A DNA stretch of 64,000 nucleotides, taken from positions 199,898-263,897 of the forward strand of contig PTJY01000003.1 in the NCBI GenBank assembly GCA_002937505.1. The letters run 5' to 3'. Of this stretch, positions 1-64,000 are shown piece after piece; positions within the stretch are counted from its first letter, which is position 1, and each line of letters starts with the position of its first letter. The DNA comes from Alphaproteobacteria bacterium MarineAlpha12_Bin1 (GTDB lineage: Bacteria > Pseudomonadota > Alphaproteobacteria > UBA6615). The notes under the pieces were generated by a model. That model saw only the letters and a list, made by a program, of their open reading frames with translations, was not told the DNA's origin and ran no database searches. The position numbers were made by a program, and so were the translations under genes.

Positions 1-1520
1 AGTCGGGACTACTCACTCCAACTTTTGGAGGAGCAGCTTCACTCGGATCAGCTTTTAGAATTCCATATTTCTGGGCTATTTCAAGAGATAAAGATTTTAC
101 ATTTGACCCCATAATATACGCATCAAATAATCCTTTGATCACTGGTGAGTACCGTCAATCCTTTGCTAATGGATTGTTACGAACAAGAATTAGCGGAATA
201 TACGATACATTAGACAATAAAAATGACCGGGGACGTGGCCATATAGATGCATCTCTTCGATTTGTGATCAATAAAAATTGGAGATTTGGTAGTAACATAA
301 ATTTATCTTCAGACGACACTTATCTCTCACGATTTGGTTTTCCTGGAAAAAATACATTAACTAGTAATCTATATTTACAGAGATTTGGCCAACGAAGTTT
401 TACTTCAATCGAAAGTATTTATTTTCAGGGTCTAAGAGATACAGATGAACAAAACAAAATTCCCTTGGTTCTTCCAAAAATTGATTTTAAATACGCCAGA
501 AAACCACAAAAAAACGGTGCTTTAACATCCATAGATGCTAATTTTCAGTCACTAGGAAGAGATGAAGGATTGTCTAGCCAACGATTTAGTTTACACACCA
601 GCTGGATGGTCCCATACACCAGTAAATTAGGAACTGTTACCACTTTAGGGGCAACATTACAGTCAGACTTATACAATATTTCTGATATTAAAATTGGTAA
701 TAAAAATAGTGAGAAAGGCTTACATGGCAGATTTTTTCCTCAAGCAATGGCGGAATTAAAATACCCTTGGATAAAAAAAGAAAAGTATGGAACTTTTTTG
801 GTTGAGCCTATAGCAAAATTGTTGGTTGCTCCAAACACTGATAATTCAGATCAAATTCCTAATGAGGATAGCTTAGCCGCAGAATTCGATGAAACAAACA
901 TTTTTAGTAATAATAGGTATCCGGGGAAAGATAGAGTTGAAAGTGGTAGTAGGTTAGCTTATGGGATTAAAGGGGGTTTTTACGGTAAGAACGGCACTAA
1001 TAGCACATTCATTATTGGACAGTCTTATAAATTCAACAAAAACAAACAAACTATTACGGGCTTAAAAACAAACAGGAACAAGTCTGACATTGTTGGCCGA
1101 CTAACTATATCTCCTAACAAATATCTCGATTTATTATACAAAACTAGACTAAAAATGGAAAACCTCAGGCCTAAACGTAATGAGATTTCCGCCATCGCAG
1201 GTATTCCTGAAATACAAGCAAGTATAAATTATATACTTTTTGAAGAAACTGAAGAGTTTCCTAAAAGAGAGGAAATATATGCAGGCCTAACATCTAAGAT
1301 TTCTAAAAGATGGACAGCACATATAAATACTAGACGTGATCTGGGAGCCGATGAGGGTATGCGATCCTGGGGCGCCTCATTAAGATATAATTGCGATTGC
1401 CTTGATTTCTCAATAGATTACAAAAGAACCTACACAAAAGACAGAGATGTTCCTCCAGAGGAAAGCATGTATATACGATTTATATTTAAGTCCCTAGGTG
1501 AATTCGGAACCCCATTATGA
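1..1520 (+). CDS. lptD: LPS-assembly protein LptD (5'-truncated by window edge)
   Basis: Frame 3 is open from position 3 (SGLLTPTFGG...RIPYFWAIS) into the 135..1520 ORF; PNEDS and DRVESG motifs; beta-barrel composition; lies upstream of surA-pdxA-rsmA. Confidence 0.93.
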   Translation, partial: SGLLTPTFGGAASLGSAFRIPYFWAISRDKDFTFDPIIYASNNPLITGEYRQSFANGLLRTRISGIYDTLDNKNDRGRGHIDASLRFVINKNWRFGSNINLSSDDTYLSRFGFPGKNTLTSNLYLQRFGQRSFTSIESIYFQGLRDTDEQNKIPLVLPKIDFKYARKPQKNGALTSIDANFQSLGRDEGLSSQRFSLHTSWMVPYTSKLGTVTTLGATLQSDLYNISDIKIGNKNSEKGLHGRFFPQAMAELKYPWIKKEKYGTFLVEPIAKLLVAPNTDNSDQIPNEDSLAAEFDETNIFSNNRYPGKDRVESGSRLAYGIKGGFYGKNGTNSTFIIGQSYKFNKNKQTITGLKTNRNKSDIVGRLTISPNKYLDLLYKTRLKMENLRPKRNEISAIAGIPEIQASINYILFEETEEFPKREEIYAGLTSKISKRWTAHINTRRDLGADEGMRSWGASLRYNCDCLDFSIDYKRTYTKDRDVPPEESMYIRFIFKSLGEFGTPL

Positions 1521-1608
1521 TTACGACAGTTTTGTTAAAAACATAGATTTGTGACCACTCAAAAGGAAATCGATCAACGATCAGAGCTTAATTTGGAATA
1601 TTCTTACT

Positions 1609-2925
1609 ATGAACAAAAGTTACAATTTACTATTCAAGTCTGCCTTAAATATAAGTACTAGTATATTCCTCGTAAAACTTATTTTTATTATTTGTTTTTT
1701 GGCATCTGGAGTTATTACTACTAGCCTTTTACGTGCTCAGGAAGTGGATCGCATAGCTGCCATTGTTAATGATAAGATTATTTCCACGCATGATCTAAAC
1801 CAAAGAGTAGAGCTATTAATATTTTCAGCAGGACTTAAAAACACTCAGTCTCAAAAGCTGGCATTAGCGCCTCAGGCTCTAAGGGCATTAATAGATGAAC
1901 TACTCCAATCCCAAGAAGCTAGAAGATTAAACATTCGTTTAGCAGCCAAAGACACCTCAGATGCAATTAAACGCATTGAGAAATCTAATAAAATTCCGTA
2001 CGGCCAATTTAAAGATTTAATGGCAAGAAACGGTGTGTCCTATGAAGCGGTTTTATCTAAAATTCAATCTGAGATAATATGGCAAAAATTAGTTCGTCGT
2101 CGACTGCTTCCCTCTGTTGAAATAGGCGAAGAAGAGATAAGCAATGTATATAGAAAAATTATTTCTGATAGTGGACAAATACAATATAGAGTTTCTGAGG
2201 TTCTTTTACCATTTGATGGTGAATCCCAACAAAAGTCCGTTTTAGATTTGGCTAATCGTTTGTCTCACCAAATCCGTTCTGGTAAAAAAATATCTGATAT
2301 AGCTCGTCAATTCTCAAAGAGTGCCAGTGCATCAAAGGGAGGGGACATTGGATGGATTAGAATGGGGGAGTTAGATAATAAAGTTAACACAACTTTAAAC
2401 TCCTTAGCTGTAGGTGACGTCTCAAAGCCAATTTTGACACCTAATGGTTATCTAATTATCCAAGTTAAAGACAAACGCAAACTAGGAAATCTTAAGCCAG
2501 ATGAGATCCTGATTTCACTAAGACAATATATTTTTTTCAACAAGACGAATATTTCGGTAAAGGAATTAAAGAAAAAAAATGAAACCGCAATAAAAACTCT
2601 TAATAATAAGGTTGGCTGTAGAGAATTTTCAAAAGCCGCAGAAAAACTAGGGACCCCTCAAACAGATCTCCCGGTTAGCCTTCGCTTGAATGAGCTCAAT
2701 GAAGACTTACGAAAAGTGGCCAGAACAATTATGTTGGGCAAACCAAGTAGGCCATTGATAAGCACTAAAAAGATACAAATAATAATGGTCTGTGAACGCC
2801 AAACATCAAAACAGCTAACTCGAAATCAAATTCGTGAAACACTACTACGTCAGAAAGTGGACATGTTGTCGCGTAGATACTTAAGAGACTTAAGACGTTC
2901 GGCATTTATCGATCTTAGACTATGA
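1609..2925 (+). CDS. surA: SurA-type peptidyl-prolyl isomerase/chaperone
   Basis: IAAIVND N-terminal domain, parvulin motif ARQFS...SKGGDIGW, C-terminal RYLRDLRRSAFID; synteny with lptD and pdxA. Confidence 0.92.
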   Translation: MNKSYNLLFKSALNISTSIFLVKLIFIICFLASGVITTSLLRAQEVDRIAAIVNDKIISTHDLNQRVELLIFSAGLKNTQSQKLALAPQALRALIDELLQSQEARRLNIRLAAKDTSDAIKRIEKSNKIPYGQFKDLMARNGVSYEAVLSKIQSEIIWQKLVRRRLLPSVEIGEEEISNVYRKIISDSGQIQYRVSEVLLPFDGESQQKSVLDLANRLSHQIRSGKKISDIARQFSKSASASKGGDIGWIRMGELDNKVNTTLNSLAVGDVSKPILTPNGYLIIQVKDKRKLGNLKPDEILISLRQYIFFNKTNISVKELKKKNETAIKTLNNKVGCREFSKAAEKLGTPQTDLPVSLRLNELNEDLRKVARTIMLGKPSRPLISTKKIQIIMVCERQTSKQLTRNQIRETLLRQKVDMLSRRYLRDLRRSAFIDLRL

Positions 2926-3956
2926 ATAATAGCTCCTCACCCTCTACCACCAGCTCAGCATTACCCATCGCTGTAACTATGGGTGAACCTGCGGGAATTG
3001 GAGGAGAAATTGCTTGTCTCGCATGGGCGCAACAAGCCGATAGTATACCTCCTATTTTCTTAATAGATGACCCTGAAAGGATTATTAACCTATCCCAAAT
3101 AATCAAACATAAAATAAAAGTGAAAACAATAAAAAGAGCAGCGCAAGCTCTTGATGTTTGGCCTGAATCTATTCCAATCTTGCCCATTTCACTTAACTCC
3201 CCTGTTACGCCGGGAAAAGTGGACACCTCTAATGCTTCTTGCGTAATATCTTCCCTAGATCTCGCCATTAAATTAGTGGAAAATGGGGAGGCAGCAGCGC
3301 TAATTACTAACCCAATTCAAAAAAGTGCTCTTCGCTCAGCAGGGTTCAGAGAGCCAGGACACACAGAGTACTTAGCAAAGGCTACGAACGCGAGAAATAA
3401 ACCGGTTATGATGCTATCAGGCCCTGAGTTGCGCGTAGTCCCTGTAACTATTCATATGCCTTTGATAGAAGCAGCGAGAAGTTTGAATACTGACGATATC
3501 ATTCACTGCTCAGTTGTGACAGCAGTAGCTCTAAAACAATATTTTAATATTGCGGATCCAAGATTAACGATAGCTGGGTTGAACCCACACGCCGGCGAAA
3601 ATGGCCTCTTCGGTGATCAAGAATTAAAATTAATTACACCTGCAATAGATAAAATAAGAGAGAAAGGAATAAGGGTTCATGGCCCCAGCCCAGCTGATAC
3701 AATATTTCACTCTGAGGCACGTAAAAATTATGACGCTGTAATATGTATGTACCATGACCAAGCATTAATTCCATTGAAGATGCTAGACTTTTATAAATCA
3801 GTTAACATTACATTGGGACTCTCAATTATACGCACATCACCAGATCATGGAACCGCTTTAGACATAGCTGGCAAAGGTATAGCTGACCCAAGAAGCTTTA
3901 TTGAAGCGGTACACGTTGCTTCAACTATGGCGTTAAGTGATAATATATTTAACTAA
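2922..3956 (+). CDS. pdxA: 4-hydroxythreonine-4-phosphate dehydrogenase
   Basis: TMGEPAGIGGE, GHTEYL, GLNPHAGE, MYHDQ, RTSPDHGTA motifs. Confidence 0.97.
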   Translation: MNNSSSPSTTSSALPIAVTMGEPAGIGGEIACLAWAQQADSIPPIFLIDDPERIINLSQIIKHKIKVKTIKRAAQALDVWPESIPILPISLNSPVTPGKVDTSNASCVISSLDLAIKLVENGEAAALITNPIQKSALRSAGFREPGHTEYLAKATNARNKPVMMLSGPELRVVPVTIHMPLIEAARSLNTDDIIHCSVVTAVALKQYFNIADPRLTIAGLNPHAGENGLFGDQELKLITPAIDKIREKGIRVHGPSPADTIFHSEARKNYDAVICMYHDQALIPLKMLDFYKSVNITLGLSIIRTSPDHGTALDIAGKGIADPRSFIEAVHVASTMALSDNIFN

Positions 3957-3983
3957 TTTTAAATAAACTAATATCTATATCTA

Positions 3984-4814
3984 ATGGAAACTTTCAACCT
4001 ACCACCCCTACGAGAGGTTATAGACCAATATGACATCCGAGCTCATAAGTCTATGGGTCAGCATTTTCTGTTAGACGTAAACTTAACACGACGTATCGTT
4101 TCTGCCGCCGGTGACTTAACAAAAGAACATGTTATTGAGGTTGGTGCTGGCCCTGGCGGGTTAACTCGCTCACTGATAGAAAGTAACGCAGAAAGCATAA
4201 TAGCGATAGAACGTGACAAAAGGTGCATCATGGCTTTACAGGAACTATCCGAATTATCGTCAGGTCGTCTTAAAATTATCCAAGCGGATGCGCTAACTAC
4301 TGATCTAGCAAAAATACAACCAAAACCTAGCAGAATAGTATCTAACCTACCTTATAATATTGGAACAGAATTATTAATAAAATGGCTAAAACAGGCCGAT
4401 CAGTATACTGGTTTTACTTTGATGTTCCAAAGGGAAGTAGCTGAAAGAATAATAGCAAAACCCGGAAGTAAATCGTATGGAAGGTTATCTGTAATTTCTC
4501 AATGGCTTACCAAAGCTAAGTTGGCTTTTCATATCCCATCAACTGCTTTTGTCCCCAAGCCTAAAGTTATGTCTTCCGTGGTTAATATGGACGTAAGGCA
4601 AGAACCAATCCATCCAGCAAACCAACAATATTTAGAAATGATTACTCGGCTAGCGTTCGGGCAGCGTAGAAAAATGCTACGCAGATCTCTGGAATCAGTT
4701 GGCGGAAGTGAATTATTGGCTAAAGCAGGTATTAAAGAAACCTCCAGAGCGGAGGATCTTAAAGTTTCAGACTACTGCAGATTAGCAAACCTCGTTGAGT
4801 CTGATTCTGATTAA
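3984..4814 (+). CDS. rsmA: 16S rRNA m6,2A dimethyltransferase
   Basis: GQHFL, EVGAGPGGLT, NLPYN, FQREVAER, QRRKML motifs. Confidence 0.97.
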   Translation: METFNLPPLREVIDQYDIRAHKSMGQHFLLDVNLTRRIVSAAGDLTKEHVIEVGAGPGGLTRSLIESNAESIIAIERDKRCIMALQELSELSSGRLKIIQADALTTDLAKIQPKPSRIVSNLPYNIGTELLIKWLKQADQYTGFTLMFQREVAERIIAKPGSKSYGRLSVISQWLTKAKLAFHIPSTAFVPKPKVMSSVVNMDVRQEPIHPANQQYLEMITRLAFGQRRKMLRRSLESVGGSELLAKAGIKETSRAEDLKVSDYCRLANLVESDSD

Positions 4815-4826
4815 CACACCTCAATA

Positions 4827-5450
4827 TTAGTGTCCTTGTCTCAGCCGAGTAACAAAATCTGATATACCTAAAAGCCTGGGCCGTTTCATCCTTTCAGCAT
4901 TTAGTATATTTTGTACCTTTCGTACACTTTCTTCAAATGAGATGTTGATAATTACATAATCGTACTCACTCCAATGCGTCATTTCATTCTCAGCACGAGC
5001 CATCCTCTCGGCGATCACTACCTCACTATCTTGTGCTCGGCTGTGTAATCGCCTGTCAAGCTCAGCCGTTGATGGAGGGAGTATAAAAATACTAACGAGA
5101 TCTCCTCGTGCTTTCTCTGCAAGCTGCTGTGTTCCCTGCCAATCAATATCGAATAGAACATCATGTCCACTCGCCAAAGTTTTCTCAACCGGTTTACGAG
5201 GGCTCCCATAATAATGATCAAATACTTTTGCATGTTCCAATAATTCCTGGCGATTTACCATTAAATCAAAAGTCGTTTTGTCAACAAATATGTAATCTTC
5301 TCCGTCGACTTCTCCAGGCCTTCTAGGTCTAGTGGTCGCAGAAATCGAGAGTGATATATTTCTATCCCGCTCAAGTAGTTCACGTGAGATAGAAGTTTTT
5401 CCTGCTCCGGAAGGTGAAGAAAGTATCAACATCAACCCCCGCCTAGTCAT
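4827..5450 (-). CDS. gmk: Guanylate kinase
   Basis: SSPSGAGKT P-loop, SATTRPRRPGE, DIDWQG; start placed at MTRRG (5450), alternative 5483. Confidence 0.96.
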   Translation of the reverse strand: MTRRGLMLILSSPSGAGKTSISRELLERDRNISLSISATTRPRRPGEVDGEDYIFVDKTTFDLMVNRQELLEHAKVFDHYYGSPRKPVEKTLASGHDVLFDIDWQGTQQLAEKARGDLVSIFILPPSTAELDRRLHSRAQDSEVVIAERMARAENEMTHWSEYDYVIINISFEESVRKVQNILNAERMKRPRLLGISDFVTRLRQGH

Positions 5451-5543
5451 TTCTGTCCATTCCTGATCAGCATTGATTTTCATAATAATTATTCTACATT
5501 TTCTATCTGTTAGAGCAAATATCCTAAAATCCACTATTTTGTA

Positions 5544-6593
5544 CTAATCTTGCATTCTTTTTATTCTTCGCCACCGTTTAACATTCAAATTGTGATTATC
5601 AAGATCGCGAGCAAATAGGTGACCACCTCCGCCATCAGCAACGAAATATAATTCATCAGTTTGGAAAGGGTTTAAAACTGCTATTAAACTTGCACGCCCT
5701 GGATTGGAAATCGGCCCCCACGGCAGACCATAATTCGTATAAGTATTATATGGACTTTTAGTTTTAAGGTCAGATTTTGTCAGTGGTCGATTGATTATCC
5801 CCCGACCTCCCGAAATTCCATAAATAACAGTAGGGTCCGATTGTAATTTCATGCCAAGTTTTAGACGATTCAAAAAAACCCCTGCAATTCTTGCTCTTTC
5901 ATCCTTTCTACTAGTCTCTCTTTCTACTATGGAAGCTAAAATCACTACCTCATTAGGAGACAAAATTTGACTTTTACTATGCAGATGATCGTTCCACAAA
6001 CCCTGTAAAAGCTCTGTCATCGAATTTTGCATTCTTTCTAAAATCTGGCTCTTACTGTCCCGACTAGTATACAAATAAGTTTCAGGTAGAAGTGACCCTT
6101 CTGAAAACTTACTTAGAGACGGTAGATCTCCTTTTAAAGTTTTTGTCTTTTTTAAAAGGTCATATATTTGCTTAACTGTTAAACCTTCAGGTACCGTAAT
6201 TTTTCTTACTACAACTTTACCTGACTGAAGAAGCGACATTACGTCTTTATTAGCCATTCCGGGTAATATTTCATACTCCCCGGACAACAAAGGTTTTGAC
6301 TGACCAAACAAACGAACCCCCCAATAAAATACTAACGAATTATCAACAACACCCTGATCATGTAGAAATGAGCCTATTGATTTTACGGAATACCCGTGTG
6401 GTATAATTACAATTTTTGATTCTGATAATCTGCCAGGAGCAGAGAACTCACCCTTAAGAAAATAGTAACTTCCAAAACCCATAGTAAAAACTAAAAACAC
6501 TAAACACGAAAAAGTTATTAACGTGATTCTGAAGATCTTACGTTGAAAGAAATTAGTTTTAATTATTTTTGATATTTCAAAGCGATTGTTCAT
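5544..6593 (-). CDS. mltG: Endolytic transglycosylase MltG
   Basis: N-terminal TM helix, ASIVERET, NRL..GMKLQSDPT, SPYNTY, GPISNPG. Confidence 0.96.
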   Translation of the reverse strand: MNNRFEISKIIKTNFFQRKIFRITLITFSCLVFLVFTMGFGSYYFLKGEFSAPGRLSESKIVIIPHGYSVKSIGSFLHDQGVVDNSLVFYWGVRLFGQSKPLLSGEYEILPGMANKDVMSLLQSGKVVVRKITVPEGLTVKQIYDLLKKTKTLKGDLPSLSKFSEGSLLPETYLYTSRDSKSQILERMQNSMTELLQGLWNDHLHSKSQILSPNEVVILASIVERETSRKDERARIAGVFLNRLKLGMKLQSDPTVIYGISGGRGIINRPLTKSDLKTKSPYNTYTNYGLPWGPISNPGRASLIAVLNPFQTDELYFVADGGGGHLFARDLDNHNLNVKRWRRIKRMQD

Positions 6594-6626
6594 AGTAGAA
6601 CAATGATAAACGCTATACGATTAGCG

Positions 6627-7886
6627 CTAAATCTCCGAGAATATCAAAGTTGCATTTGTTCCTCCAAAACCAAACGAGTTACTCAATGCTCGTCGCACCT
6701 TACGCTCCTGTGCTGTGTGTGGCACCAAATTTATATCACAGCTTTCCGATGGATCATCTAAATTCAAGGTAGGAGGAATAACATTATTTTTAATAGATAA
6801 AATTGAGTAAATTGCTTCTACGCTGCCTGCAGCACCAAGCAAATGGCCTATCGCTGATTTTGTTGATGACATAGCCAATTTATAAGCGTGATCTTCAAAT
6901 AGACTTTTTACAGCTCCCAACTCTATCTCATCACCAAGCGGAGTGGAGGTGCCATGAGCGTTGATGTAATCAATATCTTCTGGGTTTAACATGGCCCTCT
7001 TCAAAGCTGCTTGCATTGAGCGATATCCGCCATTCCCATCCTCAGCTGGCGCAGTTATATGATAAGCATCACCAGACATTCCGTAACCAACTATTTCTGC
7101 ATAGATATTGGCATCTCTTTTCTTTGCGTGCTCATACTCTTCTAGAACTATAATACCTGCCCCCTCACCCATAACAAAGCCATCGCGCCCTTTATCATAA
7201 GGGCGAGAAGCCTTTTCAGGGGTTTCATTATAACTGGTAGATAATGCCCTCGCGGCAGAAAAACCAGCAAGTCCAATTCTACATATCGCTGCTTCTGCTC
7301 CGCCTGCAATCATCACATCGGCATCGTCAAGCATTATCATTCTAGATGCATCACCAATGGCGTGTGCCCCAGTGGAGCAAGCAGTTACTACCGAGTGATT
7401 AGGTCCTTTGAACCCATATCGAATAGATAGATACCCTGAGGCAAGGTTGATTAACGCTGAAGGAATAAAAAAAGGACCAACCTTTCTCGGTCCTTTTTCA
7501 TTAATTAGAGTGGAACCTTCGTAAATTGTTTGTAATCCACCTATGCCAGATCCAATCATCACCCCGGTACGTTCTTGCTCTATATCCCGTTCTGGCTTCC
7601 AACCAGAATCTTCGACTGCTTGAATCGCCGCTCCCATGGAGTAAATGATAAATTCGTCCACTCTACGTTGTTCTCTGGGAGACATATAGTCATCAGCATT
7701 AAATCTGCCCTCTATATTTTCACCTTTTGGCACCTGTCCAGCAATCTTGGAAGGCAAATCAGACACATCAAAAGACTCGATTGAGCCAATTCCAGAATTG
7801 CCCGCAGTTATCCTGTCCCAGTTTATTTTAGCCCCTACACCTAGAGGTGTTACAAGACCCAACCCAGTTATTACTACACGCCTCAT
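6627..7886 (-). CDS. fabF: 3-oxoacyl-ACP synthase II
   Basis: TACSTG catalytic Cys, NAHGTST, GHLLGAAG, SNSFGFGG. Confidence 0.98.
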   Translation of the reverse strand: MRRVVITGLGLVTPLGVGAKINWDRITAGNSGIGSIESFDVSDLPSKIAGQVPKGENIEGRFNADDYMSPREQRRVDEFIIYSMGAAIQAVEDSGWKPERDIEQERTGVMIGSGIGGLQTIYEGSTLINEKGPRKVGPFFIPSALINLASGYLSIRYGFKGPNHSVVTACSTGAHAIGDASRMIMLDDADVMIAGGAEAAICRIGLAGFSAARALSTSYNETPEKASRPYDKGRDGFVMGEGAGIIVLEEYEHAKKRDANIYAEIVGYGMSGDAYHITAPAEDGNGGYRSMQAALKRAMLNPEDIDYINAHGTSTPLGDEIELGAVKSLFEDHAYKLAMSSTKSAIGHLLGAAGSVEAIYSILSIKNNVIPPTLNLDDPSESCDINLVPHTAQERKVRRALSNSFGFGGTNATLIFSEI

Positions 7887-7927
7887 TGGGAATCCAATGC
7901 GTTCATATTTAACCTTAGTATGAAACC

Positions 7928-7947
7928 TGCCGCTTTAAAAAGCGGCA
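7928..7947 (-). terminator. Stem-loop between acpP and fabF (weak terminator or mRNA-stabilising hairpin)
   Basis: TGCCGCTTT-AA-AAAGCGGCA perfect inverted repeat 4 nt past the acpP stop; only a short U tail on the minus strand. Confidence 0.6.
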
Positions 7948-7951
7948 AGAG

Positions 7952-8185
7952 TCAGCTAGCTTCTTCCAAAAATTTGACTGCGTCACCAACAGTCAGTATT
8001 TTCTCAGCTGCATCGTCTGGTATTTCGCAGCCAAACTCTTCTTCGAAAGCCATTACTAGCTCGACCGTGTCCAGGCTATCCGCCCCTAGATCGTCAATGA
8101 AGCTTGAGTTCTCCATTATCTTGGAATCATCCACACCTAAATGTTCAACAACTATCTTCTGCACACGTTCGGCGATATCGCTCAT
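7952..8185 (-). CDS. acpP: Acyl carrier protein
   Basis: [20 protein letters not shown] phosphopantetheine site. Confidence 0.99.
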
Positions 8186-8284
8186 GTTTCGCTTGCCCTT
8201 ATTTTTTTAATTTATTAACAAATAGTAAATTAAACCTGATTCTTGAACCTTTAATATGCTGGTTCAACCATTTTTAAAAAATGC

Positions 8285-8313
8285 GACTTAACCGTGTTCT
8301 GATGTCTCGTCAA
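8285..8313 (-). promoter_or_regulatory. Candidate sigma70 promoter for acpP
   Basis: Minus strand TTGACG-N17-TAAGTC in the fabG-acpP gap; fits the alphaproteobacterial TTGAC-N17-TA pattern. Confidence 0.4.
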
Positions 8314-8347
8314 GCCGATTAAGCTTTATTTCTATATTTTAAAATAT

Positions 8348-9085
8348 TTAAATCATAGCCATTCCCCCATTAACGTGTATCGTTTGACCAGTGACATAGC
8401 TTGATTCTTCACTTGCAAGAAATAAAACACAAGCACTCACATCCTCTGGAGTGCCTAAACAAGCTGCTGGAATGCGGGATAATATTTCTGCCTTCTGATT
8501 ATCATTAAGGGCATCTGTCATGGCGGTGTCTATAAAACCAGGAGAGACACAGTTTACTGTTATCCCTCTACTAGCTACTTCCTGAGCCAATGCTTTTGTC
8601 ATTCCTGTCAAGCCGGACTTAGAAGACGCATAATTGATCTGACCTGGGTTTCCTATTGAACCAACAACAGAGGTAACATTAATAATTCTTCCCCATCTAT
8701 TCTTCATCATAAGTCTCAACACGGATTTACTTAAACGAAATGCAGCTGAAAGGTTTACATCTAACACCAACTGCCAATCCTCGTCGCTCATTCTCATTGC
8801 CAAATTATCACGCGTTAAACCAGCATTATTTATCAAAACATCAATCACGCCCACCTGATCTTGAGCAGTTTTTGCCAAGTCGTTTGCAGCTTCTTTATCA
8901 GATAAATTTGCCGCAATAACTATAGCTCTCTCCCCTAACTCCTCAGACAAGCTATTCAACCGCTCTATTTGAGTTCCACTTAAAATAACATTAGCACCTC
9001 TATTATGTAACAGACGAGCAATAGCGGCTCCTATTCCTCCACTAGCACCAGTTATCAATGCGTTTTTACCGTTCAAATCAAACAT
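8348..9085 (-). CDS. fabG: 3-oxoacyl-ACP reductase
   Basis: TGASGGIG, NNAGLTRD, NPGQINYASSK, VNGGMAM; fab cluster context. Confidence 0.97.
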   Translation of the reverse strand: MFDLNGKNALITGASGGIGAAIARLLHNRGANVILSGTQIERLNSLSEELGERAIVIAANLSDKEAANDLAKTAQDQVGVIDVLINNAGLTRDNLAMRMSDEDWQLVLDVNLSAAFRLSKSVLRLMMKNRWGRIINVTSVVGSIGNPGQINYASSKSGLTGMTKALAQEVASRGITVNCVSPGFIDTAMTDALNDNQKAEILSRIPAACLGTPEDVSACVLFLASEESSYVTGQTIHVNGGMAMI

Positions 9086-9120
9086 TATTTATTCCCACAG
9101 CATGTTTATCAGATTCTTTC

Positions 9121-10062
9121 CTATATAGTAGATATAAAATTCTCTACCTCAGCTGGTGTAGAGATTGTGTTAGTTAAAAGGTTTTTATCTATACGGCGAG
9201 CTAGACCAGCTAAAACTTTACCTGCTCCCACTTCGCAAATATCTGTCACACCCAAATCACTCATAGTTAATATGGTTTCTCGCCATTTAACTCGGTGGGT
9301 AACTTGCTTAATTAGCTGGTCCCTAATTTCCTCTGGATCATCACTAGGTTTAGCAGTCACATTTGCTATTATTGGAGGGATGGGCCCTTTAATCATGATT
9401 GATGAAAGCTCTATTTTCATTTTCTCGGCTGCAGGCCTCATAAGAGAACAGTGAAATGGAGCGCTAACAGGTAGCATAATACCACGCCTAGCGCCTTCAC
9501 TTTTTGCTAATTTTATCGCTCTCTCAACCGCCTCATAATCACCACTAACAACTATTTGTCCCTCTGAATTATCGTTAGCGACATCACATGTCATATTCTC
9601 AGCTGCTTGACTTGCAATTTCCTCAACGGATTCGAGATCAAGGCCCAATATAGCTGCCATTGCCCCTTTACCAACGGGCACTGCTTTCTGCATATACAGC
9701 CCACGAGCTTTTAAAAGTTTTGAAGAATCTGCCAAAGCTAGAGATCCTGCAGCAGTTAATGCCGAATACTCCCCCAGACTATGTCCGGCTACAAATCTAA
9801 CTTTTTCGGAAACCACTATACCAACCTCTTCTTCAAGAACTCTTATTACTGCCATCGAAACAGCCATCAAAGCAGGTTGAGCATTACTGGTTAATATTAA
9901 TTCCTCATCAGGGCCATTAAAGATAATATTGCTTAAATTTTGATTGAGTGAATCGTCAACTTCTTCAAAGACTTGCTTTGCCGCAGGAAAAGCAGTCGCT
10001 AATTCTTTCCCCATCCCGACTTCTTGGCTACCTTGTCCGGGAAAAACAAACGCTCGAGACAT
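9121..10062 (-). CDS. fabD: Malonyl-CoA:ACP transacylase
   Basis: FPGQGSQ, GHSLGEY, VSAPFH. Confidence 0.98.
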   Translation of the reverse strand: MSRAFVFPGQGSQEVGMGKELATAFPAAKQVFEEVDDSLNQNLSNIIFNGPDEELILTSNAQPALMAVSMAVIRVLEEEVGIVVSEKVRFVAGHSLGEYSALTAAGSLALADSSKLLKARGLYMQKAVPVGKGAMAAILGLDLESVEEIASQAAENMTCDVANDNSEGQIVVSGDYEAVERAIKLAKSEGARRGIMLPVSAPFHCSLMRPAAEKMKIELSSIMIKGPIPPIIANVTAKPSDDPEEIRDQLIKQVTHRVKWRETILTMSDLGVTDICEVGAGKVLAGLARRIDKNLLTNTISTPAEVENFISTI

Positions 10063-10285
10063 ATATTACTCCTTTAGAACAATCCTTGCACAAAATCGTT
10101 CTGGTTGTTATGCAAAGTAGTCATACAGACCGTGAACGTCGCTAGCAAGTTTAGAAAGAATCTGTCCACTAATTAGAAATTATATTGTTAGACTATAATA
10201 AAAAAGTTGAAAACGTCTTGCTTAGATCATTTGGTTGTGTTCTATAGCCCGCTACAAAGCCAGAATTTGCTATTTTGGTTATATT

Positions 10286-10393
10286 AACTCCTTGCTGACA
10301 TACGTGATTTCGAGTGTCAGCTATGTTCATGCAGCCGCGGGCCAGTAATGGATCGAACGGCGGTGGACAAATAATATCCGTGAGGAGCATTTT
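10286..10393 (+). promoter_or_regulatory. Putative rpsF leader RNA (S6:S18 autoregulatory element)
   Basis: CTCCT (10288-10292) complements the SD AGGAG (10383-10387); internal hairpin GCTGACA (10294-10300)/TGTCAGC (10315-10321); directly upstream of rpsF. Confidence 0.6.
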
Positions 10394-10855
10394 ATGCCAC
10401 TTTATGAACACGTATTTATCGCACGACAAGATATTTCAAGCACTCAAGTCGAAGGACTGGTAAGCTCATTTACCGAACTATTAGAAAAAGATGGCGGTAA
10501 AATAGTTAATACAGAATATTGGGGTCTCAAGAACTTAGCTTATCGCATCAAAAAGAACCGAAAAGGGCACTATGTTATGCTGAACATAGAGTCTCCATCA
10601 TCAGGCATTGACGAGCTAGAGAGAACTGAAAGAATCAATGAGGATGTACTAAGGTACTTAACTCTCCGGGTTGAAGCGCATGAAGAAGGCCCATCCATCA
10701 TGGATAGAGGTAAAAAAGATCGCCCCACAAGGGATCGAGATGACTCCTATGGCACGCAGAACGATAACCACCGAGCGGATATTGAACCGCGAGAAAGCAT
10801 TGAGAAGCCAGCTAGCGAATCAGTGAATACTGAGGATGGAGGTAAAGATGAGTGA
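10394..10855 (+). CDS. rpsF: 30S ribosomal protein S6
   Basis: [31 protein letters not shown]; charged C-terminal tail. Confidence 0.98.
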
Positions 10856-11105
10856 CGAAAGGCCTGTAGGTGCTGGGGGCGGAAGAAGACCGTTTTTCCG
10901 TCGCAGAAAAACCTGCCCATTCTCCGGACCAAATGCTCCCAAAATAGATTACAAAGATACTAAAACTTTACAACGTTACATATCAGAACGAGGGAAAATA
11001 GTGCCAAGTCGTATAACTGCTGTCTCCTTAAAAAAACAGCGAGAGTTGGCAAGGGCGATAAAGCGGGCCCGTTATCTGGCATTATTACCTTATGTTGTTG
11101 ATTAA
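10848..11105 (+). CDS. rpsR: 30S ribosomal protein S18
   Basis: [32 protein letters not shown]; start at MSDER after GGAGG SD. Confidence 0.98.
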
Positions 11106-11124
11106 AGACCCTTAGGAGCTTGCT

Positions 11125-11823
11125 ATGGAAGTAATACTGCTTGAAAGAATTGAAAAACTTGGCCAAATGGGGGACGTTGTTAACGTTAAGTCAGGCTATG
11201 CTAGAAACTATTTGCTACCTCAAAAGAAAGCTATGCGAGCCAATAGTAACAATCAGGCAATTTTTGAACAGCAACGTGCAGAACTCGAAGCAGACAACTT
11301 ACAACGTCGTGAAGAGGCTGAATCAGTAGCACAAAAAGTTGAGGGCACAGACATAACTATTATTCGGCAGGCCGGGGATAGTGGACAACTTTATGGATCA
11401 GTATCAGCACGTGATATCGCTAATTCAATCGCCGAAGTGGGCACTAAGATTAATCGGAATCAAGTAATTCTAAATCGTCCTATAAAAGCATTAGGGGTAT
11501 ATGAAACCAAAGTTGCCTTGCATCCAGAGGTTTCAATAAATATTACCGTTAATATAGCAAGAACAGAGGATGAAGCTAAGCAACAGTTAGAAACAGGGGC
11601 TGCATTTGTCAGTGCAGATGATATAGAAGCCATAGAAGAGGCTCCTGCAGCAGATGCAACTGAATCTGCATTGGCAATTGCCGACGATGCGGAAGCGGTT
11701 GCTGAAGCAGCCGAAGGTCTGGTCGAAGAAGAAGTTGCCGAACGCCTTGTTGATGAAGCTACAGCTGATCAAACTGATAGTGATGAGGCTCTACCCACTG
11801 ATGAGCCCGAGGAATCAAAATAA
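11125..11823 (+). CDS. rplI: 50S ribosomal protein L9 with long acidic tail
   Basis: MEVILLER, GYARNYLLP, LYGSVS. Confidence 0.98.
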   Translation: MEVILLERIEKLGQMGDVVNVKSGYARNYLLPQKKAMRANSNNQAIFEQQRAELEADNLQRREEAESVAQKVEGTDITIIRQAGDSGQLYGSVSARDIANSIAEVGTKINRNQVILNRPIKALGVYETKVALHPEVSINITVNIARTEDEAKQQLETGAAFVSADDIEAIEEAPAADATESALAIADDAEAVAEAAEGLVEEEVAERLVDEATADQTDSDEALPTDEPEESK

Positions 11824-12037
11824 GAGCAACTAAAAAGATCATCAAAATATTAATTAAAAGTCTGATGAAACTTACTACTAAAATGCCCCTTAAATATAAC
11901 CAAAAAGCCGAAAACTTAAAATTTTTAGAATTTTATCGTCAGCTACCCCTTTACAATCTATATCTATTTTCTGCTAATTTAGAACTAATTAGCCAAGACT
12001 AAAGTGATTGGCTGAGATTAAGAGGTGGCTTGTTATA

Positions 12038-13270
12038 ATGATGCTCAAACGGTTTCTAAGTAGAATTATTAGAAATGGTGACCTGCGTGTTATTGATTCC
12101 AAAGGCCAAGAGTGGCGTTTTGGTGACCAATCATTGCCAAAAGTAACGATACGCATACATAATAAAAAAACTGAATTTAGAATGCTAGTTCATCCAGAAT
12201 TAGCTGTTGGAGAAGCTTATATGGAAGGCTCCTTAACTATTGAACAAGGGACACTGTATGACTTTCTATCTCTAGCAACACTTAATATTGAATATTTTAA
12301 GACTCATCCGTTTCACAAGTTTCTGGGGGCAGTTAGCAAGTTATTTCGGCGTCTACAGCAACATAACCCAATCGGAAAAGCCAGAAGCAATGTAGCTCAT
12401 CATTACGATTTATCGGATGATTTATATAATCTTTTTCTAGATAAAGATCGCCAGTACTCATGCGCTTATTTTGAAAATAACTCAGTTAATTTAGAGCAGG
12501 CACAAATTGATAAAAAACGTCATATAGCCGCAAAACTATTACTGAATCAAAGGAACCTAAAATTGCTCGATATTGGGTCTGGATGGGGTGGTCTTGGATT
12601 GTATTTAGCAAAACAAACTGGAGCAAAAGTGACAGGGGTTACACTCTCCTCCGAACAACACAAGATAAGCAACGAACGTGCTTCACAAGCAGGAATGTCG
12701 GATTTCACTAACTTTCAATTAATGGACTATAGAGAACAAACTGGGGTTTTTGATCGTATTGTTTCTATAGGAATGTTGGAACACGTTGGCTCTGGCCATT
12801 ACTTAGAATATTTTAATAAGATTCTTGAGCTATTAGATGACGATGGAGTAGGCTTAGTTCACTCAATAGGTAGAATGGATCCGCCAGGAACAACAAATGC
12901 ATGGCTAAGAAAATATATATTTCCAGGGGGGTATACACCAGCACTGTCAGAGGTTCTAGCTGCGGTAGAAAAAGCGGGTTTATGGGTAACAGATGTAGAA
13001 ATACTACGGTTGCACTACGCGGAAACTTTACGACACTGGAGAGATCGTTTTCAGTCTAATCGAGATGAAGCTAAGAGGCTATATGATGAAAAATTCTGTC
13101 GAATGTGGGAGTTCTATCTAGCCAGTTGTGAAATAGGCTTTCGTCAAAATGGCTTAATGGTTTTTCAACTCCAACTTGCCAAAAAACAAGATGCCGTACC
13201 ACTAACGCGCAACTACATAGATGATTGGGAAAGAGGCTTTGAAGATAGAAAAGACAGAGCTGCTGAGTAA
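12038..13270 (+). CDS. cfa: Cyclopropane-fatty-acyl-phospholipid synthase family methyltransferase
   Basis: NVAHHYDLS, YSCAYF, LDIGSGWGG, KYIFPGG, RMWEFYL; start at MMLKRF preferred over TTG 12008. Confidence 0.88.
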   Translation: MMLKRFLSRIIRNGDLRVIDSKGQEWRFGDQSLPKVTIRIHNKKTEFRMLVHPELAVGEAYMEGSLTIEQGTLYDFLSLATLNIEYFKTHPFHKFLGAVSKLFRRLQQHNPIGKARSNVAHHYDLSDDLYNLFLDKDRQYSCAYFENNSVNLEQAQIDKKRHIAAKLLLNQRNLKLLDIGSGWGGLGLYLAKQTGAKVTGVTLSSEQHKISNERASQAGMSDFTNFQLMDYREQTGVFDRIVSIGMLEHVGSGHYLEYFNKILELLDDDGVGLVHSIGRMDPPGTTNAWLRKYIFPGGYTPALSEVLAAVEKAGLWVTDVEILRLHYAETLRHWRDRFQSNRDEAKRLYDEKFCRMWEFYLASCEIGFRQNGLMVFQLQLAKKQDAVPLTRNYIDDWERGFEDRKDRAAE

Positions 13271-13297
13271 CTGCTGTATAGATTTTTATAAAAAATG

Positions 13298-14281
13298 CTA
13301 ATCTAACCTTAGAACAGCACTACCAACTAAAGAATTTTTCTCAACTGCTTCATGTGCTTCCACTATTTTATCCAGGGGAAAAACCTCACCAACCCTATGG
13401 TTAAGTTTTCCTGACATCATCCATTTAGTTATATCAGAAGTCCCTTTAATTTTTTCACCTTCAGGTACATTGAAACATGCCACTATATGGATTGAAGGCC
13501 CCGAACGCAGCAAGGGATAAAAAGGGATTTGAACTTCGGGGACAGCCATTGAGGCATAAGCAGAAATAACACCGTTTGTTTTTAAAACTCTCGAAGAAAT
13601 TTGAAAGTTGCCTCCAAGCTCGACTTCTACAACTCTATCTACACCTTGGCCATCAGTTAGTTCTCTTATCCGAGATATAACGTCTTCCTCTTTATAGTTT
13701 ATTATGTGATGTGCTCCATCTGCTAAAGCTTGTTCTCCCTTTAGGTCTGAGCTAACTGTTCCAATAACCGTTGCCCCATCTAGTGATGCGAACTGTGATG
13801 CGTAGCTACCCACGGACCCAGCTGCTCCGGTTACTAGGACTGTTTTTCCAGATACTGACCCATCAGAAAAAACGGCCTTATGTGCAGTTAAAGCCGGAAT
13901 TCCTATACATGCGCCTTCCTCATAAGTGACTGAATCTGGCATACTGACGGCACGACTAGATAAAATTGTTATGTATTCTGCAGCAGTTCCTAGCCACCTG
14001 CCAAATTGTCCTTCAAAAACCCAAACCCTTTGCCCTAATCTTTCTTGATCCACACCTGGTCCAATTTCTTCAATTATACCAGCTCCATCATAGTGGGGGA
14101 TGGCCTTATCAACATCAAGGTTTCCCCTATTTCCTGCCCTTTTCTTGACATCAAGAGGGTTTATTCCAGAGGCAAACACCCTAACCAAAACCTCTCCCTT
14201 TTTTGGAATAGGTTTCGACAAATCCCCTAATTGAATCACCTCTGCGGCAGGCCCAAATTTAGAATGCCAAGCAGCAAGCAT
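13298..14281 (-). CDS. NADPH:quinone reductase (zeta-crystallin/MDR family)
   Basis: GINPLDVKKRAG, PHYDGAG, GAAGSVG, AHEAVE; no Zn-ligand Cys set. Confidence 0.85.
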   Translation of the reverse strand: MLAAWHSKFGPAAEVIQLGDLSKPIPKKGEVLVRVFASGINPLDVKKRAGNRGNLDVDKAIPHYDGAGIIEEIGPGVDQERLGQRVWVFEGQFGRWLGTAAEYITILSSRAVSMPDSVTYEEGACIGIPALTAHKAVFSDGSVSGKTVLVTGAAGSVGSYASQFASLDGATVIGTVSSDLKGEQALADGAHHIINYKEEDVISRIRELTDGQGVDRVVEVELGGNFQISSRVLKTNGVISAYASMAVPEVQIPFYPLLRSGPSIHIVACFNVPEGEKIKGTSDITKWMMSGKLNHRVGEVFPLDKIVEAHEAVEKNSLVGSAVLRLD

Positions 14282-14478
14282 ACTTTTTCTCCACTAATGA
14301 ATATAAAAAGAACAATGTATAGTTTTATAAAGAAATTAAACTCGGTCTAGTATTAAAATAGATTAATTACCAGCATCTTAACAAGTTTAGAATAGCAAGC
14401 ATGAAATTTAGGAGATTATCCTCAGGTTTCAGCAAACTCACGTAAAGCTATGGAACAGTTTGTCCTAAAGTACTGTTA

Positions 14479-16026
14479 ATGTATTTAACTATGATGACAA
14501 GCGATACAAGTGATTTAGAAAATTCACCTAATAATATAACCCCCTTACGCGAAGATAGGGATGATGTCAGTTTTAAAGTTATGCCCCATAACTATGAGGC
14601 TGAAATGGCACTGATCGGGGCTATTTTAACAAACAATAGAGCTTACGAACGAGTTCAGGAATTTCTTCTTCCTGAGCATTTCGCAGATCCTGCACATGCT
14701 AAAGTTTATGAATCATGTGCAACGCTTATTGATCGCGGACAATTGGCAGATCCTGTTACACTTAAAAACTATTTTACTAATGAGGCATCATTGGAACAAG
14801 TTGGTGGCCAAAGCTATATAGCTGAGTTAGCCAACAGTGTTATCACCATCCAGAATTCTCAAGACTTAGGTCGAGAAATCTATGACTGCTTTTTAAGAAG
14901 AGAGCTAATAGAAATTGGAGAAATACTGACTAATAACGCTTTTGACCATGATTTAGATATCCCCGCAACTCAGCAGATTGAAGTGGCTGAAAGTCACCTA
15001 TTTGAACTTGCCGAAAAGGGAACCAGTGAGAGCGGTTTTCAAGAGTTTAAAACTGCAATTACTTCAGCCATTGACCTAGCTGCTGCTGCTTACAGAAAAG
15101 ATACTGACCTAGTCGGCGTCCCCTCTGGTTTTAAAGATATAGACAGACTACTTGGTGGCTTTCATCGCTCAGACCTTGTAATAATCGCTGGCAGACCTTC
15201 TATGGGGAAAACTGCCTTGGCCACGAATATAGCTTATAACGCAGCCTCTTCAGTTAATAGAAGCCTTGACACAGAAGGAAATGAAATTGAGGAAAGAGAA
15301 GTAGTCGCTTTTTTTTCTCTTGAAATGTCAGCGGAACAGTTAGCGACCCGCATAATTTCAGAGCAAGCACATGTTCGCTCAGACTCTATACGCAGGGGCG
15401 ATGTAAGTGAAGAGGAATACAATAGGGTTTTTGTCGTTTCGCAAGCTTTGCACAAGCTTAAGCTCTTTATTGATGACACTCCAGCACTAACCGTTTCACA
15501 AATAAGGACGCGCGCTAGACGTTTAAAAAGACAAAATGGGCTAAGCATGATCATAGTCGACTACCTACAATTAGTGGCACCTCCAGGTAATTCTCGAAAT
15601 GAAAATCGAGTTCAAGAAGTTTCTGTTATTACTAGATCTTTAAAGGCACTTGCCAAAGAGTTAAACGTACCTGTAATTGCCCTAAGCCAACTGTCTCGGG
15701 CTGTTGAACAACGCGAAGAAAAACGCCCACAATTATCTGATCTCCGTGAATCTGGTTCAATTGAGCAGGATTCTGATGTTGTGATGTTTTTGTACAGAGA
15801 AGAGTATTATCTTGATAGGGAATCAAGAGATCAAAGAGAGCACGAGACAGACGAAAAATTTGCGAAAAGACTAGAAAGGCTAGAAAACTCAAGAAATAAG
15901 GCTGAAGTCATAGTAGGCAAGCAAAGACACGGGCCTATAGGCACTGCACATTTGCGTTTTAATGGAGACTTTACGCAATTTTCCGATTTAGCTTTAGATG
16001 ATCGAATTCCCGAAGACAGGCACTGA
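14479..16026 (+). CDS. dnaB: Replicative DNA helicase
   Basis: PHNYEAE, AGRPSMGKT, FSLEMS, IVDYLQL, SQLSR, DLRESGSIEQD, KQRHGP. Confidence 0.98.
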   Translation: MYLTMMTSDTSDLENSPNNITPLREDRDDVSFKVMPHNYEAEMALIGAILTNNRAYERVQEFLLPEHFADPAHAKVYESCATLIDRGQLADPVTLKNYFTNEASLEQVGGQSYIAELANSVITIQNSQDLGREIYDCFLRRELIEIGEILTNNAFDHDLDIPATQQIEVAESHLFELAEKGTSESGFQEFKTAITSAIDLAAAAYRKDTDLVGVPSGFKDIDRLLGGFHRSDLVIIAGRPSMGKTALATNIAYNAASSVNRSLDTEGNEIEEREVVAFFSLEMSAEQLATRIISEQAHVRSDSIRRGDVSEEEYNRVFVVSQALHKLKLFIDDTPALTVSQIRTRARRLKRQNGLSMIIVDYLQLVAPPGNSRNENRVQEVSVITRSLKALAKELNVPVIALSQLSRAVEQREEKRPQLSDLRESGSIEQDSDVVMFLYREEYYLDRESRDQREHETDEKFAKRLERLENSRNKAEVIVGKQRHGPIGTAHLRFNGDFTQFSDLALDDRIPEDRH

Positions 16027-16029
16027 CGA

Positions 16030-17187
16030 TTGATTCTACAAGATCTTAAAATTCCTGGATCTGCAAGCTCAGTTCTAATAATAGATCTTGAAGCTATTAA
16101 ATCAAATTTTACATATCTACAAAAAAAAGTCTCTAAAGTTGAAGTAGGTGTTTCTATTAAATCTGATGCCTACGGGCTAGGTGCAAAGGCCGTGGGTAAA
16201 TTATTATCAGCAGCAGGTTGTAAAACTTTTTTTGTGTCTACTATAAGCGAGGGTATGGATCTACGAGAGATACTCCCTAGCTCCAGAATCATTGTTCTTA
16301 ATGGACCAGATAGAGATAGCAGTAAAATGTTTGTTGAGAATTCTCTAACCCCAGTTTTAAATAGCCTAAACCAAATAGATATTTGGCATAAAGAAACGCA
16401 ACAAAATCCAAACAATCTATCTTATTTACACGTAGACACTGGAATGACTCGCCTTGGACTTAACGATAAAGAGATAAATAAATTATTTTCTAAAGATGAC
16501 CTTCTTAATGACCTTAAGATAGAGGTGCTCATGAGTCATCTCGCATGTGCAGAAGAAGCTAATTCACAAAAAAATGAAGAACAACTAGAAAAGCTTATAG
16601 TTATTAAAGAAAAGTTATCACCTCTTATAGGATCCGTAAGAACTAGTTTAGCCAATTCTGCGGGCATATTTTTAGGTTCAGATTTTCACCTTGATTTAGT
16701 GCGAGCAGGCGCCTTTATTTATGGTTTGAATAAAAAAGATAGTGGACAGGATTCCTCAAAGCCAGTAATCCGAGTGTTTGCCAAAATAATACAAGTTCAA
16801 GAAGTTGATAGTCCAAGTACTGTTGGTTATGGGGCAACTCATGAAATTAGCCGCCTAACCAGGATAGCAACTGTGGCGACTGGTTATGCAGATGGATATA
16901 TTAGATCTTCAGGGCAAACTTATAAAAAGGAAAATAAAAATACAGCCAAAGTATATTTTGGTAATATGTCAGCTCCAATAATTGGAAGAGTTTCTATGGA
17001 CTTATTAACCATTGATGTGAGCGATCTTCCCGATCATCTAGTTCAACCAGGCGGATACGCTGAACTAATCGGTAATAATTATACTGTGGATGACTTGGCA
17101 GAAGTCTCTGGCACAATTGGCTATGAAATACTTGTACGACTAGGTCGGAGACACCATCGTGTATTTGTAGGTGGAGATGGCATATGA
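16030..17187 (+). CDS. alr: Alanine racemase
   Basis: IKSDAYGLG PLP lysine, DTGMTRLG, SHLACA, GYADG, GRVSMD, TIGYE. Confidence 0.95.
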   Translation: MILQDLKIPGSASSVLIIDLEAIKSNFTYLQKKVSKVEVGVSIKSDAYGLGAKAVGKLLSAAGCKTFFVSTISEGMDLREILPSSRIIVLNGPDRDSSKMFVENSLTPVLNSLNQIDIWHKETQQNPNNLSYLHVDTGMTRLGLNDKEINKLFSKDDLLNDLKIEVLMSHLACAEEANSQKNEEQLEKLIVIKEKLSPLIGSVRTSLANSAGIFLGSDFHLDLVRAGAFIYGLNKKDSGQDSSKPVIRVFAKIIQVQEVDSPSTVGYGATHEISRLTRIATVATGYADGYIRSSGQTYKKENKNTAKVYFGNMSAPIIGRVSMDLLTIDVSDLPDHLVQPGGYAELIGNNYTVDDLAEVSGTIGYEILVRLGRRHHRVFVGGDGI

Positions 17188-17957
17188 TCCTATTAATGAG
17201 ATCACTAGGCCATTCTTTGGTTAATTTTTTTGCTTCAATAGGAAAAATTGGAATTTTTACCCTGAGAGCTGTTTTTCATTCTTGCAATCCTCCATTTTAC
17301 CCTAATCTGATTCTAAAACAGATGATTGAAATAGGGTTTTACTCACTTCCAGTTGTAGCGCTAACCGCAATATTTTCGGGCATGGTTATAGCACTTCAAA
17401 GCTCTAGCGGATTTAGTTTGGGTGGTGAGAAGGCTATAGCTAACGTGGTCGTTTGGGGAATTACTCGTGAGCTTGGACCCGTGTTGGCTGGGTTAATGGT
17501 TGCGGGAAGAATCGGAGCCTCAATCGCAGCAGAGATAGGCACGATGAGAGTGAGCGAACAAATAGATGCCCTAGAAACACTATCAACCAATCCCTTTAAG
17601 TTTTTGATTGGCCCTCGAGTAATCGCCGGAGTAATAATGCTGCCTTTACTTGTTATTGTTGCAGATATAATAGGAATTATGGGTGGATTTATAATTGCCA
17701 CCTTTGATCTTGGTTTTAACCCTGATTCATATATTCGTAATACTTGGACTAGCTTCGAGTTTATTGGTTTTATTTCAGGAATAGTAAAAGCAGCTGTTTT
17801 TGGCTTCATCATAACAATAATGGGAGCTTATCATGGCTACTATGCAAAAGGAGGTTCTCAAGGAGTGGGCCAAGCCACAACTAACGCTGTAGTATCAGCT
17901 TCGATCTTATTGTTATTATTTAATTTTATTTTAACGGCAATATTTTTTGCACAATGA
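17184..17957 (+). CDS. mlaE: MlaE-family lipid ABC transporter permease
   Basis: RELGPVL, AAEIGTMRVSEQIDAL, GVGQATTNAVV. Confidence 0.93.
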   Translation: MILLMRSLGHSLVNFFASIGKIGIFTLRAVFHSCNPPFYPNLILKQMIEIGFYSLPVVALTAIFSGMVIALQSSSGFSLGGEKAIANVVVWGITRELGPVLAGLMVAGRIGASIAAEIGTMRVSEQIDALETLSTNPFKFLIGPRVIAGVIMLPLLVIVADIIGIMGGFIIATFDLGFNPDSYIRNTWTSFEFIGFISGIVKAAVFGFIITIMGAYHGYYAKGGSQGVGQATTNAVVSASILLLLFNFILTAIFFAQ

Positions 17958-18736
17958 ACACTATTAGACCAGAAATAAAAATTTGTTTACGTAACTTAAG
18001 TAAATCTTTTGGTAATAAAATTGTGTTAGATAATATAAACCTCACAATACAAAAGGGTGAATCTATTGCAATAATTGGTGGGTCTGGGACAGGAAAATCA
18101 GTGTTACTTAAAAGTATTATTGGGTTGGTGAAACCCGATTCAGGTTCTTTACGAATTGATGGAAAGGAAACTTCCATGCTGACCCATAAGGAAAGAATGC
18201 TGTTCAATACTAGGTTTGGAGTACTTTTTCAGGGAGGAGCTTTATTTGACAGCCTAACAATATGGGAAAATATTGCATTTGGTTTAATGCAAGAAAAAAA
18301 ACTTAATAAAAAAAATGCAAAAGAAAAGGCTATCCAAATAATGTCAGAAGTCGAACTGGATGCCAGTGTATCAAACAGCTACCCAAGTGAATTGTCAGGT
18401 GGAATGCAAAAACGTGTTGCACTAGCACGAGCTATCGCTACTGAACCGGAAATCTTAATTTTTGACGAACCTACAACTGGGTTAGACCCTGTAACGAGTA
18501 ATGTTATAAACGATCTAATTATTAAAAGTGTAAATGTTTTGGGCGCAACTGCTATATCTGTCAGCCATGATATAGCTAGCGTAAAAAAAATTGCCGATAA
18601 TGTCGCACTACTCCATGAAGGTCATTTTGTATGGCAAGGCCCTGCTGACAAAATAGAAAAATCACAAAATGATTACGTTAGAAACTTTGTTAACGGAGTA
18701 TCAAATAATCAATCACTTCCATCAGGCAGGTCATAA
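17954..18736 (+). CDS. mlaF: MlaF-family ABC ATPase
   Basis: GGSGTGKS, FQGGALFDS, LSGGMQKRVALARA, DEPTTGLDP; coupled to mlaE. Confidence 0.92.
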   Translation: MNTIRPEIKICLRNLSKSFGNKIVLDNINLTIQKGESIAIIGGSGTGKSVLLKSIIGLVKPDSGSLRIDGKETSMLTHKERMLFNTRFGVLFQGGALFDSLTIWENIAFGLMQEKKLNKKNAKEKAIQIMSEVELDASVSNSYPSELSGGMQKRVALARAIATEPEILIFDEPTTGLDPVTSNVINDLIIKSVNVLGATAISVSHDIASVKKIADNVALLHEGHFVWQGPADKIEKSQNDYVRNFVNGVSNNQSLPSGRS

Positions 18737-18738
18737 CC

Positions 18739-20115
18739 ATGGCACGTCAAAATAATTCTTTTGCATGTCAACAATGTGGAGCCAGCCATGGAAAATGGAC
18801 AGGTAAATGCGACAATTGTGGGGTTTGGAACTCCATAACCGAACAACCAGCTTTAAGTCATAAATTAAGAGGTGTTTCACAAAAAGGAATAAAAAAACTC
18901 GAATTCTTATCTCTTGTAGGAAAAGAAATAAATGAGCCTAGACTTAGTACTGGAATAACTGAATTTGATAGAGTTTGTGGAGGAGGACTTGTGCCTGGTT
19001 CCGCACTTCTAGTGGGAGGAGATCCGGGAATTGGAAAGTCTACACTACTACTTCAAACAGTTTCATCTTTAGCAGACTCGGGAATTCCTATAGCTTATAT
19101 ATCAGGTGAAGAAGGCGTGGATCAGATACGCCTCAGAGCAAGCCGACTTGGTTTGTTTAGTTCGTCTGTAGGTCTAGCTTCTGCAACAAATATACTTGAT
19201 ATAATAGCAACTTTAGATGTGGAAGAAGGTCCTAAGGTTGCTGTTATCGACTCTATACAAACCATGTATGTAGAAGGCGTTGATTCAGCCCCTGGAACCG
19301 TAGCTCAGGTTAGAAGTTCTGCGCAGGAATTAATTAGTTTAGCTAAACGGCGTCTATTAATTCTACTTTTAGTCGGTCATGTTACTAAAGAGGGGGCAAT
19401 AGCTGGACCTCGTGTTCTTGAACATATGGTTGATACAGTGCTTTATTTTGAAGGAGAGCGGACTCAACATTTTCGACTTTTAAGAACTGTAAAAAATCGT
19501 TACGGACCAACAGATGAAATTGGGGTTTTTGAAATGACTGGATCTGGTCTGGCTGAAGTAACAAATCCTTCAGAACTTTTCTTAACAGGACATAGTGACC
19601 AGGTTCATGGGACTACAGTTTTCGCCGGCATAGAAGGAACCCGTCCCGTTTTAGTCGAAATACAAGCCCTAGTGTCACCCACAGCTTTTGGAACTGCTAG
19701 GCGAGCAGTTGTAGGATGGGATAGCGCTCGTTTGTCAATGATACTAGCAGTCTTACAAAGTAGATTTGGAATGAATCTTGGCTCATCTGATGTTTATTTG
19801 AATGTAGCTGGGGGCTTACGTATCACTGAACCTGCTGCTGACTTAGCTGTTGCGGCAGCTATTATTTCTGCTCAACTAGGGCAAGCGTTACCAAAAAGAA
19901 CGGTTATTTTTGGCGAACTAGGACTAGGGGGAGAAATACGCGTTATCGGACAATCGTTAACAAGGTTAAAGGAAGCTGAAAAACTAGGTTTTAAAAATGC
20001 TATTCTTCCACATTTTCCAGTAGGAGTAGAAAAAAATTTAAAATCAGAAATAGGCCTTAATCTTAATAATATTTCACTACTGCAGGATTTATCTACTATC
20101 TTTGATATAAAATAA
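18739..20115 (+). CDS. radA: DNA repair protein RadA/Sms
   Basis: C4 zinc finger, GDPGIGKST, KNRYG motif, Lon-like C-terminus. Confidence 0.97.
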   Translation: MARQNNSFACQQCGASHGKWTGKCDNCGVWNSITEQPALSHKLRGVSQKGIKKLEFLSLVGKEINEPRLSTGITEFDRVCGGGLVPGSALLVGGDPGIGKSTLLLQTVSSLADSGIPIAYISGEEGVDQIRLRASRLGLFSSSVGLASATNILDIIATLDVEEGPKVAVIDSIQTMYVEGVDSAPGTVAQVRSSAQELISLAKRRLLILLLVGHVTKEGAIAGPRVLEHMVDTVLYFEGERTQHFRLLRTVKNRYGPTDEIGVFEMTGSGLAEVTNPSELFLTGHSDQVHGTTVFAGIEGTRPVLVEIQALVSPTAFGTARRAVVGWDSARLSMILAVLQSRFGMNLGSSDVYLNVAGGLRITEPAADLAVAAAIISAQLGQALPKRTVIFGELGLGGEIRVIGQSLTRLKEAEKLGFKNAILPHFPVGVEKNLKSEIGLNLNNISLLQDLSTIFDIK

Positions 20116-20140
20116 TAACACAATATAGTGATGATATAGA

Positions 20141-20809
20141 ATGGAAAACTTGGGTATATCGCCTTTAGATCTGATAGTTCTCGGAATTCTAATTTTCGGA
20201 GCATTGACCGGCCTAGTCACAGGTTTTGTTCGTGGAGGCCTTTTTCTTTTATCGTGGGCGGGAGCTATTATTATTACTATTTATGGCTTTTCAAGTATCA
20301 CCATTTATTCTCGTAAATATATTGAAAATGAGCTATTAGCCGATATAGTTGGCGGTGCAGTAGTTTTCCTAGTATCACTAGTTATTCTCCATCTGATAAG
20401 TCAAATGCTTAGTAGCTGGGTTAGATCAGGCAGTTTAAACGCAATTGATAGGTCATTTGGACTTTTAGCTGGCATAATCACCACCGCTGTAGCTTTAGCG
20501 GTAGTAAATCTATTTGTTTTTAATGATAGCTGGAGAGCGTCCCCTCCGGACTGGGCAAAAAACTCTCGCAGCAGACCAGTTATCGACTCAGCTTCACTTT
20601 TGATAAGAGATTTACTTCCCAGTTCCATATTAGGAAGCACAAGTAAAGGTCTAAACGAAATACGTGCTAGAACAAAGTCAATAGAAGAAACTAAAAACGC
20701 CTTAGATAGGCTCTCAAAACCACCAAAGTTATTATCTGCCCCCAAGAAACAGGGCTACAGTGAGCCTGAGAGACAGGAGCTGGATCGCTTGATCCAGAAA
20801 AATAATTAA
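20141..20809 (+). CDS. cvpA: CvpA (colicin V production) family membrane protein
   Basis: Four hydrophobic segments, DRSFG motif; conserved position between radA and purF. Confidence 0.88.
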   Translation: MENLGISPLDLIVLGILIFGALTGLVTGFVRGGLFLLSWAGAIIITIYGFSSITIYSRKYIENELLADIVGGAVVFLVSLVILHLISQMLSSWVRSGSLNAIDRSFGLLAGIITTAVALAVVNLFVFNDSWRASPPDWAKNSRSRPVIDSASLLIRDLLPSSILGSTSKGLNEIRARTKSIEETKNALDRLSKPPKLLSAPKKQGYSEPERQELDRLIQKNN

Positions 20810-20829
20810 AGCGAAGTAAAATAAGAAGA

Positions 20830-22278
20830 GTGTTAATTGTGGAAAGTGAAGATAAATTTCGAGATGAATGCGGAGTGTTTGGGATTTACGGCTCAAATGA
20901 TGCTGCAGCTTTGACCGCCTTAGGTCTGCACGCCCTCCAACACAGAGGACAAGAAGCCGCCGGTATAGTTTCTTACGACGGTGAAAAATTTTATTCTCAT
21001 CGTGAACTTGGGCTTGTGGGGGAAATCTTCGACGAAAAAAAAATTATTGACACTCTTCCAGGCAATTCAGCCATAGGACACGTTCGTTATTCTACTAGTG
21101 GTGGAACCGCATTACGTAACGTCCAACCATTATATGCCGACTATAGTTTTGGAGGATTAGCTTTAGCACATAATGGCAACTTAACTAACGCAAGTCTTTT
21201 GCATAGAGAATTAGTAAACAGAGGATCATTATTCCAATCAACTTCGGATACTGAAGTATTCCAACATTTAATTGCCACAAGCTCAGAAGATCGGCTACTT
21301 GATAGATTTTTAGATACATTCAAAGCAGTGGAAGGAGCCTATTCTTTGGTTGCTCTTTCTCGTCGTAAACTTATTGGAGCAAGGGATCCTTTCGGTGTAA
21401 GACCACTAGCACTAGGCGTATTGGGCGACACTTGGATTATAACATCTGAAACATGTGCGTTGGATATTATAGGTGCCGACTTTGTTAGAGATGTCGATCC
21501 AGGAGAAATCATAATAGTAGATGAAGACGGTTTACATTCACATAAACCTTTTTTGTCGGTACAAAAAAGATCTTGTATATTCGAATATATTTACTTTGCC
21601 CGCCCCGATTCTTTTGTTGACGGCAGAAATGTATATGAGGTGCGTAAGGCAATAGGAGCCGAGTTAGCTGACGAAAGTCCAATTGACGCAGACATGGTTA
21701 TACCCATACCGGATAGTGGAGTTCCAGCAGCTATAGGATTTTCTCAGAGATCCAAACTACCATTTGAACTGGGTTTAATCAGAAACCATTATGTGGGCAG
21801 GACATTTATTGAGCCGTCTGAAGAAATACGTCACTTAGGCGTAAAACTCAAACATAATGCAAATAGACAACGTCTTAAGGGGCAAAAGGTAATACTTGTT
21901 GATGATAGTATTGTTCGAGGCACAACTTCTCGAAAAATAGTGGAGATGGTCCGTCAAGCTGGAGCTAAAGAAGTTCATATGAGAATATCAAGTCCACCAA
22001 CTATAAACCCCTGCTTTTATGGTATAGATACGCCCGACCAAGAGCAACTTTTAGCCGCACAGTTTGATGTTGAAGGTATGCGTAAACAAATTCAGGCTGA
22101 CACTTTATCTTTTATATCTATAGATGGTCTTTATAAAGCTACGGGTGAGACAAATAGAAATAGTGATTTACCCCAATTTTGTGATGCTTGCTTTACAGGA
22201 GACTATCCCATTACCTTAAGTGATCAAGAAAAAGGACAAAACAACACCCAAATGTCATTTCTTTCAGGCCTAGAATAA
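20830..22278 (+). CDS. purF: Amidophosphoribosyltransferase
   Basis: ECGVFG Ntn Cys, LQHRGQE, GHVRYST, VDDSIVRGTT, Fe-S Cys (PCFYG, CDAC). Confidence 0.98.
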   Translation: MLIVESEDKFRDECGVFGIYGSNDAAALTALGLHALQHRGQEAAGIVSYDGEKFYSHRELGLVGEIFDEKKIIDTLPGNSAIGHVRYSTSGGTALRNVQPLYADYSFGGLALAHNGNLTNASLLHRELVNRGSLFQSTSDTEVFQHLIATSSEDRLLDRFLDTFKAVEGAYSLVALSRRKLIGARDPFGVRPLALGVLGDTWIITSETCALDIIGADFVRDVDPGEIIIVDEDGLHSHKPFLSVQKRSCIFEYIYFARPDSFVDGRNVYEVRKAIGAELADESPIDADMVIPIPDSGVPAAIGFSQRSKLPFELGLIRNHYVGRTFIEPSEEIRHLGVKLKHNANRQRLKGQKVILVDDSIVRGTTSRKIVEMVRQAGAKEVHMRISSPPTINPCFYGIDTPDQEQLLAAQFDVEGMRKQIQADTLSFISIDGLYKATGETNRNSDLPQFCDACFTGDYPITLSDQEKGQNNTQMSFLSGLE

Positions 22279-22286
22279 GGTTTTCT

Positions 22287-23006
22287 ATGTTGGCTTCAAC
22301 GACTGAAAAATTAGAAAATCGAATAGCCCTTATTACAGGAGCGTCACGTGGCATAGGAGCAGCCGTTGCTAAGCACTTTGCTGCCGAAGGAGCGCACGTG
22401 ATACTTATTGCCAGAACAATTGGTGGATTGGAGCGAATTGATGATGAGATTAAATCGTTAGGAGGCTCTGCTACACTGTTACCCTGTGACTTAAACGACC
22501 TAGATCGGATAGATAATATAGGACCTTCATTACTGGAACGCTTTGGAAGGCTAGATATATTGATAGGTAATGCAGCTATTTTAGGAACCATGACACCTCT
22601 TACCCATTACAAAACAAAGTCCTGGGAAGAGGTTTTTGACGTTAATGTACATGCTAATTGGCGGCTAATGAGAGTAGCCGAACCCCTACTTAAATTATCT
22701 GATGCTGGGAGAGCTATTTTTGTCACAACCTCCGCGACTAAAAACCCCAAAGCTTATTGGGGAGCGTATGCAATTACCAAATCTGCTCTTGAAACTATGA
22801 CTAAAGTTTGGGCCTCAGAATTAAACAACACTTCTGTTCGAGTTAATTTGTTGAGTCCAGGGCCAACATTAACAAAAATGAGACAAACAGCCTTTCCTGG
22901 AGAAAACCCAAGTACATTAAAAACCCCTGATACTTTAGGCCATATTTTTTTGCAATTAGCTTCACCTAACTGCGAAGCACATGGTGAACTTATTGAGTTT
23001 CAATAA
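22287..23006 (+). CDS. SDR oxidoreductase (YciK-like)
   Basis: TGASRGIG, YWGAYAITK, MRQTAFPGE; usual position downstream of purF in alphaproteobacteria. Confidence 0.85.
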   Translation: MLASTTEKLENRIALITGASRGIGAAVAKHFAAEGAHVILIARTIGGLERIDDEIKSLGGSATLLPCDLNDLDRIDNIGPSLLERFGRLDILIGNAAILGTMTPLTHYKTKSWEEVFDVNVHANWRLMRVAEPLLKLSDAGRAIFVTTSATKNPKAYWGAYAITKSALETMTKVWASELNNTSVRVNLLSPGPTLTKMRQTAFPGENPSTLKTPDTLGHIFLQLASPNCEAHGELIEFQ

Positions 23007-23010
23007 AATT

Positions 23011-24369
23011 TCAATTGTAGGGATTTCGACCTTTCCGTAGATTTAACCTTATAGGTGTACCAAACAATTCAAACTTTTGTCGTAGTGAATTTTCTAGATA
23101 ACGCAAATAACTATTAGGTAAATCCTCTGGTCGATTCCCAAATATAACGAAAGTAGGTGGACGGGCCTTAGGCTGAGTAACATAACGAAGACGGATATTT
23201 CGTTTGTTACTCGCTAATGGCGGAGGATTCCGCTCAAGAGCTTCCGAAAGCCATAAATTAAGCTCCGCCGTTGTAATTCTCTGATTCCATACCTCAAAAG
23301 ACCTCAATACTGCAGGCATAAAATTTTCAATATCCCTTCTAGTTAATGCTGATAATTTTACTATATTTGTTCCAGCGGCCTGTGAAAGAGATGTTCCCAA
23401 ACGATCATTAAGAAAATTGGTGGCCTCAGACTTATTATCAACTAAATCCCATTTATTAATAACTATGACGATTGCTCTACCTTGTTCAATTATATGTCTA
23501 GCAATTGATAAGTCTTGTTTTTCCATTAGTTGGGTGCCATCAACAACCAAGGCCACCACTTCAGCATATTGGATAGCTTTTAATGCGTCCTTCACTGAAA
23601 GCTTTTCTAGCGCTTCATTGATTCTTGACTTACGTCGTAAGCCCGCAGTATCTACCAGTGCTATATTGTAACCCTGGTAATCCCATTCGATAGTTATCGC
23701 ATCTCGAGTTACCCCGGCTTCGGGTCCTGTTAGCAATCGTTCATCTTTAATCAGCGCATTAATAAGCGTTGATTTTCCTGCATTTGGCCTGCCCACTATT
23801 GCTAAATTCAAATCACGTGAGGATACAGGTTCTGCAACCTCATTGGAGTTTAATATATTCTCTGAAGAAAATCTCTCCACAACAGAATCATAGAGGCCTT
23901 GTATGCCATTACCGTGCTCAGCAGAAACTGGTAAAGGGTTTCCAAAACCTAAACTGGAACCTTCATAATGTTCACCTAATCTACTAAAAGAGCCCTCACA
24001 TTTGTTCGCAACTAAAATTACCGGAACCGATTTTGAATGTAACCAATTAGCAAAATGCTTATCTAAAGGCGTATTTCCTGCACGCGCATCAATCACTAAG
24101 ACAACCAAATCTGCATCATTTATTGCAATTTCAGTCTGATTACGCATTCTACCTGATAGAGTATTATCAAAAACATCCTCAAGTCCCGCTGTATCAACTA
24201 AACGAAAATGAAGTTTCCCTATGCTAAATACACCTTCTCTTCGATCACGTGTCACACCTGGTTGATCGTTAACTAAAGCATCGCGGCTACCAACCATCCG
24301 ATTAAAGAGTGTTGATTTTCCAACATTTGGACGACCTGTTATGACAATTGTAGGCCACATGATACTCAC
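23011..24369 (-). CDS. der: Ribosome biogenesis GTPase Der (EngA)
   Basis: Two G domains (GRPNVGKS, GRPNAGKS), DTAG twice, KH-like C-terminus. Confidence 0.97.
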   Translation of the reverse strand: MSIMWPTIVITGRPNVGKSTLFNRMVGSRDALVNDQPGVTRDRREGVFSIGKLHFRLVDTAGLEDVFDNTLSGRMRNQTEIAINDADLVVLVIDARAGNTPLDKHFANWLHSKSVPVILVANKCEGSFSRLGEHYEGSSLGFGNPLPVSAEHGNGIQGLYDSVVERFSSENILNSNEVAEPVSSRDLNLAIVGRPNAGKSTLINALIKDERLLTGPEAGVTRDAITIEWDYQGYNIALVDTAGLRRKSRINEALEKLSVKDALKAIQYAEVVALVVDGTQLMEKQDLSIARHIIEQGRAIVIVINKWDLVDNKSEATNFLNDRLGTSLSQAAGTNIVKLSALTRRDIENFMPAVLRSFEVWNQRITTAELNLWLSEALERNPPPLASNKRNIRLRYVTQPKARPPTFVIFGNRPEDLPNSYLRYLENSLRQKFELFGTPIRLNLRKGRNPYN

Positions 24370-24379
24370 ATCTAGTATA

Positions 24380-25714
24380 TTAACGGTAAGCTATCAGCTG
24401 CGATTTGTCGGTTAAATAGAACAGTGTTCTATTAGCAATAGCAGGTGATAAAGAAGCAGGACTTTTCATTTTCTCTTTTTTTAATATCTTACCCGTGTAA
24501 GGAGATAGATATAGAACCACCCCATGGCTCCCTGAAAGAATTAATTGATCACCAGCCAAAGTAGGGCCAGACCAACTGATCCTGCCTTCTCTGTCTTTTG
24601 GATCAGAATAGAGATCTAGAGGAGTAAGCCATCTTATCTTCCCATCGTTAACCCTCACAGCGGCAACTTTTGCCTCATTGGTGAGCACAAACAAAAATTC
24701 TCCACTAATCCAAGGTTGGTTAACACCACCTAGAGACACCTCCCATATGCGCCTCCCAGTATACAAATCGATAGACATCATGCGTCCCGAATGACTTATG
24801 GCATATACTTTGCCACGATCAATCACAGGCCTTCCTCTAATATCAGCAAGCGCAGAGACCGCATCTGCACGTCTTATAGCAGCTAAGTTCTCACCCCAAA
24901 CCTTTTGTCCGTTTTCGACACGTAATGCATAAAGTTCACCTGATGAATATGGGACCACAACAATGCCATGTTTAGCTGCAGGAGTTGCACTCCCCATTAA
25001 TCCCACATGTTCTTCAAAACCAGAATGCGTCCACAAAGTCTCTCCATTTTTTGTACGAAGCGTATATAATTGATTATCTTTAGTAACTACAAACACCCTT
25101 CCATTCAAAATTGATGGAGCTGCTCTCACTGGTCCGGAAACTTTTGTTCTCCATACCTGTTTTCCACTAGTAGTATTTAGTGCGACCACCTCAGCAAATC
25201 CTCCAGCTGCTATAATCAGCCCATCATCGACAGCCAATCCACCTCCCCAACTTCCATCAGTTTCTTCCTTAGGAGAAATAAAAGCTTTCCATATAAGGCT
25301 TCCGGTAATAGAGTCGTGCGCTGAAACAAGAGAGTTTGCATCTAGCGTATAGACCTTTCCTTCGGATACTATAGGACCCGACAAAATAGGTTTATCTACC
25401 TTATGACTGCTCCCCGCATCAACAGACCATAATAAAGTCAAATTAGTGCCCACGGCTAAATGTCCCATACTATGGTGTGCTAGACCACCTTGCTGAGGCC
25501 AAGATTTATTTACTATAGGCTGAGAAAGAACAATATTCTGATCAGAAATTTCTTTATCTACTTGCGCCACCTCGCTACCTAGTAGAATTGGTATACGAAC
25601 TCCCTTAAGTGTGGCCTCTCCGTTCCTACCCAAAATATCATTTACTTGACTACAACCACTAGAAATTAAGGCTAGAATAAGAAACATACAAACACTAAAA
25701 ATTCTCCAGCTCAT
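24380..25714 (-). CDS. bamB: PQQ-like beta-propeller lipoprotein BamB
   Basis: Lipobox-like SSGC, repeated G..W propeller blades; between yfgM-like gene and der. Confidence 0.85.
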   Translation of the reverse strand: MSWRIFSVCMFLILALISSGCSQVNDILGRNGEATLKGVRIPILLGSEVAQVDKEISDQNIVLSQPIVNKSWPQQGGLAHHSMGHLAVGTNLTLLWSVDAGSSHKVDKPILSGPIVSEGKVYTLDANSLVSAHDSITGSLIWKAFISPKEETDGSWGGGLAVDDGLIIAAGGFAEVVALNTTSGKQVWRTKVSGPVRAAPSILNGRVFVVTKDNQLYTLRTKNGETLWTHSGFEEHVGLMGSATPAAKHGIVVVPYSSGELYALRVENGQKVWGENLAAIRRADAVSALADIRGRPVIDRGKVYAISHSGRMMSIDLYTGRRIWEVSLGGVNQPWISGEFLFVLTNEAKVAAVRVNDGKIRWLTPLDLYSDPKDREGRISWSGPTLAGDQLILSGSHGVVLYLSPYTGKILKKEKMKSPASLSPAIANRTLFYLTDKSQLIAYR

Positions 25715-25736
25715 CGTTTTTCCAACATTGTTAAAA

Positions 25737-26384
25737 TCATTTATTGCTAAGTATACTTATCATTTCTGTGGAACGAGCCCGTATTCCCTCTGGTGCGTCC
25801 TTATCATCGGATAGAGATTGAAATGAATTTATTGATCCTGCTTTATCTCCGGATATCATTAAGGAAATTGCCATTAGCTCCTTTGCAGTATAATGCCAGG
25901 GGTTATCAGCAGCCAGGAGCGGCGAAAGACGATCTTTTAATTCTTTTTGATCCATAGATGTCATTCCATGGCTTACCGCTAATATTGTCGCAAGATCTCT
26001 ATAGATCTGATCCTGTTCCATATCTTGGGTAATGCTATCAAAAACTTGAATAGACTTAGCTTTTTCACCAATTTTAGAGAGCAAAGCGCCCTCTCTGAGT
26101 TTTGCAAGCAAACGATAACCTTCTTTAGATTCATTACTTAGTAATGTAAATTTTTCTAAAGCTTCTTTTTCGTTCACTTCTCCTATAGCTATTGCCGCTA
26201 GTAATTCTTCTCCATTAGACTCAAGAGCACTTTTTTGCATATCACGCCAATAAACAATTCCAACTGTAATCAACATAACTATGACAAATACAGAGACAAA
26301 ATAAACGCCATATTTTTTCCAAAGATGACGATACTTATCCTGACGAACTTCTTCGTCTATTTCTCGAAACAGATCATCTGACAC
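25737..26384 (-). CDS. YfgM-like membrane-anchored TPR protein
   Basis: DLFREIDEEVRQD...WKKYG followed by a TM helix and helical repeats; GTG start. Confidence 0.85.
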   Translation of the reverse strand: MSDDLFREIDEEVRQDKYRHLWKKYGVYFVSVFVIVMLITVGIVYWRDMQKSALESNGEELLAAIAIGEVNEKEALEKFTLLSNESKEGYRLLAKLREGALLSKIGEKAKSIQVFDSITQDMEQDQIYRDLATILAVSHGMTSMDQKELKDRLSPLLAADNPWHYTAKELMAISLMISGDKAGSINSFQSLSDDKDAPEGIRARSTEMISILSNK

Positions 26385-26634
26385 TTGGTGTCCTTTTTAT
26401 TATCAATATTAATCAAAAATATAACTTCGTATTTATATTATCTATCAGTCTAATTAAAAAATCTTTATTTTCTTAAATTCTTAAATCATTAGCCTAAAAT
26501 GATCTAGTCACGGTTATTGCAATAAAAATATCAGTAGAGCATCAAATTAACAGTCTTACGCCCTAGACACATAGGAAAAAATAGGGAAAAATTTAACGCT
26601 ATATTTATATTACAACAGTTTTTCTCTAGGTGCA

Positions 26635-26982
26635 GTGCTAATGGGTTCTAATCACGGAATAAAAAATCGAAGTAAATCTTCTAGGCGTGTATCCTTTGAC
26701 CAGGGAGAGCTAAGAGTTTTACTGAATGAATATAGCAGAAGAGTAGCTGCAGGCGAATGGAGAGATTACGCAATTGATCATGGAAGAGATAGAGCTGTAT
26801 TTTCTGTTTTTCGTCACACAGCAGAACACCCTTTATACTCAATTGAAAAATTGCCTGTAAAAATCGGGAAAAGAAACAGATATGGTTTAAAGAAAGGGCC
26901 GGTCCATTTACATCAAGACACTAGTCTCACAAATTTGGTGAGCACTATTGAGCGTAGACCTCAATTAATTAGAATTGGCTAA
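26635..26982 (+). CDS. DUF2794 family protein
   Basis: YSRRVAAGEWRDYAID...AVFSVFR...PLYSIEK signature. Confidence 0.88.
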   Translation: MLMGSNHGIKNRSKSSRRVSFDQGELRVLLNEYSRRVAAGEWRDYAIDHGRDRAVFSVFRHTAEHPLYSIEKLPVKIGKRNRYGLKKGPVHLHQDTSLTNLVSTIERRPQLIRIG

Positions 26983-27000
26983 AAATTAAAAATACTACAA

Positions 27001-28155
27001 TTGAATAATTTCCTAAATTCCTACTCTGGCATCGACACGCTATTAGCAAATGAAAACCTACTTCGCCGCCTTAGGACTCTGCGCCTTGGGCTGTTAACAA
27101 ACACATCTTGTATGACAAATAAGGGCGAGGTCACTTTTAAGGCACTTCCCAAAGCATTAAAAAGCCCGTCAAGTAAAGGGCTTAATCTGCTGTTTGCTCC
27201 TGAACATGGATTTCAAACTAATTTAGAGCCCGGGGAAAAAGTAGATGATCATTTTGGAGATATTCCGATATACAGCCTTTACGGAAATTCAAAAAAACCG
27301 ACTCCAGAACAACTTTCGGAATTAGACGTACTAATTATAGATCTTAGAGATGTTGGTGTTCGATGTTATACGTACGCCGTAACAGCCGCTATATCTGCTG
27401 AAGCCGCATTAGATGAAGGAAAAGAAGTAGTAATCTGTGATCGAGAAAACCCTCTAGGCACTGAGACAAATGGCCCCCCTTTAGATCCTTTGTTGCGCTC
27501 ATTTCTGTGTTATTTTGATGTACCTTTCATACATGGGGAAACACTAGGAAACTTGGTAAAAAATTCACTAAAAAAACATCCACGCTATAAAAAACTGATT
27601 GTTTTACCTGCTGTACGAAATTTAAATGTCACATTAGAACCCTGGATAGCCCCTTCACCCTCTCTGGTGTCAGCAGAATCGGTGCAACTATATCCGGGCT
27701 TAGTTCTGCTTGAAGGAACGAACCTAAGTGAAGGGAGAGGAACACCCTACGCTTTTTCATCTGTTGGAGCACCCTGGCTAAGAGCCCATGAAACAGAATC
27801 GGTGATTAATGGCTGGTCTACTGGAATAACTGCTCATGCATTAACTATATGTCCCAAAACGGGTCAATATAAAGATGAGACATTACAAGCAGTACACCTT
27901 AAACAAACAAGAAGTAATTGCGACAGCTTTAGCTTTGGAATAAAACTTTTATCATGGATAAGAAACTCTCATAGAGAATTTAAGTGGTTACATAACAAAG
28001 ATAAAGTCAATCACCTTAGGTCAGATGGCTCTATTGAGAAGCCTATTACAGATTATAAAATAGATGTTTTACTTGGAAATAGAAGTCTGAGGGAAATGTT
28101 AGATAGGGGTATTTCACCCGAAAATATTCTTGATAGTTGGAAGTCTAGCGATTAA
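27001..28155 (+). CDS. DUF1343/NamZ-family exo-beta-N-acetylmuramidase
   Basis: GLLTN, FAPEHG, SLYG, DLRDVGVRCYTY, DRENP, PSPS, SEGRGT; adjacent to nagA and murQ. Confidence 0.85.
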   Translation: MNNFLNSYSGIDTLLANENLLRRLRTLRLGLLTNTSCMTNKGEVTFKALPKALKSPSSKGLNLLFAPEHGFQTNLEPGEKVDDHFGDIPIYSLYGNSKKPTPEQLSELDVLIIDLRDVGVRCYTYAVTAAISAEAALDEGKEVVICDRENPLGTETNGPPLDPLLRSFLCYFDVPFIHGETLGNLVKNSLKKHPRYKKLIVLPAVRNLNVTLEPWIAPSPSLVSAESVQLYPGLVLLEGTNLSEGRGTPYAFSSVGAPWLRAHETESVINGWSTGITAHALTICPKTGQYKDETLQAVHLKQTRSNCDSFSFGIKLLSWIRNSHREFKWLHNKDKVNHLRSDGSIEKPITDYKIDVLLGNRSLREMLDRGISPENILDSWKSSD

Positions 28156-29245
28156 AGACTGTGGATCCTTCAACTATAACTTCAACAACATCTAAATGCT
28201 CATTTAGAATAACAAAATCAGCAGAAGCCCCCTTTTCTAATCTACCTCTATCCTTGGCACCTATTAGATCAGCTGGTATTGTAGATAAACGTCTTGATGC
28301 CTCTTTAACATCTATTCCAATCGACAAAAGGTTTCTAAAAGCCTTATCCATAGTTAACGCGCTACCAGCGAGGATTTGATTCTCGAAAAAAACTCCGTCA
28401 CCTCGCTTAGTCACTTTATTTCTACCAAGCGTATAATCCCCATCAGGCATTCCTGCAGCTGAAGTTGCGTCGGTGACAAAGTAGAGATCCGGTAGTGACC
28501 TCAATGCTGCATGAATTGCACCCTCTTTTACATGAATTAAGTCAGGAATTAGTGCGGCTGCAGTTCCATGAGCGAGGGCTGCACCTACTACTCCCGGTTC
28601 TCGATGATGTAGAGGGCTCATTGCATTATATAAATGAGTAAACCCGCCAACCCCATCTTTAATGGCTGATTTTATTTCCTCATAACTGGCATTACTGTGC
28701 CCCACTTGAACTAGAATACCTCTAGAAACAAGCTCCTTTATTAGGATATGTCCTGGATCACATTCAGGGGCAAGCGTTACTAATTTAACATTAGCACATT
28801 TCAGCAAATCTTCTATAAACTTTAGATCTGGAGACTGAGAAAAAGGAGGCTGTGCTCCCAACATCTCCGAATTCAAGTAGGGACCCTCCATATGAACACC
28901 AAGTATACGTGCTTCATTTTTATGCCGATTTGATGAAACAGCATCTATAGCTTTTGCAGCTAAAATTATCTCTTTTTCTGGCGCGGTTATAGTGGTGGCA
29001 AGAAAGGATGTTGTTCCATGACTAGCATGTAAAGATGCGCACAATCTTAGGTCGTCCTCTCCCCGCATTACATCACCACCACCTCCTCCAGGAACGTGTA
29101 AATCAACGAAACCGGGCAATACAATTAGCCCTGAATTTTCCCGCCCTGATTCCGAAATAGAGTTTATTTTTTTATCAAACTGGATAGTTCCTTCCACCCA
29201 ACCATCCGGAGTTAGTATCTGTCCTTTAAAATTCAGCAAAGTCAA
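28145..29245 (-). CDS. nagA: N-acetylglucosamine-6-phosphate deacetylase
   Basis: PGFVDLH, HMEGP, TLAPE, GHS, THLYNAM, VTDA, LAGSALTM. Confidence 0.92.
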   Translation of the reverse strand: MTLLNFKGQILTPDGWVEGTIQFDKKINSISESGRENSGLIVLPGFVDLHVPGGGGGDVMRGEDDLRLCASLHASHGTTSFLATTITAPEKEIILAAKAIDAVSSNRHKNEARILGVHMEGPYLNSEMLGAQPPFSQSPDLKFIEDLLKCANVKLVTLAPECDPGHILIKELVSRGILVQVGHSNASYEEIKSAIKDGVGGFTHLYNAMSPLHHREPGVVGAALAHGTAAALIPDLIHVKEGAIHAALRSLPDLYFVTDATSAAGMPDGDYTLGRNKVTKRGDGVFFENQILAGSALTMDKAFRNLLSIGIDVKEASRRLSTIPADLIGAKDRGRLEKGASADFVILNEHLDVVEVIVEGSTVFNR

Positions 29246-30159
29246 ATCTCATTCCAATCTGATATTTCATTAGGAACCTTACCTTGAGCTAGAAAAAGCG
29301 CACCATTAACTGGACTCCCAATAGGCTTCTTGATATTAGCTTTTAGAGATTGGGGCAAATAAGGTGCCAAAGGCTCTGCCAGCCCCCCTAATAAAGAAAG
29401 TGGTGTTTTATTAACCTCTTGCATAACAGAGGCAAGAGATTCAATTTCCAAACCTGCTTCTGTTGATAAGTTTATAGCAAAACGATCACCTTCATTAGCA
29501 CAATCTATTACCATAGGTGCCAATGAAGCAAATTCAGTTGGACCAGCGTCGTTTAACCATTCCAAAATACCCTTTCTGTTGAGTCCACATTTTTTAATCA
29601 ACAGTCGGTGTAGTTCAGAGTCCAAATTTCCTAAATGTCCTTCTTGTGCCTTAAGTGAAAGAGATAATGCTCTCATACCAATCCAAGCCCCCCCACCTTG
29701 ATCCCCGACCGGAAAACCCCAGCCTCCGTAAATGCTTTGCTTACCAGTTTTGCTAATTGTATATCCAACTGTTCCAGTGCCAATGATTATTATTGATCCA
29801 GCTGACCCACCATGTGCACCCAGAGCAGCTATGTATGCATCCGTAACAACTTTTATGGACTTAAAGTCGTATGGTGAATCTCGATAAAATTGATTACGTA
29901 ATTTTTCGTTATTCGCCCCTGCCACTCCAATAACTAGATCAGTAGATGAAAATTGATTTATTTCTATACCTAATGTCGTATAGAGATCTTTCAGTGTTTC
30001 ACAAATTATATCCCATGGTTTTATGTGATTTATGCTGAGACTAGTGGGACCAGTAATAGTTGTTCCAAGTCGCCTCCCATGACCATCAAATAAAGCCACT
30101 TGTGTTTTACTTCCACCTCCATCAATGCAGCAATAAAAAAGATTGGCCATTAATTTCAT
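29242..30159 (-). CDS. BadF/BadG/BcrA/BcrD-family amino-sugar kinase (GlcNAc/MurNAc kinase-like)
   Basis: IDGGGSKT, TDAYIA, IGTGT, GGWGFPVGDQGGGAWIG; overlaps the nagA start. Confidence 0.85.
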   Translation of the reverse strand: MKLMANLFYCCIDGGGSKTQVALFDGHGRRLGTTITGPTSLSINHIKPWDIICETLKDLYTTLGIEINQFSSTDLVIGVAGANNEKLRNQFYRDSPYDFKSIKVVTDAYIAALGAHGGSAGSIIIIGTGTVGYTISKTGKQSIYGGWGFPVGDQGGGAWIGMRALSLSLKAQEGHLGNLDSELHRLLIKKCGLNRKGILEWLNDAGPTEFASLAPMVIDCANEGDRFAINLSTEAGLEIESLASVMQEVNKTPLSLLGGLAEPLAPYLPQSLKANIKKPIGSPVNGALFLAQGKVPNEISDWNEI

Positions 30160-30269
30160 CCAACTAAATAGTTTTCTATAAACATTAAAATCAGAAAACT
30201 TTTCGATTCGCTGATATGTTATGAAAATACTTTAACCAAAGTAAAGACAATCTCTGGACAAGAAAGCCT

Positions 30270-31166
30270 ATGAATACGGAACAAATTGATAAACGTTATG
30301 AAGACTTAGACATACGATCCAATGATGAGATCATTAAAATATTAATTAATGATCAAATAGATAAGTTCAATCTACTACTAAATTACAAGCATGATATTTC
30401 AACAGCTGCGGCTGCGTTAGCCAATCGCTTAAAAAAATCTTCAACTGGACGACTAGTATATGCTGGAGCTGGAACCTCAGGCCGACTGGGAGTTTTAGAT
30501 AGTGCCGAGCTTTTCCCCACATTTGGATGGAAAAAAGAGAGAAGTACTTTTCTTTTAGCTGGAGGGATCGAATCTTTAACAACCTCCATAGAAGGTGCAG
30601 AAGATAGAGAAGAGGAAGCTGTTCACCAAATAAAAAATATAGAAATCGATGAAAGAGACGCTCTTGTAGCCATATCTGCTAGTGGAAGCACTCCATTTAC
30701 ATTAGCAGCTTGCGATGCAGCAAGAAGATCTGGAGCTTTAACAATCTCGATAGTCAACAACAAACCTTCCCCCCTTTTTGATGCTGCTGAACACCCTATT
30801 GCCATCGAAACAGGCTCCGAACCTATAGCTGGTTCAACACGATTGAGCGCAGGCACCATACAAAAAATAGTATTAAACTCTTTATCAACGCTGACTATGA
30901 TACGCTTAAATCGTACCTATGGTGCTTACATGGTAGATGTTAAACCAACAAACAAAAAACTAAAGGAAAGAGCTGTTCGAATGATCTCAGAAATTTGCTT
31001 AGTAGATCAGAATAAAGCCCAACAATCACTCATTGACGCTAAAAACAACCCTAAACTGGCCGTCCTTATAGCTAAAGGCCTTTCAGTAGATAAGGCCAAA
31101 TATTTATTAAACTTGAGTAATGGAAATCTACGCGAAGCAATAGGTAAGAAGTTTTCTAATTCATAG
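30270..31166 (+). CDS. murQ: N-acetylmuramic acid 6-phosphate etherase
   Basis: GAGTSGRLGVLDSAEL.PTFG, EGAED, GSEPIAGSTRL.AGT.QK, MVDV..TNKKL..RA. Confidence 0.95.
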   Translation: MNTEQIDKRYEDLDIRSNDEIIKILINDQIDKFNLLLNYKHDISTAAAALANRLKKSSTGRLVYAGAGTSGRLGVLDSAELFPTFGWKKERSTFLLAGGIESLTTSIEGAEDREEEAVHQIKNIEIDERDALVAISASGSTPFTLAACDAARRSGALTISIVNNKPSPLFDAAEHPIAIETGSEPIAGSTRLSAGTIQKIVLNSLSTLTMIRLNRTYGAYMVDVKPTNKKLKERAVRMISEICLVDQNKAQQSLIDAKNNPKLAVLIAKGLSVDKAKYLLNLSNGNLREAIGKKFSNS

Positions 31167-31201
31167 TTACTTAAATTTTAGAAGAATAGGCCTATAAAAC
31201 C

Positions 31202-32221
31202 CTACTGAGCAGCAATATCGAGATTGTCGGAATAATTAACCAAGTCCGCAGCTGACCTCAAAAGCTCCAAAGCTTCAGTTGGGTTATCATTAAATTTAGG
31301 TAACTGTTCGGAAAGAAGTCGTCTCCAAGAACGCGCCCCAGGTTGACCATTAAATAACCCGAGAATATGCCGGCCAATTGATTTTAATGGAACTCCTTCT
31401 CCAACAGACTTTTCAACATATGGAAGAAATCTCTCTAAGACTTCATGTCGAGAAATATATTTTTTATCCTCACCATAGAATCGGTTGTCTACTTCAGCAA
31501 GCAGATAAGGATCGCCATATGCTGCCCGACCAAGCATAACTCCATCAACATGACACAAATGTTCTTCAGCAGAGTTAAGATCTGTAATTCCTCCATTTAT
31601 TGTTACTGACAAATCTGGAAACTCATCTTTAAGCCTATAGACCAATTCGTATCGAAGTGGAGGTATTTCTCTATTCTCTTTGGCGCTCAAGCCGTCTAGC
31701 ATAGCTTTTCTGGCATGCACAATAAAATGTTTACAGCCTGCTCTAGAAACAACTTCTACAAATCTAGATAAAGAACTCCACTCATCTTGATCATTAATGG
31801 CAATACGATGCTTCACTGTAACTGGGATATTAACTGCGGAAGCCATCACGTCAACGGCGCTTGCAACCAAATCTGGTGTTGCCATAAGACACGCACCAAA
31901 ATTACCCACCTGCACTCTATCTGAAGGACAACCAACGTTCAGGTTAATTTCATCGTATCCATAATCTTCGCCAATTCGAGCACATTCTGACAACTCTGAT
32001 TTATCTATACCTCCAATTTGTAGAGCGAGCGGATTCTCATCAGAACTAAAAGCAAGCAAGCGGTCTTTATCACCCCGCAAGATAGCACCACAAGTAATCA
32101 TCTCAGAGTATAGCTTCACATTTCGACTTATTTGCCGTAAAAAAAATCTTTCATGACGATCAGTCCAATTCATCATTGGAGCTACTGATATAGGACTGAT
32201 GGGTATATTATTATTTGCCAT
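31202..32221 (-). CDS. dusA: tRNA dihydrouridine synthase DusA
   Basis: VAPMMNWTDRH, NLNVGCPSDRVQ, VHARKA, ENREIPPL. Confidence 0.96.
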   Translation of the reverse strand: MANNNIPISPISVAPMMNWTDRHERFFLRQISRNVKLYSEMITCGAILRGDKDRLLAFSSDENPLALQIGGIDKSELSECARIGEDYGYDEINLNVGCPSDRVQVGNFGACLMATPDLVASAVDVMASAVNIPVTVKHRIAINDQDEWSSLSRFVEVVSRAGCKHFIVHARKAMLDGLSAKENREIPPLRYELVYRLKDEFPDLSVTINGGITDLNSAEEHLCHVDGVMLGRAAYGDPYLLAEVDNRFYGEDKKYISRHEVLERFLPYVEKSVGEGVPLKSIGRHILGLFNGQPGARSWRRLLSEQLPKFNDNPTEALELLRSAADLVNYSDNLDIAAQ

Positions 32222-32285
32222 GCTTCATATTTCTATTTTGTCGAATTAGTTATTGCTCTCATATGGCCTTGCTGGATTAATCTTA

Positions 32286-33137
32286 TTAACATTTTCTGAT
32301 CTCAACATTATCTATCAAACGAACATTTCCAAGATATACAGCCGCCATGATTCGACCAGATTCATCAAATTTTGATAGAGCTCTTAGATCACTCTCAGCT
32401 CGTAACTCTATATAGTCAATTTTACTAAAACCCGACATAATCAGTTTTTCTTTCGAGTTATGAATAACCGTGGCCACATCAACTCCTTCTTCAATTTGAC
32501 GAGCTGCGTCAAAAAGAGTTTGGGCAAATATTGGCGCAATTTTCCGATCATTTGAAGAGAGTTGGCTATTCCTGGAGGAAAGAGCCAACTGATCATGCTC
32601 ACGAATAGTTTTGCAATGAACAATTTCAACAGGCAGATCAAGATCGGCGACCATGCGCTTTATAACATGTAATTGCTGAAAGTCTTTCTCTCCAAAAAAT
32701 GCTTTATCAGCGAGACTCTGTATAAGTAACTTACCCACCACTGTAGCTACACTATCAAAGTGACCTGGCCTAAAATCTCCACACAAACCACGGCTTACAC
32801 CCGATACAACAATTTTTGTTGAATGCCCTATAGGATAAATTTCATCAGTTTGAGGTGCATACAGCAGGTCAATATTATATGAATTCAGTTTATCAATATC
32901 ATCATCTTCATTTCTAGGATATTTATCTAAATCCTCAGGACTGTCGAACTGAGAAGGATTCACAAACAACGTAACTATTACTCGATCAGTAAGGCTTTTA
33001 GCCTCACGAACTAAACTTAAATGCCCCGCATGAAGCGCCCCCATTGTAGGAACAATAGATATGCTTTCATCTGATTTTTTCCATTTTCTTACGTGTGAAC
33101 GTAAATCATTTATTGATCGAACAATAGTTATACTCAC
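32286..33137 (-). CDS. panC: Pantoate-beta-alanine ligase
   Basis: [42 protein letters not shown]. Confidence 0.97.
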
Positions 33138-33976
33138 TTCTTACCTTCTTTGTTAATGGAACTAGAATCTTCAAAGACATGCTCAGATGAAGGGAACTTT
33201 CGGGATCGTACTTCCAAAGCATATTCGCTTATTGCTCGATCAGCAGCTGTCCCTAATTGTTCATAATGTTTTACAAACTTGGGTTTAAAGTCATTGAATA
33301 TGCCCAATAAATCATCGACAACGAGTACTTGGCCATCACACATAACCGAAGCCCCTATGCCAATTGTTGGTATATCTATTCTCTTGGTTACTTCCTCAGA
33401 AATAGTTTCGGTCAACATTTCAAGAACAACAGAAAAAGCCCCGGCATCAGCTACAGCTATCGCATCTTCTAAAATTCTTTCTCTATCTTTTCCTCGTCCT
33501 TGAACTGAATATCCGCCAAACATGTTAACTGACTGAGGAGTCAAACCGACATGGGCCATGACAGGAATACCTCTAGAGGTTAGAAAGTCTATAGTTTCTG
33601 CCATATGAGCTCCTCCTTCTAGTTTAACTGCCTCGCAACGAGTTTCCTGCATAATAATTCTAGCATTATGGAAAGCCTGTTCTTTATTTTCCTCGTAACT
33701 CCCAAAAGGCATATCAACTATCAGCAGGGCTTTCTTAACTCCCTTCCGAACAGCTCTACCATGCATAATCATCATGTCCATGGTTACTTCTAAAGTAGAT
33801 GAAAAACCGTGCATTACCATTCCAACACTGTCTCCAACGAGAATAAATTCACAATGTTTATCAGCCAATTTAGCAATCGGAGTTGTGTAAGCTGCAACTC
33901 CGGCTATAGGGTCCCCTCCCTTCCGCCTTGTAAAATCAATAACCGAAAAGGCAGTTGACGAAGAATTTGCACTCAT
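33134..33976 (-). CDS. panB: 3-methyl-2-oxobutanoate hydroxymethyltransferase
   Basis: [41 protein letters not shown]; start at MSANS after GGAG. Confidence 0.96.
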
Positions 33977-34214
33977 GTTTATCTCCACGAAGAATTAAGA
34001 AAATCTTATTTAAATTCCTTTTCTAGCTAATCAAAATGAATAGCTAGTAAAACATAGGGCTATGTGTATGAAAAAAATCGCTTTTCAGCAACAGATAGTC
34101 ATTAAATATATGTCCTCAATTCTAAAATTTATAAAATTAAGTTATTACCTATCATATCTTTTAAATAAAACTTTTATAAATTCAAAACCAAAGTAGTCAG
34201 GTAATTAAAATATA

Positions 34215-36104
34215 ATGTTAAAGATCAATAATTTAACATATAGGATCGGAGAAAGAGTACTCCTAAATAAAGCTAATGCCACAGTAAGCGCTGGCAGCAA
34301 GACAGCTGTATTAGGGCGCAACGGAGCAGGTAAAACAACTTTGTTCAAACTTATTATGGGTGAATTAATATCTGACGAGGGTAGTATTGACCATCCTCCC
34401 AGCTGGAAAATTTCTATGACCAGTCAGGAAGCCCCAAATGGAAAAGAAAACCTCATAAATACAGTAATGAGTGCGGATAGAAAACTTTTGTCGCTTCTTA
34501 AAGAGTCAGAAACCGCTGAAAACCCAGAACGTATAGCCGAAATACATGAAACCCTCGCCGATAAAGAAGCCTATAAAGCTCCATCAAATGCAGCTAAAAT
34601 CCTAGCAGGTTTGGGATTCAGCAATGAAGATCAGAGTCAATCTTGTGATGCATTTTCTGGTGGATGGAGAATGAGAGTTGCGTTAGCTTCACTATTATTT
34701 TTGAAACCGGATCTCCTTTTACTAGACGAGCCTACCAATTATTTAGACTTAGAAGCAGTTATATGGTTTGAAGATTATATTTCTTCTTACCCAGGCACAG
34801 TACTATTGATCAGCCATGATCGGGATCTGCTTAACTCTTCAGTCGACAAAGTCATTCACTTAGATCAGACAAAGCTTACTTCTTATCGTGGTAACTATGA
34901 TCGCTTTGTAGAAACACACCGATTGAAGATTGAGTTATCAGAGAAACAACGAGTGAAAGAAGAATCTGAAAGAAAACACATAGAACAATTCATAACACGG
35001 TTTCGTTCTAAGGCAACAAAAGCAAAGCAGGCGCAATCAAGAATAAAAATGCTAGCTCGGATGAAACCAATAACAAATATAACTGAAGAAAGGGCTGCAA
35101 ATTTTAGTTTTCCGAAAATAGAAAAACTGGCCCCTCCTCTCTTTAATCTAGAAAAGATAGATGTTGGCTATAACAATCAAGCTATAATTAAAAATTTGTC
35201 CGGAAGGATCGATAGCGACGATCGTATAGCTCTGCTTGGAGCTAATGGAAATGGTAAATCAACATTTATAAAATTGTTGGCTGGTGTTCTTAAACCAATA
35301 TCAGGTTCAATCCAAATGTCATCAAAGCTTAAAATAGGTTACTTTTCTCAAGACCTTGCAGAGAGCCTTGACTTAACGGCTACTCCTTACTCACAGATAC
35401 AAAAAATTTCTCCTAAAACAAAACCTGAAAAAATTAGAAATCATTTAGGTGCGTTCGGATTTTCTAAAGAAATGGCGCTTGAAAAAATAAATCACCTATC
35501 TGGTGGTGAAAAAGCTCGACTTTTGTTCGCACAAATATCAATTCAAAGTCCTCATATATTATTGTTAGACGAACCAACAAATCATCTTGATATCTTATCC
35601 CGTCACGCATTAGTTCATGCGATAAATGAATTTGATGGGGCCGTAATAATCGTGAGCCACGATCCGTACCTTCTCGAAGCAACCGTGGATAATTTTTGGC
35701 TAATTGCCGATCAGAAGTTACAAATCTTTGAAGGGGACATGGACGATTACAGAACTTTTATGTTAAATCAAAGCATCTCTAATGATAACTCCGATACAGA
35801 ACAAAGTTCTACCATTAGAAATCCGTTAAACAAAAAAGAAATAAGGCGTAAAGCGGCTGAGAAAAGAGCATCACTGACGACCTTACGTGGGGCTGCGAAA
35901 AAGGCTGAGTCTGAACTAAGCATGCTAATTAAAAAGAAAGAAAATATAATTGAGTTTTTAAAAGAAGCAGACTCATACAAAAAATTTCCTGATAAAGCTC
36001 TTCAACTTCAAAAAGAAATGGGAAAGTTGCAAAAGCAATTAGAAACAGTTGAAGAACAGTGGATCGATACACAAATGAAACTGGAAAATGAGAGTGACAG
36101 TTAA
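34215..36104 (+). CDS. ABC-F family ATPase (YheS-like)
   Basis: Two ABC domains (GRNGAGKT, GANGNGKS), SGGWRMR, DEPTN twice, KAKQAQSR linker, C-terminal coiled coil; no TM segments. Confidence 0.93.
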   Translation: MLKINNLTYRIGERVLLNKANATVSAGSKTAVLGRNGAGKTTLFKLIMGELISDEGSIDHPPSWKISMTSQEAPNGKENLINTVMSADRKLLSLLKESETAENPERIAEIHETLADKEAYKAPSNAAKILAGLGFSNEDQSQSCDAFSGGWRMRVALASLLFLKPDLLLLDEPTNYLDLEAVIWFEDYISSYPGTVLLISHDRDLLNSSVDKVIHLDQTKLTSYRGNYDRFVETHRLKIELSEKQRVKEESERKHIEQFITRFRSKATKAKQAQSRIKMLARMKPITNITEERAANFSFPKIEKLAPPLFNLEKIDVGYNNQAIIKNLSGRIDSDDRIALLGANGNGKSTFIKLLAGVLKPISGSIQMSSKLKIGYFSQDLAESLDLTATPYSQIQKISPKTKPEKIRNHLGAFGFSKEMALEKINHLSGGEKARLLFAQISIQSPHILLLDEPTNHLDILSRHALVHAINEFDGAVIIVSHDPYLLEATVDNFWLIADQKLQIFEGDMDDYRTFMLNQSISNDNSDTEQSSTIRNPLNKKEIRRKAAEKRASLTTLRGAAKKAESELSMLIKKKENIIEFLKEADSYKKFPDKALQLQKEMGKLQKQLETVEEQWIDTQMKLENESDS

Positions 36105-36135
36105 TTAAATCTTATTACCTTTTTAACTCAAAAAA

Positions 36136-36957
36136 TTAGTGACGATAAATGTAAAAATCTGCATATGATATTACTTCGTCTTTCATCATACTTTTTTCAT
36201 TTAAACTTCGATAAAGTCCCCATTTAGGACGGATAAAGATTGCGTTTTCACTCCACATATGAATCGTATCATTTTTATAATTAATAATGGGATTTCCTGT
36301 ATTTATACTCATGATTTCCAAATAATATGATCCGTGAAGCCCAAATCTGATTTTCTCTTTTACTAACACCCATTTACCAACGAAACGATCAAGATTAACT
36401 TCTATAAGTTTGTTTGCTCGAGAATCTTTAGCATGCCTTACTTCAAAGTAACCAACTTCATCCTTAGAGTTTTTTCTTGCAGTGAATGTTAATAATGGAT
36501 TTTTATCTTTACCACCTACAGGTTTCAATTGATGTAAATGGGTAAAACTATTTGAGGCTTGAAAAGTTTTACCTATTTTAAATTTCCAAGAATATGTATA
36601 CTCATCCCTTTTTCGTGCTTTAAGCCACTCTGGAGATTTATTATAAACTTTAATCTCAATCCTTTGACGATCTTGTTTTTTACAAAGATCGTCATCATGA
36701 TCAAGGTGCAAATGAAACTGAAACACAGCCCTTTTTAAAGAATGATCAAACTCCTGAGTTATGTGTGGACCAAACTCAATATGTCCACAATCAGGTGCTT
36801 CAATGGCATTACCATCTAACTCAACAAGATGTTTATTTATTATTTTATAGGGATCCTTGTTCACATCAGCATTAAAATGTAGAAACTCAGCAGCAACAGA
36901 AAAAGCAGGCAGGAAGATACAAATAACTAATATAGAAAGTATAATTCTAACTATCAT
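36136..36957 (-). CDS. Secreted polysaccharide-lyase-like (beta-jelly-roll) protein
   Basis: Signal peptide; RQRIEIK, YSWKF, FTHLHQLK and PKWGLYR resemble the R-x-E / H-Q / K-x-G-x-Y regions of jelly-roll lyases. Confidence 0.65.
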   Translation of the reverse strand: MIVRIILSILVICIFLPAFSVAAEFLHFNADVNKDPYKIINKHLVELDGNAIEAPDCGHIEFGPHITQEFDHSLKRAVFQFHLHLDHDDDLCKKQDRQRIEIKVYNKSPEWLKARKRDEYTYSWKFKIGKTFQASNSFTHLHQLKPVGGKDKNPLLTFTARKNSKDEVGYFEVRHAKDSRANKLIEVNLDRFVGKWVLVKEKIRFGLHGSYYLEIMSINTGNPIINYKNDTIHMWSENAIFIRPKWGLYRSLNEKSMMKDEVISYADFYIYRH

Positions 36958-37000
36958 TGCTAATAAAAATTAATCATAAATATTTTGTAAGAACCAACGT

Positions 37001-37618
37001 TCAAAGAGTAATAGCTCTTTCGCTAGAAGAAACAAAAACTTCCTTAAGCTTTTCAAAAGTCTGAACTGACCTGAACTGAGAAAACTCCTTTATTACATTA
37101 TCAGGGGCGTGAAATAAAATTCCAACGTCTGCTTCACCCAACATAGTTGTATCATTATAAGAATCTCCGGCTGCAATAACTCTGTAGTTGAGTGCATGAA
37201 ATGCTTTAACTGAAGCTCTTTTAGGATCTTTCTGTCTCAATTTATAGCTAACAATCTTACCTTCTGAATCAGTTATAAGTCTGTGACAGAAAAGGGTTGG
37301 CCATTTAAGCTTTCTCATCAACGGCAACGAAAACTCATAAAAAGTGTCAGATAAAATGATTACTTGAAATCGCTCCCTGAGCCAGTCAAGAAACTCTGGA
37401 GCTCCTTCAAGCGGCTCTAGAGTTTCTATGACCTGCTGAATATCTGAAAGTGTTAAACCATGCCTGTTTAAGAGCTCTAAACGCTGTTTCATTAAGTCAT
37501 TATAGTCGGGAATATCCCTAGTGGTCGCTCGTAATTCTTCGATACCAGTGCGTTCGGAGAATGCAATCCATATTTCTGGGACTAATACCCCTTCTAAATC
37601 CAAACAGGCTAATTCCAA
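37001..37618 (-). CDS. thrH: Phosphoserine phosphatase/homoserine phosphotransferase ThrH
   Basis: CLDLEGVLVPEIW, TTRDIPDY, LSDTFYEF, AAGDSYNDT; TTG start with GGAG SD. Confidence 0.95.
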   Translation of the reverse strand: MELACLDLEGVLVPEIWIAFSERTGIEELRATTRDIPDYNDLMKQRLELLNRHGLTLSDIQQVIETLEPLEGAPEFLDWLRERFQVIILSDTFYEFSLPLMRKLKWPTLFCHRLITDSEGKIVSYKLRQKDPKRASVKAFHALNYRVIAAGDSYNDTTMLGEADVGILFHAPDNVIKEFSQFRSVQTFEKLKEVFVSSSERAITL

Positions 37619-37683
37619 CTTGTAGCTCCCATATTTAATGCTGAAAAAGCTCAGTCATTAATGTCTATGTTAAAATACTTTAT

Positions 37684-38055
37684 TTAACCACTCAGTGCTT
37701 TAGCAAGCTTTTGAGAATCATCAAATATTGTGAATTCAATCTCTAGACCGTCCTCTACAACGAACATGTGGACCCCTTGAGCATCCAAATTATCGGCCGA
37801 GTACTGCACATGAAGCTGAACTCTATTCTCTTCGGCAGTTATACTTAATATAGATAAATCAAAATTGGGGAATAAAGTTGGCAACCTTTGAAGGTGATTA
37901 TTTCTCCAATTTTCATAACCCAAGTATTCACCAGATAATTCATGATCTCCATTAACCCTAATAACGGCTTCAGGATGAAAAATCTTGCCTAGTCCGTCTA
38001 AATCGCCCTCCGCAAACATCTGATAGCCACTGAGAACTAACTCTTTAGGTGTCAT
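37684..38055 (-). CDS. SnoaL/NTF2-like protein
   Basis: 123 aa; Y..F..GD...L...FHPEAV...G.H.LSGEY.G pattern typical of NTF2-fold proteins. Confidence 0.7.
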   Translation of the reverse strand: MTPKELVLSGYQMFAEGDLDGLGKIFHPEAVIRVNGDHELSGEYLGYENWRNNHLQRLPTLFPNFDLSILSITAEENRVQLHVQYSADNLDAQGVHMFVVEDGLEIEFTIFDDSQKLAKALSG

Positions 38056-38278
38056 TTTCTAATCTCCTTTAACATAATTTATATCTATTTAATTAATTAT
38101 CGAATAATTTACTAATTATTATAACTAAAACCCTGCAGCTTTTAAAACAGATGATCAATCCCAAAAATGCTTTTATATTTACATTTATCTTTGTGTGCTA
38201 GATATTGATTGCAATCAACGAAATCTGGTCAATATTTTCCTATTGTGCCATAATACAGAGACTAGTTTAGGACTTTTT

Positions 38279-39550
38279 ATGGATCGGCCGAATATGAAAG
38301 AGAACATCAAAACACTAGACTTGGATGCGTCATCTTCATCCTACATACCTCCGCTTGAGCTCACGGAAGGCCAGCCTCCGCCGATAGCTGCAAACGGAGG
38401 TTTGTCATATATGTCTTTCGAGAAAAACGGTGATGCGGGAACAACTGCGGCTATAGAGGCTGCCTTAGCTCAAATTGAGGATGGAAAAGAGCTAGTAAAC
38501 ATGATCGAGAAGGCTCCTCCAGGCCCCATCCAAACGAAATGGGGTTTAGGTTTCCGCAACTATGATGAATGTCTTGATTATATTAAAGCGAATGGTATTG
38601 GCTCTTCTGAAGAGACCTTGGCCCTGCCTTTAGCTTATACAATCTTTGAGCAACCAACATATTCCATAGTGCCGTCAAATTCTTTATGGAAAGATCCTTC
38701 ACGCGCGACAGAGGCAGAATTGCTGCGTGAAAATGAAGAAGGAAACCGACGTCGGAATCTATATTTTCCACAGATTATGCGTGATGCAAGACGTATCGGA
38801 GAGTACTATCCAGGTCTTACACCTGATAGCTCTGAATGCATGGATCAACTCGGTTTGTCGATAGCACACTTAGATTCTAAGTGCACAAATTTCTATGATT
38901 CAGCAGAGGTGCAGCGCGTATTTTATCCTGAAATAGAGAATTTGCTTTTAGAGTTTTTTCCGGATTCAACTGATGCTCTTGTTTTCAATCATGATATTTT
39001 TGATAAAGATTATGCTGGAGATAGAACAGAAGACCAAGACGCCAAAAACCCAGGGGTAAATTCAAGTTACGTTAACCTTGTACATAATGATCTTAACGAC
39101 AATAGTGGCCGTGTTCGTTGTCGAGAGTTGTTGACCAAAAACCTTAGAAACTTTGGAAGGGAACTAAAATACTCTGAAGCTGAAGCCGAAGCTAAAATGT
39201 CTCGGCGTTTTTTATCTATCAACTTAGCAAAACCAATGGAAACAGTTGAGCAATTTCCATTTGTGTTGTGCGCTTGGCCATCCTTTGCTGATCAGCCCTA
39301 TATTAATAATTATAGAATCTATGATGATCGAGTTGGTGAGACTACTCGTTTCACTTATCGTCCTGACCATGAATGGTATTGGATACCAAAACAGACGCCA
39401 ACTGAAGTTTCTATGCTAAAATGCTATGATTCTATTAACGATGGATCAGTCTCACGCTGGTCGTTTCACACAGCCTGCATTGATCCAACAGTCCCACTAG
39501 ATGCGTCATGTCGTAAGAACGTAGTGGTACGTGCTTACGTTTTCTTTTAG
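38279..39550 (+). CDS. CmcJ/NvfI-family Fe(II) oxygenase with N-terminal extension
   Basis: NFYD..EV...FYPE, VFNH, VHND, PFVLC, HEWYW, LKCYDS, FHTA..DP, C-terminal R.NVVVR; start chosen after AGGA SD. Confidence 0.72.
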   Translation: MDRPNMKENIKTLDLDASSSSYIPPLELTEGQPPPIAANGGLSYMSFEKNGDAGTTAAIEAALAQIEDGKELVNMIEKAPPGPIQTKWGLGFRNYDECLDYIKANGIGSSEETLALPLAYTIFEQPTYSIVPSNSLWKDPSRATEAELLRENEEGNRRRNLYFPQIMRDARRIGEYYPGLTPDSSECMDQLGLSIAHLDSKCTNFYDSAEVQRVFYPEIENLLLEFFPDSTDALVFNHDIFDKDYAGDRTEDQDAKNPGVNSSYVNLVHNDLNDNSGRVRCRELLTKNLRNFGRELKYSEAEAEAKMSRRFLSINLAKPMETVEQFPFVLCAWPSFADQPYINNYRIYDDRVGETTRFTYRPDHEWYWIPKQTPTEVSMLKCYDSINDGSVSRWSFHTACIDPTVPLDASCRKNVVVRAYVFF

Positions 39551-39627
39551 GTGCAAATGTAAAATTGGTAATTTCGTTTTTTATCAAAGTTTTAAGTAGT
39601 GCCATTTTCGCTGTGTTACCAGATTGG

Positions 39628-41082
39628 TTATATATAACCTTTTGGTGAAATAAATCCTCCCAAATGAGTTTCTATCAATTTTGCAAATTGAATTGTTGTT
39701 AAATCCTGCATGTGAGGCCCTATAATTTGAATGCCACAGGGCAATCCGGACTTCGTGAAACCGACTGGCGCTACACTTGCTGGCAAATAGACTAGGCTGG
39801 GAAGGCCGGCCCAGAACAACTGATCAACGGTAGATTCTTCTTCGTCATTTATAGGGATTGTCCTATCAGCTCTGTCTCCTGCTTGATCATGGGGAAAAGC
39901 TGCTGAAGCTGCAACTGGTGTTAAAAGTAAATCATACTCTTCAAAAAATAATTCCCACTGTCGGCGCATTAATTCTCTCTCTTCATTCCAAACTAACCAT
40001 TCCCTATGAGACATTGTGACTGCACGATCTACTATAGTTTTATAACTGTAATCATCTGGTTCACTCTTTATAGCGCGGTCTTTATGCTCATTAAGAACTT
40101 CACTCGTTAAGCGACTGCTAGTTGCTGCTCTTAATAACATCAAATATACAAGATGAGATCGCTTTGTATCATTTACTGGTTTTACTTTTTCAGTAATGTT
40201 CAGTCCAAGAGTTCTGAGAAGATTAATAGCTGAATAAAGCTGATCAGTCAGTTCACTATCCTGAACACAACTTGGATCATTTAGTAGGACACCAACTCTA
40301 AAATCACTCAAATTCTTTTTTTCTGTTTCTGGGAGCTTGAGAGTCAAACCAGTTGAGTCTTTTCCTGTAACACCTGCCATAGCTAATGTTGCTATCCGTA
40401 GGTCGTCAGCTCCCCTTGCTAATGGTCCAATAACCGAAATATCGATGGGTACGTTAGTTCCCGGTAATGCATGACCTTTAGTCGGAAGAATACCCATCGT
40501 TGGCTTATGACCAAAAACTCCGCAATAATGGGCTGGATTACGGATAGATGCGCCTATATCACTTCCGGTTTCAATTCCCGTCATTCCTGATGCCAGGGCT
40601 GCCGCTGAACCTCCTGAAGAGCCTCCTGGACTACGTGATAAATCCCACGGATTATTTGTTGTTCCATAAATTTCGTTGAAACTCTGCCAATCAGAAAGAC
40701 TAAACGGAACATTTGTCTTCCCAAAAAGAGTAACGCCCGCTTTTTTCATTCTTTTTACAGCAAGACTATCGTCGCTTGCTATGTTGTCTTTATACTGAGG
40801 AATGCCCCAGGTTGATGGTTGTCCTTTAACATCAAAACTTTCTTTTATAGTCATAGGTACGCCATGAAGAGGGCCCCAAACTTCTCCTCTCGATAATGCT
40901 TTGTCAGCTTCTATAGCTCTGGACCTCGCTCCCGGCTCATCCATAAGGATGATCGCATTTAATGAGGGGTTATATTTCTTTATACGTTCAAAATATAATT
41001 CAAGAATTTCAAGACAACTAATTTCCTTGTCTCTAATGCTTTGAGCAATTTGTGCTGCTGTTAGATAGTGAAGATCTGACAT
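39628..41082 (-). CDS. Amidase-signature family amidase
   Basis: GPLHGVPMTIKES, PGGSSGGS, GSDIGASIRNPA (Ser-cisSer-Lys triad). Confidence 0.93.
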   Translation of the reverse strand: MSDLHYLTAAQIAQSIRDKEISCLEILELYFERIKKYNPSLNAIILMDEPGARSRAIEADKALSRGEVWGPLHGVPMTIKESFDVKGQPSTWGIPQYKDNIASDDSLAVKRMKKAGVTLFGKTNVPFSLSDWQSFNEIYGTTNNPWDLSRSPGGSSGGSAAALASGMTGIETGSDIGASIRNPAHYCGVFGHKPTMGILPTKGHALPGTNVPIDISVIGPLARGADDLRIATLAMAGVTGKDSTGLTLKLPETEKKNLSDFRVGVLLNDPSCVQDSELTDQLYSAINLLRTLGLNITEKVKPVNDTKRSHLVYLMLLRAATSSRLTSEVLNEHKDRAIKSEPDDYSYKTIVDRAVTMSHREWLVWNEERELMRRQWELFFEEYDLLLTPVAASAAFPHDQAGDRADRTIPINDEEESTVDQLFWAGLPSLVYLPASVAPVGFTKSGLPCGIQIIGPHMQDLTTIQFAKLIETHLGGFISPKGYI

Positions 41083-41284
41083 TGAATGGATTCCGGTTAG
41101 CTAAAGGATAAATTTCAAATTTATTGTCACACAATAACTTTCAGCTAAGAGATAAAACTAAACTGAATGATTAACCCTATTTATTTATAATCAAGTAATG
41201 TATTTCAGCTTCTTAACCCTTTTGATTATTACTGTGCATATCAATAGGTGATAGGCATTAGAATGTATATATAACGTGCACAAT

Positions 41285-42343
41285 TTAGGAACAGGCGAGT
41301 CCATAGACGCCCTGGATTCCAGATGGCAAAGGCAATGTTCGCCACGTAGAACCACTATCATCTGTGCCAAATACTTGACCTCCGCGAGCAGCACAATATA
41401 TCCGTTTTGAATCGTTTACACTTTCAGCGACGATCATAAGAGTGGATTCAATCGGTAAATTAGAATCAAAGCGTTGCCAGCTTTCTCCAAAGTCGTTGCT
41501 TCGATAAAGTGAGCCCGCGTCACTTATTGCGGCTATTGATAGGGCAGAATATAAGCAGTCAGGGTTATGAGGCGATGCAACAACGTCCCTGGCATAAGTT
41601 AGTGGAGAAAAACGACCTATCCCTATCTCTTGCCAGTTATCACCTTTGTTGACACTTCGAAAGAGCCCCATTCGATTGGCCAGAATAATTACGCCTGGAT
41701 GACTGCGACTGACAGTTAAAGAATGGATATCCATCATGCCCTCATTAGGATCATCAGTAACTTCTCCGCTTTGCAGGTGATCTTGTTTAGCGAGTTCTAG
41801 TAGATCGCTGGAAATATCTGTCCATGTGTCACCGCCATCGAGACTTCTTACAACACCGTTTACTTCGAGTCCCGCGTATATTTCATCAGGATTAGACTGA
41901 TCTATAACCAGACGAATAACGCGCGTTGGAAATGGCATTTCCGGGACCCCTTTAGGTGTTGGCACCTTTAGCTTTTCCCAGTTCAGACCCCCATCTCTAG
42001 AGCGGTATATTGCGAAGCCTTCAACACCAACAAATAATGTGTCGCTATCACGCGGATCAAGACAGATAGACCAAACGATTTGCAAGGGGCCTGGAAGCTC
42101 AAGTGAACACCAACTATCCCCTCCATCATCACTGCGATATGGCCCGTTTTGAGTTCCAGCAAAAACAGTATCAGGACGTTCTGGATGTACTACGATACAG
42201 CGCACTTCGACACTATTAGGTAGGCCATTATTTAATTGTTCCCAATCGTCAGATCCGGGTGCTAGTCGAAGAAAACCATTGGTGGTTGCTCCTTCAGGAG
42301 CACCCAGATAATTTGCAACTCCTACGTAAACTGTGCCTACCAT
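41285..42343 (-). CDS. BNR/Asp-box repeat beta-propeller protein, no signal peptide
   Basis: Six S/T-x-D/N-x-G-x-x-W Asp-box repeats (SDDGGDSW, SRDGGLNW, SLDGGDTW, SVNKGDNW, SNDFGESW, TDDSGSTW). Confidence 0.85.
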   Translation of the reverse strand: MVGTVYVGVANYLGAPEGATTNGFLRLAPGSDDWEQLNNGLPNSVEVRCIVVHPERPDTVFAGTQNGPYRSDDGGDSWCSLELPGPLQIVWSICLDPRDSDTLFVGVEGFAIYRSRDGGLNWEKLKVPTPKGVPEMPFPTRVIRLVIDQSNPDEIYAGLEVNGVVRSLDGGDTWTDISSDLLELAKQDHLQSGEVTDDPNEGMMDIHSLTVSRSHPGVIILANRMGLFRSVNKGDNWQEIGIGRFSPLTYARDVVASPHNPDCLYSALSIAAISDAGSLYRSNDFGESWQRFDSNLPIESTLMIVAESVNDSKRIYCAARGGQVFGTDDSGSTWRTLPLPSGIQGVYGLACS

Positions 42344-42370
42344 TATTAATTTCTCCTTCTTCGTTCTTAA

Positions 42371-43639
42371 CTAACGACCACCAGTTGGATGCCAATTTGC
42401 AACGTCTTCAGTCCAGAACCAAAAGTGGTTTTCTACAACTTTATCCCACCAGTCAGTCATATTGCTTTGATTGAGTGTGTACCAATCAGGAGTATCGGTA
42501 ACTATGTGTTTACCAAGAGAGCGGCCAAGTTCTAACAAATCTTGGCCCAGCGGATTACGGCGTTCCTCCCAGGCTCTCAGTGCTGAGTCAATATCATTGT
42601 GCTCAGAGAATGCATCAGAGAAATCCAGCGCATCCTCAAGTGCTTTGTTTGCTCCAGCTCCGACATGTGGGCGCGCGTAGATTGCAGCATCTCCCATCAA
42701 GCAGATGCGACCACTAACGTATCCTGGTACACCTATATCGCGAATTGGTTGTGTAAATGGCTGTTCAGTTAGGTCAACTATATCGGCAAAGTAAGATGGA
42801 AAAACCTCTCGAGCATACTTTCTACAATAAGATATTTGTTCAGGTGTAGCTGCTCCTGGGGCTGTTCTTGCCTGAACATTGCCATCATTATCTGGAGGCA
42901 CCCCTGGAACTTTTTTATCTGTAATTATTTCCTGGAAAGCCCAATTGAGACGACGTTTTCCGCTGCCATCTCCATACTCGAGGCTTGGTACAAAATATAT
43001 AAATCCGTGTCCTCCTTCATAGCCGAAAAACACAATATCTTCCTCAAATATCTCCGGCCTTGGCACGTCTACTTCTTCTATCATGCCTCGCCAGGAAAAG
43101 TAGTTGGTTAATTGCTGGTCCGCATCTGGAAAGAGCTCCCTACGTCCAACTGAATCGTAACCATCAGCACTAATTACCAAGTCATAACTCTCACGAGAGC
43201 CGTCAACCATGATAACTTCAACAGTTGCATCATTTGATTGAACTAAATTAACTATTTCAACACCCTGCTTATAAACAGCATCTGGAACTCGCTTTCTAAG
43301 ATTGCGATAAAGGACTCCCCAGTGCGCAGCATGTATAGCTACTGGTTCTTTCCAATAGACATCCCATGGCCAGTCGTTTGAAGGTTTATCGAGCCATGGT
43401 CGAGCATACGTTCGGGACCAAACTGGTACATAAGGAAAATCATAATCTATGAGATCACGGTTTTTTAATTCTTCAAGGGTGGGTATGCGCATTGTTAGCC
43501 CAACCCCACGCTCTTCCAGGCGTCCTTGTGAACGCTCGTAAACTGTAACATTGTGGCCAGCACGGATGAGTTCTGCAGCAACAGTGCACCCAGAGATGGC
43601 ACCTCCAATAATAGCTATCGAACTTGAAGGTATTGTCAT
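42371..43639 (-). CDS. FAD-dependent monooxygenase, 2,6-dihydroxypyridine 3-hydroxylase-like
   Basis: IIGGAISG, ADGYDS, WRG, GDAA..ARPH.GAGA.KA motifs of class A flavoprotein hydroxylases. Confidence 0.8.
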   Translation of the reverse strand: MTIPSSSIAIIGGAISGCTVAAELIRAGHNVTVYERSQGRLEERGVGLTMRIPTLEELKNRDLIDYDFPYVPVWSRTYARPWLDKPSNDWPWDVYWKEPVAIHAAHWGVLYRNLRKRVPDAVYKQGVEIVNLVQSNDATVEVIMVDGSRESYDLVISADGYDSVGRRELFPDADQQLTNYFSWRGMIEEVDVPRPEIFEEDIVFFGYEGGHGFIYFVPSLEYGDGSGKRRLNWAFQEIITDKKVPGVPPDNDGNVQARTAPGAATPEQISYCRKYAREVFPSYFADIVDLTEQPFTQPIRDIGVPGYVSGRICLMGDAAIYARPHVGAGANKALEDALDFSDAFSEHNDIDSALRAWEERRNPLGQDLLELGRSLGKHIVTDTPDWYTLNQSNMTDWWDKVVENHFWFWTEDVANWHPTGGR

Positions 43640-43745
43640 AATTTTCTCAAATTGTATTTAATCATTGGGTTTATGAATATTCTGCCCATTCTGGTCTTTT
43701 TTTGCAATCAAGTGCGGACAGTTTTATTCAAGTGAAAAAAAATAT

Positions 43746-43776
43746 AAAAAAGCCGCGAAAATCTTCGCGGCTTTTT
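43746..43776 (-). terminator. Rho-independent terminator downstream of nitrilase
   Basis: AAAAAAGCCGCGAA-AATC-TTCGCGGCTTTTT: GC-rich stem flanked by A and T runs, about 20 nt after the nitrilase stop. Confidence 0.88.
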
Positions 43777-43798
43777 AAAAGGAATTAATTCAATGTGA

Positions 43799-44935
43799 CT
43801 AAGCAGCATTACGAACTACTTCAGCAACTTTTTCTGGTTCTAATTTGAACTCTTTGGCAACTGATTCTATTACACGGTCTCTTACATCTGGCTGTATAGC
43901 CCCAGGTGCATTAGTTTCTGGTTCATAAGGCTGAGGTGGTGTTGTTAAGTTGACAAGGTCCCACCTAGCATAGTGTCCTAGAGAATCGAAAACAGACTTT
44001 ACCACTTTTATGTATTTCGCTTGAAGCTCAGCATAAATGATCGTATCGATATCAAACGTGGGCGGAACCATATATTCTGAGGTGGGTGCTACAATGTGGC
44101 TGCCACCGCAGGCCCAACCCACGAACTGTTCTTGACCAGGACCGCCATACGTCATTGAATCTTTGAATGGGAATTTTTCTGGAATATCTTCCATTCGAAG
44201 AAGGTTGTTTGCGGATACTACGTAACATTGACCTGTGAAAGCTCTCTCTCTAGTAGCAGGGATAAGGTCGCATTTATTGATGTCATGACCAGCGTATATA
44301 AAAGATTCTCCTTCTACGCCTCCGCAGTTCCACATGCCTGGCCATACAGCAACATGAATATCCACTCCTTGAGCAATGTACCATGCTGTAATGTTCACTA
44401 TGTGATTTTCCCAACAAATTTGTCCACCTAGACGACCTATTTCTGTGTCAAATACTTGTAGATCTCGGCTATCACCCATACCCCACCAAATACGTTCAAT
44501 GAATGAAGGAATGAGTTTTCTATGACGTCCTAATACGCCACCATATTTGTCAATATAGACTAGCGAATTAAAAAGAGTTCGACTTCCAATTCTGTCATCT
44601 AGCTCGTTGCATCCCATGACAACATAAGCACCTACTTCTCGTGCTGCCTTACCTAAGATATCTGTATCTTCGCTTCCTACAACAAGTGAGTTATCCTGCA
44701 GGTCTGCCATGACATCATGAAATCCATTAGCAATTGTATCCCAGCCCATTGTCCAATAGGGGTATGTTGGAATCCAGGTTTCAGGAAATACAATTAGTTC
44801 CGCACCTTCTTTTCCTGCTTCAATGATTTTATCACAGGCGATTTCGAGGCATCTTTTTTTATCCATAAATGCGGACGGTGTCTGAACAACTGCTACTTTT
44901 ACCGATTCGCGTCCGCCAAGTACTTGTGCTCCCAT
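43799..44935 (-). CDS. Nitrilase (carbon-nitrogen hydrolase branch 1)
   Basis: FPETWIPTYP (Glu), HRKLIPS..ER (Lys), ICWEN (Cys), DSLGHYAR; start MGAQV after AGGGAGG SD. Confidence 0.9.
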   Translation of the reverse strand: MGAQVLGGRESVKVAVVQTPSAFMDKKRCLEIACDKIIEAGKEGAELIVFPETWIPTYPYWTMGWDTIANGFHDVMADLQDNSLVVGSEDTDILGKAAREVGAYVVMGCNELDDRIGSRTLFNSLVYIDKYGGVLGRHRKLIPSFIERIWWGMGDSRDLQVFDTEIGRLGGQICWENHIVNITAWYIAQGVDIHVAVWPGMWNCGGVEGESFIYAGHDINKCDLIPATRERAFTGQCYVVSANNLLRMEDIPEKFPFKDSMTYGGPGQEQFVGWACGGSHIVAPTSEYMVPPTFDIDTIIYAELQAKYIKVVKSVFDSLGHYARWDLVNLTTPPQPYEPETNAPGAIQPDVRDRVIESVAKEFKLEPEKVAEVVRNAA

Positions 44936-45244
44936 TTTATCCTCCCTAACTAGTTTCACTGTTTATTCTCAGCGATATATGTTGATCGAATACGCAATGA
45001 TAAACACTTTATCGGTTTTAACTTTACGTGACTTATATCTTTATGAAAACAATTTAAGTTTTATTTACTGTGGAAGGAATATTATTAAATGTTACCTGAA
45101 GGCTTTAAATAATCAATAATTGATCTCCGGATAGTTAATGGATGCAAAAGCTGTTATAGTTTTTTGAGACAGGAAATTTATATAATTTAACAATTGATGG
45201 TAATTATGCAGGTAAGATCTTTTTATTAAGGGGATACTTAATAA

Positions 45245-46345
45245 ATGAATTTTGAAAAATTAACGTTTGATCGAATTGATGCTAGGCCTGTTGTTGTAAA
45301 GCTTAATAGACCTGTTGTTGCACGTATTGCTACTATGGATGAATGGCCTCTGATTCTTGTTGACCTATATACGAAAGAGGGAATAGTAGGTCGCAGTTAC
45401 TTGGAACCCTATGTTGTTAAATCCATGAAATATCTAATACCAGCACTAAAAGATTTTAGTGATATGCTTAGTGGCAGTATTCTCTCACCTATAGACTTTT
45501 ATGAGAAAACTAGAAAATCATTACATTTTGTTGGGTATGAAGGGCTCTCATTAATAGCTGTTTCAGGCCTAGATATGGCTGTGTGGGACGCTTTGGCCAA
45601 GGCAGCTAGCATGCCGCTATGCGTTTTTTTAGGCGGATCAATAGAGCCTGTAAAAGCTTATAGTAGCAACGGATTGTGGCTAAAAGATCCTAATGAATTA
45701 GAAAATGAAGCTATAGAATTGCTTAATGAAGGAGCCTTTAGTGGCATAAAACTTCGACTAGGCCGTGAAAAGATTAGTCAAGATTTACAAGCGATAGAAG
45801 TCGTTAGGGATGCAGTAGGTAAAGATACCAGTATAATGATCGATTTCAATCAAGCTCTTGATATGGGAGAGGCGCTAGATTTATGCCATCAAATTGATGA
45901 ACTTGGCCTTTATTGGCTAGAAGAACCTATTTTGTATGATAACCTGGATGGCTATTCACAATTAACTGCTGAATTAAAGACTCCTATACAACTGGGAGAG
46001 AATTTCTATGGGCCTAGAGAGTTATACAAATCTATTCAGAAGAGAGCTTCCGATTTTGTTATGCCAGACTTTATGAGGATAGGCGGTGTAACCGGTTGGT
46101 TGAGATCTGCAGCAATTGCCGGAACAGCAGGAGTTCCAATGTCAACACATCTTTACCCAGAAGTAGGAGCGCATGTAATGCGGGTAACAGAAACTGCTCA
46201 TTGGCTAGAATGGCAAGATTGGGCAAATCCTATCCTAAAAAATCCTTATAGCTTAAAGGATGGTTGTTTGGTTATACCAAATGAGCCGGGATTAGGATTG
46301 GAGTGGGACGAGAAAGTTGTTGCTGCTAATCTTTATGAAAAATAG
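45245..46345 (+). CDS. Mandelate racemase/enolase-superfamily enzyme
   Basis: DMAVWDALAK, IDFNQ, WLEEP, GENF, MPD..RIGGVTGW, STH, WLE. Confidence 0.9.
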   Translation: MNFEKLTFDRIDARPVVVKLNRPVVARIATMDEWPLILVDLYTKEGIVGRSYLEPYVVKSMKYLIPALKDFSDMLSGSILSPIDFYEKTRKSLHFVGYEGLSLIAVSGLDMAVWDALAKAASMPLCVFLGGSIEPVKAYSSNGLWLKDPNELENEAIELLNEGAFSGIKLRLGREKISQDLQAIEVVRDAVGKDTSIMIDFNQALDMGEALDLCHQIDELGLYWLEEPILYDNLDGYSQLTAELKTPIQLGENFYGPRELYKSIQKRASDFVMPDFMRIGGVTGWLRSAAIAGTAGVPMSTHLYPEVGAHVMRVTETAHWLEWQDWANPILKNPYSLKDGCLVIPNEPGLGLEWDEKVVAANLYEK

Positions 46346-46445
46346 TTATTAAAAATAAATATTTTTAATTTTTTTATTTAATTTCAGAGCAAACATGGAA
46401 TTTAAACCCAATAATATTTAATAGAAATACTTTTATGGTGCAAGA

Positions 46446-47264
46446 ATGTCTCAAAAAATTGATACAAAAACTGACCAATTGCTTTGTGAGGTAGAAGATC
46501 AAGTCGCTACAATTATGCTAAACCGTCCTGAAAAACGGAATGCATTGGGTGATGTGATTACCCCAGCATTGCGTTCTACCTTATCTAACCTTGAAACCAA
46601 TGATGACGTGCGTGTTATAATTATAACCGGCGCAGGAAAAGCCTTTTGTTCGGGGGGAGATGTTTCCGGTATGAAAGGAAAAAAAGAAACTTCTGAGAGA
46701 GACAGAAATGATATAATCAATGATCTCCAAGAAAAACAAAGAACACTCTCTCTTCGACTTTACAATCTATCTAAGCCAACTATTGCTGTTATACCAGGCG
46801 CGGCAGCGGGCGCAGGGATGTCAATTGCTCTTTCCTGTGATATGAGAATATGTGGAACTAGCGGGTTCTTTGTGACTGGATTTGGTAATATTGGTTTGTC
46901 TGGAGACTATGGCGGAAGTTGGCAACTTACTAAAATAGTTGGTCCAGCAAAAGCTAAAGAACTATATTTTACTGGGCGAAGGATCGAATCCAAAGAAGCT
47001 TTGTCCCTAGGCTTGATTAATGAGGTTATAGAAGATGATTTATTATTTGAGCATTCAAAAGAAGTCGCCAGGTTGGTTGCTTCAAAGCCTCCCAAAGCCA
47101 TTTCCTTTATGAAACTAAACATCAATCAGGCGTCAGAAGATAATTTTGAAACTTGCTTGGATTGGGAAGCGGTTAGACAAATTCATTGCATGGAAACTAA
47201 AGATTTTTCAGAAGGTGTTTCGGCATTTCAAGAAAAACGTAAGCCAAAGTTTATGGGAATGTAA
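46446..47264 (+). CDS. Crotonase-family protein, PaaG-isomerase-like
   Basis: LNRPEKRNAL, AFCSGGD, GAAAGAG, IGLSGDYGG, EGVSAF.EKRKP.F. Confidence 0.85.
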   Translation: MSQKIDTKTDQLLCEVEDQVATIMLNRPEKRNALGDVITPALRSTLSNLETNDDVRVIIITGAGKAFCSGGDVSGMKGKKETSERDRNDIINDLQEKQRTLSLRLYNLSKPTIAVIPGAAAGAGMSIALSCDMRICGTSGFFVTGFGNIGLSGDYGGSWQLTKIVGPAKAKELYFTGRRIESKEALSLGLINEVIEDDLLFEHSKEVARLVASKPPKAISFMKLNINQASEDNFETCLDWEAVRQIHCMETKDFSEGVSAFQEKRKPKFMGM

Positions 47265-47385
47265 AGCCTATTACTCGGTTAAAATATGAGCTAGAAAAAT
47301 GGTTTTAAATAAGACTTTTTTGATTGCGGGAGAGGCCTTGCCTCTATGTGTTGCTGAAACAAAAGTACTAAAAAGGAGATAATCT

Positions 47386-48381
47386 ATGGCCGATAATTTC
47401 AGGGCTCTAGTGCTAAGTGAGCATGATGATAAAGTTACACATGAAATAAAACAATTATCTGTCGAGGACTTGCCAGAAGGCGACGTTCTAGTTCGGGTTG
47501 AATATTCTGATCTCAACTATAAAGATGGCATGGTAGTAAATGGCATTGGAGGGTTAGTTCGTGACTATCCGCATGTCCCTGGTATTGATTTTTCTGGAGT
47601 CGTTGAAGAGTCATCACATGAATTATATAAGCCTGGAGATACTGTTGTTTTGACCGGCTGGAGAGTTGGAGAAATTCACTGGGGTGGATATTCTCAAATG
47701 GCTCGAGTTAATGGTGATTGGTTGGTTCCGTTACCTGAAAACATATCAACTAAACACGCTATGGCGATTGGAACAGCGGGGCTGACTTCTATGCTTTGCG
47801 TAATGGCTCTCGAACAACATGGTTTGAAACCGGATTCCGGGCCGATTCTAGTAACGGGTGCAGCCGGTGGCGTGGGATCGGTTGCAGTAACGATTTTGGC
47901 AAGTCTAGGATATAGCGTTTCTGCTTCAACTGGTCGTGAAGAGCTTCAAGATTACCTCATATCTCTGGGTGCAAAGGAGATCATATCAAGACAAGAATTA
48001 TCAGAGCCCACGAAACGCCCATTGGATAGAGAAAAATGGGCTGGAGCGTTAGACACAGTAGGCTCTACTACTTTGGCACGACTCTTAACTCAAATTAAAT
48101 ATGGAGGCTCGGTTGCCGCGTGTGGCTTGGCAGCAGGACCTAAATTGGAAACAACTGTCATTCCATTTCTTTTACGAGGGGTGAATTTGCTTGGTATCGA
48201 CTCAGTTATGCAACCTTATGAAAACCGTGTTAAAGTTTGGAACCGAATTGCAAATGAGCTGCCAACTAATAAGCTTGAGGAGATGACCAAAATCATAGAC
48301 CTGTCTAAAGTTTCTGAAAACGCCTCTTCAATTCTTTCGGGGCAGATTAGAGGGCGGTTAGTTATTGATTTAAATGATTAA
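47386..48381 (+). CDS. acuI: Acrylyl-CoA reductase AcuI/YhdH family
   Basis: LNYKDG, PGIDFSG, GWRVGE.HWGG, AMAIGTAG.T, GAAGGVGS, TVIPFLLRGVNLLGIDSV. Confidence 0.88.
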   Translation: MADNFRALVLSEHDDKVTHEIKQLSVEDLPEGDVLVRVEYSDLNYKDGMVVNGIGGLVRDYPHVPGIDFSGVVEESSHELYKPGDTVVLTGWRVGEIHWGGYSQMARVNGDWLVPLPENISTKHAMAIGTAGLTSMLCVMALEQHGLKPDSGPILVTGAAGGVGSVAVTILASLGYSVSASTGREELQDYLISLGAKEIISRQELSEPTKRPLDREKWAGALDTVGSTTLARLLTQIKYGGSVAACGLAAGPKLETTVIPFLLRGVNLLGIDSVMQPYENRVKVWNRIANELPTNKLEEMTKIIDLSKVSENASSILSGQIRGRLVIDLND

Positions 48382-48469
48382 AACCCTTAGTCCCTATCAC
48401 CCTAACTAACATATAACAAATATTATATAACAATAAGTTGCACAGTTATTTAAATGTAAAACATTACAA

Positions 48470-49345
48470 TTATTCGTAAAATATGAAGGCTCTGCTTTCA
48501 ATGCTTTGTCGTGCCGAAGCATCAATGGGACTTGATGGATCCTCAAAGGCAGAATGAAGGGCGTAGCGCGCCGTTCCATCCAAATCTGTGTCGTAGTTTT
48601 TGAAAAAAAGAACCTCTTCGCTTTTCATTTTAGCAAAATAATACCAGCGGTGATTGGGGTCATAAGAAGCATGTTGAGTTTCGCTAGGCCTGGCATATTC
48701 GAATGAAGGTTCTTCTCTGTGCGGCGCACGTCGTTCCACCATGTGCATGAATTTATCATCTATAGTTCTAGCGTCGCAAACAGCTAGAGGCCACTGCTCT
48801 ATAGTTCCTGCTATCGACCTCCAGGCGTTTACAATACTAAATCGTTTTTTAAGTTTCTCTTCAGCCCCATCACCAAACACATCTCTCATTCGTTGACGAG
48901 CTGATGAGTCTGTGTAATCGCTATGAGGAAGAGCCACAGGATTACGTGCATTATGCTTTTCACGATGAGCAATTAAGGTTGAACGACGTGTATGATCATA
49001 AACTACCGCTTCTGATCCTCCAGTTACTTTGACTAAAAGGTCCTCCAATTCGGGAGTGTATAAAGTAGAAAGCTGCGAATCATCATAGAAATCATTTACG
49101 GATGTAGCTTTTTCTGCAAGGGAAAAACCCTCAACATGCAAGGAAAAATTATTATTCATTAGACGAGCGTTTTGTATTTTTATCAATTTCTTCTTACGTT
49201 CTCCTTCCATTATTTGCTCATCTGCAGGGGTATCTGTCTGATGAAATACAGGAGCCCTGCCAGTATCAATTAAGTACATCATTGGCACCTCTACTTCTGA
49301 CGGTAAGTTTGCATCTGATTCTTGTTGTCCCATTAAATCCACCAC
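48470..49345 (-). CDS. CmcJ/NvfI-family Fe(II) oxygenase
   Basis: NAR...FSL..EGF, DFYD, VYDHT.R, HSDYT, NAWR, WPLAVCDAR, HRWYYF, HSAF.DP, RQSIESR; start 49345 or 49333. Confidence 0.82.
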   Translation of the reverse strand: MVDLMGQQESDANLPSEVEVPMMYLIDTGRAPVFHQTDTPADEQIMEGERKKKLIKIQNARLMNNNFSLHVEGFSLAEKATSVNDFYDDSQLSTLYTPELEDLLVKVTGGSEAVVYDHTRRSTLIAHREKHNARNPVALPHSDYTDSSARQRMRDVFGDGAEEKLKKRFSIVNAWRSIAGTIEQWPLAVCDARTIDDKFMHMVERRAPHREEPSFEYARPSETQHASYDPNHRWYYFAKMKSEEVLFFKNYDTDLDGTARYALHSAFEDPSSPIDASARQSIESRAFIFYE

Positions 49346-49483
49346 AAATAATTTTATATGAAATAAACTATCCTAGTTTGGCTAGTCGCTAACCCTAGTT
49401 TTTTTTCTAAACGGAGTTAAAACACTAATCTTTTAGATTTCAGAGCGCTAGTCCTATTGTTCTGGATAAGATTACACTCAGAC

Positions 49484-49762
49484 TCATTTTAGGCTAAGCA
49501 TTTCTTTCTTAAGGAGATCCTTTTTTTTCTTTATTCCTCCTTTTCCTGAATAACCACCTAAGCCCCCATCCGATCTAATAACTCTGTGGCATGGGATGAT
49601 CTCTGGGTATGGATTTTTTCCGCAAGCGTTAGCGACAGCTCTGGCAGCAGTCGGTTTTCCCAACGCAATAGCGATCTCTTTGTAGGTTCTCGTTTCACCC
49701 ACAGGAATATTTTTTAGTTCATGCCAAACTCTAATTTGGAATTTAGTTCCATTTAACTTCAT
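49484..49762 (-). CDS. ogt: Methylated-DNA--protein-cysteine methyltransferase, C-terminal domain only
   Basis: GTKFQIRVW, IPVGETRTY, ARAVANAC..NP, IPCHRV active-site Cys; about 92 aa from MKLNG. Confidence 0.85.
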   Translation of the reverse strand: MKLNGTKFQIRVWHELKNIPVGETRTYKEIAIALGKPTAARAVANACGKNPYPEIIPCHRVIRSDGGLGGYSGKGGIKKKKDLLKKEMLSLK

Positions 49763-49778
49763 TCTTTTCTGCAAACGA

Positions 49779-50525
49779 TCAGTAACTTGATCGCCCTCCC
49801 GTAATATCAAAAACCGCACCTGTTGAAAACGAACATTCTTCTGATGATAACCAGGAAACCAATAAAGCTATTTCTTCTACCTCTACGAACCGACCCATAG
49901 GTATCTTAGACAGCATGTAATTCACATGTTCTTCCGACATTTGATCAAAGATTCGTGTTTTGGCAGCTGCTGGTGTGACGCAATTCACCCTTATATTACT
50001 ATCGGCTAATTCTTTACCAAGAGACTTAGTTAGACCAATTACGCCCGCTTTGGCAGCACTATAAGCTGGAGCATTGGGGTTGCCTTCTTTTCCTGCTACC
50101 GAGGATATATTGATTATTCTTCCATATCCGGAAGACATCATTATTGGAACAACCGTTCGGCAACAATAAAAGACTCCATTTAAATCTATATCAATAACTT
50201 GCTTCCAATCTTCTATAGGGTATTCCCAAGTGGGTAGATTAGGCCCTGAGATTCCAGCATTATTTACTAAAATATCAATTCCCCCCATCTGTTTGACTGT
50301 GTCTTGGGTGGCTTGGATGACTGAGCTAGGATTTGTCACATCGACTTCTGAGTAAAAGGCTTTATCCCCCAACTTTTCTGCAGTTTTTAAAACAAGATCT
50401 AGATCTAGATCCCAAAGGCAAACATCCGCTCCCTGACGTAAAAGTTGAGACGAGATCGCTAGACCGATGCCCTGAGCAGCACCTGTTACCACGGCCCGTT
50501 TACCCTTTAAACGAGGTTCATACAT
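49779..50525 (-). CDS. SDR oxidoreductase (LRA5 / 2-keto-3-deoxy-L-rhamnonate dehydrogenase-like)
   Basis: TGAAQGIG, NNAGISG, AGKEGNPNAPAYSAAK, C-terminal CSFSTGAVFDITGGR; substrate is inference. Confidence 0.75.
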   Translation of the reverse strand: MYEPRLKGKRAVVTGAAQGIGLAISSQLLRQGADVCLWDLDLDLVLKTAEKLGDKAFYSEVDVTNPSSVIQATQDTVKQMGGIDILVNNAGISGPNLPTWEYPIEDWKQVIDIDLNGVFYCCRTVVPIMMSSGYGRIINISSVAGKEGNPNAPAYSAAKAGVIGLTKSLGKELADSNIRVNCVTPAAAKTRIFDQMSEEHVNYMLSKIPMGRFVEVEEIALLVSWLSSEECSFSTGAVFDITGGRSSY

Positions 50526-50608
50526 AGATATCACTCCAGTCATAACAATTTTTATATAGTAAACAGGATGTTAGCTTAAGTCGTTAAAAAGGCAATTTAC
50601 AAACAACC

Positions 50609-50642
50609 AAAAAATAAGAGCCCTTCACTCATTGGGCTCTTA
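50609..50642 (-). terminator. Rho-independent terminator
   Basis: TAAGAGCCC (50615-50623)/GGGCTCTTA (50634-50642) stem followed by a T run on the minus strand, downstream of the 50687..51091 gene. Confidence 0.7.
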
Positions 50643-50686
50643 ATCTTTACTGGAAAACCTTCAAAAAGTTTCAAAAATATTTTTAT

Positions 50687-51091
50687 TTATTTCCACTCCC
50701 AAATTTCCCAAGTTGCATTACCTTCAGCATCAACATCCCACTCGTAAACCGCGGCAATTCCATTTAGACTAGAAAGGGATGGTGCGGACGTTTCAAAGTA
50801 AACAGAGCCCCTAAAGGCCGCACCACCATCTGATGTAAAATTACCAACTCCTGTTGCCCTAAAAGTTCCAACACCATCTTGAGCCATTACAACTCCTTGG
50901 TTAGGGCATTCACCTATAAGACTGCCATCTGATCTCATCTGAGCCCAATAAGTAGCTAAGGTATGCACTTCAACTCCTGCAAGAGTACCGTCTCCTTCTG
51001 CTGTAGTCTCAAATTTGGGAAGCGAGCCTTCAGCCGGTAAAGGTTTGTTTGAGCAAGAAGCCTTTAAAGAACCGATTTTTTCTCCCAACAT
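50687..51091 (-). CDS. Conserved-looking hypothetical all-beta protein
   Basis: GGAGAG SD before MLGEKIG, Gly-rich beta-strand pattern, ends WEIWEWK, has its own terminator. Confidence 0.75.
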   Translation of the reverse strand: MLGEKIGSLKASCSNKPLPAEGSLPKFETTAEGDGTLAGVEVHTLATYWAQMRSDGSLIGECPNQGVVMAQDGVGTFRATGVGNFTSDGGAAFRGSVYFETSAPSLSSLNGIAAVYEWDVDAEGNATWEIWEWK

Positions 51092-51206
51092 ATCTCTCTC
51101 CAATCACTGTTTATTATAATATTTTGTATGCAGATTAACACATATAAGTAAGTTTAACTTATTCTTACGAACACTATTCTAGTAATAGATCACTTTTATC
51201 AGTTAT

Positions 51207-52361
51207 TCAAAGTTTCTGAGCAACACCAGCTGCTGCTTCGCCAAGCAGACGACAACGGATACCCGTGCCCGCCCCTTCGCATTGAAAATTGGTGCAATAA
51301 CTAAAAGCTAAGTTTCGTTCCCTGTCACAAAAACCAAGCGCGCCGCCAGAACCTAATTTACCGAAAGCGGTCATATTCCTACCCATAGCTATGTATGGTG
51401 GGCTATTGTGCTCAAACCCTAGGCCCATTCGCAGATCCCAGCCGGTCATATAGCAAGTGTCTTCCCAAACCAATTTAGACGCCTGCTCCACAGTTGTTGG
51501 CTTAAGAATTCTTATGCCTTCAACTTCACCATCACCAGCTAACATGGCATATATTTTAGCTACACCGCGTGCATTACCATGTCCACCAAAAGCTGGTAAC
51601 TCTCCTTCTCTTATTTCCTTACAATTCAGTAAATCATCTCTCTCGGGACGTCCTGACCAGGCTCGATGCAAATTTGAACCCGGTTGAGCTCCATCCGACC
51701 AAAAAACGTTTTCAGGATTCAAGTGCATTGTAGCGCAGAGATTTGATTCGTCAGGGGATAGTCCAATATTATATTCAGCGTCAAGTGGACCCGATATTTC
51801 ATCGCGAATAAACTGACCTATCGATTTTCCCGAAACGTGACGCACCACCTCGCCAAGAATAAATCCAATATTTATCGTATTATATGCCCCCTTTGTCCCT
51901 GCTTCAAAAGCAGGCTCCTGTGCAGCAATAGCAGCGCACTGGGCCGCGTAGTTAAACCAATCACCGGGAACAGCTTGATCCGAAAAAATAGCGCCACATT
52001 CATGTCCAAGAACATGACTAACAAGAATATGTGACTTTCCCTTTTGAGCGAACTCAGGCCAATATTCTGCGACCGGAGCATTAATATTAACCTTACCTTG
52101 ATCTGATAGAACATGAACTGCCAAGGCGCACATAGACTTAGCCACCGAATTCATAAGTACTATGGTTTCCTCAACCCATGGGCTTTGACGATCTTCATCC
52201 TTGTGCCCTCCCCAAAGATCAACCACCTTTTCTCCATCTTTATAAACACAAACTCCAGCACCAATCTCCTTCCGACTAGAAAAATTCTCATAAAAAGTTT
52301 CCTCAACCGACGCAAACTCAGAATTGCAAAAACCTTCGATTGGTATCCCGTTATTCGTCAT
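51207..52361 (-). CDS. Serine hydrolase, beta-lactamase class C/esterase VIII family
   Basis: GAGVCVYKDGEKVVDLWGG, S-x-x-K (NSVAK), PVAEYWPEF, GAYN, AFGKLGSGG; no signal peptide. Confidence 0.88.
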   Translation of the reverse strand: MTNNGIPIEGFCNSEFASVEETFYENFSSRKEIGAGVCVYKDGEKVVDLWGGHKDEDRQSPWVEETIVLMNSVAKSMCALAVHVLSDQGKVNINAPVAEYWPEFAQKGKSHILVSHVLGHECGAIFSDQAVPGDWFNYAAQCAAIAAQEPAFEAGTKGAYNTINIGFILGEVVRHVSGKSIGQFIRDEISGPLDAEYNIGLSPDESNLCATMHLNPENVFWSDGAQPGSNLHRAWSGRPERDDLLNCKEIREGELPAFGGHGNARGVAKIYAMLAGDGEVEGIRILKPTTVEQASKLVWEDTCYMTGWDLRMGLGFEHNSPPYIAMGRNMTAFGKLGSGGALGFCDRERNLAFSYCTNFQCEGAGTGIRCRLLGEAAAGVAQKL

Positions 52362-52532
52362 AGTTCCTCCAGATAATACTCTAATCCAAGCCTAGTTAAT
52401 TCTCCTAATGTAATACTAAAGTGCCATTATTGCATTCTTCTTTTCCGTGGTGAATGCCCTTGTTGAGTCTTTATCACTCATCTATGATTTATATAATAAC
52501 TATTCTTAAAAAAGATAAGGGGTTAAAAGCTT

Positions 52533-52925
52533 ATGTCCACTGAACTTGAGATGCTGGTTTGGGTTTCTGGTTTAACGATTTTGATGTGGGTTCCATACAT
52601 CTTATCACATATTTCTAATAATGGACTTATGCCGTCTTTGACATATCAAGCGGATGAGAATTCTTTGACTGGATGGGCATTACGAGCCAAACGTGCCCAT
52701 TATAATGCAGTTGAAAATCTAGCTCCATTCGCAGCTTTAGTTATTGCTGCAAATTTAGCTGGAGTTACGAATGATGCGACTGTTTCCGCAGCAATTGCTT
52801 ATTTCTGGCTACGATTAGCTCACTATTTGACTTATTTAGCCGGCATACCATTTGCCCGGACACTAACTTTTGCCGGAGGTTGGTTAGCACAACTCTGTAT
52901 TCTATACCAAATTATAATAGCTTAA
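52533..52925 (+). CDS. MAPEG family membrane protein
   Basis: WALRAKRAHYNAVENL.PFA, hydrophobic helices, RLAH...Y. Confidence 0.85.
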   Translation: MSTELEMLVWVSGLTILMWVPYILSHISNNGLMPSLTYQADENSLTGWALRAKRAHYNAVENLAPFAALVIAANLAGVTNDATVSAAIAYFWLRLAHYLTYLAGIPFARTLTFAGGWLAQLCILYQIIIA

Positions 52926-52999
52926 TGCCATGGATTGCTTATGTTCAGATGTTAAATTTAAATAGAACCAAAGAAAACGGTTTTAGATAAATGTTCGAA

Positions 53000-54004
53000 C
53001 TAATCTAATCTCGGTTGTAAGACGATTTTGCCAAGAACCTTGCCTTCTTCCAACTGTTTGTGAGCTAACACAGCTTCACCAAGAGAAAGCTTTGAAAAGA
53101 TAACCGGTTTTATTCGTTCCTCGGCAATCATATCGATGAGCATAGATAAATCTTTAGAAGTATCCTCTGGGTTTTCGTCATACGAGTGGATAGAGAACAT
53201 GCGCACAGCGGGACTATGGTTCCACCTCTTACATTGTGCAGCGAACACATCATCTGTAGGTAATCCACCGATCAACCCATAGAGCACCAATGTGCCTGCA
53301 GGTGCTAATAAATCTAAGTAACCCACAAATTTTTCTCCCCCTACTGGATCAATGAAGTGGTCTACTCCTCGGTCATCAGTAATCTCCATTATACGTTTAG
53401 CCAAATCCTCTGTAAGGGTATTGATCACATGGTCAGCATTCTGATCACGGGCAAAGCTTGCCTTACTATCACTTCTCACAACAGCAATTGTTTCCAAGTC
53501 GGCATCTTTTGAAAGTTGCATCAAGGCGCTTCCCAAACCACCAGCAGCACCAACAATAACTATTGTTTCCCCTTTTCTTGCCCTCACTGCAGTATGCAAT
53601 ATGCGATGAGCAACTCTGTAATTTGTTAGACAAGCTGCCTCGGCAAGATCAACGTCATCACGACATGGAACGACAAAATCTGCATCTACAGAAACGTATT
53701 CTGCATAACAACTTCGTGTAGGAACATTTGTTACAATAACTGCATCACCATTTTTGTGACCTGTTACATCTTCCCCGATAGTCTCAATATATCCACTCAT
53801 TTCAATGCCAGGAATAGTCGGTAGTTCTGGCATCCAGGGATAACGCCCATTTCGGACTAGTTGATCAGCCAGCCCAACTCCGATTGAATGGGCCCGCACC
53901 AGAACCTCTCTTGGTCCTGGAGTCGGTCGGTTAATTTCATCGAGTTGAAGGACTTCTGGACCGCCTGTATGATGCAAGCGTATAGCGTTCATTGGGTTTT
54001 GCAT
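53000..54004 (-). CDS. Quinone oxidoreductase (MDR family)
   Basis: GGPEVLQ, PGIEMSG, GAAGGLG, AHKQLE...GKIVL. Confidence 0.85.
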   Translation of the reverse strand: MQNPMNAIRLHHTGGPEVLQLDEINRPTPGPREVLVRAHSIGVGLADQLVRNGRYPWMPELPTIPGIEMSGYIETIGEDVTGHKNGDAVIVTNVPTRSCYAEYVSVDADFVVPCRDDVDLAEAACLTNYRVAHRILHTAVRARKGETIVIVGAAGGLGSALMQLSKDADLETIAVVRSDSKASFARDQNADHVINTLTEDLAKRIMEITDDRGVDHFIDPVGGEKFVGYLDLLAPAGTLVLYGLIGGLPTDDVFAAQCKRWNHSPAVRMFSIHSYDENPEDTSKDLSMLIDMIAEERIKPVIFSKLSLGEAVLAHKQLEEGKVLGKIVLQPRLD

Positions 54005-54012
54005 CTGGTTTA

Positions 54013-54807
54013 TTATCCTATATTTGACGACAAACCACCATCAACTGGCATTATAATACCAGTTATGTAATTTGCCTCATCGGAAGCTAAAAATACTGCC
54101 GCATTTGCCACATCCCAGGCAGTGCCCATACGACGCAATAGTGGTACTCTTGCATCCCGTCCCCTTCTAACTGCATCTCTGTCTATTTTCTGCTCACGAG
54201 CTCTTCGTTCTATTGCCATTGGAGTATCCATAAGGCCTGGCAAAATGACATTTGCTCGAACTCCATAAGCTGCGTTTTCCATTGCAAGGTGGTGCGTCAT
54301 TGTATTAACAGCGCCCTTACCTGTCTTATATGTAATGCTATTGTGAGAACAGATAGAAGCTATTGAGGAGATATTTATTATCACTCCCTCTTTCTGATCT
54401 CTCATTACAGGAAGAACATGCTTGCAGGTCATAAACATGCCCTTCACATTCATTTCCATTAGCTGATCCCATATTGATGCATCCATTTCCTGGGTTTCAG
54501 TATCACCTTCAGAACGACCAACATTGTTATGCAAGATGTCAATTTTACCAAAATGCTTGTAGCACTCCTGAGCAATATTTTTACAATTAGATTCTTCTGT
54601 AATATCGGCGGTAAGTATTTTACAAATACCACCATTCTCTTCTATCATCCTAGATGTATCGGTTACCCAGTCTCTATTCTTATCTACTAAGAGTACCTTT
54701 GCACCTTCTTGTGCAAAACGAACAGCTGTAGCCCTACCATTACCAATTGTTTCACCGGGTTGCTGTCCAGCGCCGACCACAATAGCAACTTTATCCTTCA
54801 ATCTCAT
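54013..54807 (-). CDS. SDR oxidoreductase
   Basis: VVGAGQ..GETIGNGRA, LHNNVG, YKTGK, ILPGLMDTPM, GTAWDVANAA.FLASD. Confidence 0.88.
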   Translation of the reverse strand: MRLKDKVAIVVGAGQQPGETIGNGRATAVRFAQEGAKVLLVDKNRDWVTDTSRMIEENGGICKILTADITEESNCKNIAQECYKHFGKIDILHNNVGRSEGDTETQEMDASIWDQLMEMNVKGMFMTCKHVLPVMRDQKEGVIINISSIASICSHNSITYKTGKGAVNTMTHHLAMENAAYGVRANVILPGLMDTPMAIERRAREQKIDRDAVRRGRDARVPLLRRMGTAWDVANAAVFLASDEANYITGIIMPVDGGLSSNIG

Positions 54808-54843
54808 TGCCCTTCTCCTGGTTCATCCCTTCTGTTTGTTTTC

Positions 54844-55956
54844 CTAAAACTCCACAACGGAACGGATCGACTTTCCCTCATGCATGAGGTTAAACCCATG
54901 GTTAATTTCGTTTAAGCTGAGCTTATGAGTAATCATCGGATCAATTTCTATTTTGCCATCCATATACCAGTCGACAATATTGGGCACATCAGTTCTGCCC
55001 GACGCACCACCAAATGCGGTACCTCTCCAAACACGACCCGTAACTAGCTGGAATGGTCTTGTATTAATTTCAGCTCCGGCAGGAGCTACACCAATTATAA
55101 TACTTTCTCCCCATCCTTTATGAGCAGACTCTAATGCAATGCGCATCACAGAAACATTACCAGTAGCATCAAAGGTATAATCGGCGCCGCCGTTAGTCAG
55201 ATCAACTAGGTAGGCAACTAAATCTCCTTGTATATCTGACGGATTAACGAAATCTGTCATACCAAAATGGCTACCCATTGAAGCTTTACTAGCATTAATA
55301 TCAACACCGACGATTTGATCTGCTCCAGAGAGACGAAGGCCCTGAATCACATTCAGCCCTATGCCCCCAAGACCAAACACAATTGCTCGGCTCCCGATCT
55401 CGACTTTTGCGGTGTTAATAACTGCTCCGACGCCTGTCGTAACACCACATCCGATATAACAGATCTTATCAAATGGAGCGTCTTTTCGTACTTTTGCAAG
55501 TGCAATCTCTGGCACAACTGTATGGTTTGCAAAAGTAGAACATCCCATATAGTGATATATCGGTGTACCATCCAACATTGAAAAACGTGTAGACCCGTCA
55601 GGCAAAAGGCCCTGACCTTGAGTCGTCCGAATTGACTGACAGAGATTGGTTTTGGGGTTAAGGCAATAATCACATTCCCGGCATTCAGGCGTGTAAAGCG
55701 GGATCACATGGTCACCAATTTCAAGGCTGGTCACGCCTTCACCAACATCAATAACAATCCCGGCACCTTCATGACCTAGTATTGCGGGAAATATGCCCTC
55801 TGGATCATCGCCAGATCGAGTGAAATCATCAGTATGGCAGAGGCCAGTTGCCTTAATTTCCACTAATACCTCTCCTTTGCGTGGCATTTCTAAATTGACT
55901 TCCATGATTTCTAACTGTTTTCCAGCTTCTAAAGCGACTGCTGCACGTGTTTTCAT
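54844..55956 (-). CDS. frmA: S-(hydroxymethyl)glutathione dehydrogenase / class III ADH
   Basis: CHTD, GHEGAG, LYTPECREC..C...KTNLC, YMGCSTF, TRPFQLVTGRVW.G.AFGG. Confidence 0.96.
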   Translation of the reverse strand: MKTRAAVALEAGKQLEIMEVNLEMPRKGEVLVEIKATGLCHTDDFTRSGDDPEGIFPAILGHEGAGIVIDVGEGVTSLEIGDHVIPLYTPECRECDYCLNPKTNLCQSIRTTQGQGLLPDGSTRFSMLDGTPIYHYMGCSTFANHTVVPEIALAKVRKDAPFDKICYIGCGVTTGVGAVINTAKVEIGSRAIVFGLGGIGLNVIQGLRLSGADQIVGVDINASKASMGSHFGMTDFVNPSDIQGDLVAYLVDLTNGGADYTFDATGNVSVMRIALESAHKGWGESIIIGVAPAGAEINTRPFQLVTGRVWRGTAFGGASGRTDVPNIVDWYMDGKIEIDPMITHKLSLNEINHGFNLMHEGKSIRSVVEF

Positions 55957-56066
55957 TTAATTACCCCCTTGAAAAATTCTTTTTCTTAATTCTCTATCTT
56001 ATTTTTGTAACTTGATAAAAAACTATCCTATCTTCATGTTCCAATATAAGCGGAACTAAAGAGGCT

Positions 56067-56639
56067 TTACTCAATAAATAATATCTCTTTTATATATATT
56101 TTTGCCTGATGGTTTCTTCCAATAGCAACTATGCCCAAGGACGTAATACCTCTAGATTGAACAGTATTTGCTAACAGAAAACCTGATTTTTTGAATCCCT
56201 TAATTGGTAATATAAATTCCTTAAATTCTTCAGTGACAATAAATTCAGATTGATAGTACTGCCATGGAAACAACATTCCAGTAGTGCGTAAGTGAATAAA
56301 ATATTTTTGATTGTTACCTTTAGCTACGATTTTAATATATTTAGCTTTTGTTAAATTGTGATCCCTTAAGTTTCTCCGTATTTGTATAAATCCTCCATTA
56401 TTCTCGGTGGTCACATTTCCTGATAGTAAAGCATGAAAAGATCCTTCTTTTGTCTCAAAAACAACTGTTCCTGTTGAAACTCCACCCATTACAGCATCTG
56501 TAATGAATCTCCACTGATTTTGATCACGAAAGTTATCTCTAAAGACAACGTCCCCGGGTGATTTATTTATCGTAATTATCAAAACTAACAATAAAACGAC
56601 AATCGTATGAAAGAATGTTTTCAAATTTAAAAATCTCAA
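56067..56639 (-). CDS. CIA30 family protein
   Basis: W.FITD.VMGGVS, V.TENNGGFIQ, PWQYY; N-terminal hydrophobic segment. Confidence 0.85.
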   Translation of the reverse strand: MRFLNLKTFFHTIVVLLLVLIITINKSPGDVVFRDNFRDQNQWRFITDAVMGGVSTGTVVFETKEGSFHALLSGNVTTENNGGFIQIRRNLRDHNLTKAKYIKIVAKGNNQKYFIHLRTTGMLFPWQYYQSEFIVTEEFKEFILPIKGFKKSGFLLANTVQSRGITSLGIVAIGRNHQAKIYIKEILFIE

Positions 56640-56737
56640 CCAACAGCCACTTCAGTATCTAAAACTTACTGGATACAAAAATTTCACCGTTCGGATTATT
56701 TGTATTGTTGTAAATGACAAGGCTTTTCCATTATCCA

Positions 56738-57619
56738 TTAATCTTTTCGAATGTTATCAGTCTGCAGCGCCTCATAGATAATTGATAGCTCGCCTTCAAG
56801 TAATCCCATCTCAGCAACTTTCGCATAATAATCTCTAGTAAGACGTGCCACCGGCGCGGCCACCCCCAAACCATCCGCATGTTCGACAATATACCGCGTA
56901 TCCTTTTCAACCAAACTAGCCGGTGCTGGCGCCGGATTCCATTTCCTCGCAGCCATTAGAGGCGCACGTAATTCAAACTGAGTTGATGTAGCAACACTAG
57001 ATGTAACTGCCTCAATTATTTGTTCTGGCTCCAAGCCCGATGCGATACCAATATTCAGAGCTTCGGCTGTTACCAAAACGTGATTTGTCACCATAGCGTT
57101 TAGCACAAATTTAAGTTTAATGCCGTGACCAAAAGGACCAACATAGGGGCACTTGGGTGCCAACACTTCAAGGACAGGTCGAATTTCATCACAGGCGTCT
57201 TCATCACCACTTAACATAATTACTGCTTGTTTAGTCTGCATTGCATCAGGAGTACCGCTGATCGGAGTGTCTAGAACAAGGGCACCAGCAGGTGTGAGTG
57301 ACTCATAAACACGTTCCTTTAGATTAACTCCAAAAGTGCCCATATCAGCTACTACCAGCCCTTTCAGCACTCCTTCGGAGAGACCATCAGCGCCAAAGAT
57401 TGCTGTCTCCACATCTTCTTCACGAGCGAGGAGTACAATTAAAAAGTCTGTCATTTCTCCAAGCTCTCTCGGATTAGCAACAAGTTCTCCCCCCTCATCA
57501 AGTAACCATCGTGTGCTCTTCCTATCCACTGCAAAGACCTTCTGGCCATTAGCTAGTAATAACCGTGCCGCCATACCACCCATTCGCCCGAGACCTAGAA
57601 TCCCAATTTTATTTATCAT
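56738..57619 (-). CDS. 3-hydroxyisobutyrate/beta-hydroxyacid dehydrogenase family
   Basis: GILGLGRMG, DTPISG, catalytic KFVLN, KD motif. Confidence 0.87.
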   Translation of the reverse strand: MINKIGILGLGRMGGMAARLLLANGQKVFAVDRKSTRWLLDEGGELVANPRELGEMTDFLIVLLAREEDVETAIFGADGLSEGVLKGLVVADMGTFGVNLKERVYESLTPAGALVLDTPISGTPDAMQTKQAVIMLSGDEDACDEIRPVLEVLAPKCPYVGPFGHGIKLKFVLNAMVTNHVLVTAEALNIGIASGLEPEQIIEAVTSSVATSTQFELRAPLMAARKWNPAPAPASLVEKDTRYIVEHADGLGVAAPVARLTRDYYAKVAEMGLLEGELSIIYEALQTDNIRKD

Positions 57620-57716
57620 GATGATATATCTTTCTTTATTTGGTAATTCTGACGAGCCCGAATCTAACCCTACTTCATATTATTCAGTTTGATTATTTTG
57701 AATTCTAGCAGAAATA

Positions 57717-57932
57717 CTAGGGGTTTAATGTGTCAGGCTCTCTTCCCCAAGATATTTTATTCCAAAATCGTTCATGCACATAATAAAAGAAAGATGGAAT
57801 TATAGAACCGAGGCCAAAAATTCCCGCGTTTGTAACGCTACCCGTAGCAATATAGCCAAAAACTGCCCAATATAAAAAAACAAATGAACGCCAGGTTATG
57901 GTCTTTAAAAGCGATCTTTTTTTGGTTTCCAT
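57717..57932 (-). CDS. DUF2061 family small membrane protein
   Basis: ETKKRSLLKTITWR ... YYVHERFW..I.WG signature. Confidence 0.85.
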   Translation of the reverse strand: METKKRSLLKTITWRSFVFLYWAVFGYIATGSVTNAGIFGLGSIIPSFFYYVHERFWNKISWGREPDTLNP

Positions 57933-58076
57933 AATGACTCCATTTTTTATAACGAAAAATAATCTATGCTGAAGTTAAGTGGACATATTAATCTTAATAG
58001 AATTAATAAGCTAAAAGACTTATATGTTACCACTATGTTGTTAGAGTTTATTTTATTAAGTCAGTTCGCAAGAAGT

Positions 58077-60284
58077 TTAAGACCTTTCCTTATCCCATAT
58101 CGCATTTGCTGATTTTTGATTTTCAGACATACCAGTTCCCGTTGATTCAACGGGGTTGTAGTGAAGCGGTTTAGGGTTTCCAGCTTCTATACGTTTTAGT
58201 GCTTTTTCAGGTGTTTCCAGTAATTCTTTTGCTTTTACTGCTGCCTTACGATCTAACATTACGGGATCACCTGCATCAGGTGGTGGCATGACATCAGCAT
58301 TATAATAGGCCACTTTCTGCCTAGAAGAATCGAGTTTACGTTGAAGATTTAAATCACGTTGGTTTACTCCTACTGGTGGAAGGACGCATCTACCGTCAAC
58401 TATTTCTAAATCCAACCACCACTTTTTTACGGGATTACGTATACCGTGTCCCATGGTATCATCAAGTCTTACAGCAAGAGGAATTAAAAAGGGTTTTATC
58501 CAACGTAAATTAACGCCACACCAAGAGGCCACCCTAGTGGCGATAGGACCTTCCCAAGTAACAACCTTATTTAGTGGGCAAGTTTTCATACACCGTCCAC
58601 ACGCGGTGCCCTTAGGATTTGTTAGGCGATATCTAGTACACCGTTCTACATCCGGTTTCCACATTTCGTAGCCATTAAACATCACTTTATCGCCTAAAGA
58701 AATGGCGTCACAGGGGCATTCCCGAGCACATTTCAAACAGTTTGAACAAAAGTCTTGAAGGCCAAAATCCATTGGTCTATCTGGCAGCAACGGTAAATCG
58801 GTTGTTATAACTACAGTTTTTAAACGTGGACCTATAAAGGGGTTTAAGATTACTTCACCAATTCGACTTAATTCACCAAGACCAGCCAAAAGCGTTAATG
58901 GCACATGAAGCACATCCGAATCGGCGTTTGTTTGTGAGCGTGAAGAATAACCTAGAGAGCGAAAAAGCTCAGCCATAATTCCAGAAATCTCCGCACCTCG
59001 CATATACGCTCTCATCGACTGAGAACCAGAGATATAGTCGTCACCAGAGGCTCCTTCCATTGTCTCATATCCCTGATCAATGAGCATTACGATAGCATAC
59101 TTATTGTACGGTTCAATTTGGCTGCCGTCTTTGTTATGTGAATACCAAGCGTAACTAGGAATTTCGCAAATTCCCGTCATTTCACAACCTAAGAAATAGG
59201 AAAGAGATTTCACAGCCATGGAATTAGTTGCGGGATTATCATACCCTTCTACTTTATTGTAAGGAGCACCACCCTGTTCTGGCACCATACATTTGATCAA
59301 ACTTACCATTGATTGTGCAAATGGATGTTTAAAGGCGAAACGTGACCTCTCTTTTTGAGATTTGACACCAAGGTCTCCTCTTGCAGCACGCTCAAAAAAC
59401 TCCGCTCTCTTTGAAACCTTTGGAACTTCATTATCAATAATTAACGTCGTAGGACGATCGACTCGATCCACTTGTTCTAGAGGGTACTTGCTCATGTGGG
59501 TTGGACGCTTTTCCCTACGACGCCATTCCAGACCTGGAACAGCACCTCCTGCGCCAAACATGTATCCAATTCCCTTTGCTTTCTTTGCTCCAGCACCTAG
59601 TGGAAGGTCACAATATAACTCATATTCTGTCGTTAGCGCAGCGATAGAGAATTTTTCACCCAAATATGGATTTATAATATTGTTCTTATTTCGAATAGCT
59701 AGTCCACTCAAAACTGCTAAACGTTCAAGATCAACAGAGCCCGTTTCCCAGTCATGAGCATTAGCAGAAAAGCCCATCCATTGGATGTGTTCAGCGAGAG
59801 CCAACGAAATTTCAAAAGCCCTCAATTCACCGGCAACATTTTCAACCCCCCTAATCCAAGAATAAGCGAGATTATTAACTTCCGGAGTACGACCGTGTGC
59901 TACTATAATGACTACAGCGTGATTATGATCATATTTTTTTTCGTTCATCAACCAAACATTATTTGGAATTCTACATATACCTATTCCCGATGCATCAAGA
60001 AAATAGCCACCTCCCTTAATATCTTGGCTACGGCGTTTTAAATCATCAGGGACAGGTGCTTTTTCTGGTAAAGGATCAACGTGTCCAGTTTTTCTGAAAA
60101 TGCCGTGGTATTTACTAAGAGCTTTGCCAAGTAAATTAGTTGGATCTGAAAATTGACGTTGCTGACGAGGTAGCTGGGATCGGGCAGCCTCAGTCTGAAT
60201 TACCTGCTCATCATGAGGTAGGCGTTCTAAAGCGTAAGGCCCCCAATGAAAGGGCCTGTCCTTATTTTTTGAGGTAAAGAGCAT
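58077..60284 (-). CDS. Cobalamin-dependent catabolic reductive dehalogenase (NpRdhA/BhbA-like)
   Basis: Two Fe-S motifs (CSNCLKCARECP; C..C.RCMKTCP), AGLGELSRIG...NPF.GPR, duplicated RP.H...Y.LE modules; no Tat leader, no C-terminal reductase domain. Confidence 0.93.
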   Translation of the reverse strand: MLFTSKNKDRPFHWGPYALERLPHDEQVIQTEAARSQLPRQQRQFSDPTNLLGKALSKYHGIFRKTGHVDPLPEKAPVPDDLKRRSQDIKGGGYFLDASGIGICRIPNNVWLMNEKKYDHNHAVVIIVAHGRTPEVNNLAYSWIRGVENVAGELRAFEISLALAEHIQWMGFSANAHDWETGSVDLERLAVLSGLAIRNKNNIINPYLGEKFSIAALTTEYELYCDLPLGAGAKKAKGIGYMFGAGGAVPGLEWRRREKRPTHMSKYPLEQVDRVDRPTTLIIDNEVPKVSKRAEFFERAARGDLGVKSQKERSRFAFKHPFAQSMVSLIKCMVPEQGGAPYNKVEGYDNPATNSMAVKSLSYFLGCEMTGICEIPSYAWYSHNKDGSQIEPYNKYAIVMLIDQGYETMEGASGDDYISGSQSMRAYMRGAEISGIMAELFRSLGYSSRSQTNADSDVLHVPLTLLAGLGELSRIGEVILNPFIGPRLKTVVITTDLPLLPDRPMDFGLQDFCSNCLKCARECPCDAISLGDKVMFNGYEMWKPDVERCTRYRLTNPKGTACGRCMKTCPLNKVVTWEGPIATRVASWCGVNLRWIKPFLIPLAVRLDDTMGHGIRNPVKKWWLDLEIVDGRCVLPPVGVNQRDLNLQRKLDSSRQKVAYYNADVMPPPDAGDPVMLDRKAAVKAKELLETPEKALKRIEAGNPKPLHYNPVESTGTGMSENQKSANAIWDKERS

Positions 60285-60427
60285 AACATTGCCTTTCCAA
60301 TCACTCTCAATATTCTACATCAATTATTAAACTTTCCTTTAGACTAACAATCACCATACAAATAAAAAATAATTTATTCACCGTCGTTCGACACTACATA
60401 CAAAACGCCATTCCATACTACAGCTGG

Positions 60428-61711
60428 CTAATCAATAGGCTTTACATCAAAAGCCAGGCTTATTCTTCTTTCATTTTTTTCAGAAGCCACTGTGTAATGA
60501 AAGAGAGATGAAGGAAACATAACAATATCGCCTTGAGAAATATTACATTCCATACTAGGAAAATCTTTTGAATCTGAGGGGTAGCTGGCCCCCTTCAAAT
60601 CAAAAACAATATTTCCAGCGTTAGATCCCGATATTTTTTTCAATGATAGATATAAACTGCCACTCAACCATCCAAGCTTATGCATGTGTGGTTTAAGAAG
60701 CCCACCACCTTTCATATCTACTATCCATCCGTGAAGTTCGCTATTTTTAGGCCATTTAGTAATAAACCCATCAGTTGATTCAGAGAATTTTGACCTATAT
60801 TCTTCTATCTTTTGAAAAATAATTGTTTTCAAGGTCCTAAAAGCTGGATCGGAAGATAGAAAAACATTTCCAGAGGTCTGAGATCCGCTTTTCAACAATT
60901 CTTGGGGCTTGGCATCAAAACCCCTTGAAGATTTCAGTAGCTTATCGACTAAATCGTGATTAAACCCGTCTTGGGGGCTAAGCTTTGAAAGCTTTATATA
61001 TGATAGTGGTTCTCTACAAAATAAATTCCTATCAGGAATTTTATAGCGAATTGATGCATGAGTTTGAACCGCCGCCAGAAGAGGGTTTACTTCTCCTGTC
61101 TTAAGAATTTTCTCTTCTGATTCACTGTAAGTCTTTTTATCTTTAGATCTATATATTAATTCTAACCACAAACTAGAGCTTAACCGCTTCCCGCTTCTGC
61201 TGTAATGTTCAATTGCTTTATCATAAAAATCGCTACCAGCATCTCTATAGATCTCTGCAATCTTAAAATTAATATCATCAAGATCGTTATAAGTTAGTCT
61301 ATCTTTGTACGACAGAATCTGATGAAGGATTTTTAACGCGCGACTGGGTCTAGCTGTAAGTGCATAAACGTTTGCAAGGGACACCGAGATGCCTATTGAT
61401 GACGGGTCCTCTTCTAACGCATTTAAATAGCATTCTTCTGCTTTCTCGAGCTTACCTGTGTCTGTGTAAATGTTTCCTAAATTTCCTAAAAAAAGAGTAT
61501 TTGTAGGATTATCAACCAGCACTTGCTCGAAAATTTGTCTCGCTTGATCAATATTGCCTTGCCTCTTGTGTGCCAGTGCCAAAATATTAACTGCAGTAGC
61601 ACTTTGATATTTTCGGACAAGTTCTTGGGCTGCTGGAATGACAAGGCCCATGTCACCCTTATAATACAGAGCCTGGAGACTCTCGATCTTTTCTTGTCTT
61701 TCTTTGTCCAT
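60428..61711 (-). CDS. TPR protein with C-terminal putative 2OG-Fe(II) oxygenase domain
   Basis: TPR helices (NLGNIY...G..EKAEECY..AL), then PHMH..GWLSGSLYL, FPSSLFHYT, RISLAFD. Confidence 0.85.
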   Translation of the reverse strand: MDKERQEKIESLQALYYKGDMGLVIPAAQELVRKYQSATAVNILALAHKRQGNIDQARQIFEQVLVDNPTNTLFLGNLGNIYTDTGKLEKAEECYLNALEEDPSSIGISVSLANVYALTARPSRALKILHQILSYKDRLTYNDLDDINFKIAEIYRDAGSDFYDKAIEHYSRSGKRLSSSLWLELIYRSKDKKTYSESEEKILKTGEVNPLLAAVQTHASIRYKIPDRNLFCREPLSYIKLSKLSPQDGFNHDLVDKLLKSSRGFDAKPQELLKSGSQTSGNVFLSSDPAFRTLKTIIFQKIEEYRSKFSESTDGFITKWPKNSELHGWIVDMKGGGLLKPHMHKLGWLSGSLYLSLKKISGSNAGNIVFDLKGASYPSDSKDFPSMECNISQGDIVMFPSSLFHYTVASEKNERRISLAFDVKPID

Positions 61712-61731
61712 TAATAATTTATCAATCGTAT

Positions 61732-62148
61732 CTATAATATTAAATTATGGTCAATTAATAGCTTATAACAAGTCAATGTTTGCAGCCACGCCATATTATT
61801 CTTTAGTTCTTCTTTACTAATTTGAGACATCATTTTTATCCAAGGCTTTGGGCTTCCACCAAAATGCCCACTTTCTTTACCTAGTTGATAAAGTTTTTCT
61901 AAATACCCATCAACGTCACCAACAATGCGATTTACTATTATGTCAATTGTCGATTTTTTAATTTTCTCACTCGCAGATAATTCTGAATATAGTTTGAACC
62001 GAATAAGGCATCCAGTGACTTGTCCATAGAGGATGGAATTACTTCTATACGTCTCCCAGTTTATTTTACCACTAGTATGAGCGAGAGAGTTGGTCGGGAA
62101 AAATAATATTAGAATTAGCAGCACAAGAAATAAGTTTGAAAGTTTCAC
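61732..62148 (-). CDS. Hypothetical secreted protein
   Basis: GTG start with GGAG SD; signal peptide ending SLA-H; two Cys; no recognised family. Confidence 0.65.
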   Translation of the reverse strand: MKLSNLFLVLLILILFFPTNSLAHTSGKINWETYRSNSILYGQVTGCLIRFKLYSELSASEKIKKSTIDIIVNRIVGDVDGYLEKLYQLGKESGHFGGSPKPWIKMMSQISKEELKNNMAWLQTLTCYKLLIDHNLIL

Positions 62149-62188
62149 GATAATCTCCTGTCGCTGAATGAACTTACTTTATCTTGTA

Positions 62189-62560
62189 TTAAGTTTTTTT
62201 TGGTGGAAAAATCTTCCACATAAGAAATGTCCACCCCAATAGTATACAGTATAAAACTATGAAAAACTCTATTGGAAAATCCCAATAAATTAATTTTTCA
62301 ATCCAATGTCCAATGAATGTTTCAGATTGAGTGATTCCCCGCAATTTATTTTCAATAGAGGTAAGTGGGCAGGTTATTCCTAGTAATGTTTCAAGCGTGA
62401 CAAACGCCATCAACGCACAATGGGATATTCTTAATTTCTTGTTTGAAGTCCACTCCCAATGGAAAGTGTAACCAATTGGTATAAGAAGTAATCCAGAGGC
62501 AACAAAGACTACAATGCAAAAATGAAAAACTAAAACAATGTCTGCGAGAAAAAAAGTCAC
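62189..62560 (-). CDS. DUF2784 family membrane protein
   Basis: LADIVLVFH, CPLTSIE..LR, FIGHWIEKLIY signature. Confidence 0.85.
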   Translation of the reverse strand: MTFFLADIVLVFHFCIVVFVASGLLLIPIGYTFHWEWTSNKKLRISHCALMAFVTLETLLGITCPLTSIENKLRGITQSETFIGHWIEKLIYWDFPIEFFIVLYCILLGWTFLMWKIFPPKKT

Positions 62561-62562
62561 CG

Positions 62563-64000
62563 TTAAATACCAATTAATTTTACAGCCACTTGTTTTGTAA
62601 AAAATGAGATCGCAATTACTTCAAACGTATAGTTATTTATGGAAGCAAATTCAGTTAATGCTTTAAATTCATCTTGTTCCCAACTTTCATGAATTATGAA
62701 TTCGTCAAAGATAAGAACAGTGTGTTTATCCATTACTGGATTTGAGTAATTTAAAGCACAAAGAGTGGAAGAGTATAAATCTGCATCAAAATTTATTACT
62801 GATGCTATAGGACGAGACTCAGAATAGAATATCGGTAGAGTATCTTCAAATTTACCTACAATAAATTCCCCTCCTTTGATATCAGGTATATTTCCATCAC
62901 TTGTATACGAACCCGATGGCTCAGTGCGATTACCGACGCGCCAGTCTTCCGGCAAACCTGAAAAAGTGTCAAATCCGTAACCTTTTTTAAAAGACTTAAT
63001 AAGGTATTTAAATGCTTCACCCCTCCACACACCAAATTCATAAAAAGGTCTTGAACGAATACTTTGCTTAACAATCGCGTCAAAAAAATGCCACCTATTG
63101 AAATATAAGTCAGGTAGATTAGGTAGGCTGAAAACCCATGAAAATGATCGCATGTAACTATGTTGTTTGAATTCAGATTTCATCAAATTATCAAAGTCAT
63201 CCCTATCGCCTTGATAAAACCTTAGGGCAGCCTTTGTTAATTTTGCTGGTACATGGTTTGCATCTACCATCAAACATTTTCCAACCCAATGTTCAGCACC
63301 TTGAATAGTCCTTTCCATGCCAGACAAGTTCCAGAGGGCCTCAACAAAATCAGGTCTCAATTCTATTGCCTGTCTCAAGCTTACCTCCGCCTCGTCTAAC
63401 CTACCCAGTTCGTTTCGAATAACACCCAAGTTGTTATGGGCTTCGGCAAAGTCAGGTTTCAGTGCTATCGCTTGCCTCACGCTTGTCTCTGCCTCGTCCA
63501 ATTTCCCCAATGCCTGAAGCGTATTGCCCAAGCTGTTATGGGCTTCAGAAAAATCAGGATTCAGTTCTATCGCCTGCCTCAAGAACGCCTCAGCCTCATC
63601 CAACCTACCCTGTGCTTGGAGCGTGTTACCCAAATTGTTATAAGCTTCGGCATAATCAGATTTCAACGCTATCGCTTGCCTCATACTTGCCTCTGCCTCG
63701 TCTAACCTACCGAGTTCATTTAGCGTATTACCCAGGTTGTTATGAGCTTCGGCATAATCAGATTTCAACGCTATCGCTTGCCCCAAACTTGCCTCTGCCT
63801 CAGACAACCTGCCCAGTGCTTGGAAAGTGTTACCTAAGTTACTATAAGCTTCGGGAAAATCTGACTTTAATGCTAGCGCTTGCCTCAAACTCGCCTCTGC
63901 CTCAGACAACCTGCCCATTTCATTAAACGTATTACCCAGATTGTTATGAGCTTCAGCATCTTGAGGGGCTAGGTGGACAGCTCTTTGATTCGCACTTAGG
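62563..64000 (-). CDS. TPR-repeat protein with TylF/MycF-like SAM methyltransferase domain (5' end outside window)
   Basis: Frame stays open beyond 63918 to the edge (LSANQRAVHLAPQDAEAHNNLG); at least 6 TPRs; EFGVWRG, GFDTFSGLPEDW, G.FEDTL, DADLYSS, IFDEF. Confidence 0.87.
   Translation of the reverse strand, partial: LSANQRAVHLAPQDAEAHNNLGNTFNEMGRLSEAEASLRQALALKSDFPEAYSNLGNTFQALGRLSEAEASLGQAIALKSDYAEAHNNLGNTLNELGRLDEAEASMRQAIALKSDYAEAYNNLGNTLQAQGRLDEAEAFLRQAIELNPDFSEAHNSLGNTLQALGKLDEAETSVRQAIALKPDFAEAHNNLGVIRNELGRLDEAEVSLRQAIELRPDFVEALWNLSGMERTIQGAEHWVGKCLMVDANHVPAKLTKAALRFYQGDRDDFDNLMKSEFKQHSYMRSFSWVFSLPNLPDLYFNRWHFFDAIVKQSIRSRPFYEFGVWRGEAFKYLIKSFKKGYGFDTFSGLPEDWRVGNRTEPSGSYTSDGNIPDIKGGEFIVGKFEDTLPIFYSESRPIASVINFDADLYSSTLCALNYSNPVMDKHTVLIFDEFIIHESWEQDEFKALTEFASINNYTFEVIAISFFTKQVAVKLIGI
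63335..63965. repeat. 102-bp degenerate tandem repeat encoding TPR units (about 6 copies)
   Basis: Anchor GCCTC(T/A)GCCTC-like word recurs at 63383, 63485, 63587, 63689, 63791 and 63893; exact 38-mer at 63643-63680 and 63745-63782. Confidence 0.9.

What the first reader, a model, noticed from the sequence alone, without database searches (positions are those of the whole stretch)
58077..60284. Stand-alone aerobic-type reductive dehalogenase with an apparently intact ortho-halophenol active site
Seen: 735 aa, two 4Fe-4S Cys motifs, no twin-arginine leader, no obvious rdhB anchor gene, and an internal duplication (RPFHWGPYALERL near the N-terminus, RPTHMSKYPLEQV about 260 aa later). Counting codons from 60284 gives Ser423, Tyr427 (QSMRAY), Lys489 (PRLKT) and Arg553 (CTRYR). 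Known, recalled from the Nitratireductor pacificus NpRdhA structure and needing alignment to confirm: Ser422, Tyr426, Lys488 and Arg552 bind and protonate 3,5-dibromo-4-hydroxybenzoate. All four match at a constant +1 offset. Inference: an oxygen-tolerant, B12-dependent debrominase for halophenols in an AT-rich, probably planktonic alphaproteobacterium.
Basis: partly seen in the sequence, partly recalled or inferred. Interest (0 to 1): 0.8.

Follow-up and report, generated by a model that had tools for sequence, protein, structure and literature searches.

The report
NpRdhA-type cytoplasmic reductive dehalogenase gene
This gene encodes a full-length relative of a structurally solved, B12-dependent enzyme that removes bromine or chlorine from phenolic compounds; it belongs to a large family common in marine bacteria, so it is a sound but ordinary find.

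Summary
ORF 58077-60284 (-) encodes 735 aa with eight Fe-S cysteines, no twin-arginine leader, no rdhB and a real internal duplication.

It matches the solved Nitratireductor pacificus dehalogenase NpRdhA (PDB 4RAS) end to end: E 3.7e-195, and a model TM-score of 0.87-0.93 at 44-45% identity. Ser423, Tyr427, Lys489 and Arg553 align with NpRdhA Ser422, Tyr426, Lys488 and Arg552. Of 12 published pocket residues, 9 are identical and 3 differ (K307R, P311A, A419G).

QueG is excluded. It scores 20.6 bits against a 200-bit cut-off, and a true QueG lies elsewhere in the genome.

The family is very large: 2994 clusters at E <= 1e-20. All four catalytic residues are invariant in 201 of 201 relatives, so an intact site is typical.

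New context:
- The host is a 2.3 Mb marine alphaproteobacterium with no corrin-ring synthesis genes found, but a riboswitch-controlled B12 uptake cluster.
- No reductase partner is linked to the gene.
- No PobA, PcaH or HmgA ring-cleavage route was found.
- A sister species carries tctBAC in the same slot.

Verdict: a new member of a known kind. Activity and substrate are untested.

The parts
58077..60284 (-). rdhA-like CDS, 735 aa: NpRdhA-type cytoplasmic reductive dehalogenase
   Evidence: ORF. 4ras_A E 3.7e-195 over query 6-702. TIGR02486 175 bits against a cut-off of 160.35. Model TMt 0.92-0.93 to 4RAS/6ZX*.
59520..60284 (-). [quoted passage not shown]
   Evidence: Self-BLASTP aligns 72-232 with 334-508, E 4e-16. 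Second, weak TIGR02486 stretch of 23.8 bits. The literature describes this vestigial duplication in catabolic RdhAs (PMC10463259 passages).
58761..59519 (-). Residues 256-508: cobalamin-binding core with the substrate pocket (F296, F297, R313, F316, A317, G420, S423, M424, Y427, N453, K489)
   Evidence: Alignment to 4ras_A. Pocket list from PMC7565698 passages. Coordinates checked. Conservation in 201 sequences.
58560..58760 (-). Residues 509-575: two [4Fe-4S] binding motifs (C513, C516, C519, C523; C549, C562, C565, C569) and R553
   Evidence: Sequence. Weak Pfam Fer4_7/Fer4 matches at 513-571. All eight Cys present in 201 of 201 sequences.
58080..58559 (-). Residues 576-735: C-terminal region. 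It aligns with NpRdhA to residue 702. The last ~33 residues extend beyond NpRdhA and are modelled with low confidence.
   Evidence: Alignment ends at query 702 / chain 696. pLDDT is 55-82 in the last three 10-residue blocks. Relatives of 733-739 aa cover 97-100% of the query.
60285..60427 (-). 143-nt upstream intergenic region with an SD-like GGAAAGG. One promoter-like site (60350-60323) is no better than chance.
   Evidence: sequence; 8 promoter-like sites against 7.7 expected. One metatranscriptome contig spans 60146-60337.

Best explanation
The gene encodes a cytoplasmic, monomeric reductive dehalogenase of the NpRdhA ('truncated catabolic RdhA') type, carrying cobalamin and two [4Fe-4S] clusters.

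Inferred mechanism, by homology to the NpRdhA crystal complexes. An ortho-halogenated phenolic substrate binds above the corrin. Its hydroxyl is held by Ser423, Lys489 and Arg553, and its halogen ligates the cobalt. Two electrons arrive through the two Fe-S clusters from a separately encoded, unidentified ferredoxin or flavodoxin system. Tyr427, activated by Lys489, protonates the carbon as halide leaves.

Cofactor supply. The corrinoid is imported rather than made. The genome has a cobalamin-riboswitch-controlled TonB receptor and Btu-like ABC cluster, plus nucleotide-loop genes, but no corrin-ring pathway was found.

Likely substrates and role. The pocket has Gly instead of Ala419, Arg instead of Lys307 and Ala instead of Pro311. 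With the rest of the pocket conserved, it probably still takes 3,5-dihalo-4-hydroxy-aromatics or 2,6-dihalophenols, with somewhat more room for the second halogen. No PobA, PcaH or HmgA was found, so its role here may be detoxification or partial conversion of natural marine bromophenolics rather than full mineralisation.

Shown: homology, fold, residue conservation, cofactor-uptake genes. Inferred: cofactor binding, activity, substrate, electron donor, oxygen tolerance.
For: Homology and fold:
- 4ras_A E 3.7e-195 over query 6-702.
- TIGR02486 175 bits, above the 160.35 cut-off.
- AlphaFold model pLDDT 85.7, pTM 0.90. Foldseek TMq 0.87-0.88, TMt 0.92-0.93, rmsd 2.3-2.6 A, 44-45% identity to 14 NpRdhA chains.

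Active site:
- S423/Y427/K489/R553 align with S422/Y426/K488/R552. Their roles are described in PMC7565698 (passages).
- 9 of 12 published pocket residues are identical.
- All four catalytic residues and eight Cys are present in 201 of 201 relatives.

Family-defining architecture:
- The vestigial duplicated domain is present, as described for catabolic RdhAs (PMC10463259 passages).

Cofactor supply:
- Cobalamin riboswitch at 121.5 bits, 287 nt upstream of a TonB-dependent receptor whose best match is the B12 receptor, followed by BtuF/C/D-like genes and TonB. CobS (Pfam, over cut-off), CobT-like and CobC-like genes lie nearby.

Occurrence:
- Near-identical DNA in marine and seawater metagenomes. 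Excluding the 6 rows flagged as possible sources, 10 further DNA rows come from 7 studies.
- Short contigs at >=99% identity inside the CDS in 4 of 4 marine metatranscriptome runs laid.
Against: No activity, cofactor or substrate data exist for this protein or, to my knowledge (recalled), for any member of its 63-tip subclade.

Three pocket residues differ from NpRdhA (K307R, P311A, A419G). The differences are fixed or nearly fixed in the subfamily: G in 201 of 201, R in 184 of 201, A or S in 199 of 201. The physiological substrate may therefore differ from that of NpRdhA.

No ferredoxin or reductase gene is linked, unlike the N. pacificus cluster.

No conserved neighbour exists in 89 related loci; the best cluster is in 10 of 89.

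No PobA, PcaH or HmgA was found in the 100%-complete genome, so a catabolic use of a hydroxybenzoate product is unsupported.

Pfam does not recognise a dehalogenase domain; it gives only sub-threshold Fer4 hits. In the six-frame genome search the best single TIGR02486 stretch scores 151.7 bits, below the cut-off.

The Btu, CobT, CobC and CobS NCBIfam matches are best hits but fall below curated cut-offs.

Contigs from RNA libraries do not prove transcription (tool warning).
Confidence: 0.8

Rival explanations
1. It is a true NpRdhA-family enzyme, but its physiological substrate is not an ortho-halophenol of the NpRdhA/BhbA type. It may be another natural organohalogen, or it may catalyse a non-halide reductive reaction, in a detoxifying or scavenging role.
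For: Three pocket positions differ from NpRdhA and are fixed across the marine subfamily. No aromatic ring-cleavage route was found. There is no conserved genomic partner hinting at a pathway. The family is far more widespread (2994 clusters at E <= 1e-20 among 7999 scored) than known bromoxynil-type catabolism would suggest.
Against: The whole hydroxyl-binding and proton-donor set (S, Y, K, R) and 5 of the 8 other pocket residues are identical to NpRdhA. The three changes are conservative or make the pocket slightly larger. The more distant JtRdhA (about 39% identical to NpRdhA) still debrominates the same compounds (PMC10463259 passages).
Confidence: 0.12
2. The gene is an inactive or decaying accessory gene: a recent acquisition with no electron donor and no cofactor synthesis in a streamlined genome.
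For: It was not found in the 2 other species of the genus searched. The sister species has tctBAC in the same slot. No linked reductase is present. No corrin-ring synthesis genes were found. Its closest relatives are not those of its own family's genomes.
Against: The frame is intact over 735 codons, with every invariant family residue kept. G+C is 0.417, like its surroundings. A B12 uptake cluster exists. The same sequence recurs at >=79% of sampled words in 10 DNA runs of 7 studies beyond the possible sources. Fragments occur in 4 metatranscriptome runs.
Confidence: 0.05
3. It is an epoxyqueuosine reductase (QueG) or another class-III B12 enzyme, not a dehalogenase.
For: QueG shares the corrinoid/2x[4Fe-4S] core. 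There is a weak TIGR00276 match of 20.6 bits and 5d08 at E 0.011.
Against: The TIGR00276 cut-off is 200 bits. The genome has a real QueG at G000:C1:235357-236367 with 433.7 bits. QueG structures give TMt 0.35-0.40 against 0.92-0.93 for NpRdhA.
Confidence: 0.02

Closest known systems
NpRdhA, catabolic reductive dehalogenase of Nitratireductor pacificus pht-3B (PDB 4RAS, 6ZXU, 6ZXX, 6ZY0, 6ZY1)
   Same: End-to-end homology (E 3.7e-195) and the same fold (TMt 0.92-0.93). Same architecture: vestigial duplicated domain, cobalamin core and 2x[4Fe-4S], with no TAT signal, no RdhB and no fused reductase. S/Y/K/R catalytic set and 9 of 12 pocket residues identical.
   Different: Only 44-45% identical. 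K307R, P311A and A419G in the pocket. About 33 extra C-terminal residues. No neighbouring ferredoxin reductase or ferredoxins, which the N. pacificus cluster is reported to have. The host is a small B12-importing marine genome.
Self-sufficient catabolic RdhAs: BhbA (Comamonas sp. 7D-2) and JtRdhA (Jhaorihella thermophila)
   Same: Same catabolic RdhA class, with the duplicated cobalamin-binding domain and Y/K/R residues, and activity on 3,5-dibromo-4-hydroxybenzoate (PMC10463259 passages).
   Different: These carry a C-terminal phthalate-dioxygenase-reductase-like domain (FMN, 2Fe-2S, NADPH). The window protein ends after the RdhA module (735 aa; no such Pfam domain).
Respiratory RdhAs such as PceA of Sulfurospirillum multivorans (PDB 4UQU)
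   Same: Shared cobalamin core and Fe-S module (E 2.5e-25; TMt 0.51-0.58).
   Different: PceA-type enzymes have a TAT leader and an RdhB anchor, form dimers and lack the vestigial domain. None of these respiratory features is present here.
Ros_A3X954, marine Roseobacter debrominase (PMC13101508)
   Same: A TAT-less marine RDase that debrominates 2,6-dibromophenol (abstract and sections 6, 10 and 11 read).
   Different: A much shorter protein of another RDase lineage, with Fe-S motifs at residues 283-345 and a PF13486 domain. It is not the NpRdhA architecture.

Membership tests
Catabolic (cytoplasmic) reductive dehalogenase, NpRdhA type | Full-length sequence homology to a characterised member | tested here: met
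   4ras_A E 3.7e-195, query 6-702 against chain 5-696.
Catabolic (cytoplasmic) reductive dehalogenase, NpRdhA type | Curated RDH family model above cut-off | tested here: met
   TIGR02486 175 bits against 160.35 for the whole protein. The best single stretch in the six-frame search is 151.7 bits. Pfam gives no dehalogenase domain.
Catabolic (cytoplasmic) reductive dehalogenase, NpRdhA type | Two [4Fe-4S] binding motifs (eight Cys) | tested here: met
   C513/516/519/523 and C549/562/565/569. Invariant in 201 of 201 sequences.
Catabolic (cytoplasmic) reductive dehalogenase, NpRdhA type | [quoted passage not shown] | tested here: met
   Self-BLASTP E 4e-16. Second TIGR02486 stretch. The model superposes on full-length NpRdhA. 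Feature defined in PMC10463259.
Catabolic (cytoplasmic) reductive dehalogenase, NpRdhA type | No TAT signal and no RdhB anchor | tested here: met
   No RR and no hydrophobic leader in residues 1-45 (read by eye; no predictor run). The neighbours are not RdhB-like. The DUF2061 ORF is kept in the sister species without rdhA.
Catabolic (cytoplasmic) reductive dehalogenase, NpRdhA type | Catalytic Tyr-Lys dyad plus Arg/Ser hydroxyl-binding residues | tested here: met
   Y427, K489, R553 and S423 align with Y426, K488, R552 and S422. Roles from PMC7565698.
Catabolic (cytoplasmic) reductive dehalogenase, NpRdhA type | Binds cobalamin and reductively dehalogenates; oxygen tolerant | not testable with these tools
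   Only indirect support: a B12 riboswitch and Btu-like uptake cluster in the genome.
Self-sufficient catabolic RdhA (BhbA/JtRdhA subclass) | C-terminal phthalate-dioxygenase-reductase-like domain fused to RdhA | tested here: not met
   The protein is 735 aa and ends about 33 residues beyond the NpRdhA alignment. No flavin/NAD or 2Fe-2S Pfam domain is found. It belongs to the 'truncated' clade described.
Respiratory RdhA (PceA type) | TAT leader, adjacent rdhB, about 450-500 aa without a duplicated domain | tested here: not met
   PceA matches only residues 432-623.
Epoxyqueuosine reductase QueG | TIGR00276 equivalog score above 200 bits | tested here: not met
   20.6 bits. A separate QueG in the genome scores 433.7 bits.

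The most novel reading that the evidence does not exclude
The window protein represents a very large, biochemically uncharacterised marine subfamily of NpRdhA-like enzymes with its own fixed pocket signature (Gly at A419, Arg at K307, Ala/Ser at P311).

In small, B12-importing planktonic genomes that lack aromatic ring-cleavage pathways, this subfamily may not serve carbon catabolism at all. It may instead detoxify or strip halogen from natural bromophenolics such as bromophenols or bromotyrosine-type metabolites. That would tie oxic-ocean organobromine turnover to the supply of scavenged B12 and to a still unknown, unlinked electron donor.
Probability: 0.3. Interest if true: 0.55.

Novelty: new member of a known kind. 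Interest (0 to 1): 0.3.

Why it matters
It adds a well-supported NpRdhA-type dehalogenase from a small, free-living marine alphaproteobacterium.

It shows that public annotation under-calls this family. Sources name relatives 'ferredoxin' or 'Fe-S protein', and Pfam sees only weak Fer4.

The context raises a modest ecological question about what these very common enzymes do in the oxic ocean: imported B12, no linked reductase, no ring-cleavage pathway, a gene slot that differs between sister species, and fragments in metatranscriptomes.

The protein is also a reasonable expression target, because its closest solved relative is 44-45% identical and the pocket differs at only three positions. 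None of this changes what is known about the enzyme class.

Tried and rejected

Conserved partner next to the gene. tblastn of ten window neighbours against 89 related loci found none beside rdhA in more than 9 of 89, and those were generic SDRs. DUF2061, CIA30, TPR-2OG and DUF2784 were found in 0 of 89. De novo clustering of 608 neighbour ORFs gave a largest cluster in 10 of 89 loci. No partner emerges.

DUF2061 ORF as a possible membrane anchor. Rejected, because it is kept next to the same dehydrogenase gene in the sister species that lacks rdhA.

Promoter and terminator scan. Uninformative: 8 promoter-like sites against 7.7 expected.

T7RdhA (PMC10008544). It proved to be PceA-like and not relevant.

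Ros_A3X954. A different RDase lineage.

Payne et al. 2015 (PMC4968649). Not held. What I say of it comes from later papers or recall.

First alignment attempt. It failed because a locus reference was on the wrong strand. I repeated it without two loci.

RNA contigs. Parts of the stretch without cover in the RNA contigs say nothing. RNA runs X18-X20 held only small shares of the sampled words (0.05-0.12).

Not done. No alignment to BhbA or JtRdhA, no tree with characterised RdhAs, no signal-peptide or TM predictor, no supplements read.
Full report
**Observation**

The minus-strand ORF 58077..60284 is open, starts with ATG and encodes 735 aa. A GGAAAGG word lies 7 nt upstream of the ATG.

It has 16 cysteines. 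Eight of them form C513-x2-C516-x2-C519-x3-C523-P, and C549 with C562-x2-C565-x3-C569-P. The first 45 residues hold no RR pair and no hydrophobic stretch (read by eye, no predictor run).

The internal duplication is real and much larger than the two short motifs. BLASTP of residues 1-255 against 256-520 aligns 72-232 with 334-508: 26% identity over 175 columns, E 4e-16. The curated RDH model also hits both halves in the six-frame search, at 151.7 and 23.8 bits.

**What it is**

A phmmer search of all PDB chains puts the Nitratireductor pacificus enzyme NpRdhA first:
- 4ras_A: E 3.7e-195, 653.6 bits, query 6-702 against chain 5-696.
- 6zxu and 6zy0: nearly the same.
- Respiratory PceA (4uqu): E 2.5e-25, over residues 432-623 only.
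- QueG (5d08): E 0.011.

NCBIfam gives TIGR02486 (reductive dehalogenase) at 175 bits, above its 160.35 cut-off. The QueG equivalog TIGR00276 scores 20.6 bits against a 200-bit cut-off. Pfam recognises only sub-threshold Fer4 domains at 513-571.

I built an AlphaFold2 model on a 37-row alignment. It has mean pLDDT 85.7 and pTM 0.90. Foldseek against the PDB returns:

| Target | TM-score | Other |
|---|---|---|
| 14 NpRdhA chains | TMq 0.87-0.88, TMt 0.92-0.93 | rmsd 2.3-2.6 A, 44-45% identity |
| PceA-type chains | TMt 0.51-0.58 | |
| QueG | TMt 0.35-0.40 | |

The genome also has a separate true QueG (433.7 bits) and only this one rdhA.

**Active site**

The roles of the NpRdhA residues come from passages of Halliwell et al. 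2020 (PMC7565698):
- K488, R552 and S422 hydrogen-bond the substrate hydroxyl.
- Y426 is the proton donor, in a dyad with K488.
- F290, F310, P311, A419 and M423 form the hydrophobic half of the pocket.
- F291 and N452 move on binding.
- K307 sits at the pocket entrance and can bind the carboxylate.
- A419 lines the pocket for the second, non-ligating bromine.

Counting along the printed HMMER alignment (my hand count, with window residues verified), the counterparts here are:

| NpRdhA | Window protein | Status |
|---|---|---|
| F290 | F296 | same |
| F291 | F297 | same |
| K307 | R313 | changed |
| F310 | F316 | same |
| P311 | A317 | changed |
| A419 | G420 | changed |
| S422 | S423 | same |
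| M423 | M424 | same |
| Y426 | Y427 | same |
| N452 | N453 | same |
| K488 | K489 | same |
| R552 | R553 | same |

So 9 of 12 are identical, including all four polar and catalytic residues. The three changes are K307R, P311A and A419G.

**How special is that?**

Not very. The word-index search found 2994 protein clusters at E <= 1e-20 among the 7999 candidates scored. The best 120 are 58-79% identical and mostly 733-739 aa. The few that carry a name are called 'ferredoxin', 'Fe-S protein' or 'reductive dehalogenase'.

The 80 kept are labelled Rhodospirillales/Rhodospirillaceae, Gammaproteobacteria, Woeseiaceae, Acidimicrobiia, Entotheonella, Poriferisodalis and others.

I aligned 201 sequences: P0001, its 119 best database hits, and 81 of 89 locus translations. 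Eight loci were dropped because the best tblastn segment covered fewer than 650 query residues or held a stop. Some rows may duplicate each other. In this set:
- S, Y, K, R and the eight Fe-S cysteines are present in 201 of 201.
- Gly at the A419 position is present in 201 of 201.
- Arg at the K307 position is present in 184 of 201.
- Ala (125) or Ser (74) occupies the P311 position.

The intact catalytic set is therefore the family norm. The three differences from NpRdhA are a fixed signature of this large marine subfamily, not a peculiarity of the window. The set was chosen by similarity to the query, so it says nothing about more distant RdhAs.

**Literature frame**

Passages of Fisher et al. 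2023 (PMC10463259) state the following:
- Some, such as BhbA and JtRdhA, are fused to a phthalate-dioxygenase-reductase-like domain.
- A 'truncated' clade, including NpRdhA, lacks that domain.
- JtRdhA is about 39% identical to NpRdhA and keeps Y426, K488 and R552.

The window protein has the duplication and lacks the reductase, so it belongs to the truncated clade. Cytosolic RdhA-like genes in marine MAGs, with TM-scores of 0.92-0.95 to NpRdhA, have already been reported from cold seeps (PMC12219181 passages).

I read only passages or named sections of these papers and no supplements. Payne et al. 2015 was not held.

**Surroundings**

The window is core chromosome: fabD/G/F, rpsF, rplI, dnaB, radA, purF, der, panBC.

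| Position | Strand | Gene or family |
|---|---|---|
| 60428-61711 (upstream) | - | TPR + PF13759 2OG-Fe(II) oxygenase |
| 61732-62148 | - | protein with no Pfam match |
| 62189-62560 | - | DUF2784 |
| 62563-63918 | - | TPR protein |
| 57717-57932 (downstream) | - | 71-aa DUF2061 membrane protein |
| 56738-57619 | - | beta-hydroxyacid-dehydrogenase-like |
| 56067-56639 | - | CIA30 |
| 53000-55956 | - | three ADH/SDR genes |

No ferredoxin, reductase, regulator or transporter is adjacent. None of these neighbours recurs beside rdhA in the 89 related loci, and de novo clustering finds no neighbour family in more than 10 of 89. G+C of the gene region (0.417) matches the window.

**Variable slot**

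Among 41 genomes searched (G000 plus 40 relatives), 19 have a match at E <= 1e-10. That is 17 of 24 in the same family, but 0 of 2 other species of the same genus, which are 100% and 95% complete.

Contig C45 of sister species G002 is collinear with the window:

| Window range | Identity to G002 C45 |
|---|---|
| 51200-56591 | 88% |
| 56754-57960 | 79% |
| 57961-60425 | no match |
| 60426-62565 | 91% |
| 62563-63543 | 89% |

In that interval G002 carries tctB, tctA and tctC instead (L097 3731-6857). They lie between the same TPR/2OG gene and the same DUF2061 plus dehydrogenase genes.

I built a FastTree on the 201-sequence alignment and rooted it, by assumption, on the ten Acidimicrobiia-labelled rows:
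- The window protein falls in a 63-tip clade (support 0.999) of MAG proteins labelled Rhodospirillaceae, Rhodospirillales, Hyphomicrobiales and MarineAlpha3.
- That clade is sister to a mostly gammaproteobacterial group (147 tips together, support 0.961).
- The eight homologues from the window's own family, and one from another family, fall outside (their common ancestor with P0001 spans 188 of 201 tips).

This fits an accessory gene with a history of gain, loss or paralogy. The direction cannot be settled with these data.

**Host and cofactor**

The genome is 2.34 Mb in 12 contigs, 100% complete, with about 40% G+C in the window. Its DnaB is closest to unnamed or 'Alphaproteobacteria bacterium' MAG proteins (up to 83% identity), then to Kiloniellales and Pelagibius at about 60%.

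Family searches of the genome gave:
- No match for CobN, CobD/CbiB, CbiC or CobU.
- A CobS match over the Pfam cut-off.
- Two B12-binding-domain proteins.
- One cobalamin riboswitch, at 121.5 bits.

The riboswitch lies 287 nt upstream of a TonB-dependent receptor whose best match is the B12 receptor. BtuF-like, BtuC-like and BtuD-like genes and a TonB gene follow. CobC-like, CobS and CobT-like genes lie 5-7 kb away. Those NCBIfam matches are best hits but fall below the curated cut-offs.

The likeliest reading is a corrinoid importer and remodeller, not a producer. The dehalogenase would then depend on scavenged B12.

**Fate of the product**

- PobA was not found: best 23.4 bits against a 538.7 cut-off.
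- Protocatechuate 3,4-dioxygenase beta was not found in G000.
- Homogentisate dioxygenase was not found.
- A LigB-family match is marginal (27.8 against 26.3 bits) and is equally present in rdhA-less G002.

Only these four families were searched. Within that limit, a BhbA-style pathway from halobenzoate to the TCA cycle is not supported. This leaves detoxification or partial conversion as a live possibility.

**Occurrence and expression**

The gene's sampled 31-mers occur in 20 of 24 listed runs, from 13 studies, and 16 runs hold half or more of the words. All but one of the 20 rows (X1, coded 'organism A') are labelled marine or seawater metagenome. Six rows are flagged as possible sources and should be left out. 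That leaves ten DNA rows from 7 studies with 0.79-0.96 of the words.

I laid contigs of four metatranscriptome runs from four studies on 56000-62000. Short pieces at >=99% identity fall inside the CDS in all four. One spans 60146-60337, across the start codon. The tool warns that DNA can be present in RNA libraries and that contigs cannot show level or strand. This is a hint of expression, not proof.

**Verdict**

This is a bona fide member of the NpRdhA-type truncated catabolic RdhA family. It most likely removes halogens ortho to a phenolic hydroxyl by the cobalt-halogen mechanism.

It is a new member of a known and very common kind, so the interest is modest. The points worth keeping are:
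- the fixed three-residue pocket signature of the marine subfamily;
- the dependence on imported B12;
- the missing redox partner and downstream pathway;
- the rdhA/tctBAC swap between sister species.

Activity, substrate, electron donor and oxygen tolerance remain untested.

Noticed in passing
L097 3731-6857 (G002:C45), equivalent to window 57961-60425: The sister species carries tctB-tctA-tctC (tripartite tricarboxylate transporter) exactly where this genome has rdhA. Both lie between the same TPR/2OG-oxygenase gene and the same DUF2061 plus dehydrogenase genes, so this is a small variable slot.
   Followed up: partly
window 57717-57932 (-): A 71-aa DUF2061 predicted membrane protein (36 bits) lies just downstream of rdhA. 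It is conserved next to the dehydrogenase gene in rdhA-less G002, so it is not an RdhB substitute.
   Followed up: yes
L099 (G000:C5:471000-489000), riboswitch at L099 ~10693-10905: The genome's single cobalamin riboswitch precedes a TonB-dependent receptor, BtuF/C/D-like genes and TonB. CobC-like, CobS and CobT-like genes are nearby. No CobN, CbiC, CobD or CobU was found in the genome, which suggests a B12 or corrinoid scavenger.
   Followed up: partly
loci L023-L067 group, e.g. L067 1506-3155 and L031 3218-3541: In 6 of 89 related loci (gammaproteobacterial MAGs) rdhA is preceded on the same strand by a ~550-aa multi-pass membrane protein and a ~107-aa small membrane protein. To my eye they resemble a solute:sodium symporter pair. 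They were not scanned against any family library.
   Followed up: no
window 43799-44959 (-) and 42371-43639 (-): A carbon-nitrogen hydrolase (nitrilase superfamily, PF00795) and an FAD-monooxygenase-like gene lie 13-16 kb from rdhA. The known bromoxynil route begins with a nitrilase (recalled), but no link is shown here.
   Followed up: no
window 60428-61711 (-) and 62563-63918 (-): There are two TPR-repeat proteins. The first is fused to a PF13759 putative 2OG-Fe(II) oxygenase domain and sits directly upstream of rdhA on the same strand, 143 nt away.
   Followed up: no
L046, L052, L059 and similar loci: Homologues at 46-50% identity occur in MAGs labelled Acidimicrobiia, Candidatus Entotheonella and Candidatus Poriferisodalis. 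The last two names are sponge-symbiont names by my recall. Sponges are rich in brominated aromatics (recalled).
   Followed up: no
window 44000-57700: There is an unusually dense run of oxidoreductase and hydratase genes: MR/MLE, enoyl-CoA hydratase, four Zn-ADH-type genes, two SDRs, a beta-lactamase-fold protein, MAPEG and CIA30. No pathway assignment is evident.
   Followed up: no
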